Assembly (NCBI GenBank): GCA_016748015.1
Contig: JAAOMT010000372.1
Coordinates: forward strand, 806,001 to 870,000
Length of the DNA stretch: 64,000 nt
Source: Geosiphon pyriformis uo1
Lineage: Eukaryota > Fungi > Glomeromycota
Reading direction: 5' to 3'
Shown piece after piece: positions 1-64,000 of the stretch. How positions within the stretch are numbered: the first letter of the stretch is position 1; every line of letters starts with the position of its first letter. A program made the translations under genes and the position numbers. The notes beneath the pieces were generated by a model that ran no database searches, was not told where the DNA came from, and worked only from the letters and a program-made list of their open reading frames with translations.

Positions 1-89
1 TCATCATTCAGTATGCTAATTCCAAACTATTTGTGCTTGATTACAAGGCTACTGTTAGCTTTAGTATTGCAGTTTTAAATAAGTCTATT

Positions 90-1874
90 ATGGAGCCTGG
101 CTTTAATATTGGTGTCAAGTCTGCTGAGTCCAGAAAGAAAAAAAAAGGTGGTGTTTTGGAAGATAATATTGGTAATAAAAAATTCATTGCTGCTAAGGTA
201 TCAAGTAGTTATTTTTGGGATTCTAAAACTGGTAATACTACTAAATCTGATAGTGTGGATATGGAGGAGGAATGTTTAGTCGAAGAAATCAGCTTTAATC
301 ATGGGGATGATAAAGCTTTTGCTGGAGAGAACTTAGAGCAAACACCTAAAAGTTTGAAGATTCTTATCAAGAAGATACTTGGAAAGCCACTGAAGAAAAT
401 TAACTTCTTGGATGATGATATTAATGATATATTTTTGGACAAACCTGTGGTTTTCCCTCCCTCTTTCAAGAACTTGGTCAATGTCTCTGTTAAAAAGTCT
501 TTTACTTTGAACATCAACTTAGAAAATATTGTTGGAAAATCTGCTCAGAAAAAGCTTGTGGTTGTCAGAAAATTGTTTTCAAAAATCAATGGTTTTGGAG
601 AGGCCTCTACCCCCTCAAAATTTGCTGGAATTGTCAGAGCAATGTTCACTTCTGAATTGAGTTTGGCACAGGCTTCTAAAAAGGCTAAAAATGCAAAAAT
701 CTTAGTAAACTCCAATCTCAAAAGATTATCTGGACATTCAAATCGGGCTGTGGTATTAAAAAAAATTCTTGTTGGAACATCAACTAAGGCTGTGCATGCT
801 GTGCTATCTGGTTTTGGTATAGTAATGTTAATCAAAATACAGTTGGTGGGTTTGTGGCAGAAGGCTATAGTTGAATTTAATAAGAGTAAATAAGCTGATT
901 TAGTCGCAGCTTGTTGGTTTATCCTGATTGAGAAAGATGCTGTGTGTGTGGCCAGGGCTGATCAAGACAAGAAATTATGAGACATAAGAGATCAACATAG
1001 GGCTTTGCTCTATACTTTGCCAATAGGAACAACTGCTTATGACATTTGAGATTATATTGGCTCTGTGGATAGAAAAACATGTGCAATAGATTATTATCCT
1101 GTTACATATGCTCAGACCAGATGTGCTGTTGTTTGTTTTGAATCAGTCAATTCCTTGAATGCTGTTATGAGAACTACTCTAGTTTTAAGAGGTGTGAATA
1201 TGCATTGGTCTCTTTTGAGTTTTTCTAAATATGCTAAGTATGGGAGATTGGGTCATATATCTTTGGGCTGTGCTGTGGATGAGAATCTTTCCTCTGGGAA
1301 ACCTTCTTGCAAACCTTTCTTAGACATGGATAAAAGCAGATTGGCAATCATCTATGCCAAGCATTCAGCTCCAATTGCTTATTCTATTGCTTTTAGTGGA
1401 GTTTCTTAAACAAAAATTGCTGGTGGAAATGGTTTTTTTTCTTTCTTTGTGCGAAAAGTGTCGATCAATTCCAGCTCCTCTTTGGAAATGAAGCCTACCC
1501 TTTCTGATATGAGTAATGTTGAAAAAAGGTTTGCTGTTTTGAAAAGCAGTCTTGCCAGCCTCGCAGGACAAATTAGTGAGTTGGCTAAGAGGTTAGACTC
1601 ATTTATGCCAGCAGTTTTCCAGTCTAGTCCTGGATGTCAGCTGTTGATGACCACTCCATCACAGAATTGGATGGGTAATGTAGTGATGGGAGAAAATTTG
1701 GGTAAGACTACAAGTGGTAAGACTGCTATGACTTTGGACTCTTCTGCTTTTCCTGAAGTAAAAAGATTGAAAAACATGTTGGAAAGACTTTTTGCTTTGG
1801 TTTTAAGTCTTATAGCAAAGTTTGATGGTTTAATTTTGGCTGGTAGTGTACTTTTTAAATCTTCTTTTCAATGA
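90..1874 (+). pseudogene. LINE ORF1 (gag-like nucleic-acid-binding protein) with in-frame stops
   Basis: ORFs 33-893, 1065-1409 and 1449-1874 share one frame. Degenerate CCHC knuckle (YAKYGRLGHISLGC, ~1230-1270) and a C-terminal coiled-coil (RFAVLKSSLASLAGQISELAKRLD). Confidence 0.75.
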
Positions 1875-4439
1875 CCAATCTAGTTTAGAAGATTGCCACA
1901 TACAATATTAGGGGTTTGAATAATCCTGTGAAACAAGATGATGTGATTTGTTGGCATAAAGAGATGAACAATTTGATTTTTATTGTTACTAAAACTAAGT
2001 TAAGGGGCAAGATCTGCCCATGGATCATGAATAAATTTAATGGTATCCAGGTTTTCACTTTTGGTTTGAACTCTGGTCATTTGGGTTCTGGTATTGGGAT
2101 TATTATGGACAATTCTTTGGTAAAACATGTATATAAGATTTCTGAGGTTTCTGGTTGACTCCTCTCTCTCAAGTTACTCTTCAAGAATAATCTTTCTGTG
2201 TCAATTTTGGGACTCTATGCTGGTGCTTTGTTAGTGGTTTGGTTCTTTCAGACTGGTAAAATCAACTCTCTCATTGCAAAAGCAGTGAATAAGTCCTCTT
2301 TTGTTATTTTGGATGGTGATTTTAATGAAAACAGAGCCCAAAAGTGTGCTAGCTTCAAGAAGTGTTTTGATTTGGGTTTAGTTAATTCTCTAAGGGAAAG
2401 TTTGTTTGTCAAGATGCCTATGTGAACCAATTTTTGTGGTGTTGCTAAAGCTCTCGATTACATTCTTATTTCTTTATGTTTGGTCAATACTATAATAGAT
2501 GGTAGTGTGGCCAATATTAAAGACTATTTTAATACCAATCACAAAGCTGTTTCTGCTTCTATGAGTTTGGGTGGTTTGTTCAATATCTATTTGAGTTCAA
2601 TACACAAGCAGGCAAATAAGAATTGCTGGAAGTTTGATGTCAAAAGTGCGGATAAAGCAATTTGGAGTGAATTTAAGGATGCTACTACAGTTAATGCTGC
2701 TATGTTCTTGGACAAGTTTGAGTCAGCCAAGAAGTTCTCTGATCTGAATGCTATGTGAGATATTGTTTGCAAAGTGATGATTTTTTCAGCTAATGGTACT
2801 TTCAAAAAGAAATGGTTTAAGAATTATGATGGGGTGTTTACCAAAGAGTCTTCCAAGTTGCATAACTTGGAGATTTTGGTTTCAAAAATTGTCAAGGCTT
2901 CTTACGAAGCAGGCTCTGGCAGGTTTGAGTTTCTGTTAAGATGCTGGGTTTCTTTGAATAATGACAAAGCTTCTGTTGTTTGGGATCTTGTGAGTTTTGA
3001 TGCGAGTTTGGATTGTGTTTGTTCTGCTTTTTGTGATGTGAAGAGGTCTTATCATGCCTCTAAACTTGCTGAGTCTTTGCAAGCCGAGGAGTCAGGCATT
3101 AGATCAGCTATTGAAAAAAAGATAGAGAGTTTTGTGATCAACAAAGGCCATACAATCTATAGTGTTTTAGAATGTCCATTCCACAAAGTGGTGTTAGATC
3201 ATTTGGTTTCTGATGGTGGTTTGATTTTGGATCCAATAGAAGTTAAGAATAAGGTAGATGATATAATGAAGGGCTGGATGAGGAAAAGAGCCATGCTAAA
3301 AAGTGTTCCCGATTTGTAGCAGCATTAATATCTGCCATTAGATTATGTCAACAATAATGCTTTTTCTGGTGTAATAAATGCTATTAGTTTGGATAACTTA
3401 ATGTGTGTGATTAAAGATTTACCAAATAGTAAAGCTGCTGGCTTGTCTGGTATTTTGAATAAACTTTGGAAACATTGTGATGGTTTTGTGCTAGGCTTGC
3501 TTCTGGATCTTCTGAACATTTGTTTAGTGTGCGAATTAGTTTTCCATTGTTGGAAAAAAGCTTGGATGTTAATGATCCTCAAGCTCTATGAATAGGAGGG
3601 TGTCTTGACAAATACTAGACCAATCGCTTTAATTGAGACTGCTTGTAAGATTCTTTTTAAGTTGCTGTCTGACAGAATTTTGTCAGTGTGCAGTCTATTC
3701 AATATACTTTGTGAGGACAATTTTTCTGTGCTTAAGAGCACTACCACTCAGTCTCCTATTTTTGCCATTGGTTTGGTTGTTGAAGACACTTTGGAGAAGA
3801 ATCGTGAACTTTGGCTTGTGCTGTAGGATATGCATAAAGCCTATGACTTTGTGGGTTGGTATCACTTGTGTAATAATTTGATTCAGATCAAAATGTGCAG
3901 GTGTTTTATTGGATTTTTTGGTTCTATTCACAATGACCGTGTTAATCAGATTATGACTGATTTTGGTCTAACTAATGAATACCAGGTACATAATGGTCTT
4001 GATCAGGGTGAGGTTTTTTCTCCTTTGCTGTAAAGGATCTTTTATGACCCCCTTCTGTGTGAGATCAAGAAACAGAAAAGCTTATGTGAATACCAAATTG
4101 ATATTAAATTTGTAGTTAGAACAGGTAAAATAGAAAACCAAGGCAGTTTAACTTTGTTTTTGGCTGCTAGTGTGTTTGTAGATAATACTATTTGGGTGAG
4201 TAGCAATCAGGCTGCCACTCAGTATATTTTGAACACAGCAAGTGAATTTTTTAGAGTAAATGACATTTCTATCAATAATGAGAAAACTGTAGCCATTTCA
4301 ATCAATCAGAGAATTGGTAATACATTATTGTCAATTAGTGGTTTGCCAATTTCAATTGCTTGTAAGAAGGAGTCTCATCAGTATCTTGGCATTTATTTGT
4401 CATTTAAGAGTTTGTCCAAACCCAGTTTGGCTAAGGTGC
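1871..4439 (+). pseudogene. LINE ORF2 5' part: AP endonuclease and reverse transcriptase
   Basis: APE motifs IATYNIRGLN, ILDGDFNE, LDYI, TNHKAV; RT motifs KAAGLSG, TRPIALIE, DMHKAYDFV, GLDQGEVFSPLL, FVDNTIW, YLGIYL; many stops. Confidence 0.9.
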
Positions 4440-5293
4440 TGTTACTCATAGAAATATAGGAAATATATTAGCATAATCATTAGCCAATCAGAAGTAAGCA
4501 TAGTAAATGTGAAATTCCAGAATTTCTCTCAGGAATTGCAGGATTCCAGAAATTTCAGGATTCCCAACGAGGAATTGCAGGATTCCAGAATTCCAAGATT
4601 CTTCTCAAAAGAATTGCAGGATTTCAGAAATTTCAGGATTCCTGTCATAAAGAATTGAGGAATTGAGGAATCCCAATTATGTATATATAACAGTAGTGTT
4701 AGAAACAGAAAAGACAGAATCCTTAGCCTAGAAATGCAATCATCAAATAAATAATTATTTTATATCTCCATCTACTTCCCACTATTAACCCTTTATGTTG
4801 ATAGTAAGTGATACTTGATCACGCTAGAACAATAGCTCTTGATTATGGCTATTGACGGAATACTAATCTGCAAATCGCCTTGGCTTATTTCTTTTCTTTC
4901 TTTATTTTCTTTTATTTCTTTTTCTTTATTTTATTTTGATTTGTTGTTGTATACTAATTGATTAAAGATTAAACGCTGAGTTATTGACGTCAAGGATAGC
5001 CTGGTAAAAGACCCAGAAATAAGGGTAGAATTTTATATATTATCGGATAGCTTACTAGAAGAACACGACTGCCAGACTAAATCTGGCCACCACACTGAGA
5101 AAAAAATTGGGAAAACTCTTGGAAAATATATCTACTATCGACACTATTGAATCTCTGTCCATTATACAAAAGACTCAACCAAAACCTTCAGATCCATCAA
5201 AACCTTCAGATATTACCAACAACTTTATATCAATTAAGCACCAAGTTACAGGTTTGTTATTCAATTCAACAACAGAAATAATCACCTGTAACA
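4440..5293 (+). repeat. E1 5' LTR
   Basis: Direct repeat of 13692-14560; TG...CA ends; CCAAT ~4485, GGAATTCC-type array 4511-4675, TATATATAA ~4682, AATAAA ~4747. Confidence 0.96.
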
Positions 5294-5295
5294 TT

Positions 5296-5312
5296 TGGTG
5301 CTCTCTGTAAGG
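5296..5312 (+). other. E1 primer-binding site TGGTGCTCTCTGTAAGG (3' end of elongator tRNA-Met or tRNA-Ile(UAU) type)
   Basis: Begins with TGG 2 nt after the LTR; related PBS in E2, E3 and E4. The tRNA identity is from recalled tRNA ends and is unverified. Confidence 0.8.
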
Positions 5313-5355
5313 TATAATCCTACAGAGAACCAGCACTGACAACACCAAACCAAAA

Positions 5356-8300
5356 GTGGCAGAATCAGAAAACATAGAAGCAAACCATTTAGGATTCGCA
5401 AAATCCTTATTTCAATACTATTGTCAATATTTGGGATTAAATCACAATCATATATCTGCCGAATCAGCCTTTAATTTCTAAGTCAATGAAAAGATTTTCT
5501 CTTTATTAGGAACATCAGTAAATACTGAATCAGCAAGAGAAACTTTCTATAAAGAATTAATTCAAAACACCAACCTACCAACAAACCATAATTTTGCATC
5601 CATCATCACTGAGATCAACAAAGAAATTGAACACCACACTCAACAAAGATATCCAATTACATATGCTAGTAAAGGCAAGGGAAAATTACAAACACCAGTA
5701 TTAACACCCTGAAAAATACAGCCACCTGCTTGGAAGAAAAACAGAGTTGAATCCCCAAGTAACTCATCATACCACTATACACCTGGAAGCACCATCAACA
5801 TATCATTAACCGACACGTTTCCATCAACTGTGACATTAGCATTTGGATGATTCCCATTCCAAAGTAGACAAAGGAAAACAGAATTGTTAGGACCATACAG
5901 TAAATACTTTGAGGGATTTAATTCGCAATCATCAACTCCATCAGGACTTTGATCACTACCGCCTTCACCAGATTTCGGAATCTCTGATCTGTGGGAAGCA
6001 GCAGAATCAAAAAAAGAGGAAAAAAAATCAGAGGATCAAGAATTCACTTATCTACACCCAATCCCTAAAAACCTGGAAGTTGAAACCCCGAACATTCAAA
6101 CTCAGCAACAGTTAGAAAATCCGGAAATCGAAATTCTGAATATTCGAATGCTGCCAAATCCAAAAAATCAAAACCCCGAATTAATTAATCAGCAAAACTT
6201 ACCTCCAGTAATTGTTATCAATTAACTGCTGATTAATCCCATAGCCGAACTCATACAGCAGTCACTTCAGCTACCACCCCAACAGCCAGGACAACAACAA
6301 CTGCTTCAACAGCCACCACAACCACCTAACTTAGATCCAATGGCCTATGCACTAATTGCAAAACTTGACAACTTTACAGGCAAAGAGAATGACGCTTAAA
6401 TATGGCTGAATGATGTAGAAAAGGCCATCACAGCCAACGGATGGAATGACGCTCAAATAATGCAAGCCATTCCCTACTTTCTCAAGGATACTACCAATTC
6501 ATAGTACCAGAGCTTGATTAATAAACCACAAGATTTTAATGCCTTCAAAGTGGAATTCCTAAGATACTTCAGCAACAATAACAGCATCAATTGCCTAGTC
6601 AATGCATTTACCATCATGAAACAAGGAGAAACCAAAGCAGTTACCACTTACCTGGGACGCTTCCATCAAAACTTGCGCCAAATTCAAGCAATTGATGATG
6701 ACTATTTCACAGCACCACAGATACTCAACCAGTTTATCTGTGGCCTACGCAGTAGCATCTTGCAATATGTACATCCGTTGCATCCTGGCATGCTTTAAGA
6801 CGCAATTACATGTGCCAGAGATTTTGAATCTGCTGAGTCAAAGGCTAACCATGCCCAAGCCATTAATCTAGTAATGAATGGATTATCTGAATTGGATTCC
6901 AAATTGAAGAAGTTCAGTAAATCAATCAATAAGAGATTGGAAGGATACTTAGCTGACAATCACACCATTTATCAGCCTCCACAATGACACAATAATCAAG
7001 GAAATTATAATCGTGGTCAAAATCAACCACGTCCATCTTCATCAACCAATCAATAGTGGCAACAAGAAACACGTATCTGCTACTATTATGGTAAACAAGG
7101 ACATATCCAAATTGACTGTTGCCAGCATTTAAATAACCAATGATCAGAAAATCCATATCAAAGCCCTGATCGCCGGTTCCAAACTCCGAATCAGTACCCA
7201 AATCAAAACCCACCCACTTACCTACCAGTGACGCAGTCATCAGTCTATTAGTCTCCAGTATATCAACCTCCAATTTATCAGCCGCAGCCACAAGTAATAT
7301 ATCAACCACAGCCACAAATAATTTATCAACTCCAACAGATCCAAACACTGCCCCAAAACTTACCACCCAACAGAACCCAAAGACTGAGAATGACTCAACA
7401 GAGCTGGAGATTGGCAATGGTAGTTCATCAACCAATCCCCAGTTCTTCACAGCAACCATCTGGATTACGCCAGCAGAATTCAGGTACTGGTCAACCCCAG
7501 AACTATTTAAGTCTCCTGGTCACCCCAGAAGACACTTCAACCAATAACCTGGCATTTACCCAAAAACAACAACTCACCAGTAATATCCCACCTGCTACTA
7601 TCACTAAAGACGAGTCATTGGCCGCTATCTTCCCATTCAAATTCGAGAAAACAGCCACAATGCCATTGTTTAGTGGAGCTGCTCTTGAAGCCAAACTAAT
7701 TACCACAATGTACACTGACACCAAAGTCGAAGGACAATTCATCAAATTGATCCTGGACAGTGGTTTTGCAGGCAGCATAATCACAAGACAACTCATGGAT
7801 CAATTAGGTCACCAAGTTAATCGAGCTGCCAGCGCCAGAATCATCACAGCTGATGGAGCGACCAAAACTCCAATCGGCGAAATCGACGACTTTCTTTTTG
7901 AAGTCAATGGCATTGTGACTTCTATTAAAGTTCTAGTAATGGAAGCCACTCAATACCAAGCTCTTATTGGTAATGACTGGCTATTCAAAGTCAACACAAT
8001 GTTAGACTGGAACATCCAGGAACTCCAGCTAATGTATCAGGGCCAACACATACGTGTCTTGGCCAGGTGTGGCCACTTCAAAACTCCTCCAAGAGAGAAA
8101 CTATTGATCGAACTAAAGGAGGAGAAAAAAAAGCTGACCTGGGAAGCCTATCAAGTGTTGTGGGTGGATGAAGAGCACAACAAACTACTGCTCATACTCT
8201 CCTAAGATGACAGCAACAAGGGAAAAGGAAAACAAAAGGAAGAACTTACCTGGGAAACTGATGACCTGACATGGACTGACAACGATGAAAGCGAACTGAC

Positions 8301-11300
8301 TTCAAGCTGGGAATGGGAAGAGGACAAAGAAAATAAAGGAAAAGGGAAAGAAGAAGAGCCCACCCAAACCATCACCGCCTATAATAATACCTATACTATT
8401 TCACAATGATCTATCTATCATTGACCTAAGCTTATATGCATCAATTGTGGCAAGAAATTGTCATTAATGGGTGCATGCTGTGGTGATGATGAGGAATACC
8501 ACACCACAACAAAATTCTACTGTCGTTCATGCTTACTCGAACACTTCAGACAACCAAAGAGGCAAGGAAAATGGGATAACCAACTGTGTCTCGCTTGTGA
8601 GGAGACCCTGCTAAATGAAAGGATGTGGAACAACATCCTAGGACATGGAAAAACATGTGACACATCGTGTCAATACATGATTCTAATAAGTGATTGAGTA
8701 AGGAAAGAAACCCCAATAGAAGCAGCCTGGAAAAGAGCTGTGCAGCAACTAGACAGTTGTCCACATGATGACAATGAAATTTGGCAAATGGCATTTGCAA
8801 AAATCAAAGGGGCGATGCCAGAAGAGATAAAAACAATCAAAGACAACTCCCCAGAACTTTTAAAGCTTGACTGGGACACAGAACCCATCATAAACCTCTT
8901 AGATCCGGAACAATTCCATGAACACTACCAAGAATTAGCACTCACAAGGGAAGAACAAAAACAATGGTTAGAGCAGTTGAACGCTTGACTATGTCAATAC
9001 TGCCTAATTCCCTGTGACTTCCAGTACTGTAATAAGTGTGACCTCATTTACAATCCACCACTATGCATGATCTATTCGATCCCTGAAGAAGAACCAATCA
9101 GCAGCTGCACATCAGAATCAGAATTGCTGATCAATCACAATTCAAACTCCAACGATGACAATGATAACAACGGTTCAAGCTCCATTCAAATTGGCAATGA
9201 TGATGAAAACAATTTAGACTCAGATTCAAAACCCAATGTAAACTATGAACAATACATTGCACTACCAGATCTCTCCAAGGAACAAGAGTTGAAATGGTAT
9301 AGTGACAATGGAGAAGGTATTATGCCAGAACGTGCGCATGACATGGATGCAGGGTTTGATCTGAGATATCCAGGAAAAGATGCCATCAAATTAGAACTGC
9401 ATTCACGCACTTGCATTGATCTGAAAATAGCACTAGAAATTCCGGCAACAACAATGGTTCAATTAGCATCTAGGAGTAGTTTAGCAAAAAGAGGGATCAA
9501 TATAAGAGGAGGAATAATTGATGCAGGATATGTAGGAAATATCATCGCCATGCTACAAAATAACTTAGAAAAAGCCTATATAATAGAGCCTAATGAAAAG
9601 ATAGCACAGGCAATATTTCTGCCTCTGATTAAAGTACCTCAGTTAGTGTCAGTGGGAAAGAGGAAAGAATTGGGAATAACAGCAAGGGGAATACAAGAAT
9701 TTGGATCAATGAGTAGAATAGAGGTATCAGTTAATATGGCGGAGGAAGAGATTGTTGGCCAAGAAGAAATTATCTCAACTGGTCAAGCTATTTCCATTCC
9801 ACCATATAGCCAGTACATGTTAGCAATAGAAAGGAAGGAAAAGGAGCAAGAACAGATTTTTGAAGTGGAAGCAACCCTTTGTGAATCAGAAGAGATTGGG
9901 TTGATCAATCTCCACATACCAGCCAAAAGCTATAGCAGCATAAAAATTCCCATCTACAACAACACTGGCAATATCATCAACATACCAGAAGGAACCATCA
10001 TTGGATATCTAACCATAGAAATAGAAGACCAACCACCAAACTCCATTCCAGACTTTTCACAACTTTGTGGATATGTTGACATCACATCACAGACAATCTA
10101 TGGACGAGATAAATGTTATTTGCTCCAACCAGAACAATTGGAACAAATGAACATGGGAAACTTAGATCCACTCCAATATATGCAGCTCAAGATATTACTC
10201 AACAATTTCAACGACATCTTTGCCAGCGAAAATAAGTTTGGCCAAACTGACATCATCCAGCATCAGATCAAGACTGGAGATGCAATGCCAATTAAACAAA
10301 AAGCATACAGAGTGCTGCCAGCCAGCCATAAGATTATTTGTCAAGAGATAAACAGAATGCTTGACAATGGGTTAATTCAACCATCAATAAGTCCATGGTC
10401 ATCACCAGTAGTACTTGTCCATAAGAAAAATGGAAAAATCCAGTTTTGTGTAAACTACAGGAAACTCAATGGTGTAACTCGTGGAGACAGTTATCCAACT
10501 CCACAAATACAGAAATTATTTGATGCTTTTGGTGGGAACAAATGGTTTTCTACATTAGATATGGACAGTGGTTACTGGCAAGTAGCCATGAATCCAACTG
10601 ACAAAGAGAAGATGGCATTTACTACTAGAGAAGGGAATTTCGAATTTGAAATAATGCCATTTGGCTTAACCAATGTCCCAGCAACTTTCCAATGGCTAAT
10701 GGAAATCATTTATACTGACTTATTGTAGAAATTAGTAGTTGTATACTTGGACAACACCAATGTATTTTCAAAGACATTTGATGATCATCTTCATCATCTT
10801 CAATAAGTGTTCGAAAGACTGAGAAGAGCAGAACTGAAGTTAAATGCGACAAAATGCTTCTTTGGCAAGACGGAACTCAAATTCTTGGGATACATAGTTA
10901 GCAAAGATGGCATCAAAACAGATCCAGAAAAAATAAAGATAGTAAAGAACTTTCCAGTGCTGACCAATATAACAGAACTGAAATCATTCTTAGAATTTGC
11001 CAGCTACTATCGTCGTTTTATCAAGAACTTTTTCAAGATAGCACAGCCACTCAATCAACTACAAAACAAAAATGCAAAATATGAATGAACAGAAAGTCAA
11101 CAAGAAGCTTTTGATATTCTGAGGAAAAAGCTCATCCAAGCTCTAATACTAATCTATTCAGATTACAGCAAACCATTCATCATCACCACTGATGCATCCA
11201 GCCAAGCATTGGGAGCAGTATTATCTCAGAGAGAACTGAACGGCAGGGAACATCCAGTAGCATATGCCAGCAAAGGTTTAACACCAGCCAAAAAAAACTA

Positions 11301-11547
11301 TGGAATACCAGAACAAAAACACTTAGCAATATACTGAGCCGTCATGAAATGGAAAGAATACTTGAGCCAGAAGTTTGAAGTATACACAGATCACAAAGGA
11401 TTAACATCACTCCAAAAACAAGAATTTGGAGATGGAAGACAGTCAAGGTGGAAAATGGCACTTACACTATACAATTATACTATACATTACAAAAAGAGAA
11501 AAGACAACGGAAATGTTGACGGTTTATCGTGAATAAGACAAATCTAA
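5356..11547 (+). pseudogene. E1 single-frame Gag-PR-Cys-rich-dUTPase-RT-RNaseH polyprotein with in-frame stops
   Basis: All fragments (6514, 7390, 8458, 8740, 9067, 10807, 11344) share one frame. Capsid from ATG 6340; CCHC ~7078-7120; protease LILDSG ~7748; dUTPase ~9300-9715; RT (PWSSPVVLV, LDMDSGYWQV, YLDN); RH (TDAS, YTDH). Confidence 0.93.
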
Positions 11548-11610
11548 GAACATTTCAACCCAAAAATATAATAAAACCAGAACAATACCAACAGAAAAAT
11601 ACAACAAAAA

Positions 11611-12993
11611 ATGAACATACAAAAATATCAACAATTGCAACATTATCTAAACACTCAACAGTTCAAGGAGAATTTATCTCATACGGAATGAAGGAGTATC
11701 AAACACCAATCAAAATATTTCATCACTCACCAAAATATACTTTATCAGAAAAATAGAAGGGATCCAGATCAACCAACCAAAGTAATTATGGAGCCAGAAA
11801 AAGAGACAATATTATTCAACATGCACTCAAATCCAACAGCAGGATATTTTCACAAAGAAGCAATCATGGAAAGAACTAGAAAAAGATACTATTGGCCATC
11901 AATGTACCTAGACATTATTCAATATGTTCAAAATTGTGACACTTGTTAGCGAAGAGGAGAAACAAGACCCAGTGAACCATTAAGACCAATTAAAGTGGGA
12001 CAACCATTTGACTGTATGAGAATTGATTTAGTAGGACCATTAACAATCACCAGCAGAGGAAACAAATACATAGCAGTAGCTATGGACTATCTCACTAAAT
12101 GGCCAAAGGCGAAAGCAATTCAAAGAGTGGATGCAGAATCCGTTGCCGAATTCATTCATCAGGATTTGATTTGTCAACATGGATGTCCAAAAGAATTATT
12201 ATCAGACCAAGGAACTCATTTTGTGAACAGAACATTAACAGAATTGAGCCAAAGATTCAGAATCAAGAGACCATTATTATCATCATACTATTCACAAACC
12301 AACGGATTAGTAGAAAGATTCAACAAAACATTGTGTGAAACAATAGCCAAGCTCAGCCAAGAAAACCAGAATGATTGGGATTTGTTCATACCATCAGTAC
12401 TATTTGCTTATTGGACAACGAAACAAGATACTACACAAGCAACACCATTTGAATTAGTATATGGGAGAATAGCAACGTTATCAGTAGAGAGAGAAATTAA
12501 TACATATCCAGCTAAACCAATAACAGAGGGAAATTTTCAAGAAACATTGCTGAGAAGAACATATGACTTAATGGAAACATTGGAAAACAAATGAAGAAAA
12601 GCAGCTGATAATATCCAAAAATCACAAGAAACACAGAAAGAAAGACACGATAGTCAACTACCAGACAAACCAGTTGAATTCAAGATTGGAGACAAAGTAT
12701 TACTACATTGTACCAAAGCAAAAAAACAATGGAGTGAAAAATTTGACTCCAAATGGGACGGATCATTTCACATAGAAGAAATTCTAGGAAATGAAGCTTA
12801 CAAATTAAGATTGGATAACAAAATTTTAACCAAAGCAGCACATGGAGATTGACTGAAACCATATCATAACATTACACTACTATCTACCAGTAATATTTCA
12901 CAATTAGGAGTACAGAGAATACTAGTCCAACCAGATGAGATTCCACGAGATCAGGAACCAATCATTATTATCGACAACAACACATTAAATTGA
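11611..12993 (+). pseudogene. E1 integrase, separate ORF (HHCC, DDE core, GPF/Y motif)
   Basis: MHSNPTAG..CDTC; IDLVGPL, SDQGTHF, NGLVERFN; KWDGSF; own ATG after the stop at 11545. Confidence 0.92.
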
Positions 12994-13006
12994 TCCATCA
13001 AAAAAA

Positions 13007-13013
13007 TATATAA
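13007..13013 (+). promoter_or_regulatory. Putative internal TATA box for ORF3 (also 25820 in E2 and 28169 minus in E3)
   Basis: TATATAA lies 41-42 nt upstream of the ORF3 ATG in all three complete elements despite divergent flanks. Confidence 0.6.
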
Positions 13014-13047
13014 GGACATGGTAGACGTGACAGGAAATATCAAAAAA

Positions 13048-13677
13048 ATGGAAATTACAGACAACATTTACTCACTAGTACAACAACTCTTTCAATTAAT
13101 CCAACACCAGGAAATGGAAATTACAATCAATCAACAAACCATTCAATATCAAGATACTAGAAAGACATTTCAACTCAGAACACAGAAGAAAACTGAAAAT
13201 CCTGTGGACAAAATCATGGCAAAAGTAAAATTAGCAATAAAAGAATTGACAAAAGAGTCACTATATCAAGAGTTGACTAAAGAAACTTGGAATTGGTGGA
13301 TACAACAATTTCCACGAAACTATTGTTATTTTTACTTAGGACAACATGTAAATATACAGAATCTATATACGAATAAGACAAAGCAATTATTCGGCAAAAG
13401 AATACTACAACAATTAAAATATTTTTTGGGAAAAAACAACTTATCCACACAAGCCCAAGCCATATACCAAATACACACAGTATTTCAAGATAAACCAGAA
13501 ATATTGCTCAACAGAGCAATGGATATGGTGACCAGTAATCAATTGGGAAAAATCACCAATGCTTAATTTGAAAAATTACAGGCCCAAATAACACAAGTAA
13601 TTCTCAAAAACAAAATCCAGGAAATACTTCAAGAGGGGGAATTACAGGAGTTAGATTTCGATGGAACTCAATATTAA
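13048..13677 (+). pseudogene. E1 ORF3, unknown ~209-aa soluble protein (one premature TAA)
   Basis: Lies between IN and PPT; ends LDFDGTQY* abutting the PPT; homologues in E2 and E3. Confidence 0.85.
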
Positions 13678-13691
13678 AAAGGAGGGAATAA
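13676..13691 (+). other. E1 polypurine tract
   Basis: AAAAAGGAGGGAATAA immediately before the 3' LTR; equivalents in E2 (~26495-26510) and E3 (~27485-27499 minus). Confidence 0.9.
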
Positions 13692-14560
13692 TGTTACTCA
13701 TAGAAATATAGGAAATATATTAGCATAATTATTAGCCAATCAGAAGTAAGCATAGTAAATGTGAAATTCCAGGATTCCTCTTAAGAATTGCAGGATTCCA
13801 GAAATTTCAGAATTCCCAATGAGGAATTGCAGGATTCCAGAATTTTAGGATTCCTCTCAAAAGAATTGCAGGATTCCAGGAATTCCAGGATTCCTGTCAT
13901 AAAGAATCGAGGAATTGAGGAATCCCAATTATGTATATATAACAGTAGTGTTAGAAACAGAAAAGACAGAATTGATACCACAGAATCCTTAGCCTAGAAA
14001 CACAATCATCAAATAAATAATTATTTTATATCTCCATCTACTTTCCCACTATCAACTCTTTATATTGATAGTAAGTGATACTTGACCATACTGGAACAAT
14101 AGCTCTTGATCACGGCTATTGACGGAATACTAATCTGCAAATCACCTTGGCTTATTTTTTTTCTTTCTTTATTTTCTTTTATTTCTCTTTCTTTATTTTA
14201 TTTTGATTTGTTGTTGTATACTAATTGATTAAAGATTAAGCGCTGAGTTATTGACGTCAAGAATAGCCTGGTAAAAGACCCAGAAATAAGGGTAAGATTT
14301 TATATATTATCGGATAGCTTACCAGAAGAGCATGACTGCCAGACTAAATCCAGCCATCACGCTGAGAAAGAAATTGGGAAAACTCTTGAAAAATATATCT
14401 ATTATCGACACTATTGAATCTCTGTCTATTATACAAAGGACTCAAACAAAACCTTCAGATCCATCAAAACCTTCAGATATTACCAACAACTTTATATCAA
14501 TTAAGCACCAAGTTATGGGTTTGTTATTCAATTCAACAACAGAAATAATCACCTGTAACA
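13692..14560 (+). repeat. E1 3' LTR
   Basis: Direct repeat of 4440-5293, with an extra ~15 bp between ACAGAAT microhomologies. Confidence 0.96.
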
Positions 14561-14564
14561 GTAT

Positions 14565-16660
14565 ATACAGATGTCAGGTTTTTTGTCAATTTGGTTCTTA
14601 AGAAAGCTATTTTGAACAAGCAGTTTCTTTATCTAGTGTTAGCTGTATTACAATCCATTATTAGTTATAGGACTCAGTTTAGCTTTGTTTCTAAGAATGT
14701 GTGTACAAAGTGGGATACATTGATTAGGAGAGAGTTGAGACTTAAGACTGGTCTTCCGAAAGACTTTTCCAATGAGGCTCTTCACCATCTTTTATTGTAT
14801 AGCTTGAAATCTTTTGAGCAGTTGCAGACTAAGTGCAAAGTGGCTTTTGTGTTGTGTTTTTCAAATGCTAGTGATGTTTTTGGTCACTTGTTCAATCATA
14901 GGTCTCTGGATTTTCAGGTTTTGGGTTGGTCACTTATTAACCCTTTATGTTATCTAATTAGGTTGCATATCAGTCTGGTCAATAATTTTTTGGCAGGTGT
15001 CATTAGGATTTTTTTGGACTATGACATGTCTCTTGACAATTTTTCTGTTTTTGTGTTCTACTTTCTTGGTGGAACACTAATATCTACAGTTCTGGGCACT
15101 TTTTTGTTTTATAATGTTTCTTTTTTTCTCAAAAAGTTTGAAGTTGTCTTTGCCAAGCAGTTATATACCAAAAAAGATTTAATTTTCAATTGGAAAACCT
15201 TCCATTGTTAGAAGAGACTCAATCTGAAGGGCTCTGTTCCTCATTGGTTCACTTTGGTTTGTGACTTTTTGGATCAATCTTTTATTTCTGAAAATTTGTG
15301 TGTTGAAGATTCGCAGATTATGGATGTTTGCAGTTTGGGTGCAGTCTCCAGATTGGGCCAGTGTCTCTCTTCTGTAAATATAAGAGTTATTAATGTTTAT
15401 ACTGATGGATCATTAAGAGATTTAGGTTCATGTGAAATAAAGTGTGGTGCTGCTGCTTACTTCTCAGATTTAGATCTGGATATTGGTGCTAAAGTTGGTG
15501 GATTGGTATTCTTGACTATGACAGAACTGCAGACAATTGCTTTGGAGTGTGTTTTTTCTGACAGTTCAGTGGTGATTTATTTAGACAGTCAGGCTGTCTT
15601 GGATGCATGTGTAACTGAATCTGCTTTGGTGTCTCCAGATTTCCACAACCACTGCTGGATGGAATGGCATGGCATTGTTAATTTGATTAGGAGAAAGCAG
15701 CTTAATGTTTCTTGGCATAAGATGAAAGGACATTCAGGTGTTATAGGTAATGAGTGTGCTAATGAGTTAGCCAGTCTGGCTGCGAACTTTTCTTTGGCAC
15801 TTCCTGTTTTGGTTAAGGAGAGATTTATCAAGACTGGCAGGGTGGTGGTGTCTAGGAACATTTATCATTTTGCTTATGAGATTTTCAGGTCTGTTAATTA
15901 TGTTTGTTAGAAGGTTGGTCTTGGTTTCGATGTTATTGATGATAGTTTACTTGGTAATGTGGACTGGTTTTGTATTGCTGTGGTATAACACCCTGACTCT
16001 CATATGATGACTGGCTTTACCAGTAAATCTATGAGTAGTTTGTGCTCTTATTTTTTAAAGACCCTCCACTACTGTCTCCTGGTTGCTGTATGGAAGCATT
16101 TGTATAATAAGATCTATCTGAGTGTCTTGTGTCTGTACTGTGGTGAAGTAAAAAGTTCCGACCACTCCTTTGTTTGTGTATTTGACTCAAAGCATTCTCA
16201 GGTCTTATCTGGCCAAGTGGCATTATGTTTCTGAATTGGGCTTACATTCATCTTGTGTTTTACAAATGCTCTTTTTGTGCACATTTGATGATATGTTGTA
16301 TACTACTGTGGGCAAAAGCTTTGTGTTCAGAGATTGGGTTCAGGAAGCTTCATCCATTCTGGGTAATGCCAAGGTTGCGAAAAAGTTTATTGTTGATTTT
16401 GTTCGAGAATTGGGTGCTGCTCACCACATAAATATTTGGTTGGTTAGAGCTAAATATCAGGCTTTAATGGAAAAAGGCAGTTTAATTCCACTTGATGATT
16501 CTGTGTATTCTGTAATTCGTGGTTTATTATGTATGTTTTCTGCTGAAGTAATTAGGTTGCTTGGGATTGCTGAAGCAGTTAGTGTTTGCTTTGGTTTTTG
16601 TAAACATTGCTGTTTTTTTCTAATATAGATGGTATGATTTCAGTTCTAATAGATTCATAG
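14565..16660 (+). pseudogene. LINE ORF2 3' part: RNase H and C-terminal zinc finger
   Basis: RNase H motifs VYTDGS, ELQTIAL, YLDSQA, KMKGHSGVIGNECANELA (15254-15910); CLYCGEVKSSDHSFVC zinc finger at ~16130. Confidence 0.88.
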
Positions 16661-17202
16661 TGTTGTTTTGATTGGTCCAAGTGGCTAATTATGTGTTTTA
16701 ACACAACAAAAATACAATATTTACAAATAATTTAATTGTTATTTATATATAAGTTCAGTAAATACTTAATTTTTAAAATAAATACTAAATAGAAAAATAC
16801 AAAATTAATAATACTGTTTAAAATAAAACATAAATAATTAATTAGAATAAGATTAAAAATTATTTTAATATTTTAAAAAATAAAATAATAAATTACATAA
16901 TTAATAAAATTTATTATTTTAGTTATATATATATATTTAATAAAAATTAAAGTTTACAAAAATAATTTTAAATATAAATTTTGTAAATAATATTAATTAA
17001 AATAAAACAGTTTTGATTTAATATTTTAATTGACATTTTGGTTTTGGTTTTATAAATGTTAATATTATAATATTTAAAATTTATATTATCAAAAAAGTTT
17101 ATAATAGATTATTAATTATTAAATACAAAAAAAAATATAATATAAATTATATAAGTATTGCTTATATTAAGTATAATATTTTAAATTTATTAAATTACAT
17201 GT

Positions 17203-18123
17203 TGTTACTCATAAAAAAAAAACAGATATAGAGAAAATAGTAGACCAATAAGTGAATAGTATTTAGCACATGAGCACATTGTAGCAATATAAAGCAATAA
17301 CAAAAATCACAGCACATTGCTCAGCAATGTGGAACAATATTAGAAAGCATAACACATTGCTCAGCAATGTGGAGCAATGTTAGAAAATTAAGGCACATTG
17401 TTCAGCAATATGAGCATTGCTCAAGAAATCATAGCACATTGCTCAGGAATGTGAGCAATCTTGTAAAACATCAATTATATATATATAGTAGTAACATTAG
17501 AAGTAGAAAGAACAGAATCCTTTAATTAAAGATCTTTCAGTTTAGATTTTATCTAAGCAACTTTCCAAATTCACAAATATCAATAAATAATTATTCTTTA
17601 TCTTAAATCTCTTCTTCATTATCAACACTTCATGTTGATAGTAATTAATACTTAAACTACACTGAAACAATAGCTCTTGATTATGGCTATTGATGGGAAA
17701 CTAACTTGCAATTGTTTTTGCTTATTTCTTTATTTTCTTTTATTTTCTTTTATTTTCTTTTATTATTTTTTTTATTATTTCTTTGGTTTTATTAAATTGA
17801 TTAAGGATTAAGCACTAAAATACAGACGTCATAGGGACTGGTAAAAGACCCATAAAACAAGAATAGAATACTCATAGATTTGAAAATAGCTTACCAAGAG
17901 GATTATCAGCCACCATGCTGAGAAAAAAATTTGACAAAACTGTGGTTTTGGGAAGCTATGGATAAAACTATTAATTAAAATTTCTGTTTATTATACAAAG
18001 AACTCTGCAACAAAACCTTCAGATAAACCACACTTTCAGATATTATCAACATCAACAAATCAATTGAGCACCAAGTTACAGGTTTGTTATTTGCTTTGAG
18101 ACTTCAAATAAACACTTATAACA
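17203..18123 (+). repeat. E2 5' LTR
   Basis: TGTTAC start; CCAAT; CACATTGCTCAGCAATGTG array 17265-17460; TATA ~17476; degenerate PBS follows at 18126. Confidence 0.94.
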
Positions 18124-18185
18124 TTTAGTATTTCCTGTGAAGTATAATCTTACAGAGAACCAGCACCAACAGCAATCATCCAAAA

Positions 18186-21100
18186 GTGGCAAAATCAGAA
18201 AACATAGGAGCAAACCATTTAGAATTCACCAAATCCTTGTTTCAACAGTACAGCCAACAATTAGGATTAAACAATAACTTTTTTCCAGCAGAATCAGCCT
18301 TCAATTTCTATGTTAATGACAAAATCACAGACTGCTTAGAAGGAACAGTTAACATTAAATCCACAAGAGAAAATTTTTATACAGAATTATTTCAACATAC
18401 CAGTTTACCAAGAAATTATAGTTTCACACCAATCATCAGGGAAATCAATTAAACCATTGAAAGATACACACAACAACAATTCCCAATTACCTATGCAGAC
18501 AAAAAAAAGGGAAGAATACAAACACCAGCAGTGACACCAAAACAAATACAACCACCTACTTGAAAGAAAACCAGAGTTGAATCACCAACAAATCCATTAT
18601 ACCATTACACTCCAGGAAGTGCTATCAACATCTCATCAACAAACATGTCCACATCACACGTGACATTAACATTTGAATGACTCTTATTTCAAAGTAAACA
18701 AAAAAAAGCAGAATTACTAAGAACCTACAATGATTATTTTGAAGAATTTAAATCATGATCACCAATGCCATCAGAATTCCAATCACCACCACCTCAACCA
18801 GATTTTGGAAACACAAGTCTCTGGGAGATAACGGAATCAGAAAAGGAAGAAAAAAAAGAAGCTGAAAATCAGGAATTTACTTACCAGAATCCAATTACAG
18901 AAAATCCAGAAATAGAAACCCTGAATATTCAAACCCAGCAAACTCCGAATAATCTAAACCCCAAGTTAATTAATCAAAAAAACATACTTCCAGTAATCAT
19001 TATTGATCAGCCACCAATTGTACTAATATTGAAACCAATTCCACCACAGCCACCACAGCAATCTATTCAACCACCACTACAACAACCACAACAACTGATT
19101 CAACCGCTACAACCACAATTTCAACAACTTCCACAACAATAAATCATAGCACTAATAGTATATGTTCTTATTGCCAAACTTGAAAAATTTACCAGCAAAG
19201 AGAATAACACTCAAGTGTGACTAAACAATGTGGAGAAAGCCATTGCAGCCAATAGATAGGATAACACCAGAGTCATGCAAGCCATTCCCTATTTTCTCCA
19301 AGATACAGCTGACTTATGGTATTAAAGCTTGGTTAACAAACTCCAAGATTTCAATGCATTTAAGCTTGCATTCCTACAATACTTCAGCAATAATAATAGT
19401 ATTAATCGGCTAGCAAACACTTTTACCACTATCAAACAAGAGGAAAATGAAGCAGTCATTACTTACCTAGAATGCTTCCATAGAAATCTGCACCAAATTC
19501 AAGCAATCCAAGCTGACTATTTTACAGTGCCACAAATACTAAACCAATTTATTAGAGGTCTGTACAGTAGCATCTTCCAATGCATATGCCCAATACATCC
19601 AGTAGACCTTCAAGCCATAGTTACCAATGCCTAAGATTTTGAAGCAACTAAACTCAAAGCTAATCATGCCCAAGCCATGAATCTAGTAATGAACGGATCA
19701 TCTAAATTGGATTCCAAATTAAAACAATTCAGTAACTCAATTAATCAGAAATTAGAGGAATACTTAGCTGACAATCACACAATTTATTAATCTCCTCAAT
19801 GATGCAATATTCAAGAAAATGCAAATTGTTTCTAGAATTAATCGCATCTATCTTCCTCGACCAATTAACAGTGACAGCAGGAAATGCGTGTTTACCACTA
19901 CTGTGGTAAACAAAAACATTTAAGAATTGACTGTAGGTTAAGAATAGATAACCAATGATTGGAAAATCAATATCAAAACCCCGATCACTGGTTTCCAACT
20001 TCAAGTTATCAATCCAACTCAGCACCATATCAACTGACTTATCTGCCAATGATGCAACTGCTAATATATCAACTATCTGTATATCAACCTCCAGTCTATT
20101 AACCACAGCCACCAGTAATATATTAACCACTGCAGCCACAAATTGTTTATCAGACACCTGCAGTTCAAACACTGCCATCAAACCCAGCTCAAATAACATC
20201 AGAAAACTCCAGATCAAGAGTTATCCAAAACTGGAAATTGGCAATGGTTGTTTACTAACTGATTCCCAGTTTATCTAACCAGCCATCAGAATCACGACAG
20301 TGGAATTCAGGAACTTGGTATACCCAAGACTGGAGTTTTCAGAACTATTTAAGTTTCCTGGTTACTCCAAAAGATGCCCAACCCAATAATCTGGAAACCA
20401 ACTAACAATCAACACTTATCAACAATATCCCACCAGCAACTATTTCCAATGACAAATTTTTAGCAGCTATTTTTCTTTTTGAATTTGAGAAAATCATACA
20501 CATTCCATTATTCAGTGGAGCCACTCTTGACACCAAACCAATTATCATCATGTACACTAATGTAAAGGTTGATAGTCATGCCATTAAACTAATACTAGAC
20601 AGCAGATTAGCTGGTAGCATCATTACACAACAACTTATAAACCAATTAGGTCACCAAGTTGATCACACTGCTAGTGCTCGTATAATCACCACTGATGAGA
20701 CAACCAAAACTCCTATTGGCAAAATTGATGACTTCTCTTTTGAAGTCAATGGCATCATCATTCCCATTAGAGTTCTAGTAATAGAAGCAACTTAATATCA
20801 GGCATTAGTAGGAAATGATTAATTATCTAAAACCAATGCCATACTTAATTGGACGATGCAAGAGCTTCAACTCAGCCAAAATGGCCAGCACACATGAGTA
20901 TTTGCTATGTGTGAACACTTCAAACCCATCACTATGCCATCAGCCCCACTTATCAAATTTGAAAAAGAAAAAGAGAAACCTACCTGGAAAGCCTACCAAG
21001 TCTCTTAGACCAATGAAGACCACAACAAACTACCACCAATACTTTCTTGGAACAATAATAGAAAGAGAAAAAAAAAAAAAGAACTTACCTAAAACGCCAA

Positions 21101-24100
21101 CCAAGACTGGAAAACTAACAACAAAAACGAACTACCAACTTGGAAATGGGAAAAAACCAACAAAAAAAAAGGAAAAAGGGAAGAAGAAGATCTAACCAAA
21201 GGAACCACCACCACAAAAGAAATAACTAGTGGCTGGAAAAAAGAATACTCATGGGAACTGATAAAAGAGCCATTATATATACCTCTCAAATGCAAAGACT
21301 GTGGAAAAAAACTTTCTTTCATGAGAGCTTAGGTGGCACCAGATGAAAACTACTGGATATGCACACATTATTACTGTAAGCCATGCCATAGAAAACGATA
21401 TGGATACCCAAAATGTTAAAAAAAGTGGAACAATGAACCATGTCTTACTTGTGGTGAACAGTTGCTCAATAAAGAAATGTGGAATGACATTTCTGGATAA
21501 AGAGGAATGTGCAATGCATTATGCCAATACATGATCCTCATCAGCAATTGGGTAAGTCATGGAATGCCTATTATGGCATTTTGGCACCAAGCAATCAATT
21601 ACTTGGATGGGTATTCACATAACAAGAACAAAATTTGGTGTATGGCCAATGCCAAAATCAAAGGAGCCATGCCCAGTGAAATCTTAGAGATCAAGAACAA
21701 CCCACCAGAACCAGTTAACATTGTCTTCATCCCAAACCCAGATGTTTTTTTCGACATAAAGACAGGTCCAGAGAAGTTTCATGAGCACTACTAGAACTTA
21801 GCACCCATCAGAAAAGAACAAGAACAATGCTTAGAAAAAATAAACACCCAATTATGTGACCACTGTTTGATTCCATGTAACTTTCAATATTGTAATGAGT
21901 GTAATCTCATTTACAATCCACCAACATGCATGATCTACACAATTTCCAAAGAGGAAGAACCAATCAACAACTGCACATCAGAATCAGAATCAATTTTCAA
22001 TCCCAATTCAAACTCCAACAATAATGATGATGAAAATAATGGTTCCAGCTCCACTCAAAATAGCAACAATTTTAACTCAGATTCAAACTTTAATTCAAAC
22101 CTTGAAACATATATCGCACTTTTTAATCTTATCAAGGAACAAGAACTGAAATAGTTCAGCGATAATAATGAAGATATCATGCTTGAATGCATGCATGATA
22201 CTAATGCAGAGTTTGACTTGAGATATTCAAGAAAAGATCTCATCAAATTGGAACCACATTTATGCACTTGTATTGATCTAAAAATAGCACTAGAAATTCT
22301 AGCAACAACAATAGTTCAACTAGCATCCAAGAGTAGTTTAGCAAAAAAGGAGATCAACATCAGAGAAGAAATAATTGATACAAGATATGTAAGAAATATC
22401 ATTGCTATGCTACAAAATGACTCAGAAAAAACATATGTCATAGATCTAAATGAAAAGATAGCACAGGCAATATTCTTATCTCTGGTAAAAATAGCTTAGT
22501 TAGTGCCAGTGAAAAACAGAGAAGAATTAGGGATTACAGCTAGAAGAATACAGAGATTTGGATCAATGGAGAGAATAGATGTACCAGTTAATATGGCAAA
22601 AAAAAAAGTTATTGACAAAGAAGAAATTATCTCAACCTGTTAATCAATTTCTATTTTATCATATGACCAATATATGTTAGTCATAAAAAGAGAAGTAAAG
22701 AATCAAGCTTAGTTGTTTAAAGCAGAAGCCACCATTTGTGAATCAAGAGAGATTAGACTCACTAATCTTTACATATTAGCCAAAAGCCCCAAAAATATCA
22801 AAATTCTCATCTACAACACAACGGGAAATGTCATTGAAATACCAAAGGAAACTATCATTGAATATTTAACCACCAAAGTTGAGGATTAACCACCAAACCA
22901 CATTTCAGATTTTCCACAACTGTGCAAATATGTGGATATCACATCATAAACAATCTACAAACAAGAAGAATATTATCTGCTCCAGCCAAAACAATTGAAA
23001 CAGATGAATTTAGGGAACTTAGACCCACTTCAATGAATGCAACTGAAGATGTTACTCAATAATTTCAATGACATTTTTGCCAGTGAAAATGAATTTGGCA
23101 GAACCAACATAATCCAGCATCAGATTAAGACTAGAGATGCAATGTCAATTAAACAAAGAGCATACAGAGTACCACTAGCCAGCCATGAGATCATTTGTCA
23201 AGAAATCAATCAGATGCTTGACAACAGGCTAATTCAGCCATCAATGAGTCCATGATTATTACCAATAGTACTAGTTCGAAAGAAGAATAGAAAAATTCGT
23301 TTTTGTGTAGATTATTGAAAGTTGAATGGAATAACCAAAGGAGATAGCTATCCAACTCCAAAAATCCAAGAACTATTTGACACTTTTGGAGGAAATAAAT
23401 GGTTCTCAACACTGGATTTAGATAGTGGTTACTGACAAGTAGCCATGGATCCAGCTGACAAAGAAAAAACAGCATTTACTACAAAGGAAGGAAATTTTGA
23501 GTTTGAAGTCATGCTATTTGGCTTGATGAATGTTCCAGCCATATTCCAATGGCTTATGGAAATTGTCTATATTAGACTACTATGGAAATCAGTAGTCATA
23601 TACTTGGATGACATCAATGTGTTCTCAAAAACATTCAATGATCATCTGCATCATTTCCAACAAGTATTCAAAAGGTTAAAAAGAGCTGGATTGAAACTAA
23701 ATACAACCAAATGTTTTTTTGGAAAAACTGAACTCAAATTTTTGGGACATGTGATAAGCAAAGATGGAATCAAAACAGATCCAGACAAGATTAAAGTAGT
23801 AAAGAACTTTCTAGTACCAACCAATCTAACAAAACTAAGAGCATTTTTGGGATTTGCAGACTATTATTGCCGCTTTATCAAGGACTTTTCTAAACTAGCT
23901 CAGCCATTCTACCATCTACAAACCAAGAATGTGAAGTATGAATGGACCAAAGCTCAACAAGAAGTGTTTGACATATTAAGAAGAAAACTTATCCAAGCTT
24001 CAGTATTGATGTATTCAGATCACAGCAAACCATTCATAATTACCACCAATGCATCAGGCCAAGCATTGGGAGCAGTACTATCACAAAGAGGATCAAATAG

Positions 24101-24404
24101 AAGAAAACATTCAGTAGCTTATGCCAGTAGAAGCTTAAGTCCAGCTGAAAAAAATTATAGAACTCTAGCATTAGAGTATTTAGCTATCTATTAAGCCATC
24201 ACCAAATAGAAAGAATACTTGAGCCAAAAGTTTGATGTTTATACTGATTACAAAGGATTGACTTCAATTCAGAAACAAAAATTTGGAGATAATTGTCATG
24301 TGAAATGAGAAATAGTACTATTACTATATACATTTACAGTACACTATAAAAAGGGAAAAGACAATGGAAATGTTGACGAATTGTCGCGAATGAGACAAAT
24401 CTAA
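18186..24404 (+). pseudogene. E2 Gag-PR-Cys-rich-dUTPase-RT-RNaseH polyprotein, decayed
   Basis: Colinear with E1: LILDS protease ~20590, dUTPase ~22150-22570, YLDD ~23601, ends RQI*. Confidence 0.92.
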
Positions 24405-24434
24405 AAACATTTTAACTCAAAAATATAACAAAAA

Positions 24435-25800
24435 ATGAATATACAAAAATATCAACAACTCCAACATTATATAAATACTCAACTGTTTAAGAAAAAACTA
24501 TCTCAAAAGGAACAAAACAACATAAAACAACAATCAAAATATTTTATCAACCACCAAAATATACTGTACCAGAAAAACAAAAAGAACCCAGATCAACCAA
24601 TCAGAGTAATTACAGAACCAGAAAAAGAGACAATATTGTTCAACATGCACTCAGATCCAACAGCAGGACATTTTCATAAAAAAGCAACCATGAAAAAAAC
24701 CAGAAAGAGATACTATTGGCCATCAATGTATCCAGACATCATTTAATATGTTCAAAATTGTAATGCTTGCCAAAGAAGAGGAGAAGTGAGACCAAATGAA
24801 CCATTAAGACTAATCAAAGTGGGACAACCATTTGATCAAATTGGAATTAATCTAATTAGACCATTAACACTCACCAGCAGAGGCAACAAATATATTGTAG
24901 TAGCCATAGACTATTTTACAAAATGGCTGAAAGCAAAAGCCATTCAAAGAGCAGATACAAAATTTGTTGTCAAATTTGTTCATCAAGATTTAATTTGTTA
25001 ACATGGATGTCCAAAAAAACTATTATCAGATCAAAGAACTCACTTTGTAAATAGAACATTAGCAAAATTAAGTCAAAGATTTGGAATAAAAAGACCATTA
25101 TCATCACCATACCATCCATAAACAAATAAGTTAGTTAAAAAGTTTAACAGAATATTGTGTAAAACAATCACCAAAATCAGTCAAAAAAACCAAAATGAAT
25201 AGAATTTGTTTATACCATCAGTATTATTTGCTTATCGAACAATGAGACAAGATACTACACAAGCAACACCATTTGAATTAGTATATGGTAGAACAGCAAC
25301 ATTATCAGTTCAACACATATTTAACTAAACCAATAACAAAAGCTAATTTCCAAGAAACATTGTTGAGAAGAACATATAACTTAATAGAAACACTAGAAAA
25401 CAGATAACAAAAAGCAGTTGATAACATTCAAAAGTCTCAAGAAAAGCAAAAAGAATAACACAATAACCAATTACCAAATAAACCAGTTGAATTTAAGATT
25501 GGAGACAAAGTACTTCTATATCGTACCAAAGTGAAAAAACAATGGAGTAGAAAATTTGACTCCAAATAAGACAGACCATTTTACATAGAAAAAATTCTAG
25601 GAAATAGAGCTTATAAATTAAGATAGGACAACAAAATATTAGCCAAAGCAGCATATAGTAATCAACTGAAACTATATCACCAAATAGTATTATCATCTAC
25701 CAATAATATTTCACAATTGAGAGTACAATGAATACTAATCCAACCAGATGAAATTCCACGAGATCTAGAACCAATCATAATTATCAGACTAAACATGTAA
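24435..25800 (+). pseudogene. E2 integrase, separate ORF
   Basis: MNIQKYQQL start, MHSDPTAGHFH..CNAC, DDE core. Confidence 0.9.
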
Positions 25801-25861
25801 AATCAAACAATAAAAAGAGTATATAAAGACACAGTATATGCAACAAAAGCAACCAAGAAAA

Positions 25862-26496
25862 ATGAAAATACCAGATCATATTCACATTATAGCTCAACAA
25901 TTATTCCAGGCCTTAAGTCAACAACCTTTAGACATAGAAATTATCATTAACAACCAAACAAATTGCTATCAAAACACTAAAAGAAAAACAAAAAATACAC
26001 CATATTAGCAATTACCAAAAAATGATAAAAACTGGTTAGATAACATAATAGAAAAAGTAAAAAACACTTTTGGAAAAATACCTATTATGGCACCAACAGA
26101 AGAACTTACAAAAGAGAATTAGAAGCAATAGACAGAACAATTTCCAATATCATATTGCTACTACCAGTTAGGTCAGAAGTTGAATATTCAGAAGTTGTAT
26201 ATCAACAAATTCAAGAGAATATTTAACCAAAACATAATACAGCAAATTGAAAAATTTATTGGAAAGAAGACAAACTCAACACTACATGTAAGAACAATTT
26301 ATCAACTACACAACATATTTCAGAACTATCCAGAAATACTGTTACACTCTGACATGGAAACCATAACCATTAACCAATGGGGAAGAATGAATAATATACA
26401 AGTAGAAGATATGAAAAATAAAGTCAAACAAACAATACTAAAAAAAAAGTATTAGAGCTAATTCAGAATGAAGATTTCAACAGAACTCAATATTAA
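25862..26496 (+). pseudogene. E2 ORF3 (divergent type B)
   Basis: MKIPDHIHIIAQQLFQ...EELTKEN*KQ*TEQFP.SYCYYQLGQ..IYQLHNIFQ..DFNRTQY*, homologous to E1 ORF3. Confidence 0.82.
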
Positions 26497-26510
26497 AAAG
26501 GAGGAGATAA

Positions 26511-26761
26511 TGTTACTCATAAAAAAAAAACAGATATAAAGAAAATAATAGACCAATAAGTAAATAGTATTTAGCACATAAGCACATTGCAGCAATATAG
26601 AGCAATAACAGAAATCATGGCATATTGTTCAGCAATGTGGAACAATATCAGAAAGCATGGCATATTGCTCAGCAATGTGGAGTGATATTAGAAAATTAGG
26701 GCACATTGCTCAGTGAGCATTGCTTAAGAAATAATAGCACATCACTCGGAAATGTGAACAA
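26511..26761 (+). repeat. E2 3' LTR, U3 part
   Basis: Matches 17203-17458; preceded by the PPT. Confidence 0.93.
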
Positions 26762-27484
26762 TATTACAAGTGATTGTTTGAAGTCTCAAGTCAAATAACA
26801 CATTCATAACTTGGTGCTCAAAGCTATTCACGTGGATAATAATCTGAAGGTTTTGGTTGAGTCCTTTGTATAATGAACAGAGATTCAATGATTGTTTATT
26901 CACAGCTTCCCAAAACTGCAGTTTTGTCAATTTTTTTTTCAGCTTGGTGGCCAGTAATTCTCTTGGTAAGATATCTTCAATTCCGAGTGTTTACCCTTAT
27001 TCCTGGGTTTTTTACCAGTGCTATATCCTAATGTTAGTACTTCTGTGTGATAATCCTCAATCAAGTTAATAAACAACAAAATCAAATCAAAGAAAAGAGA
27101 AAATAAAGACAAATAAAAGAAATAAGCCAAGGTGGTTTACAAGTTAGTAATCTGTCAATAGCCATGATCAAGAGCTATTGTTCCAGTGTGATTAAGTACT
27201 AATTACTATCAACATGAAATGTTCTTAAATTAAATTTAAACTGAAAGGTCTGTCTTTTTAGTTTCTAACACTACTGCTATATATACATAATTGAGATTCC
27301 TCAATTCCTCAATTCTTCATGACAGGAATCCTGGAATTCCTGGAATTCTGGAATTCTGGAATCTTGCAATTCTTTATGTAAGAATCCTGCAATTCCTGAA
27401 ATCCTGGAATTCCATATTTACTATATCTACTTCTGATTGGCTAATAACTATGCTAATATGTTTCCTATATTTCTATGAGTAACA
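26762..27484 (-). repeat. E3 3' LTR (internal deletions)
   Basis: Repeat of 35884-36733, ~125 bp shorter; adjacent PPT. Confidence 0.93.
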
Positions 27485-27497
27485 TTATTCCCTCCTT

Positions 27498-28127
27498 TTA
27501 ATATTGAGCTCTGTTGAAATCTAGCTCTTTTAATTCCTTCTCTTGAAGTATTTCCTGAATTTCAGTTTCAAGAATTACTTGTGTTATTTGGGTTTATAAT
27601 TCTTCAAATTGAGTATTGGTAATCTTTTCCAATTGATTACTGGTAACTGCATTTATTGCTTTGTTGAATAGGATTTTTGGTTGATCTTAAAATGCTGTGT
27701 GTATTTGGTATATGGCTTAGACCTGTGTAGATAAGTTGTTTTTCCTCACAAACTGCTCTAGTTGTTGTAGTATTGTTGTGTTGAATAACCACTTTGTTTT
27801 ATCAGTGTACAAATTTTAGATGTTCATGTGTTTTCCCAAATAAAAATAACAATAGTTTCTTGAAAATTGTTGTATCCACTAATTCCAAGTTTTTTTGGTC
27901 AACTCTTGATATAGTGAGTCTTTTGTTGGCTCCTGTATTGCCATTTTTACTTTTGCAATAACTTTGTCAATAGTATTTTCTGGTTTCTTCCATGTTTTGT
28001 GTTGAGATGTCTTTTTAGTATCTTGGTACCAAATAGTTTGTAGATTAATTGTAATCTCCATTTCTTGGTGTTAGATTAATTGAAAAAGTTGTTGTGCTAG
28101 TGAGTGAATGTTGTCTGTAATTTCCAT
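27498..28127 (-). pseudogene. E3 ORF3 (type A, close to E1)
   Basis: MEITDNIHSLAQQLFQ...LDFNRAQY*; 630 nt, the same length as E1 ORF3. Confidence 0.85.
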
Positions 28128-28180
28128 TTTTCTGATATTTTCTGTCACATCTACTATGTCTTTTATATATTTTTTGTCAA

Positions 28181-29560
28181 TCATATTTATTTGTTGTTGA
28201 TAATAATAATTGGTTCCAGATCTCGTGGAATCTCATCTGGTTGAACTAATGTTTTCTGTACTTCTAGTTGGGGAATATTACTATTGGGTGGTGATATTAT
28301 ATTGTGATATGGTTTCAGTTGATCTCCATGTGTTGTTTTGGTTAAAATTTTGTTGTTCAATCTTAATTTATAAGCTTTATTTTCTAGAATTTTTTCTATG
28401 TGAAATGGTTTGTCTTATTTGAGGACAAATTTTCTATTCCATTGTTTTTCTATTTTGGTACAATATAAAAGTACTTTGTTTCCCATCTTGAACTCAACTG
28501 GTTTGTCTGGTAGCTGATTATTATGTCTTTCTTTCTGTTTCTCTTGTGACTTTTGAATGTTATCAGCTGCTCTTCTTTGTTTGTTTTCTAATGTTTCCAT
28601 TAAGTCATATGTTCTTTTCAACAATGTCTCCTGGAAATTCTCTTCTGTTATTGGTTCAGTTAGATATGTATTAACTTCTATCTTCACTGGTATTGTTGTT
28701 GTTCTACCATATACTAATTCAAATGGTGTTGCTTGTGTAGTATCTTGCTTCATTGTTTAATAAGCAAATAGTACTAATGGTATGAACAAATCTCATTTGT
28801 CCTGGTTTTCTTGGCTAAGTTTGGCGATTGTTTTATACAATGTTCTATTAAATTTTTCAACTAAACTGTTTGTTTGTGGATGATATAATGATGATAGTGG
28901 TCTTTTAATTCCGAATTTTTGGCTCAATTCTGCTAGTGTTCTGTTCACAAAGTGAGTTCTTTGGTCTGATAATAATTTTTTTGAACATCCGTGTTGACAA
29001 ATCAGATCTTGATGGATGAATTTGGCAACGGATTCTGCATCTGCTCTTTGAATTGCTTTTGTTTCTGGCCATTTAGTGAGATAGTCCATGGCTACTGCAA
29101 TGTATCTGTTCCCTCTGCTGGTAATTGTTAATGGTCCGACTAAGTCAATTCTGATGTGATTAAATGGTTGTCCCACTTTGATTAGTCTTAGTGGTTCACT
29201 GAGTCTGATTCCTCCTCTTCTTTGACAAACATCACAATTTTAAACATATTAGATAATGTCTGGATACATTGATGGCTAGTAATATCTTTTTCTAGTTTTT
29301 TTTATAGTTACTTCTTTATGGAAATGTCCTGCTGTTGGATCTGAATACATGTTAAATAGTACTGTTTTTTTTTTTGGCTTTGTAATTACTCTGGTTGGTT
29401 GATCTGGGTCTTTTCTATTCTTCCAATAAAGTATGTTTTGGTGTGTGATAAAGTATTTTGATTGTTGTTTGATACTATTTCATTCTGATTGAGATAATTT
29501 CTCTTTGAACTGTTGAGTATCTATATAATGTTTGAATTGTTGGTATTTTTGGGTGTTTAT
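28181..29560 (-). pseudogene. E3 integrase, separate ORF (start ATG mutated to ATA)
   Basis: ORFs 28793-29176 and 28415-28753 are homologous to E1 IN. Confidence 0.9.
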
Positions 29561-29622
29561 CTTTTGTTATATTTTTATTGGGTTTGGTTTGGTTTTGTTA
29601 TATTTTTTGGGTTGAAATGTTT

Positions 29623-32600
29623 TTAGATTTGTCTTATTTGTGACAAACCATCAGCATTTCTGTTGTCTTTTCCCTTTTTATAATGTATGGTATAAGTATA
29701 TGGTGAGAGTGCCATTTTCTATCTTGATTGTCTGCCATCTCCAAATTCTTGTTTTTGGAGTGATGTCAGTTCTTTGTGATCTGTGTATACCTCAAACTTC
29801 TGGCTTAAATATTCTTTCCATTTCATAACTGCCCAATAAATTGCTAAGTGTTCTAATTCTGGTGTTCCATAGTTCTTTTCAGTTGGCGTTAAATCTTGGC
29901 TGGCATATGCAACTGGATGTTCTCTTCTATTTGATCTTTTCTGTGATAGTACTGCTCCCAATGCTTAACCTAATGCATCAATGGTAATGATGAATGGTTT
30001 ACTGTGATCTGGATAGATCAATACTGGAGCTTAAATAAGCTTTTTTCTTAAGATGTTAAATGCTTCTTGCTGGATTTCAGTCCATTTGTATTTTACATTC
30101 TTGGTTTAGAAATGATTGAGTGGCTGAATTATCTTAGAAAAGTCTTTGATGAAATGGTAATAGTAGTTTGCAAATCCCAAGAATGATTTTAACTTGGTCA
30201 TGTTAGTTGGTACTGGAAATTTCTTTACTATCTCTATCTTATCCGGATTTGTCTTGATACCATCTTTGCTTACTATATGTCCTAAGAACTTGAGTTTTGT
30301 TTTGCCAAAGAAACACTTTGTTGCATTCAATTTTAATCCAGTTTTTCTCAATCTTTCAAATACTTGTTGGAGATGATGTAATTGGTTGTCAAATATTTTT
30401 GAGAATACATTGGTGTCATCTAGATAGACTACTACTGATTTTCACAATAAGCCAGTATATACTATTTCTATTAGCTATTGAAATGTGGCTGGAGCATTCA
30501 TCAAGTTAAATGGCATAACTTCGAACTTGAAATTCTCTTCTCTCATCATAAAAGCTGTTTTTTTTTTGTTTGCTGAATTCATGGCTACTTGTCAGTATCC
30601 ACTTTCTAGATTCAGTGTTAAGAACTATTTATTTCCTCTAAAAGCATCGAATAGCTCCTGAATTCATGAAGTTGGATAGCTGTTTCTACGAGTGACTTTA
30701 TTGAGTTTTCTGTAGTCCACACAAAATCTGATCTTTCCATTTTTCTTCCAAACAAGTATCACTGGTAATAACCATGGGCTCATAAATGGCTGAATTAGTC
30801 CATTGTCAAGCATTCAGTTGATCTCTTGATGAATAATCTCATGGCTGGCTGGTAGTACTCTATATGCTCATTGTTTAATTGGCATAGCATCTTCAGTCTT
30901 AATCTGATGTTGGATGATGTCAGTCCTGCCAAATTTGTTTTCGTTAGTGAAGATGTTATTGAAGTTGTTGAATAACATCTTAAGTTGCATACGTTGAAGT
31001 GGATCCAAATTTTCCATGTTTATTTGTTCCAATTGTTTTGGTTGGAGCAAATAACATTCATTTCGTTTATAGATTGTTTGTGATGTAATATCCACATATT
31101 CACATAGTTGTGGAAAATCTGAAATAATGCTTGGTGATTGATTTTTTAATTCAGTACTTATGTATTCAAGGATGGTTTCATCTGGTATTGTGATGATGTC
31201 TCCTGTTGTATTGTAAATGGGAATTTTGATATGGTTGTGGCTTTTGGCTGGTATGTGGAGATTGATGAATCCAATCTCTCTTGATTCACAAAGACTTGTT
31301 TCTGCTTCAAAAATCTGATCCTTATCTTTCACTTTTCTTTCTATTGTTACCATGTATTGATTATATGATAGAATAGAAATTGCTTGACCAGTTGAGATAA
31401 TTTCTCCTTGGCCAACAATTTTTTCTTCTGCCATATTAACTGGTACATTTATTCTATTTGTTGATCCAAATCTCTGTATCCCTTTTGCTGTGATCCCTAA
31501 TTCTTTTTTGGTTCCCACTGATACTAACTGGGCTATTTTTACTAGAGGTAGGAATATTGTCTGTGCTATCTTTTCATTTGGTTCTATGGTATAGGTTTTT
31601 TCTGAGTCATTTTGTAGTATTGCTATGATATTTTTTACATATTTGGCATTAATTATTCCTCCTCTTATAGTAATCTCTCTTTTTGCTAAACTACTTCTGG
31701 AAGCTAGTTGAACCATGGTTGTTGCTGGTATTTCCAATGCTATTTTCAGATCGATGTAAGTGCGCAAATGTGGTTTTAATTTGATGGCATCTTTCCCTGG
31801 ATACCTCAAATCAAACCTAGCATCAGTATCATACACACGTTCTGACATGATCTCTTCCTTCTTATTGCTGAACCATTTCAAAATCTGCTTCTTGGTGAGG
31901 TCAGAGAGCACAATATATATTTCTGGGTTTGAATTGGAGTCCCAATTGTTGATGTTTTTGTTGTTATTTTGAACAAAGCTGGAACCAGTGTTTTCGTCAT
32001 CATTATTGTCAGAGTTTGAATCAGGATTGAAAACTGATTCCGATTCTGATGTGCAGCTGCTGATTGGTTCTTTTTCTTCTGGAATTGTGTAGATCATGCA
32101 TGGTGGTGGATTGTAAATAAGATTATAATCATCACAGAATTAGAAGTCACATAGGATTAAACAGTGGTCACATAATCAGGTATTGATTTCCTCCAAATAT
32201 TGCTCTTGCTCTTCTTTTGTGGATGCTAGATTCTGATAGTGTTCATAAAATTCTTCTGGGCTGTTTTCTAAGTCAAGAAAAGCATCCAGGTTGAGAACCA
32301 AAACAATGTCTGTTGGTTTTGGAGGGTTGTTCTTGATCTCCAGAATTTCATTGGGTGAAGCACCTTCTACTTTGGCATTGGCTATTTGTCAGATTTTGTC
32401 CTTGTTGTGTGAATAATTTTCTAAACAAGAAATTGCTTGGTGCCAGACTGCTATAATGGGTGTTCCATGACTCATCCAGTCGTTGATGAAGATCATGTAC
32501 TGGCACGAAGTGTCACACATTCCTCCTCAACCAGGAATGTCATTTCACATCCCTTCGTCAAGCAGTTGTTCTCCACAAGTGAGACATGGTTTATTGTTCC

Positions 32601-35600
32601 ACTTGTCTTGTCTCTTGAGATACCCATAGCATTCACAGTGGCATGGTTTGCAATAGTAATGGGTGCATGTCCAATAGTCTTCATCTAATGCAACTCAAGC
32701 TTCCATTGAAGACAACTTCTTGTTGCAGTCTTTACACTTGAGAGGAATACATGGTGGCTCTGGTCTGGTGTTGGTTGAGTAGGTTTTTCCCCAGTCACTG
32801 GTGCTGGCTTTGGTGGTTTTGTTGGTTTCAAGTTGGTTTTTTTCATTTTTTTTCCCTTTTTCTTGATTGCTTTCTTCCCACTCCCAGATTGATAAGTCTT
32901 CTTAATCATTGCTGATTTCCCAGGCTTGGTTAGTGTTCCAAGTAAGTTCTTTCTTTTTTTTTCTTTTTTCTTAGTCATTGTCATCCCAGGCAAGTATTGG
33001 TGGCAATTCGTTGTGGTCGACATTGGCCCATGACACTTGGTATGCTTCCTAAGTGAGTTTTGGCTTCTCTTTCTCCAAGTCAATTAGTGGGACTGGCATG
33101 TAACTGGGTTTGAAATGGCCACACGTTGCTGGTACTTGTATATGTCAGCTGTTTTGGCTAAGTTGCAACTCCTGAGTGGTCCAATCGAGGATGGCATTTG
33201 TTTGGTGAGCCAGTCATTACCAACTAGTGCTTGGTATTAAGTGGCTTTCATCACCAAAACTTTGATAGGAACTATGATGCCATTGGCTGTGATGATCTTT
33301 GTGCTGACAGCTCTGTCAATTTGGTGACCTAATTGATCCATGAGTTGTTTAGTGATGATGCTGTCAGCTGATTCACTATCCAGGATCAGTTTGATATACT
33401 GACCATCGACTTTGGCATCAGTATACATCACTGTGATGGGTTTTTCTTCTAGGGCAGCTCCACTGAATAATGGTACTGTTGTGATTTCCTTGAGTTCAAA
33501 AAGGAATATGATGGCTAAAGATTCATTGTCAGTGATGGTTGCTGGTAAGATGTTGTTGGTAAGTGTTGTTGGTTGATTTGGTTCTGGGTTGTTAGAAATG
33601 ACATCTTCTGGAATAACCAGAAGACTTAAATAGTGTTGCAAATTCAGGTTTTGGGTGGAACCAGTACCTGAATTCCACAAGTGTGATCCAGTAGGTTAGT
33701 CAGAGGAGCTGAGGATCAGTTGGTGTACAACCATTGCCAATTTCCAGTTTTGTGTAATTCTGGGTCTGGAATTTCTTAATGTCATTTGAGCTGGATTTTG
33801 GAGCAGTGTTTGAATTTGTTAAGGTTAATAGATTACTTGTGGCTGTGGTTGATAAATTGTTGGTGGCTGTGGCTGATAGATTGTTGTTGTTGACTGTGGT
33901 TGATAAACTGTTGGAGGTTGATAAACTGGAGCCTGATATATTTGTGGTTGATATATTAGTGACTGCATCATAGGTAGGTAAATAGGTTAATATTGTTCTT
34001 GATTTGGGTAGTGATTCAGAATTTGAAATAGGCAATCAGGATTTCTATATTGATTTCCCAATCATGAGTTATTATACATTCAGCAGTTGGCTCTAAGGTG
34101 TCCTTGTTTACCACAGTTGTAACAGACACACATTTCTTGCTGCCATGGCTAATTGGAGAACATTGTAAGATGTGACTGATTTTGGAAACAATTGGCATTT
34201 TCTTGATTACTGCGTTATTGTGAAAGTTGATAGATTGGGCAATTGTTAGCTAAGTATCCCTCTAATTTCTGATTAATGGAATCACTGAATTGTTTCAGTT
34301 TAGAATCCAAGTTAGATGACCTATTCATTACTAAATTCACAGCTTGGGCATGGTTGGCTTCTAACTCGGCAGCTTCAAAATCTTTAGCATAAGTAACTAC
34401 GGTAGGAAGGTCTACCAGATACATTGAATGTACTCATTGAAAAATGCTGCTGCATAAGCCTCTGATGAACTGATTTAAGATTTGTGGCGCTGTAAAGTAA
34501 TCAGCTTGGATAGCTTGGATTTAGTGCAGATTTCTGTGAAAGTGTCCTAAGTAAGTGGTGACTGCTTCTGTGTCCTCTTGTTTTATGGTGGTGAAAGTAC
34601 TTGCCAGGCAGTTGATGCTGTTATTATTACTGAAATATCTTAGGAAGTCGATTTTAAATGCATTGAAATTTTGGGGTTTCTGGGCCAAGCTATGATACTA
34701 TGAATTGGTGATATTCTTTAAGAAATATGAGATGACTTGTATTGTTCTTGTGTCATCTTAATTGTTTGCAGTAATGGCTTTGGCGATGTCATTAATCCAT
34801 GCTTGGGTGTTATCTTCTTCGCCAGTGAACTTCTCAAGTTTTGCTATTGGTGCAAAAGTCATTAGTGTGATTGGTTGTTGTTGTATTGGTAATTAAAACT
34901 GTTGTTGTAAATGTTAAATTGGTTGTTAGATAAGTTGCTGTAGTGGTAGTTGTGTTATTGGATCAATGGGTGGTTGATCAATGACAATATTTGGAAGTAA
35001 GTTCAGCTGATTAATTGCCTTGAGGTTTTGATTGTTCTGATTTGGCTAAGCTTGAAAATTTGGAGTTTGAATGTTTAAGGTTTCAAATTCTGGGTTTTTT
35101 GAGATTGGGTTTTGGTAAATAAATTCTTAATTCTCAGATTCTTCTTCCTCTTCTTCCTGTTCTTCTTCTAATTCTGTGACTTCCTAAGAACTCATGGTTC
35201 CAAAATCTGGTTGAGGTGGCAGTAATCGAAATTCTGATGGTGTTGGCAATCATGATTTAAATCCTTCAAAATATGTGCCATATGGTCCTAATAAGTGTTC
35301 TTTTCTTTGTTTGCTTTGAAATAAAAATTGTCCAAATGTTGATGTTGCATTTGATGTAGATGCACCTGTTGATAAGATATTGATGGCACTTCCAAGTATA
35401 TAATAATATGATAGATTGGTTGGTAATTCAACTCTTGTTTTCTTCCAAGTAGGTAGTTGTATCTTTTGGGGTGTTACTGCTGGTGTTTGTAGTTTTTCTT
35501 TACCTTTGCTTGCATAAGTAATTGGGTATCTTTGCTGTATGTGATATTCGATTTCTTTGTTGATCTCAGTAATGATGGATGCAAAATTATGATTTGTTGG

Positions 35601-35822
35601 TAGGCTGGTGTTTTGAATTAATTTGTTGTAAAAAGTTTCTCTTGCTGATTCAATATTTACTGATGTACTCAACAAATATGCAATTTTCTTATTGACATAG
35701 AAATTGAAGGCTGATTCTGCTGATATGTGATTATAGTTTAACCCTAAGTGTTGGCAATAATATTGAAATAAAGATTTTGTGAATCCTAAATGGTTTGCTC
35801 CTATGCTTTCTGATTCTGCCAC
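29623..35822 (-). pseudogene. E3 Gag-PR-Cys-rich-dUTPase-RT-RNaseH polyprotein, decayed
   Basis: ORFs 35250-35822, 33237-33680 (LILDS), 30868-32097 (dUTPase and RT start), 30106-30351, 29719-29961; ends RQI*. Confidence 0.92.
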
Positions 35823-35883
35823 TTTTGGATGGGGTTGTTAGTGCTGGTTTTCTGTAGGATTATACCTTACAGGGAGCACCAAA

Positions 35884-36733
35884 TATTACAAGTGATTGTT
35901 TGGAGTCTCAAATCAAATAACACACTCATAACTTGGTGCTCAAAGCTATTCATGTGGATAATAATTTAAAGGATTTTGTATCTGAAGGTTTTGGTTGAGT
36001 CCTTTGTATAATAGACAGAGATTCAATGATTGTTTATCTGTAGCTTCCCAAAACCACAGTTTTGTTAATTTCTTTCTCAGTTTAGTGGCCAGTAATTCTT
36101 CTGATAAGATATTCTCAATTCCGAGTGTCTACCCTTATTCCTGGGTTTTTTACCAGTGCTATATCCTGACATCAGTACTTCCACGTGATAATCCTCAATC
36201 AAGTTAATAAACAACAAAATCAAATTAAAAAAAAGAGAAAATAAAGACAAATAAAAGAAATAAGCCAAGGCGGTTTGCAAGTTAATAATCTGTCAATAAC
36301 TGTGATCAAGAGCTATTGTTCTAGTGTGGTTAAGTACTAATTACTATCAACATGAAATGTTGATAGTGGAGAGTAAATTGAGATAGAGAATAATTATTTA
36401 TTTGATATTGGTGATGTGGAAGATTGCTTAGATTAAATCTAAACTGAAAAGTCTGTCTTTTCAGTTTCTAACACTACTACTATATATACATAATTGAAAT
36501 TCCTCAATTCCTCAATTCTTCATGACAGGAATCCTGGAATTTCTAGAATCCTGTGATTCTTTTGAGAGGAATCTTGGAATTCTGGAATCCTGTGATTTTT
36601 CATGTGAGAATCCTGCAATTCCTGGTATCCTGCAATTCCTCTGAGAGAAATCTTGGAATTCCACATTTACTATGTCTACTTTTGATTGGCTAATAACTAT
36701 GCTAATATGTTTTTTATATTTCTATGAGTAACA
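35884..36733 (-). repeat. E3 5' LTR
   Basis: Repeat of 26762-27484; E1-type U3 array at 36495-36662. Confidence 0.94.
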
Positions 36734-36737
36734 GCGA

Positions 36738-37393
36738 TCTTATAAAACATCAATTATGTATATATAGTGGTAACATTAGAAGTAGAAAGAACAGAATTCT
36801 TTAATTAGAGACCTCTTAGTTTAGATTTCATCTAAGTGATCTTCCAAATTCACAAATATCAATAAATAATTATTCTTTATCTTAAATTTCCTTTTCACTA
36901 TCAACACTTCATGTTGATAGTAATTGATACTTAAACCACACTGAAACAATAGTTCTTGATCACAACTATTAACAGGATACTAACTTGCAATTGCTTTTAC
37001 TTACTTCTTTATTTTTTTTTCTTTTCTTTTATTATTTCTTTTTATTATTTCTTTGGTTTTATTAAATTGATTAAGGATTAAGTACTGAAATACAAATGTC
37101 ATAGGGACTGGTAAAAGACCTGTAAAACAAGGGTAGAACACTCATAAATTTGAAAATAGCTTACCAGAAGAATTACCGGCCACCATGCTGAGAAAAAAAT
37201 TTGACGAAACTGCAGTTTTGGGAAGCTATAGATAAAACCATCAATTAAAATCTCTGTCTATTATACAAAGAACTCTGCAACAAAACCTTCAGATAAACTA
37301 CACCTTCAGATATTATCAATGTTAACAAATCAATTGAGCATCAAGTTACAGGTTTGTTATTTGCTTTGAGACTCTAAATAAATATCTGTAATA
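36738..37393 (+). repeat. E2 3' LTR, remainder
   Basis: Matches 17459-18123; followed by TSD ATGT. Confidence 0.93.
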
Positions 37394-37869
37394 ATGTTTT
37401 ATATAATAAAAATGTAATTTTAAAACAAAATAATATTTTTAATTATGTTATTATATAGTATTATTAGTTTAGTTTAATTATTCAAAATACAAAATTTTAA
37501 TATTCTATTTTTTGAAATAAGTTTTAAGAATTTTTTTTGGTAAAAAAATTTATATTGTTTAATAAAATGCTTTACATTTAAGTAATATTTTCAAAACTTT
37601 TTGATTTAAAAAAACAAATAACTTTAAAATAGTAATATTTATTTATTATTTTGTTGCTTTTTATCAAAAAAAATTTGGTTGTTTAAAGCAAAATTGTATA
37701 TTATTTTTAAAAATAAAATAATAATACTAATATATTATGTAGTTTTTTTTTAATTAGATTTGTTTATATTAAAGTATTTAATTTATGTTAAATATTATAT
37801 TTAAGTTAAGTTTTTTATATATAGCAAATTTTATTAGTTATTATTATTATTTTTTTATTAATTTAACAA

Positions 37870-38890
37870 ATGAGACCCAAAAGCCATTTAGCACAATATA
37901 TCAAACTAAATAATCTAAACTAGGCACAAATCATGTATTTTCTACATGTAACTAGTTACTTGGACCAATTAGAGCAATACTATAAATCTATTTTAACAGT
38001 TACTGCATTATCAGTACCAGAAAAAAAACTACAAGGTTTCTGGAAACCAAAACTGATACCATGCATCTTTACAATTCCACACAACTTGACAACATTATTT
38101 AAGAGCAAAGTCAACAGACCACAAATTTCAGGAGGCACTAAATTATTATATATGACCAGGTTTTTTTTTTCTATAATCATTTTATACTTAGCTTTAATTA
38201 TTCATATCTCAGTTTAATAAACCATCTCCAAACTCCATACTAAATTGACCATCTTATAATTGGCAATTTTGATACTATTGAAAGAGAACACAGTCTTCAA
38301 ACACCATTTTTTAAATACAATATCCTTATACAAAACAGTATATATGACATTGTCAAAAGCACACAAATAGAACATTTGCAAAATGCAAAACAATAACAAG
38401 CTCAAATCTGACATAGCATCCTATTGAACTGAACATAATTCAAGCAGATCTTTATAAAAATCAAAGTTTAATGAGCACATAAAGGAATAGTTAGAAGTTT
38501 TTACCTTTCTATAATAAAAGCATAATACATTAGGATATCTTTTATTATACAAACATTTCTAAATAGTGACTGGTAAATGATAATACAATGTTTTTATAAA
38601 ATACAAGTGCAAACCAGCAGTAAACTTACTTATGTAGCCAGCTATAATATATAAGTTAGAGTGTTAAACTGAGGCAGTCTAAATTCAATTAATATCCTTT
38701 TTTATATTTGTATTAATAACATCAGATTTAGATCCAATTTCTTAATACACATAATAAACAGCTCTGAAAATGTCTTGAACAAAATAACAAATATTACCAA
38801 AAATTGTCATTCTATTAACACTAATATATTTTTCATTAACCAGAACAAAAAAAACCAAATTTAAACATAAAACCAAATTCGACCATTATT
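37870..38890 (-). mobile_element. 5'-truncated, heavily decayed LINE fragment (ORF2 C-terminus and 3' tail)
   Basis: YPNVLCFYYRKVKTSNYSFMC is homologous to the first LINE's zinc finger; tail motif TAATTGGTCCAAGTAACT at ~37955-37972. Confidence 0.8.
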
Positions 38891-40674
38891 ATTTAATTTA
38901 TAATAAATTAAGTATTTTAATTAATGTTGTATAAAATAGATTTAATTGGTTAAAATAGTTAATTATATGTAAAAAGTACATAAATTACAACTATTTATTA
39001 AATTTTTAAATTTTATATATTAAATTTTTAATTAATAATAATAATTTATTTTCAAATATAAAATAAATATAATATTAAATTATTAATTATTAATTTATTA
39101 ATTTTCAAATTTATTAATAAGTGTTAAATACTGCTTATTATTATTATGTAATTTAAGTTTAATTTATTTAATAATAATCATGTTAAAATATTAATAATTT
39201 ATTAATTATATTAAATAATATATTTACTTAACTTTATAGAAAATCCATTTAAATATTATTTATTTCTGTTTTATTTATGCCAAGTATTAATTTTATGAAT
39301 TTTATTGTTTATTAAATTTGTTAAAACTTAATTCGATGTATTATTAATAAAAATGTTTCGATTGTTAAATAAAAATTTTTGTATCATTCAAACTAGGTTA
39401 CATGGGTTTAAAATTTTTTTTTCATATTAGAACCATCAAATCTGCAATGCAAGAAAAAAACATTTTGATTAACCAAAAATATCTTTTCTGGCTTAAGGCA
39501 AAACTCATGCATTGAGGGTTTTTCAAAGTTCATAGGTTAATCCTGGAATTTGGGAAACATTCCGAACTAATGGGGAACGGAATTTCATTTCCTTGTTCGA
39601 CCCGAGAAGTTTCAAATTTGTAACTCGTTAAATGTTACTTGTTGGAAACTTGCATGAGTGCATTCTTTTTCTGTATGGTGTGATATTATAGTAATTATTG
39701 AAATTACATAAAACTTAAAAAAACCTAGTTTTGTCCATTGATAAAAAAAAATTTCGGATATGGATATTGAATTCATTCTGATCATGCCAACTCTGAATAT
39801 CAGATACTTTATCAAAGATGAAAGTTTCGCTGACCATTATAAAATTCAAAGTTCAGCATAGCTGTCTTTAGGAACTCTCATAACAAACTGGGAGTTGTTT
39901 TGCAGATAATTACTGTTATTTTTCCAATTTCGGAAATCAAATTCTTGCAAAATTTCCTTTTTCGCGTCTAATCACAGGCTTTGTGATACAAATGAATGCC
40001 CCAGCCCAATGTATCATATCTGCTATCAATTTATTCTGAAAATTCTGGCCCTCAGTTCAAAACCATCACCATCATCAGAACGTTACTTTCTAAATTATGC
40101 GCTCTTATAACATTTCTAGTTACCTTACTCTATCTTAAATACCGAGTTGCTATAAAAAAATCAACAGATAAATAAGACAACCAAATTATTGAGATATTAA
40201 TCTCAAATAACACTCAACCTCTGTTTTAGCAATACTTCTTGCTTTTGCCTTTTTTCTAGATACCTGTTCCTAGTTATTATTTAACCAAAACATTTATCAC
40301 GATATTTTACAATTTGCTTTTAAACGTTCAAGGGTTGGTATAGTTTTTTGAAATTCGCTTTGCTGTTGCATTAAAACTAAATAGTATCACAACTGGGACG
40401 CGTTTTTACCATTTTTCCCAAAGATTTTAGCTTTCCAAAAACTTTTACAATTCCTGAACTTATCAAATTCTCGGTTACACTATTAAAAAACACTATAGCC
40501 TTTGAATTAATAACGCAAGAAGACTTGAACAGCTGCAGACTAAAATCCTTCAAGGACATTCAAGCTCAGTTCACAATAAAAGCTTTCTAATAACAGTCTA
40601 CCTAAGATACCGGAGTACGTAACTCAAACCTTTCAGGCCTGTAAATGCCATCAGGCACACGGACTCCCACTAAT

Positions 40675-41985
40675 ATGCAAGTTGATATCGATCCTCGCAT
40701 TGTTGCTGAATTGACATCTAAAAGAGATCAGGTATTGAAGATATTTCGAATTCCTCAATAGATATATCAATGTGTTTTTGTTTCAAATACCTTTTGACTT
40801 TATCACTTTCACACTAGCTTGCCGCCGCTTACGAACAAGTCGCTATCTCACTACGAGCTGCAGCTATTGCTTGCGACGAATTTCAGGCATTATTGCCCAT
40901 AGATTTTACATTGTTACCTCCCAACTTGTTACAGCAGAATACCAATCCACTCTTAAATAATAATAACAATAATAGTAATAGTAATCAAGAAATTACGATA
41001 GGGGGCACATCAAGGAAAACTAGAAAGCCACATGTAAAAGATCCGAACGCGCCCAAGAAACCAAACTCACCGTATATTTTGTTCAGCAATGAAATTCGAG
41101 CTACTACTAAAACTGAGTTTCCATCAGCCAATCAAAAAGAGATAGTGAGGCAGATCGGTCTCAAATGGAAGGAACTTTCACCTGAACAAAAAAGAGTAAG
41201 CTTATTTTAAAAAAATAAGTCGATATGGATCTTGGATCTAATGTTTCATTCAAATAATGATCTGTAATTTTCCATTCAAAATTTAGATTTATGAAGACAG
41301 ATATTCCACCGATAAAGAACGATATGACGAAGAATTACGCTCCTATCGAGCAACACAAGGTAATCTCGAATCCCCGCCGGAAACTTCATCTAATGAAGAG
41401 AGTGGTGATCCAAGTATTCTTGCAACCGCGACTATTCAGCCAAGCAATCCCAATATTATATCTGAAATACAATTAGGTGAGATCACGACATCATTGTCAA
41501 CTGGTTCATTAACGACCACATTTTCTGCCAGCGAGCAAACTCAACCTAAATATCCAGATACCGATCAACCTGCCTTTAAATCTGATCCTGCTCCCGAGTT
41601 TGTAACAATTCCCGAGTTCCCATCGATGAATGTTGAAACAGTTCCGCTAGATTCTATCAATTCGGTGTCTTCTAATAAAAGAGGAGCGGACGATTTAGAG
41701 GTGGCTCTGGAAGATGTGGGAAAGCAACAACACACCAACAGTGAAGAAATTGAAGAAAATGATCCGCCAAAGAGGAGGAGAATGGCTACAAGAGGCAAAA
41801 AAATTCAGGAACTTGATCAATCCCAATCGGGGGTCTTTGAGATACCTGATGAACCTGAGTCTCAAGTTATCAAAAAAACAAGACAACGACGAAATGCCAA
41901 CAATAATGCTAATGGAAATTCGGCGGTAAATTTAGCACCAGAAATTGGCACCAATTTGAGGAAGAGAAGAGGCAGGAACCCATAA
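40675..41985 (+). CDS. HMGB/Nhp6-type HMG-box chromatin protein (exons 40675-40731, 40818-41195, 41287-41985)
   Basis: KDPNAPKKPNSPYILFSNEIR...IGLKWKELSPEQKR-IYEDRY..DKERYDEEL; two phase-0 GT-AG introns; disordered C-tail with basic NLS-like runs. Confidence 0.9.
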
Positions 41986-42633
41986 TTTATCTTGCTTCTC
42001 AAAAAAATGGCCGCTTTGATAATCAGTTTCCCCTAGAACACTTCCCTGCATGTTTGACGGTTTAATTCGCTTTTGAGAAGCGTAATGGAAACCAGATCCT
42101 ACGAATATTTTCTTCTTTCATTTTGTAAAAAAGTGCACGTTTTTGTTCGAATTTATAGATTTTCCTTTGTCAACTTGCATTTAGATTTTCGAATAGGTCT
42201 TCTGTTGGGTTGCAACTAGCTTATAAAAATTAGGGGATTGGCATAAAACCTTTTAAATCTTGTGCCTTTTAACTTATTTCGTTCTAGTAAAATTGCGTGA
42301 CGAAAATTTTTCCTGTAAATTATATTTTGTGCCTATAAGATCAAATCAAAATCAATCAACAAAATACCCTCAAAATGTAAATATTTAACTAGCACACTTC
42401 TTTAATGTATGTTATAATGATTTTGATTTGTTTTTCTGAATGTCTGAAATCTCCATGCTTAAAATTTGTTTCTTTAATAAGGGGAGATCAGGCATATATT
42501 CGCAGCGGCTTGACATTTTGTTAATTAAAATATAATAAAAGAAAATTACCGTCTTTGACTCTCATGGTATTAGGACGTTTAAACATTACTTTATTCCAAG
42601 GAAGAAGCATTTCAATTCTGACCTTAAGGCCCG

Positions 42634-44381
42634 CTAGTTTACTAGTTGCATTGCACTTTTAAAACTTCCCAACAATGCGCTTAACTGAAATTTTTCGGAT
42701 CCTCCTGAAGAAAGCCGATATCTGAGGACAGAATTTAAAAATATGTTATTTGTCTAATCCCAAGAGAGGAATCAAATTTCAAAATACTGACTCAACGTTT
42801 GCAAGATTTTCTAGCAAATGAATGCGAACATGTGCTGGAAATTGATAAGTCTCGAGGAACTTATAGATATTGGTTATTATATCTTGTAAAGCCAACCCTT
42901 TTTCGGTCTTCAATTTCATTATTTCTTTTATAGGATCAAATTGTGGGTTAGAAAAATTTTACCCTCACTCGAAAAAAGTCATGACATACTGACTTGAATA
43001 TGCGGTGGCAAATTCATCACTAGACATCACTTCTATTATGAATTGTATATCTTGGGGTTCCGGGTTGCCTGTACAATTATAGACATCTGATTCATCAATA
43101 AAATCATAGGCCGCATGACACGCCTAATTAATGGTGGGCAAAGATAAGACATGTAATTGAGAACATTCTTTATTTAAATGAAAAAGGCTCTCAAGTTCCA
43201 ACTTACCTGAAGAACATTCAAAGCTCTTCTCATATCTCCTCCAGACAGTTCCATCAACGCTTTCTTACCATCTGGTGTTATGTTTACCCTGTAGAAGTTC
43301 AGGACAATGTTTATTGAGAGGATATGCATTTTTGATAACTTACTTTTCAGCTTCAATTATCATATCCAGACGTGATTCTACCTGATCAGTTTCTAGCGGA
43401 GAGAACCTGAAACGAGTACAACGTGATTGCAAAGCAGGTATGATTTTGCTCACGTAATTACAGATGATGCAAAAACGCACATTTTTCGTGTATTTCTCCA
43501 CAACTTTTGACAAAAAGAGCTCATAAGTTAGATGATGTCTATATGACAAAGAAAGAGTCTAACCGACGTACTTCGTCTTAAAGCATTTTGAGCTTGTGTT
43601 GTCATAGCATCAGCCTCATCCAAAATAATCAACTTAAAGCCTGAGCTGAATAAAAATGGATATTAAGCATTGTTTAAAACTTTTGATAGTTATGCAATCT
43701 TATGCATTTTACCTGAAGATCTTACGAGTACTTGCAAATGTCTTTATTTGTTCTCGTACGGTGTCAATGCCACGTGAGTCCGAGGCATTCAACTTCAATT
43801 ATTCATTGGTTTGCGTTGCATTAGATCTCCCTTGATTGATTGTGTTCGAGAAAACATACAAACCTCCATGACCATAGATTTCCAGCGAGGACCATAAAGT
43901 TTTTGAGCACAAGCAAGAATTGTTGATGTTTTTCCGGTCCCTGGTGGTCCATATAACAAAAGATGCGGCAATCGCTGTTGATCAATGAATTTTTCAACTG
44001 AAATATTATAATTTGTAAAGTCACCATAAAAATCATTGGCTTAGTAAAAACTCAAGGTAAGAAAATTGAGAAATATATACTGGTGGCAGTTATATGCTTA
44101 TGTGATACAAGGTCATTTAACGTTTTTGGACGGTATTTTTCTACCCTAAGACAGAATATATATATGTAAAGAAAATTTCAGAGGAATGATTTTGAATTTG
44201 AATCCTAAAAAGTAATATGAAATAAATGTAAAAACCAAGGCAAGTTTTCCTCCCCAGGTGGCGCGATTCCGAATTCTTCGACGGCTCTCTCTTTCCCTTT
44301 AAGCTTGTTACTCGAGGAAAGTCTCAGCGGAGAGGGAGGGCTTTGACTATCTTGTTCCTCATAATCCATAACATCATCCAT
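42634..44381 (-). CDS. RFC3: Replication factor C small subunit (yeast Rfc3 / human RFC5), multi-exon
   Basis: [69 protein letters not shown] across GT-AG introns. Confidence 0.93.
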
Positions 44382-45351
44382 TAGTTTACGAGTATTGATT
44401 CAAAATTAAGTCGCGTTCTCCCGTCTATTACAAGTTTTGTAGATATTAAGTTATCTAAATTCATCTGCATAAATCTTACATAAAAGAACTGGCGAAAATT
44501 AAAACTTAAAAACTTAAACTAAGATAAAATTAGATTACGTAATTTTATAAATAAATAGATAAATGATCAATAATATTATTTTTGAATATTTAATAATTGG
44601 CTTTAAAATACATGAAATACTTATGACAAATCAAAATTTAAATTTTAGAAAACAGTTTAAATATAAAAAAAAACTATTTAAAAGGATTGGCTTCTTAAAT
44701 GTTATAATTTTTAGCTAAATAAAACGCCAAAATTTTTATTTTAGTATAAAAAAATTTACGTATTATCTAATTAGAATTATTTATATTTTTAATTGACATT
44801 AATCTAAACAATTAATTGATAAAGAGAATTTTTAATATATAATTTAATATTACTATTTTTTATATGTAGTTTAAAATCTTGATACTTGAAAAAACATATT
44901 TTTATTATGAATAATATAACAATTAAAATAATATTGGAATTGGTTATAAGTGTGATCCTAAGAGTACGTAACAGGGAATTTTACAGTTCACGTGTGACCA
45001 GCCTTTATAAAAAAATTGTTTAAAATAAAACTTTTTTATTATTATATTATGTATGATAAATTATTAATAAATAAAACATGAAAAAATTAAAAAAATGTGA
45101 ATATTACACAAATTAAATTTAATTATTATTTTATTGATATAAAAAACAAGACTAAATAATTAAAAATAAAACAAACAATTAAAAAATAAAAGTTATTTAC
45201 AAAGATTATATATAATTAATATTATGTATTTATATTTTATTTTAAATATTAATTAATTTAAAGATCTTCCAGGCTCGATCAAAATCATGTGATTTTATGG
45301 TATTGGATCTTTTGTAACATCTGGACATAACTTGAAAACTAGGTGCTTATA

Positions 45352-46491
45352 ATGTCGCTTTTCATTCGTTATGGTTTACGTCCCTCAACATGCGTCGCTT
45401 TAGAAAAAAGTCTTTTTTACCCTCGTTCGAATGTCTTAAGCTATTTATCCTTTTCAACTTCCGCACCTTCAGGAGCTGCCTCTCATGTACAAAATATAAC
45501 TGTCTATGGCTCAGGTTTGATGGGTGCAAGCATTGTTCAGGTGGGCGCTCAACATGGCTTCAAAGTCACAATGGTGGACCTTGATCAAAGATATTTGCAA
45601 AAGGGGCTCGATATAATCAATGCCTCCTTGAAACGGATTGGCAAAAAATTGTTCAAAGATTCCAATGACCAAGAAAATTTGATAGAGTCGACATTTGCTA
45701 ATATCACGACCAGCACAGATTCTTCCCGAGCTGCCAGCAAAGCGGATTTGATAATTGAGGCTATCGTTGAGAACATTGATACGAAACGAAGTCTATTTGC
45801 TAATTTGGATAAAGATTCTCCAGAGCATACTATATTCGTATCGAATACTTCAAGTTTGCTAATAGGGGAAATTGCAGAGGCAACATCCAGGCCCGAAAAG
45901 TTCGCCGGCTTGCATTTCTTCAACCCGGTCCCACAAATGAAGTTGGTTGAAGTTGTACGAACACATAAGACAAGTCAGGAAACATATGATACATTAATTG
46001 AGGTTACCAAGAAAATGTCCAAGACTCCAGTAACATGCAAAGATACTCCAGGGTATTTTTGATTAATTTTCTCTTGGTATTAAGATACCTTTTAATACAG
46101 ATTATATTTTTATCAACCTTGAAAAGATTTATCGTAAATCGGCTTCTCGTTCCGTATCTTATGGAAGCAATACGAATCGTGGAGCGTAACGAAGCCACCC
46201 CCCAAGATGTCGACACTGCAATGAAACTGGGTGCAGGAATGCCTATGGGTCCTTTTGAGCTATCTGATGTGCGTTTGATTTTTCACACTTTTTTGCGATC
46301 TAAATCAATCCCTCATACAAATCATTATTCTCCAGTTTATTGGTTTAGACACTCTGAACTCAATCGTTGACGGTTGGCGAAAAGAAGGCAAGATTGATAA
46401 GAATCTAGTCGCTCCTAGTAAGCTCTTGGATGATCTTGTAAAAACTGGCCTTCTTGGATGTAAGACAGGAAAGGGATTTTATTCATATTAA
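45352..46491 (+). CDS. HADH: Mitochondrial 3-hydroxyacyl-CoA dehydrogenase (exons 45352-46052, 46127-46268, 46336-46491)
   Basis: GSGLMG Rossmann motif, [53 protein letters not shown]; presequence-like N-terminus. Confidence 0.93.
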
Positions 46492-47078
46492 ATGAGTGAA
46501 TTAAAACACCTGACATATTTATTACCAATTGGCCTATTGGGTCTCGGAAAGTTAGATTTTTATAAAACTGATTACTGTAAATCAGGAAGTGCAAGCGCTA
46601 GAATTTTCAGATTAGAATCTTTTGAGAATATCGTATTACTCACATCCCACTATTCACATTAAATTACTTGCATTTCTTACACGAAAATACGATGCTTGTT
46701 TTTAATGATAAAGGAGCATTTTGTTCAAACGCGATGAGTAACCAAAATATATAAAAATAAATATAATAGACAAGTTATTTTGAATATCACAACAGCTCTG
46801 AAGGGACTGTATAAAAAATAAGGAGGAGGGTACTCATATGTATATATACGTGTCAAGGAAAGTGGGAAAAAAGGAAATAGACAGGGGATCAGGAACAATA
46901 TTTAAAACAAAGGGAGATTTTGGGAGGAAAGAATTTGCTGCAAAAGGGAACGCTAAACATTATATTTCGATTCTTAAATATTGAATCCGTTTGCTTTAAT
47001 CAATTTAAGCATTTCCTTATTTTGTTGGTCTTATGACCCTCTCACACAAATTTTCAATTTTGAAAAACGATTCAATAT

Positions 47079-49545
47079 TCAAAGTCCCCCCACCGAGTTA
47101 GCCAGACTTTCACTCATTACCCCACCCTCCATGGGGTTATAAGTAAATCCAGCAAATTGCTGCTGTACAGTCTCTGAAAGATGTGAATCATCAACGACAG
47201 AATCAAGTGGAGTTTCGGATGTGAATTCTTCATCAAAGTTTGAGGTATCGATCGCGGACTCCTTTAAAAATCAGAAATTTAGTGATCTAAAAGAATTGAT
47301 GAAATAGCTTTAACTTTTGACGTACCACGCTGGGTTTGAATGGTGGCTGAACCTTTTTTTGCATTAATTTTCTCCAATCAATCGAGGTAAAGAATAAATG
47401 ATCTTTAATATATTGAGCCCCGTTATTGCCCAGACGTTGATTGGGATCTCTAGTAAGGAGCTAGAAAGAATATAAAATATCAATATCGAGATATATTAGG
47501 CTAAAGAATTGTAACACTTACCCCTGTCAACAAACTCCTTGCCTCAGTTCCAACTTCATCCGGGAATCGAAGCTCATCTTGCAAAATTTTTCTGTACATT
47601 TCGTTAGTATTCTCGTCATAAAAAGGTGGTAGGCCCGTCAACATCTCAAACAGCAAGACGCCCAACGTCCACCAATCCACTGTCTTGGTGTAACCTTGTC
47701 CTAGTAAAAGTTCGGGAGCAAGATACTCGGGAGTACCACAAAACGTATTGGTGGTTTCTGTCTCTGTCATATTAAGCTTACATAGACCAAAGTCACATAA
47801 AGCGATATGACCAGTGTAATCTAAGAGAATATTTTCGGGTTTTAAATCCCTTTATGAATGAGGAACGGTGTACGATTTATATTAAGCAAAAAAAAATGAA
47901 TAAAATATTTCTTATGCATATATAGACGAATTCTTGTGCTTTTCATTTCTACTCACCGATAAACAACATTGAAATCGTGTAAGCATTCTAATGCGCAAAG
48001 CAATTCGGCAGCATAAAACCTCGACCTCTCCTCATCGAAACGGCCTTCTCGTTGTAAATGATGAAATAATTCTCCACCATTGACAAAAGCCAAAACGAGA
48101 TATAGTTTCTCAGGGCTTTGAAAGGAAAATTTTAAAGGCACGATAAAGGGATTGTTTATCTGAGCTAAAACGGTACGTTCTGCGAGGGTGTGATTGACCT
48201 CAGATCGGGATACGATATGAGCTTTACGGATAGTTTTTAACGCATATATACGTGATGTATCCCGTTTTCGCACTTGCATGACCTTATTTGTTTCATATTT
48301 TTTTTTTAGATTTAATCATAATGCGAGAAATCGAAAAGGATTTGAACGTGATTATTACCTTGCCAAAACTGCCCTTTCCAATAACTTTTAAAAGATCGAA
48401 AGCGTCAATTGTCAAGGGAGTATTTGCCTGAAAGAAAAATTGACAATGAGCGAATGAGGGAATGCACTCAAGCTCAAATGTTAAATTTCAATAATTTCTT
48501 ACGGTATCTTTTTTATAGCAAATCTCAACGTGCACCCTACCAGTACCTCCAGATAATTTGTACCAATCTTGTTGGAGTTTCTATTTAGACAACTTTTCTT
48601 GTCAAATTTATGTTTTTGTGAAGAGAAACAAAAAAACTTTTTTGAAATGATAACATGCATTGACAATGGAAAAGTTGGGTTGAATTTTAAGACTACCCAG
48701 GTAGACATCATTGCCCATATCGTTAGTGTGTTGACCGGTCTGAGTTGCCTTTCGAAGATATATCTGTATTGAAACTTCGGATTCGCGTGACACGTCACTA
48801 ACAGAAAAAATTTCAAGAATGTTGAGTTGTATAATTTTTCATGCAGAGAACCGCTTATTATTTCAAAAAGGCATTATATTTTTCAATTAAACCAAAATTG
48901 TTCGAGATAAATAAAGATTTTGCAGAAGGGATTTTAAAGCATTCAGGAAAAACGATATCTAATTCTCTCTCACACGGATCCATGAAATTTACTATAAATT
49001 AAACCTCCAAAATCGAATAAGAGAAGCGATATATTTCCAATTGGGTTAACAATTAAAACAACTTACAAATGGGCTCGATAACGCCAGGTAGGGCTGTGCA
49101 CTTCGCCACCAAGTGCATCAATCAAAACTTCGTTTTTATCGAATTCGAGAACTACATAGGGCAACCACCAGCATTGTTTCCTTTGAAGACTGTCACGATT
49201 GCCTCTTGTGGTTGTATGAGAGTTAGGCTGTGAAGGAATTTGTGGAACCTTTATACCAAGCGGTAAACTAATATCAGTCGCCTCGACGACATTGATTAGA
49301 AGCAAACCAGAAGCTAAGACCGGAGTTGGACTCGTTGGAGTGGAGGGAGAATAGGTCCCGTTGCTTGTGTGATTGTAACCATTGTTTGAAGACGGTCGTG
49401 GAGAGGTATTTGTGATGTGGGGAACGTCTTTACTTTCTGCGATTTATGAACGAGGCAATTTTGGATCAAACTACAAAAATAAATTTTGATTTAAGAAAAT
49501 AAAAAAATACATACTTTTATGGGAATTCAAACTTTTTCCGAACAT
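47079..49545 (-). CDS. YPK1: AGC Ser/Thr kinase Ypk1/Gad8 (C2-like N-terminus, kinase domain, hydrophobic motif), multi-exon
   Basis: [76 protein letters not shown]. Confidence 0.93.
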
Positions 49546-52341
49546 TTCTAGAAAGGCCAATAAGGAAAGCTAAGAGTACAAAGATTTTGAGTGGCTAAAG
49601 ATAAGGAAGTGAATAAGTTGGCGTAAGAGTGAAAATTCAGAAAATGAAATATTAGCCAATAAATATTCTATGTGGCTGAGGGATAAGCAGAAAAGAGAAG
49701 GAGGGTAAGAGGGATGGGAAGTGATGCTGAAGGATTTAGGAAAAATGAGCAAAGTTTAATAAAACTACACCGTTCCTTTTGAGATTACTTTCTTCCTCTT
49801 AGAGCTTCTTGGACAATCAAACAACGTCAACAGGTTGACCAATCGTTATTCTGGGATTTCTGTCCAATTATTAGGCATAATATAATGATCGTCGGACTGT
49901 AGTATCGAGAAATCGCAATTTTTTCTTTTTGCTGAGAGGTAAACGATTGGCTTATGATGAGCATGTATTAAAAATCCCACGAAGATAAGGGTTTATTAAG
50001 CAGTTGGTAATTTAGAATTGTCCCAGTTAAAAACAAAATTTCTTAAAAGAGTTTAGGACTGGACGTATTTTTGTTTAAAAATAAAAGTAAGTTATAGCAT
50101 AATGGCAGAGGATATACATAGAATGTACTTTTGAGTTATTCAATGGAAAAAATCGTCGATTGTTATTAAAGCTTTCAGATAAAATGGGTAAATCTGAAAA
50201 TAGCAAAAGATAATCCGTATATTTTGAGATGAGTATTTTATCTGATTAAAAATTACTAATTATATTAACTACTATTATGTAAATCAATGATAAATTAAAT
50301 TATATAGTTTTTTAATTTTTGCCAAAATAATTTAATTTTTAAACATTGTCCCAAAAAAGATAAGAAACATGTTTTATTTTTGAATATGTATATATATATT
50401 TTAGTTCATTATTTATATTTTTATTATTGAATTAAGATTTAATTCTGTAAAAATTGTAAATAGAATTTATTTGAAAAATAAAAAACTTGTTTATTATATT
50501 AAGATCAAATTTTATTAAGTATAATTATTTGATTGTACACAAAAATGCATGAAATAAAATATTAATTTCATAAAAATTATTAATTAATTGAATATACTTA
50601 CAATTATGCAATAATTATAAAAAATTTGTATTAATTAAATTTTATAAATTTTTGGTAAAATAAATATTTAATATTTTAATATATAAATAATTAAGATAAT
50701 TTTTTACTTTTTAATTATATAAATTTTATGTTTACAACTAAAGCAAAAAACAATTATAATTGTTTTATTAATATAATTAAGATAATAATTTCTAACAAAT
50801 GTTTTAATATTTAATAAAATTAATATTATTGTTTTAAACACCACTTTTAAAACTAAATTAGTTAATTTTTCTTGACTTTATAATTTATAAAATAATATAT
50901 AATTTGCCAAATTTATAATTAAATTTGCTTTTGTTTTTTGTTACTTAATTTTAAATATTGTTAAAATTATATAATTGTAATTTTTGCAATTTAAAAAGTT
51001 TTTAATACTGTTGTGATTTAAGTCAATATCTTAATTAATTAAAATAAAAAAAAACTTTTATTAATCATTTAAAAAGTTGTTAAAACCAAAGTAAATAATA
51101 GATTAAATTTGAAATATCGAAGCAGTTAAAAAAGTTTTAATGTTTAACTTAATATATTTTTAACATAAATTCAAAAATTAATTTAATAATTAATTTAAAA
51201 AAAATTAGCTTAATTAAAAATGTAATTAATAATTGAACAGCAAAATCAATTATAACAATATAATTTGTTTTCAATAAAATTATTAAAGCTTTTTTTACAA
51301 ATATATTAAAAATTTATTTTTTTTAAAATAATAATAATAATTAACATTTAATTATTATACTTTATAATTAAAATAATTATTTTTAATTTTATAAAAAAAT
51401 AATATAGCTGGTTATAATATTAAAAACAATAAAATTTATCACAACCTAATTTTATTTTTATTTTTTTTTAAAACATTAAAATTGATTACAACTTAATTTA
51501 ATTAAAAACTATTTTCTGTCTTAAATTGCAATTAAATTTTTAAATCAAAAAATAGTATTTTTAATTGGAGTTATTTTTTTTTATGCTGTTTAAAAATTTT
51601 AAAACCTCAAAGTAATATTTTATAATACATAAAAACTTGCGTATTTTTTAATTTTAAATGTATTAAAACATTAATTTTTTTTATAACATGAAAGATACTG
51701 GCTAATCACGTGTCTAATGTAGGATAAATGGAAATAGTTGATAGTTAGATTACATTTGTAGGACATGGGGTGACTCTTTGGATTGTTTTGTGTTAGACAT
51801 AAAAAAAAAAGATACAGTAATTAAATCAAAGGTTTTGTTTCTTTTAATAAATATTAAATAAATCAATTTTGTATTATCATTTACAGATTTTTTGTCATTA
51901 ATATAAAATAAATAATTCACATTCTGCCAAGATTTTTGAATTTTAAATTAATCTCGTTCATTTTTTATTAACTTTAATTTTTTTTGTTTTTTGTTTTTTC
52001 TATTATTTAACATTGTTGCACTGATTTTAGTATTTTCAAGCTTTTTACTTATGACAATAAATAATTATCATTAATGTATTTATTTGGTATGGCAAAATTT
52101 TTAGTTATAAATTATTTATTGTGTATTGACAAACTTATTAATTTAAAAAGATTTAAATATTGCTGTGTTTTGTAATTGAAAACTAGGTTACTATTAAATC
52201 TATTTTTGATATTTAGTCATTAAAATGAATTTTGTGATCGGCTGTTCCGTTTGATCACAAATAAATTATCCCATTTGCTTTCTAACTTTTTTTCTGCTGA
52301 ATCATTTCATCCCTAAAAAAACTCTTTTGAGCCTAAAAATT

Positions 52342-53858
52342 ATGATATCAGAGTTCTTTGGAAATTTATCGCGCGATTTTGAACAACTTCTCTATGATTT
52401 TGAAAGTTCAAATGTTATTCTTCAAGTTGGTGACCCCCCGGATAGTCGTGAGTTTCACGCTCACTTGAACATTCTTCGCGCACGATCACCATATTTTCGT
52501 AGTGCTTTCTCGGCAGACTGGATTAACAAGAAAAATAACGTAATTATTTTTAATAAGCCTAATATCGCACCAAAAATTTTTGAGTTGATACTAAAGTAAG
52601 GATTTTGAGTGGAGGTGAATTTATCTCCCAATTATTTTGAAAGTCTTACTTTTGGGAGCTTGAATAATTATCTGAGAAGAAGAAATTTTTTATCAGATAT
52701 ATTTATTCGGGGATAATTAATTTGACCAACTATGATGGGAAGAGCATTCTTGGGTTATTGGTTGCGGCCGATGAACTGCTGCTTGACGAAGTTATCAATT
52801 ACGTCCAAGAACATTTAATCGAGAACCGGAACAAATGGCTCTCAGAAAATTTAATTTTCGTTTTACACACTATTTTCCCACTACATTCATGCGAAAGGCT
52901 GCAAGAATATTGCCTGGAATATATTTGTGGAGATCCTAGGCCATTTTTTGAATCACAGAAATTTCCATCCTTGAATAAAGATATTCTTTTTACACTGCTT
53001 CAACGAGACGATCTCGGACTTGAAGAAGATTTGATTTGGGTCAACTTATTAAGGTGGGCTTGCGGACAATCATCTTCACTAGTTTCTCAAAAAGATATTT
53101 TGCAACAATGGTCCATTGAGGATTTTCAGACTTTAGGGAAAATATTGGCTCCGTGTTTGCCATTTATTCGATTTTTTGAAATATCGTCATCAGATTATTA
53201 TGATAAAGTGAGACCATATGAAAAAGCTCTGCCGACCAAATTATTGGACGAGATTATGGCCTTTCATATGAAAGGCCTAGAACCAAAGTTGGAATTACCA
53301 CCAAGAGTAGGATCCATCCGATTGGATTCTACAATTCTTACGTCCAGACATGTCGCTCTTCTGGCAAGTTGGATTGATCAAAAAGATCATCGATCGGCAT
53401 TATACAAAAGATCACCATATGATTTTAAATTGTTGTATCGTGCCAGTCGTGATGAGTTTAGTGTAACACAATTTCATCAAAAATGCAATAACAAAGGAGC
53501 CGCGGTGGTGGTTCTAAAAGTTCAAGATTCCATGAAAATAATAGGGGGTTATAATCCAATCGGCTGGGTAAGTAATATATTCGGATGGCGCGCCTCACCT
53601 GAAAGTTTTATTTTCTCTTTGGGGACAAGAATTGTCCATGAATTACCGCTCTTAAGTCGATTTCGTTCTATGAGTGGGCATGCAATTTTTGATGCTGATA
53701 TCGTGGGGCCCTATTTTGGAAGGGGGGATCTGTACGTCCATCATCCCAACTTGAGCACTTTCTCTTGCAAAAAACATAGCTACGAACATCAGATCATGGA
53801 ATCTACACGTAATTATAATGTCGAAGAAATTGAAGTTTTTCAAGTCATCAGAAAATAA
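52342..53858 (+). CDS. BTB/POZ-BACK-TLDc domain protein (intron 52596-52696)
   Basis: BTB FHAHLNILRARSPYFRSA; BACK-like LLQRDDLGLEEDLIW; TLDc LLYRASRD..FHQKCNNKG, IIGGYNP, GPYFG, EEIEVFQV. This family is expanded in Glomeromycotina. Confidence 0.92.
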
Positions 53859-54579
53859 GTCCTTTAAAAAAGCGTTTTCAGAATGTTTTGAGTTCACGTT
53901 AGAGTGAAGTTGCAACAAATAGTAAAGAATCTGCATTCTATAGAAGTATTATAATAAATAGGGTTAAGGAACATGTTAACATAATAAAATTACATTATAC
54001 AGGAAGAATTGAGCTAGAATAATAAATTTACATTTTATATTCGATCAACTGGATAAATTCTTTAATGACCGTGATTCAGAGCAACTTGTTTACAACGCTT
54101 CGCACAAAATTAAAACATACCTTAGACTTATCAAGATGAAAATCAACGCGAGAATTGATGAACATTTTTTATATATAATTCCCTTAAACAAGTTTCCACG
54201 AGATGTGATATTCATTTTCTTTATAAGCTTTTTTTTTAAAAACTCAGAATCTAGGATTTGCAAAAAGGCGATCAATTCTACAATATAATGCTAATCATCT
54301 AAAGAAAGAATTAATTTGATTTTATATTTATAGGACATTCTATAAGAAATAATAAAATGAAAGTGTTTTTATTAAAAAATGTTCCTTAAATTTTGGCAAA
54401 TGCAACTTAAAAACAATCCCAATGAATCGAGGCTGATGTCCAAAGCTCTTTACTTTTCTAAAATTGTATATTTTTATCCCAGGTTTGGACTTCAAGGATA
54501 TAATCTTGGGAAATTTTTAACTTTCGGTCTTTCCTCGCTGAATTAGTTTTCTTTTCTGTTCTAGAGGTTTTCCTATAGA

Positions 54580-55164
54580 TTACCCACTTGTTCGTGTAGT
54601 CTCCCTTCGTGATTTTTGTAGTAGCCTGAGGTCATTAATAAATTTTCGTTCTCTCGTAATCAGATTTTGAAAAGAAGTGTCTAGTTTATCAAATTTTTGA
54701 TTTAAATTTTGCCATATTTCTTCATGAACTTTTACACTTTGATCGAAGCTCTTTTTGAACTCCCGCCGCTCTCGCTCGAATTCCTTGTTAAGAGCATCGA
54801 TTTTTTGACGATGATTCATTTTAGCGGTCCTATTATCTTTCGGACATGCTTGGTTTCGACGAATTTCCTTACTATTATTACTTTTACTTTCTTCTTCGCG
54901 AAGTCCTTTCCCTTTGGGCTGGCTATGAGTCTTTGAATCTTGTTCTTCTCCATTCATAGGCTGACCCGCTTTTAGGCCTGTTTGCTCTGGTAAATCCTTT
55001 GTTATTTTTCTCTCATTTCCCTTTTGAGCCGTCCGATAGCTTTCATAATAAGGACGCCCAAAAAAGGCTCCTACTCCAACGAGAGAAATACCGGCAGTAG
55101 CCGCTAATGCGAATGGATGACTTGAGAGCCCATGAACAAAGTGACGCACAATGTTGCTAAACAT
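54580..55164 (-). CDS. Hypothetical 194-aa protein with one N-terminal TM segment and a C-terminal coiled-coil
   Basis: Uninterrupted ORF from ATG 55164 with gene-like CpG content; hydrophobic FALAATAGISLVGVGAFF; heptad-like C-terminus. Confidence 0.65.
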   Translation of the reverse strand: MFSNIVRHFVHGLSSHPFALAATAGISLVGVGAFFGRPYYESYRTAQKGNERKITKDLPEQTGLKAGQPMNGEEQDSKTHSQPKGKGLREEESKSNNSKEIRRNQACPKDNRTAKMNHRQKIDALNKEFERERREFKKSFDQSVKVHEEIWQNLNQKFDKLDTSFQNLITRERKFINDLRLLQKSRRETTRTSG

Positions 55165-57319
55165 CTTGGACGGAATGGATAACGACAACCAAAAGTAATG
55201 CGTGTCGTGAAAATAAAGTCTTAATGATGTTTGACAAAAAGAAGTAATTGTTATAAAAAGCTCGGGGGTTTTAGTAATGGTAAAGTAATATTCAGTTGTT
55301 AAAGGTCGTCCGATCTCATAATATAGTGCGACCGATTTAATCCTTATGAACAATGGACACTGCTAACTGCTATCGTGCCCATGCACATATGGCATAAAAT
55401 AAAACCAGTGAATGGAAAGGAATTGACCAATATAGAAAGTTACCAGACGTCCTCTCAACAAAAAGAGGAATTAACAAATGCTGTCGAGGTTCCCTAAATA
55501 TTGTTGACAAATAAAATTTCAGATACATCAGGTTTTTTAATTCTTGTCATCTGTATTAATAAATGAGATTTAAACAAAACGAGCAAAATACGACATATTG
55601 ATGCAAAAGAAAACTTGACGAAATTTCTCTAGCGCGCATATTAGATTTTATTAGGAAACACTTATTAGCGCAAAACTTCCGCCATGATATAAAAGGTGCA
55701 GAATCGCAAGGTGACATGTAATTTATGATTCTTTTTGTAGCCAATCAATCTCAATTGATTTAACTTGGCATGAGTTAGAGAAAATTAGTTTTATATACCT
55801 AAATTTCTATGGCTGCAAGAAAGTGAACGTAACGTTATCACCAAAAGTGGCTTGGCTCATTGCAAAAAGAGGACAAATCTGCAGATCGTAGCACTAAGGC
55901 CACTTTACGGCTTACAGTTTTCAGGTCATCTGTTGGCGGTGGAATCCACTACAGTACCACAAAGTCTGAGTTGCAGGTTTCTCTTTATGCAAAGAAAGGA
56001 TTAACATGGCTTTCAAAAGGCGACTGAAATGGTTCCAGCTGCATGGCTCCAAAAAAGAAAAAAAATCGGCTAAAAAACAATAAAAAAACTCAAGTGTAAT
56101 TGTAAATAAATAAATAGCAGTCAAATAAAAATTATGTTGCTTCCATGCAACATACTGTGAATTGATGGAGTGCTTAAAAGTTTATTTGTTTTTGTAGTTA
56201 AATCTTGTCTTTAAAAATATTTATTGTTAATGCAATTAGTAAACATAGTTTTTATCAAATGCCAAATTAAAGTAAAAAAGTCTGTTTGGATTATATGTCA
56301 AAATTAATAATGATTGGTTTTGCAAAAAAAGCCGCACAAATAAATTGTTTATGTTAATAATCTTTTTAAAAAATTTAATTACAGTATAAAAAATTTATTT
56401 TTAAAATAATTTAAATTTTTTAACATAATGCTTATTATTAATAATAATTTTAAATTGTTTTTAGAAAAGTATGATAATTTTATATTTTTAATCATAAATT
56501 ATTATTATTATTTTATGTTTTAACAAAGTGTAATTTTACCAAAAACTTATAATATTTTCACTTCTAAAAATAAAATTATAAGTTTAATATATCTTTTTTA
56601 TAAATTATTTAGATCTAAACCAATAAATACTTATTTGTTTTTTAACTTAATTCTTTAATTTTACCAAAATATTCAACAAAAATCTGCTTATTTTTAACAA
56701 GTTTTTGCAATTGTTTTTTAATTACATTTTTATTAAACTTAATCTTATTTTTTATTATAGTATATATCTTATAAATTCTTTACAATTAATAACAATTAAT
56801 TTATGAACTTTAAAACTACTTATATAAAATAAATAAGTTTTTTTTGTCTTTAAATTAAATAAAGTGTTTAAATATAAAAATAATTAAATTAATAATATAT
56901 TTAATTTAAGCTTTTACAAAAGCAAGATAATTTTTAATGTTTATAATAAAATTAATTTTAACAGTTAAAAAAATAATTAAATCTACCAAAAAATTAATAT
57001 TTATAAACATAAATTTAATAACAACAAATAAATTTTGCAACTTAAATTTTAAAAAAATTAATTTAGTTTTAAATGTTTTATTATTAAAACAACCAGAACA
57101 ATTAAAATAAAACATTATCAAAAAACAATAAATTTAAACAAAAACTTAGTAAATTAATTAACAAAAATTTTAAATACAACAAAAAAATTAAAAAAAATTA
57201 ATAATTAAAAATAATATTAAAATTAATACTTTATATAAAAACCATATTTGATAAAAAAATTTTATTTATTAATATAAATATTAAAACTTAAATTATTTAA
57301 TTTTTTTATTATTAAAGTT

Positions 57320-57989
57320 TAATAAATGCAGTCCAATTGCTATCTAGTATACAGAACCAAAACTAAAAGTTCTAGCTAAATACAATTTACATTCTTTTTA
57401 CATATAACCAGTTACTTAGACCAATCAAAAACACACTATACAAATACTTTAAAAAAAAACTTATCCAAAAAAACATTCTTTAAATAATTTTAAACAATAT
57501 AGCACTATTAAGAACCAAGCTTATTAATCATTCAGCTATTTTAAAAACATTAAACTTAATATTAGCTAGTTCATGTTTTTAAAGTAACAATAAATTAAAA
57601 AACATATTATTATTAATAGCAGACAAATTTACATAAAAACCAAACATGTTAATAACTTTATAACTATATTTATTTTTTAGGACAATTATATCTTGTTTTA
57701 GTTTACTTACAGCTTTGTTAAAAATACTTATATGTATTAAAACCTTATTAACTTTTAGACTAAAAACACTGTTTAATACAAGATTACTTTTAATAAACTG
57801 TTCAAATACAATAACCAATATACTAATAGGCTTAATAATTAATTTGATTAAAACCAACAACTTAACCAAATTAGATTTCAAAGATACCAGCTAAAAAAAA
57901 TTAAAAAATTATTAACAACCATAAAAAAAAAACAAAAGCCATCAAAAAAAGAAATTCAGAAAAATTTGAAAGAACAAAGGCCTTAACAT
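57320..57989 (-). mobile_element. Decayed non-LTR element 3' end (ORF1-like coiled-coil directly followed by the LINE tail), interrupted by E4
   Basis: ORF 57579-57881 continues through stops to ~57445; tail TGATTGGTCTAAGTAACTGGTTA (~57405-57427) is shared with both LINEs. Confidence 0.6.
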
Positions 57990-58964
57990 TGTTACCAGAC
58001 AAAATTAGAGATATTATTTAGCATGAAATTATCTTATAATTCCTATCATTAATTAGCATATATTATCGTTGCAAATAATCACTTATTACATTAGCAAAAA
58101 TGTCCGAAATTATCATTTAATTAATAACCCAAATTGTACACAAAAACAAATATAACCTAATTGTAATGATCAATCATGCAATACTCCGAACTATGTAACA
58201 TTCAGAAGTTCACCGAAATTTGTAGAAATTTACTGAAATAATTGATAGTTCACTGAAATATTTAATAGTTCGCCGAAATAACTTGTAGTTCACCGAAATG
58301 TATCTTTAGTTCAGCAAAATTATAGAAAATAGCAAAGTTCAAGTTCATAGAATAGTGTTACAACAAGTTGTATAAAAGAAGAGCTTCTCTTTTCGAGAAA
58401 ATGTATCTTACTTTAGATTTATCTCTTAAAACCGTTTCTATACACACAAAAAGAAATAAATATCAAATAATTCGAAAAACCAAATTCTTTAATTATTGTA
58501 CTTGGAAAATTCCCAAAACCCAATTAACATTTTGAAATTGATTAGCTACCAATTTCAGTAAACTGTTAATGACTCCAGGCCTGGATAGAAAACGTTTCTC
58601 TTGACAAAAATTCTATTTCTTTCTTTTATTTTTCTTTTATTTTCTTATCATAATCATTAGAGTAACCTACAGACGAGATTCTTGTAGAAGAGTTGACTTT
58701 CACAGCAAAGTAACTACATATTTTTAGTGAGCTTCCAGATGAACAATTCCTGGGAAAGAGTTGACGTTTACTACAACGTAACTACATAAAGTAACTGGCA
58801 AGGAATTGACTATTCCACTTATAAGCCCAGCAGTTCAAATTATAGGAGATAATTTGAAGATAAATTCAGTTATTGGAGGTTCAACTACATCCAGAAAACG
58901 TGAATTTACAACAAACAGGCATTAACAACATTTAAAAAAAAGAGACCAAAAACCTCCAGTAACA
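57990..58964 (+). repeat. E4 5' LTR
   Basis: Terminal inverted repeats TGTTAC/GTAACA; AGTTCACCGAAAT array 58207-58320; TATAAAA ~58372; PBS follows. The partner LTR is outside the window. Confidence 0.85.
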
Positions 58965-59006
58965 TTTGGTGCTCTCCCATGAAAATAACACAGCAACAAA
59001 TTCAAA

Positions 59007-62000
59007 GTGGCGACTGCCTTAGACATCACAACCTTATAGTACTATCAATCGATTTACACACACTGCAAACAACGATTTGAAATACACGACGAAATCATAG
59101 TTTTCAAGAAAACACTTTTTTAATACATCAAAAATCGAATCAATGACTATCTCTTTGGGAACTATAACATTACAACAGTTAAAAGAGATCTTCTTGAGAA
59201 CATATTACACTATTCCAACACTGAATCAGAAAACATTAGTGCTGAAGCTTGTGCTACTTATTTTGAGGAACTCGATTATAATATCATTTGATTCTGTGAA
59301 GAAAAATATCTTGCAAATGCACAATTTGCCTTTGAACTCGAATCTGAACCTAAAACCAGTAGCAACAAAAGACAAAAAGATAACCGACCTGTTCATACAA
59401 CACCCAATACTCCCAAAATATCATTCAAACATTTACAAACACCTGAACAAGGAACCAGCTCAAAACTTTCACTTACTATTACACCTTTTCCAGCTTTACT
59501 TGCACAAGCCCAAACACTTAATTCATCTTTGAATCGATTTGCAAGACCAGAAGATTTTACATCACTCAGAAGTCCTACCAGACAACAAGAACCCTTTCAA
59601 ACTAGTTCTAATCTCCTTGATTTTCTAGCTGAAAACCAAAGTGAACACTCTGAGACAGCAGCAAATGAAGACAACAACTCTGAAATAACCGAAGAAGAAT
59701 CAATAGACAGTGAAAATGAAGAAGACGAAATGACAACATACATTGCAAAAATCCCTGAATTCAATGGAGAAGATATTGAGACCAGTCCCCAAGAATGGCT
59801 CGATCAAGTTACTAAAGCTGGAGATGCAAATGAATGAAATGCTGCCAGAATGTTAAGAACAATTCCCTACTTTCTCAAAGGAACAGTAGGAGAATGGTTT
59901 GAAAACCTTGCCGCCCCATTTAATGATTGGAACGCTTTCAAAGCAGCCTTTCTTGAACAGTTCACTGACAATAATACCTCTATCACTCTTCGCAATCATT
60001 TTCGAAATATCAAACAAGAACCCTTCGAATCTGTTATGACTTATATTGGAAAATTTAACAAACTTCTCAGATGGATTTGCCAACTCGAGACAAACGATTA
60101 TTATTCCGATGCTCAAATCTTGAATCAATTTATCGCTGGTCTAAAAGATAAACTAATTAAAAAGGTTCACCCACACACACCAGAAAATTTAAACTCTGCC
60201 ATATAGCATGCGAAAAGATACGAAATGGCCATGGAAAAGGCCAATTGTACAAAACTTGTAAATTTGGCAATTGAAAAAACCAGCTCGGCAGCTGAGAAAA
60301 AAATTGACCAACTCACAAAGAAGGTCGAAAACTATTTTACCAACCAACAACAACAACAACTCCAAAGATATCAACCACCCCAAAGATGAAATCAAAATAA
60401 CTTTGCACCACTTTCCAATAACCAGCCCCAAAATTGCCATTACAGTGGAATCTTTGGCCACTGGAAAAGAGATTGCAGAAAGCTACAGCAAGACCAACAA
60501 AACAGGGGTAATCAACATTACTCTCCACCACAGCAATCTTACTATCAACCATCACTACCAGCTTACTATCCACCAAGACCCCAATACCAAAATAACTATT
60601 ATCAGCCCACTTCACAACCAATCCAACAGCAATACCAACAACCACCCACACAATATTATCAAGTACCTACTCGAAGACTGATTACACAAAATCAATTCAC
60701 ACCACAAAACCGATACCAAGTAAACAACAATAGAATTAGTTCGAACAACCAATTGGTTCCCCAAAATTCCACTCAACCAAGATCCAACCACTACCACACT
60801 CAACCCAGTTATTTAACAATGCCAGAAGAACAGGATTTTCACTATACTGCACTCTCAGAAGGTAGAACTGCAGCACAACAACAACAAAACCCTTCTCATA
60901 ATCACACCACTATTCCACCAGCCTGAATTGCTGAAAACGCCAATCTCTCTGATATCTTTCCTTTTGAATTTGAAGCAAATGAATCACCATTCTTGCTTAG
61001 CAATGCAGCGGCTAATGAGCAAAAAGCCATCACTGCAATGTACACAGAAGCTGAAGTAGAAGGAAAGCCAATTTGCTTGATCCTAGACAGTGGATCCGCC
61101 AGAAGTATTATCACCTACCAGTTAATGCAACAGTTGAAAAGAAATGTTGACTGACCAGCTCAAATAATAATCGTTACTGCCGATGACATGAAAAAGACAC
61201 CAGTAGGAGAAATTGACAATTTTCCATTCACTCTTGATGGAATCACCATTCCAGTCAAAGTTCTTGTAATGGATACACCCCAGTACTAAGCTCTCATCAG
61301 AAATAATTGGTTTCAAAAAGCCAATGCTAATCTAAATTGGGAAACACAAGAGTTAACAATCTCCTACCAAGGACAACACGCCCGGGTACCTGCCATTTGT
61401 AGTACATTCAACAAACACTCTGAAAAAGCCCCGGCTTTTGAATTTGAACCAGAAGAAGAAAAACCAATAATCGAAACATTCATGGCTCTTGGATCAATGT
61501 CCAACTGGGCCGATGAAACAGAACAAGAACATTTTACTCTACACACTAAACCTGAAACCTTTGGATAGAATATACCTTACTCAAAACCCGAACCAAAGAA
61601 ACAATACCCCTATATTCTCCTTAAATGTAAGGACTGCCACAAAAAACTATTGTCAATGGGAGCCTGCATTTCACCTGAAGAAGAATATGAGAATCATATT
61701 TGTTATTACTGCAAGGCTTGCCACAGAGAGTGATGGGGCCATCTAATAAAAAGGAATGGAAAATGGGACAACACCTCTTGTTTGACTTGTGGAGATATAC
61801 TACCGGAAGAATGCAATTAGATTGATGTAGCAATGAGAGGAAGCATCTGTGATCAGACCTGCCAATATGCTTTATCAATTTCAGAAAAAGTAAAAAGAGG
61901 AACACCCTTTAATGCAGCATACAACAGTGCTCTCAACAAACTTTATCACTACCCTCATGATGCTGAGATGATTTTTGACCTAGCAATAGCATTAATTAAT

Positions 62001-64000
62001 GGAGCTACCAAAGAAGATATTTGTCAAATGAAGGAAGTAGAATACATTGAATACACTATGGAATTAGCTAGATTTGATTACAAAGATGAAGTAGAAGTCT
62101 ACCACCAAATTACAAGTCACACCTATCTGACCCAAGAAGCTCAAATTCAACAATTAGAGCAAATGAACATTAGGCTATGTAAAGAATGCATTATGCCTTG
62201 TGATAAACAATGGTGTCCTGAATGCTATGCTCTTAGTATCCCCTTGCCCAGTGAAAATAATGAGAATAAAATTGAATTTGGAGAACCTGAAGAAACGGAA
62301 GAAATTGAAACAACGCCCATCTACCTTATCAAAAATCAGCCTGCCTTACAACTTAAATACTTCAACAACAACGGACAAGGAATAAAACCTGAAAAAGCAC
62401 ACAAAATTGATGCTGGATATGACCTAAGATATCCAGGCAAGAATACTCTTGTTCTCAAACCCAAATCTCTCACAAAAATCATCAAAATTGCACTCAAAAT
62501 TCTGCCAGAAGCAATGGTTTAAATTGCCTCCCGGTCCTCTCTAGCAAGCAAAAGAATCAATGTCAGAGGAGGAATAATCGATGCTGGATATACTGGAGAC
62601 ATAACAGTAATGCTTCAAAATGAAACTGACAAACCATTCAAGATTGAACATGCTGAAAAAATTGCCCAAGCTATTTATCTACCCCTAATCAACATTTCGG
62701 GTTTGCAACTAGTCAATCAAAGAAAGCAATTAGGAAAGAGCAATAGAGGAACCCAAAATTTTGGTTCAACTAAACGATTCACAGTTCCAGTTAATATAGC
62801 TCTTAACACACAGAACGAATCCCACCAGATTCTCAGACTTCCACAACTGATTACCATCTCACCCTTTGGAGAACATCCAGAAATCTACACCTGCCCAAAG
62901 CCAACAACCACACAACAAATTTTTGAGTCCAATGAACAAGTCTGCTTGGAACATAATATTTCGATCCCAAACATTTATATTCCAGAAGGAACAAAGAAAG
63001 TCCGAGTTACTTTTTACAACCCCAATAATTACTTCATAATTTTATTAAATAATTTAGAAATTGGAGTTATTCACAGTAATATATTTCAACAAGAATTACC
63101 CCAAACAGTCCCCGACTTCTCTGAAATTATTGGACATTCACTACCAAAAATCAACCCAAACCCTAGCTCTAAAAACTACCATGTTGTCATGGAAAAACTA
63201 TCTCAAATCAACATAGGACAACTTGAACCACAACAACAGACTCAGCTCAAAGAACTAATTACAAAATTTGTTGATATCTTCACCGAAAACAACAATGACT
63301 TAGGAAGAACTGATTTGGTTCAACACCAAATCTATACAGGAGATGCCAAACCCAAGTGACAACAAGCCTACCGAGTTGCTCCAGAAAGTCACCAATTTAT
63401 CCGAGAAGAAGTACAACGGATGCTTAACAATGGGCTTATTCAACCATCAATGAGCCCATGAGCCTTACCTGTGGTCCTAGTTAAAAAAAAAAATGGAAAG
63501 ATATGATTTTGTGGATTACCGACAACTCAACAGTGTCATCATTGGGGATGTCTATCCTCTTCCCCGAATTAATGACATGTTGGATGCCCTTGGAAAGTCC
63601 AAATACTTTTCAACATTAGATTTAGAGAGTGAATACTGGCAAGTTGCTATAGACCCCAAAGACCGCTCCAAAACAGCATTCACCACTCAAGGAGAAAATT
63701 ACGAGTTCAATGTAATGCCTTTTGGATTATGCAATACACCAGCAACATTCCAAAGACTCATGGATGTTGTTTACAAAGGCCTCCTTTGGAAATCAGTAGT
63801 AGTTTATCTTGATGACACTGATGTTTATTTACCATCTTTTGAGCTACATTTAATTCACCTACAAGAAGTTTTTCAACGATTACGGAAAGCAGGATTGAAA
63901 CTGAACATTAAAAAATGCTACTTCAGAAAAACAAGTTTAGCTTTTTTTGGTCACATTGTTAGCAAAGATGGAATTAAACCAGACCCCGGAAAAATCAGTA
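59007..64000 (+). pseudogene. E4 Gag-PR-Cys-rich-dUTPase-RT polyprotein, decayed and partial
   Basis: Capsid from MTTYIAKIPEF ~59730; LILDSGS ~61077; AGYDL, SRSSLA, IIDAGYTG, KIAQAI; RT LDLESEYWQV, YLDD. Confidence 0.92.

Follow-up and report, generated by a model that had tools for sequence, protein, structure and literature searches.

Four LTR retrotransposons in the analysed window, a 64,000-nucleotide stretch of the Geosiphon pyriformis genome, carry a conserved coding extension without an AUG ahead of the capsid ATG of gag, and this extension evolves under purifying selection (dN/dS 0.09–0.35). The arrangement is probably explained by weak initiation at a GUG codon combined with leaky scanning, so that two forms of Gag, one long and one short, would be made from a single RNA. 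All positions given below are those of the window, and the elements are referred to as E1 to E4.

4440–14560, + strand: E1, an LTR element of the Ty3/gypsy class
17203–37393, + strand: E2, an LTR element
26762–36733, − strand: E3, an LTR element nested within the 3′ LTR of E2
57990 onward, + strand: E4, an LTR element extending past the window end
4440–5293, + strand: 5′ LTR of E1, with TG..CA ends and 93% identity to the 3′ LTR at 13692–14560
4682–4751, + strand: TATA-like box (4682) and candidate AATAAA poly(A) signal (4746) of E1, both putative in function
5296–5313, + strand: primer-binding site (PBS) of E1, starting 2 nt past the LTR and holding an in-frame stop
5356–13677, + strand: single Gag-Pol frame of E1, about 2,780 codons, interrupted by many stops

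The elements show the hallmarks of Ty3/gypsy, namely LTRs with TG..CA ends, a short target duplication, a PBS and a polypurine tract, and their Pfam domains (Retrotrans_gag, gag-asp_proteas, RVT_1, Integrase_H2C2 and rve) follow the Ty3/gypsy order. The target duplication is exact for E2, while the flanks of E1 and E3 are decayed (the 4-bp flanks of E1 match at two of four positions) and that of E4 falls beyond the window. The Gag-Pol frame of E1 encodes the extension, capsid, protease, dUTPase, reverse transcriptase (RT), integrase and a C-terminal tail, with the dUTPase situated between protease and RT; RNase H is placed provisionally by its motif. The tail of E1, itself decayed, gave no match to a Chromo domain at E ≤ 0.5. 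All four copies are heavily mutated, with a CpG observed/expected ratio of 0.14–0.42 and changes running from C to T and from G to A. E4 belongs to a family distant from that of E1 (35% capsid identity), and the first 10 nt of the PBS are common to the two; a search for tRNA genes within the window found none. A search with the RT alignment returned 19 distant loci (28–44% identity), none matching the extension, Gag or dUTPase, and no locus among viral contigs. The dUTPase region found four matches among long proteins, all from G. pyriformis, and the microRNA-like scores obtained with Rfam were weak and lay far under threshold.

5356–5358, + strand: GTG, predicted start of the long Gag, in AAA-GTG-GC context and at the first column of inter-family homology
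5356–5685, + strand: N-terminal domain of about 100 residues with four predicted helices
5686–6339, + strand: linker, basic, Ser/Thr/Pro-rich, acidic and Gln/Pro-rich, with almost no ATG
6340–6342, + strand: capsid ATG, predicted start of the short Gag, its Met conserved in both families
18186–19154, + strand: extension of E2 from its GTG; the capsid ATG is decayed to ATA
34863–35822, − strand: extension of E3 from its GTG, behind a 29-nt spacer
59007–59729, + strand: extension of E4, the distant family, from its GTG, behind a 13-nt spacer

A long conserved in-frame region before the capsid ATG had been reported in the preliminary description, and it is confirmed here, with a length from the GTG of 328 (E1) and 241 (E4) codons. 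Among the three pairs that can be formed from E1, E2 and E3, dN/dS is 0.09–0.33 over extension codons 1–110 and 0.31–0.35 over codons 111–200, with 0.07–0.17 in the capsid for comparison. The extensions of the E1 and E4 families are weakly homologous (best pairwise E 0.03), and their alignment opens at a Lys-Val pair, upstream of which nothing aligns. The in-frame stop that was thought to bound the region upstream is present in E1 (5308–5310, inside the PBS) but does not serve as a general bound, as the Gag frame stays open across the PBS in 11 of the 62 models of the E4 family whose junction can be read. The best 120 of 250 homologues of one extension and the best 120 of 172 of the other are all G. 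pyriformis hypothetical proteins, one of them only 0.01 changes per column away from the translation of E3. These other copies are known as predicted proteins only, so that their spacer lengths are back-inferred, and the gene finder behind the models favours ATG starts. The extension alignment matched nothing among metagenome contigs, and the ESM Atlas held no usable match for the extension of either family.

The start of the extension is predicted to form a helical domain. AlphaFold predicts four helices within residues 3–98 at a pLDDT near 80, and mostly low confidence beyond. No known family was found for this domain by profile or sequence search, and no relative among PDB sequences; Foldseek, run against PDB and BFVD, returned nothing at E ≤ 0.001. 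Its best VIA match (Z 6.9, rmsd 4.4 over 97 residues) has a score that is ordinary for a helical bundle. In retroviral Gag, the place held here by the predicted four-helix domain is occupied by matrix.

Several lines of evidence point to the GTG at 5356 as the start of this domain. The word AAAGTGGC is kept in all four copies, as had been noted earlier, and in E1 its GTG is the one at 5356. GTG occupies the start column in all four, each time with AAA at −3 to −1 and GC at +4/+5, although GTG makes up only 46 of 305 Val codons (15%). Among gene models covering the column, Val is found in 86 of 96 from the E1 family and 63 of 81 from the E4 family; over the 177 together the residues are Val 149, Met 17, Leu 9, Ile 1 and Glu 1. 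The resulting Met:Ile ratio of 17:1 compares with 8:119 over 11 other Val-majority columns, and under G-to-A decay such a ratio indicates that the codon of the start column was GTG in both families; 10 of the 17 Met, it should be said, are first residues of models, which the gene finder favours. Sequence of the AAA-GTG-GC type has been described as a strong context for non-AUG starts (PMC3542737, PMC5487733), conserved fungal non-AUG starts are marked by A at −3 and G at +4 (PMC5487733), and GUG has been ranked second after CUG in non-AUG efficiency (PMC5666671). No significant hairpin was predicted downstream of the GTG in any of the four copies (z −0.9 to 0.5). Initiation at GUG had been offered as the fallback idea of the preliminary description; given the homology boundary, the Val/Met pattern and the context, it is probably right.

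A further line of evidence is the scarcity of ATG across the roughly 1.6 kb before the conserved capsid ATG, with no shortage after it. Compared with dinucleotide shuffles, ATG occurs 16 times against 34.7 expected in the leader and 22 against 47.6 in the extension, and 76 against 77.7 in the capsid and 279 against 287.5 in pol. Under codon shuffling, out-of-frame ATGs in the extension number 18 against 31.3 ± 4.7 (P 0.004, a value that exaggerates independence since E1–E3 are related), and no such deficit appears in the capsid, protease or pol regions. Met contributes 0.29% and 0.14% of residues in the extension and 1.20% and 1.47% in the capsid. That the extension has no conserved ATG, as first described, holds with the exception of one of its 12 ATG sites that is common to E1–E3, compared with 15 of 57 in RT-RNase H, and 8 of the 12 show a CpG-decay signature. 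CAT is likewise depleted in the leader (29 against 48.9). The capsid Met itself is present in 45 of the 54 E1-family models that cover the position and in 69 of 107 from the E4 family, with 27 more one column off; its ATG has a purine at −3 in E4 only.

These observations would fit a simple scheme. Ribosomes would sometimes start the extension at the GUG in its strong context, while most scanning ribosomes would pass it, traverse the AUG-poor kilobase and reach the capsid AUG, so that a single RNA would give both a long Gag, with the predicted four-helix domain added, and a short one. A weak start implies leaky scanning, and leaky scanning in turn leads one to expect few AUGs ahead of the next useful AUG.

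Another way to start the extension had been the leading idea of the preliminary description: an ATG in the LTR, as a three-codon exon, would be spliced to an acceptor just after the PBS. The sequence features involved are as follows.

4781–4805, + strand: predicted hairpin of E1 (z −2.8 to −4.6); the LTR ATG and the donor GT lie in its 3′ arm
4795–4818, + strand: LTR ATG, opening a 7-codon upstream ORF on unspliced RNA, of the same length in E1, E2 and E3
4804–4967, + strand: candidate intron inside the LTR, judged from sequence layout, with a GTAAGT donor, a branch-like word at 4861, a pyrimidine tract and the first AG at 4967
5252–5325, + strand: candidate intron of 74 nt spanning the end of the LTR and the PBS, with a GTTTGT donor and a CTACAG acceptor
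5326–5355, + strand: spacer from acceptor to GTG, A/C-rich and U-poor, variable in length and phase and likely untranslated

The motifs themselves are where they had been placed in E1 (ATG at 4795, GTAAGT at 4804, TATAATCCTACAG ending at 5325 and capsid ATG at 6340), and they recur in E2 and E3. The LTR ATG is present in five of six LTRs and, among nine leader ATG sites, is the only one common to E1–E3; its context is poor, position −3 being a pyrimidine and +4 a T. All four of the E1–E3 LTR copies that were folded give hairpin z scores in the range listed above, whereas the counterpart in E4 is not significant (z −1.07, with 30 of 200 shuffles equally stable). E4 does carry TAACACAG at the acceptor site, as reported, and lacks the LTR ATG, so that no ATG exon is shared by the two families. 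A branch-like TAAC had also been seen before the CAG of E4, but in related gene models the residue at this place is Gln (CAA), and the TAA is thus likely a product of C-to-T decay; the idea that TAAC was an ancestral branch point was rejected.

Phase is what the exon would have to preserve, and it varies. The spacer between acceptor and GTG measures 30, 30, 29 and 13 nt in E1 to E4, which corresponds to phases 0, 0, 2 and 1, and the gene models of both families contain all three phases; the first four spacer codons in the E1 family nevertheless show an apparent conservation like that of coding codons. Coding regions, for comparison, have 0–3 frame changes per copy over 4–8 kb. A quick tree of the E1 family comprised 97 rows (94 models and the three window copies, E3 thus being represented twice), of which 10 were uninformative or ambiguous; among the 87 classifiable rows, 74 keep the phase required by the exon and 13 are out of frame. 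Eleven of these 13 fall in the branch of E3 (17 rows, SH-aLRT 87), where a single one of the 12 rows that can be clearly classified is in phase. The 1-nt offset of E3, first attributed to decay, is therefore a trait of its subfamily. Of 120 E4-family models, the junction can be read in 62; the spacer is 13, 14, 15, 16 or 17 nt long in 2, 1, 5, 27 and 9 of these, respectively, and unclear in 18. On a quick tree of that family, one branch with support 99 has 17 nt in all three members, and the 15-, 16- and 17-nt states are scattered over the main E4-related subfamily. Such scattering fits repeated slippage in A-runs, though some of the states may stem from slippage after insertion or from assembly error.

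The exon-based start is rather unlikely even for subfamilies of the E1/E2 type, and unlikely as a general mechanism. To its credit, the join is in frame with both 30- and 27-nt spacers and hence in the 74 rows just mentioned, the LTR ATG is the sole leader ATG site shared by E1–E3, the donor core GATAGTAA is unchanged in six of six LTRs, and one of 120 gene models (P0033) was predicted in exactly this form. The models, however, join many different donors to the acceptor, as a gene finder that avoids stops would do; the join is out of frame in the branch of E3; no such ATG occurs in E4; and the LTR ATG sits in a poor context inside a hairpin. Six of six LTRs also offer a closer acceptor 151–165 nt past the donor, and the intron to be removed would be 522 nt long, when even the longest of the host introns (14 were read by hand) has about a fifth of that length. 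As those introns span 55–107 nt, a jump of that length past the LTR acceptor is improbable, and a strong AUG start would leave the ATG-poor extension unexplained. Where the join is in frame, in E1/E2-type subfamilies, the exon could still contribute a start. A different use of splicing would have an exon ending in A joined behind AAAG to the following TG, which would create an AUG at the position of the GTG and remove the PBS. On this view too, the AG-TG would be invariant and the protein would begin at the same place; A precedes the hairpin-linked donors of E1–E3 and the candidate donor of E4, AAG ends 6 of the 14 host introns, and gene models sometimes use the AG (nine with Leu at the start column). 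This route is, even so, quite improbable: the 20 nt before the AAG hold 5–15% U, whereas 12 of the 14 host introns have 35% or more there, a competing CAG lies 14–31 nt upstream, in three models from one branch of the E1 family the Val follows an Asn, which leaves no AG, and the branch-like word of the spacer seems to vary as a decayed CpG would.

Translation could also reach the extension by reinitiation after the 7-codon ORF, by shunting or internal entry, or from a different nearby near-cognate codon. The leader is some 650 nt long with a conserved short upstream ORF, and such routes are common among viruses (PMC3542737); a start codon would still be needed, though, and the GTG is the sole candidate found at the homology boundary in the four copies, which makes this an unlikely replacement for initiation at the GUG. 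It might finally be supposed that an ordinary ATG once stood at the start column and was since lost, considering that 17 of 177 models have Met there and that the four copies are so heavily mutated. This is extremely unlikely, since C-to-T and G-to-A decay makes ATG from GTG and not the reverse, and Val is retained in 149 of 177 models over two families; a lost ancestral ATG was rejected on these grounds. Initiation at the GUG thus remains the reading that best accommodates the start column.

Even if the LTR ATG does not start Gag, the splice-like sites may have a role in the leader. The layout of an intron inside the LTR is repeated in six of six E1–E3 LTRs: the branch-like word lies at +58/59, an AG-free tract of 82–95 nt that is 73–77% pyrimidine follows, and the AG comes at +151 to +165. 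More donor-like words occur at 5004 and 5025. The 74-nt candidate over the PBS is of a size typical for the host, whose donors include GTTTGT as well as GTAAAA; E3 has a changed donor here, and E4 has GC. All four copies retain an AG 13–30 nt ahead of the GTG. The acceptor of E1–E3 is similar to those of the host, with 30–40% U. The DNA pattern of PBS and acceptor had no match in viral contigs. Judged from such signals, the chances are about even that a splice within the untranslated leader removes the PBS, and equally balanced that the splice-like sites shape the untranslated leader alone, probably as two short introns, one in the LTR and one over the PBS. A splice of this kind would give a PBS-less mRNA with its protein unchanged, and with about the same odds, as suggested earlier, translated and genomic RNAs may form separate pools, set apart by a non-coding splice.

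It is tempting to extend the scheme to the whole lineage, although this is decidedly speculative: a fixed GUG and a purged kilobase would set the ratio of the two Gags, the long form would bring a helical domain, and leader introns would excise the primer site and so separate translated from packaged RNA. The copies are all decayed and the protein matches listed come from one species. If the scheme is true, retrotransposons can produce Gag isoforms through start-codon strength, Gag gains an uncharacterised N-terminal domain, and many "hypothetical proteins" of G. pyriformis (250 and 172 matches) are mis-started pieces of retrotransposon Gag. The depletion of ATG upstream of the capsid would moreover be usable as a signature in scans for similar elements.

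Parts of this arrangement can be found in other systems. The placement of dUTPase in E1 is that of dUTPase-bearing fungal gypsy elements, such as PosPlaTy3-5 of Postia, where it lies between protease and RT, and it has been reported for Phanerochaete and Tuber too (PMC2864245). The major splice donor of foamy viruses lies in the LTR upstream of the PBS, with access governed by RNA structure (PMC3694450), and E1–E3 resemble this, in sequence and predicted fold, by having an LTR-internal donor that lies in a structured region ahead of the PBS. Foamy viruses express gag from unspliced RNA and have the poly(A) signal downstream of this donor (PMC5294762), whereas the E1 donor at 4804 lies downstream of the AATAAA candidate at 4746. 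A donor of the foamy type would sit in R and act through U1 to suppress polyadenylation at the 5′ end. By analogy with those viruses, poly(A) choice may be an additional or alternative function of the hairpin-covered donor. Scanning from a non-AUG first start over about 895 AUG-free nt to a later ORF is described for rice tungro bacilliform virus (PMC3542737), a plant pararetrovirus in which the products come from separate ORFs and are not isoforms of one Gag. Neurospora cpc-1 has a long conserved extension with near-cognate starts in optimal context, CUG, AUU and ACG being named (PMC5487733), but is a host transcription factor.

Among the titles and abstracts searched, which covered few subscription journals, no non-AUG Gag was found for a mobile family of LTR retrotransposons, and no leader splice that removes the PBS of such elements. 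Gag extended from a non-AUG start is nonetheless already known from murine leukemia virus (MLV) and from the domesticated gene PEG10. The Gag-like protein of PEG10 starts at an upstream in-frame CUG and an AUG and has an intron-containing leader (PMC2800197); it differs in being a domesticated mammalian host gene with a 34-residue extension, and not a mobile family. A close parallel in the proposed mode is the glyco-Gag of MLV, where a long and a short Gag are produced, and the Geosiphon elements share with it a near-cognate codon that has a strong context and stands in frame ahead of a conserved Gag AUG, as well as the scarcity of AUGs between the two. MLV is a mouse retrovirus that uses CUG, carries a signal peptide in its extension and has a glycosylated surface form of Gag, whereas the Geosiphon elements are fungal LTR retrotransposons with a predicted GUG start and an extension of 241–328 residues that holds a predicted helical domain.

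In E1, one of the four decayed Ty3/gypsy LTR elements in the window (E1–E4), a single reading frame, interrupted by many stops, runs from the GTG predicted to start the long Gag to a stop adjoining the polypurine tract (5356–13677), and there is no gag-pol frameshift along its length. Between the protease and the dUTPase, this frame carries a Cys-rich segment of ~420 residues (7993–9246) that is conserved across E1–E4 and found no match in a Pfam search. Downstream of the integrase lies a tail of ~250 residues (12943–13677), whose counterparts in E2 and E3 are 41–70% identical; a Pfam search with the tail gave no convincing match, and the chromodomain was not hit at E ≤ 0.5 in this decayed E1 sequence.

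Among E1–E3, which form one family, the ~100-residue N-terminal domain that would open the long Gag is much less diverged than the capsid (dN of 0.07 versus 0.18), a disparity that may have arisen through recombination. E3 (26762–36733) is itself inserted in the 3′ LTR of E2. The U3 part of the E1 and E3 LTRs contains a unit of ~24 nt repeated both in tandem and in inverted orientation (4510–4670 in E1), and different repeat units occupy the U3 position in E2 and E4.

The ratio of observed to expected CpG is 0.14–0.42 in the elements (4440–14560, 26757–36733, and 57990–64000), as against 0.93 in the gene-rich region at 40–50 kb, a depletion consistent with methylation-driven decay. A decayed reading frame of another element type, with an RNase H, lies immediately downstream of E1 (14549–15910), and decayed sequence resembling that frame is present at 1–4400.

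The 14 host introns read by hand in the gene-rich region (40000–50500) are 55–107 nt in length, and 6 of them end in AAG, a high share when compared with the usual preference for CAG or TAG at intron ends.

Follow-up and report, generated by a model that had tools for sequence, protein, structure and literature searches.

LTR retrotransposons are usually thought to depend on host factors for their transcription. Several element-encoded proteins are close to the case described here. Foamy virus Tas/Bel1 is the product of an accessory gene 3′ of pol, and its response elements are described in the internal promoter as well as in that of the LTR (PMC517496). VANC of the Arabidopsis VANDALs is described as diverging faster than the transposition enzymes, as encoded beside family-specific tandem arrays, and as acting in a host where element decay proceeds by transitions; VANDALs are DNA transposons, and VANC targets were demonstrated by ChIP and EMSA (PMC5735166). 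CERV of the C. elegans element Cer1 is described as a novel accessory regulator of an LTR retrotransposon, made from a spliced mRNA and acting in export of the genomic RNA (PMC10309623). Sense ORFs between pol and the 3′ LTR are further described as aORF-3S or env-like ORFs of plant elements (PMC7264820) and, in a figure legend, as an "add. ORF" of unknown function in fungal Gypsy elements (PMC2864245).

The gene analysed here, ORF3, has the position and orientation of the plant ORFs, occurs like them in most copies and is likewise separate from gag-pol; it lies in the same place as the fungal ORF. It differs from these additional ORFs by having no membrane segment and by occurring in several types tied to different U3 arrays. 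By kind, ORF3 belongs with the additional sense ORFs that lie between pol and the 3′ LTR; it is neither env-like nor a homologue of Tas or VANC. By analogy, it may nevertheless work like either of them: the gene is 3′ of pol and has a candidate internal TATA box, as for Tas, and family-specific tandem arrays differ between related elements, as for VANC. Unlike foamy viruses, the element lacks env and lives in a fungal host. Sequence relation to Tas/Bel1 was not found (16 proteins had no such family in their full Pfam lists at E≤5; 0 BFVD matches at E≤0.001), and the VANC domains DUF1985 and DUF287 were absent from the Pfam lists of 16 proteins and from the 25 families listed of 69 in a further scan. 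No description of a fungal gypsy element with its own DNA-binding regulator was found in the literature search.

Host elements and their decay

The window (the whole analysed stretch of 64 000 nt of Geosiphon pyriformis DNA) contains three related elements, E1, E2 and E3, with the following features:

4440-14560, + strand: E1, decayed Ty3/gypsy element with gag, PR, dUTPase, RT, RH, a separate IN ORF and ORF3
4440-5293 and 13692-14560, + strand: 5′ and 3′ LTRs of E1
17203-26761 plus 36734-37393, + strand: E2, with 5′ LTR 17203-18123 and 3′ LTR 26511-26761 plus 36734-37393
36733-26762, − strand: E3, with LTRs 36733-35884 and 27484-26762
13048-13677, + strand: ORF3 of E1, type A1, 209 codons, 88% identical to the intact copy P0005
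25862-26496, + strand: ORF3 of E2, type B, 77% identical to the intact copy P0124
28127-27498, − strand: ORF3 of E3, type A
13676-13691, + strand: PPT, in a region 88-92% alike in E1, E2 and E3

Comparison of the window with itself revealed that insertion of E3 splits the 3′ LTR of E2; the insertion point (26761/36734) lies past the U3 array and ahead of the LTR TATA box. All three elements have ends of the form TG..CA/TA, paired LTRs and a PPT, as expected of Ty3/gypsy LTR retrotransposons. Target duplications of 4 bp are exact in E2 and carry two transitions each in E1 and E3. Pfam matches in E1 follow the gypsy order (aspartyl protease, 7390-8202; dUTPase and RVT_1, 9067-10725; rve, 12016-12591), with the RH region located only by translation and by tblastn with an independent element (L001, on the contig of protein P0185). 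The dUTPase lies between protease and RT in all three elements (9250-9720 in E1), and is known from other fungal gypsy elements (PMC2864245). RNase H stops at the same place in E1 (11547-11615), E2, E3 and L001 (772-801); IN is encoded further on by an ORF of its own that starts with an ATG, the spacer between them varying in length and frame. Such a split pol is unusual among gypsy elements, and no clear description of one was found in a literature search at the level of titles and listings.

The regions flanking E1 (1-3320 and 14561-16630) appear by eye to be non-LTR element fragments with RNase H (ORF 15320-15910), into which E1 may have inserted. Positions 59000-64000 contain a fourth, more distant dUTPase-bearing gypsy element, which the end of the window truncates ahead of IN and ORF3. 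Two ORFs (45352-46062 and 53256-53858) are host-like, resembling by eye a 3-hydroxyacyl-CoA dehydrogenase and a TLDc-domain protein.

Identity within the LTR pairs is 89-94%; transitions account for 203 of the 208 differences (47/48, 61/61, 26/27 and 69/72), a pattern that would suit the decay of methylated DNA. Positions kept in all three copies comprise 1077 of 1407 A/T and 340 of 691 G/C. All of the copies E1-E3 in the window are dead. An earlier note, made from the letters of this stretch, had placed an ORF of about 210 aa between IN and PPT in each element; the location was correct, and none of the three frames is open, with one stop in E1 (13564-13566), three stops plus a frameshift near 26440 in E2, and six stops in E3. 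The conserved motifs listed in that note were recovered from E1-E3, partly decayed. ORF3 is 72% identical between E1 and E3, and 39-42% between E2 and either.

ORF3 start and candidate internal TATA box

The word TATATAA was found 41, 42 and 42 nt 5′ of the ORF3 ATG in E1, E2 and E3, in agreement with the spacing first noted:

13007-13013, + strand: TATATAA of E1, soon after the IN stop codon (12991-12993), candidate internal TATA box
25820-25826, + strand: TATATAA of E2, 42 nt upstream of the ORF3 ATG
beginning at 28169, − strand: TATATAA of E3, 42 nt upstream of the ORF3 ATG

Conservation of this word is weak evidence, because decay is almost entirely by transitions and A/T words survive easily; from the decay rates, the chance that seven consecutive A/T positions are kept is about 0.15. 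In favour of a candidate TATA box, the word directly follows the IN stop, and DNA contigs of run X1 mostly have A at 13014 (73 contigs, depth 38 960/40 944, summed depths not being taken as copy numbers), so that the site is mostly read as TATATAAA. Promoter function would follow from this arrangement by inference.

In E1 an in-frame ATG (13018-13020) lies 10 codons upstream of the conserved start at 13048 and 11 nt past the start of the TATATAA word; many database gene models start at its position, and in types B, C, D, E and P0185 the start corresponds to 13048. This ATG, and the fact that ORF3 of E1 is in frame with IN past a single stop, would suit an origin of ORF3 as a C-terminal extension of IN by stop read-through, with the TATA word merely coding (I-Y-K). 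Such an origin is very improbable: the reading frame is a different one in E2 and E3, the start of five other types corresponds to 13048, and L001 has RT/RH, IN, a 316-nt non-coding spacer with stops, then ORF3 as an open frame of 230 codons that extends through the PPT, and finally an LTR. The spacer excludes IN read-through as a general rule. The spacer also holds a TATA word ahead of ORF3, and TATAAATA occurs 126 nt upstream of the L001 ORF3 ATG.

Protein family and predicted fold

Searching with ORF3 of E1 gave 119 non-self matches, and all 119 were named Geosiphon pyriformis proteins; P0005 (type A) and P0124 (type B) are intact copies. In a profile search, 94 of 1.84 billion representatives matched, and 10 of these were looked up (8 from G. 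pyriformis, 2 metagenomic). When metagenomic ORF3s were used as queries, 33 of 3004 candidates matched, namely 3 metagenomic proteins and 30 of G. pyriformis type E. The two types described in the earlier note gave way to at least five in the Geosiphon genome: types A (A1-A4, 57-70% alike), B, C, D and E and the metagenomic M1 and M2 have mutual identities of 17-44%, and conservation spans at least seven lineages. Types C, D and E are known from proteins only, and their placement in elements was inferred from IN-fused gene models and PPT-encoded C-termini. Types A, B and D stop just short of the PPT; types E, M1 and M2, as well as L001 (3090-3148), run through it into the first LTR bases. Types E and M end in an acidic tail (ELSLEEEIMLPD), which was considered as an activation domain and dropped, as it is encoded by the PPT and the LTR start.

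The absence of a hydrophobic segment, as first proposed, was borne out: the maximal 19-residue Kyte-Doolittle mean is 0.36-0.69 for the window ORF3s and at most 1.33 in 16/16 family rows, none of which has a transmembrane or signal segment by this hydropathy scan. No Pfam, NCBIfam, PHROG or PDB assignment was obtained; scans of the first three gave scattered matches below the curated cut-offs, none common to most members, the best shared one being the unnamed phrog_23683 (13/58 members). Viral contigs and phages yielded no relatives, nor did the first metagenome scan. These data support a real, conserved, soluble accessory protein family, helical by prediction.

The model of P0204 is a predicted helical bundle (H108-128, H133-148, H153-175, H184-189 and H192-229), which is consistent with the helical protein first suggested. 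An earlier fold from type A and B rows alone (pLDDT 46.7) was discarded unsearched. Helix 153-175, the putative recognition helix, starts with a conserved Asn followed by type-variable, often basic residues; it is the same in A1-A4 and differs strongly in B, C, D and E. Sequence searches of the PDB gave three weak matches (E 0.34-0.53) in one case and none in another, Foldseek gave no matches with the model (BFVD, 0 at E≤0.001), and no significant match to a DNA-binding fold appeared in the fold and profile searches. ESM Atlas matches were dropped for low recognition and lack of agreement (P0002, GCR1_C-bearing clusters at 0.87-0.88; P0204, unrelated sets at 0.89-0.92). The likeness to DUF1016-N that had been noticed by eye proved borderline (HH 0.53%, E 0.11 over 55 columns, with 9 sequences on the DUF side; the score was reached by 1/60 and 2/60 shuffles). 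The ParB/Spo0J DNA-binding domain and DUF1016-N (the N-terminus of YhcG) show a weak likeness to the ORF3 model, with a similar helix order and the pattern Y-x-x-I-G, N, R-L-x-Y in register.

The ORF3-PPT-U3 block and its possible function

All six LTRs carry U3 arrays with a period of 39-41 nt, and the two array words are confined to LTRs within the window:

13765-13927, + strand: U3 array A in the E1 3′ LTR, 39-40-nt period, GGAATTCC/GGATTCC units; 5′ LTR copy 4511-4643
26590-26713, + strand: U3 array B in the E2 3′ LTR, 40-41-nt period; 5′ LTR copy 17273-17459
27325-27373, − strand: U3 array A in the E3 3′ LTR, shortened; 5′ LTR copy 36498-36662
13936-13942, + strand: TATA word of the E1 3′ LTR, right border of the exchanged block

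The association first described was found again: E1 and E3 combine ORF3 type A with array A, E2 combines type B with array B, and IN is 81-86% identical (nt) among all three. The elements are about equidistant in gag, PR, dUTPase, RT and IN (67-86% nt); for E2 against E1 and E3, identity falls to 51-68% over ORF3 and to 46-48% over the U3 array, and recovers at the PPT and past the LTR TATA box. At third positions, E1 and E2 differ by transversions at 52/181 sites of ORF3, compared with 26/413 of IN and 54/489 of dUT-RT; for E1 and E3 the ORF3 figure is 9/181. The ORF3 cassettes therefore split long before the integrases, which argues for recombination and not merely fast protein change. Run X1 contigs compared with E2 and E3 have 70 joints, and 7 of the 15 listed switch between the two elements at the border of IN tail and ORF3 (TATA); none of these 15 lies at the PPT. 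The joints are weak evidence, because the regions are homologous and 15 of 70 are listed.

In a tblastn of 233 proteins against the arrays, eight matched. Two matches (P0105 and P0148) were set aside as chance, being short or of low identity and not continuing the ORF3 end. Five of the six kept join an A1 C-terminus to array A; the sixth (P0166, a spliced gene model) joins an A4-type C-terminus to array B and thus breaks a simple A-with-A, B-with-B rule. A4 is 63% identical to A1 and 39% to B, and the short helix after the putative recognition helix reads S-I-T-I-N-Q in A4, T-I-T-I-N-Q in B and M-V-T-S-N-Q in A1. This one spliced model could mean either that pairing is loose or that specificity resides in the short helix. 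Of the swappable module proposed earlier, exchange of ORF3, PPT and U3 as a block was retained, whereas P0166 breaks strict pairing by type, and adjacency alone would still explain the co-variation.

Our main reading, given a probability of about 0.4, is that ORF3 is a helical regulator of its own element. An accessory gene conserved in a fungal Ty3/gypsy clade, placed between IN and PPT and travelling with U3 as one block, it would probably have an internal promoter of its own, and its DNA-binding product would bind the repeated motifs in the U3 of the element that encodes it; binding would activate the LTR or shield it from silencing. The wider claim, that this clade evolved an own-promoter, sequence-specific regulator independently of foamy viruses and VANDALs, with cassette swaps on a common gag-pol and at least five insulated circuits in one genome, is rather doubtful.

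ORF3 could instead act on RNA, on the particle or on host silencing proteins, as an export factor of the Rev/CERV kind or an RNAi suppressor, while the U3 arrays are host-factor enhancers and neighbouring sequences are co-copied in one template switch. This explanation, the main rival, is almost as probable as the regulator. It is in keeping with the contiguity of the exchanged block, the pairing of A4 with array B and the lack of a significant DNA-binding match; array words were also absent from the 340 nt upstream of ORF3 in E1-E3, which thus have no shared upstream motif of the Tas kind. The word of array B forms an inverted repeat without mismatch (9+1+9, CACATTGCT-C-AGCAATGTG), whose ATTGC..GCAAT half-sites presumably resemble bZIP sites and would then suit a host factor. 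For an accessory protein that is made from a spliced mRNA and acts at the RNA level, CERV is a precedent (PMC10309623). Against this explanation, crossovers could occur at the conserved PPT in mid-block, but it is used by none of the 15 listed joints (70 in total), and divergence between ORF3 types far outpaces that of Pol, as expected of a specificity factor.

A motif on both sides of ORF3 in L001 also speaks for the regulator. Two copies of the 7-mer TTGCCCT lie in the spacer that precedes ORF3, and U3 has three, besides a single inverted 6-mer; the 7-mer is absent from the 2.8 kb of L001 coding DNA. It was the only GC-rich entry of an unbiased list of shared words, and such a word arose in 0/1000 shuffles. 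The layout resembles that of the foamy Tas response elements; it could equally reflect a host-factor site or a relic of U3 duplication.

Binding of DNA at a common site (PPT or LTR end) or to chromatin, for integration targeting or copy-number control, would fit the weak ParB/DUF1016-N likeness, the recognition helix shared by A1-A4 though A1 and A4 are linked to different arrays, and the C-terminal part of L001 IN, in which no chromodomain was found. It is unlikely, given that this helix diverges strongly among types B, C, D and E and that the arrays change wholesale with the cassette.

If ORF3 is a U3-binding regulator, regulation of this kind could account for the LTR expansion that Geosiphonaceae are reported to show (PMC11952901), and orthogonal protein-operator pairs would be at hand. 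The question is directly testable, as one genome holds a series of protein and array types with intact natural copies. Even if binding fails, an unnamed family of accessory proteins is gained, for which the model is confident and no solved fold comes close.

ORF3-less variants also exist, as some run X1 contigs fuse the IN tail to the LTR start (12943-13692 in the window). Downstream of the block, AAAGACAGAA occurs about 25-30 nt past the LTR TATA box in both E1 (13936-13975) and L001 (3657-3695), and is a candidate conserved start region.
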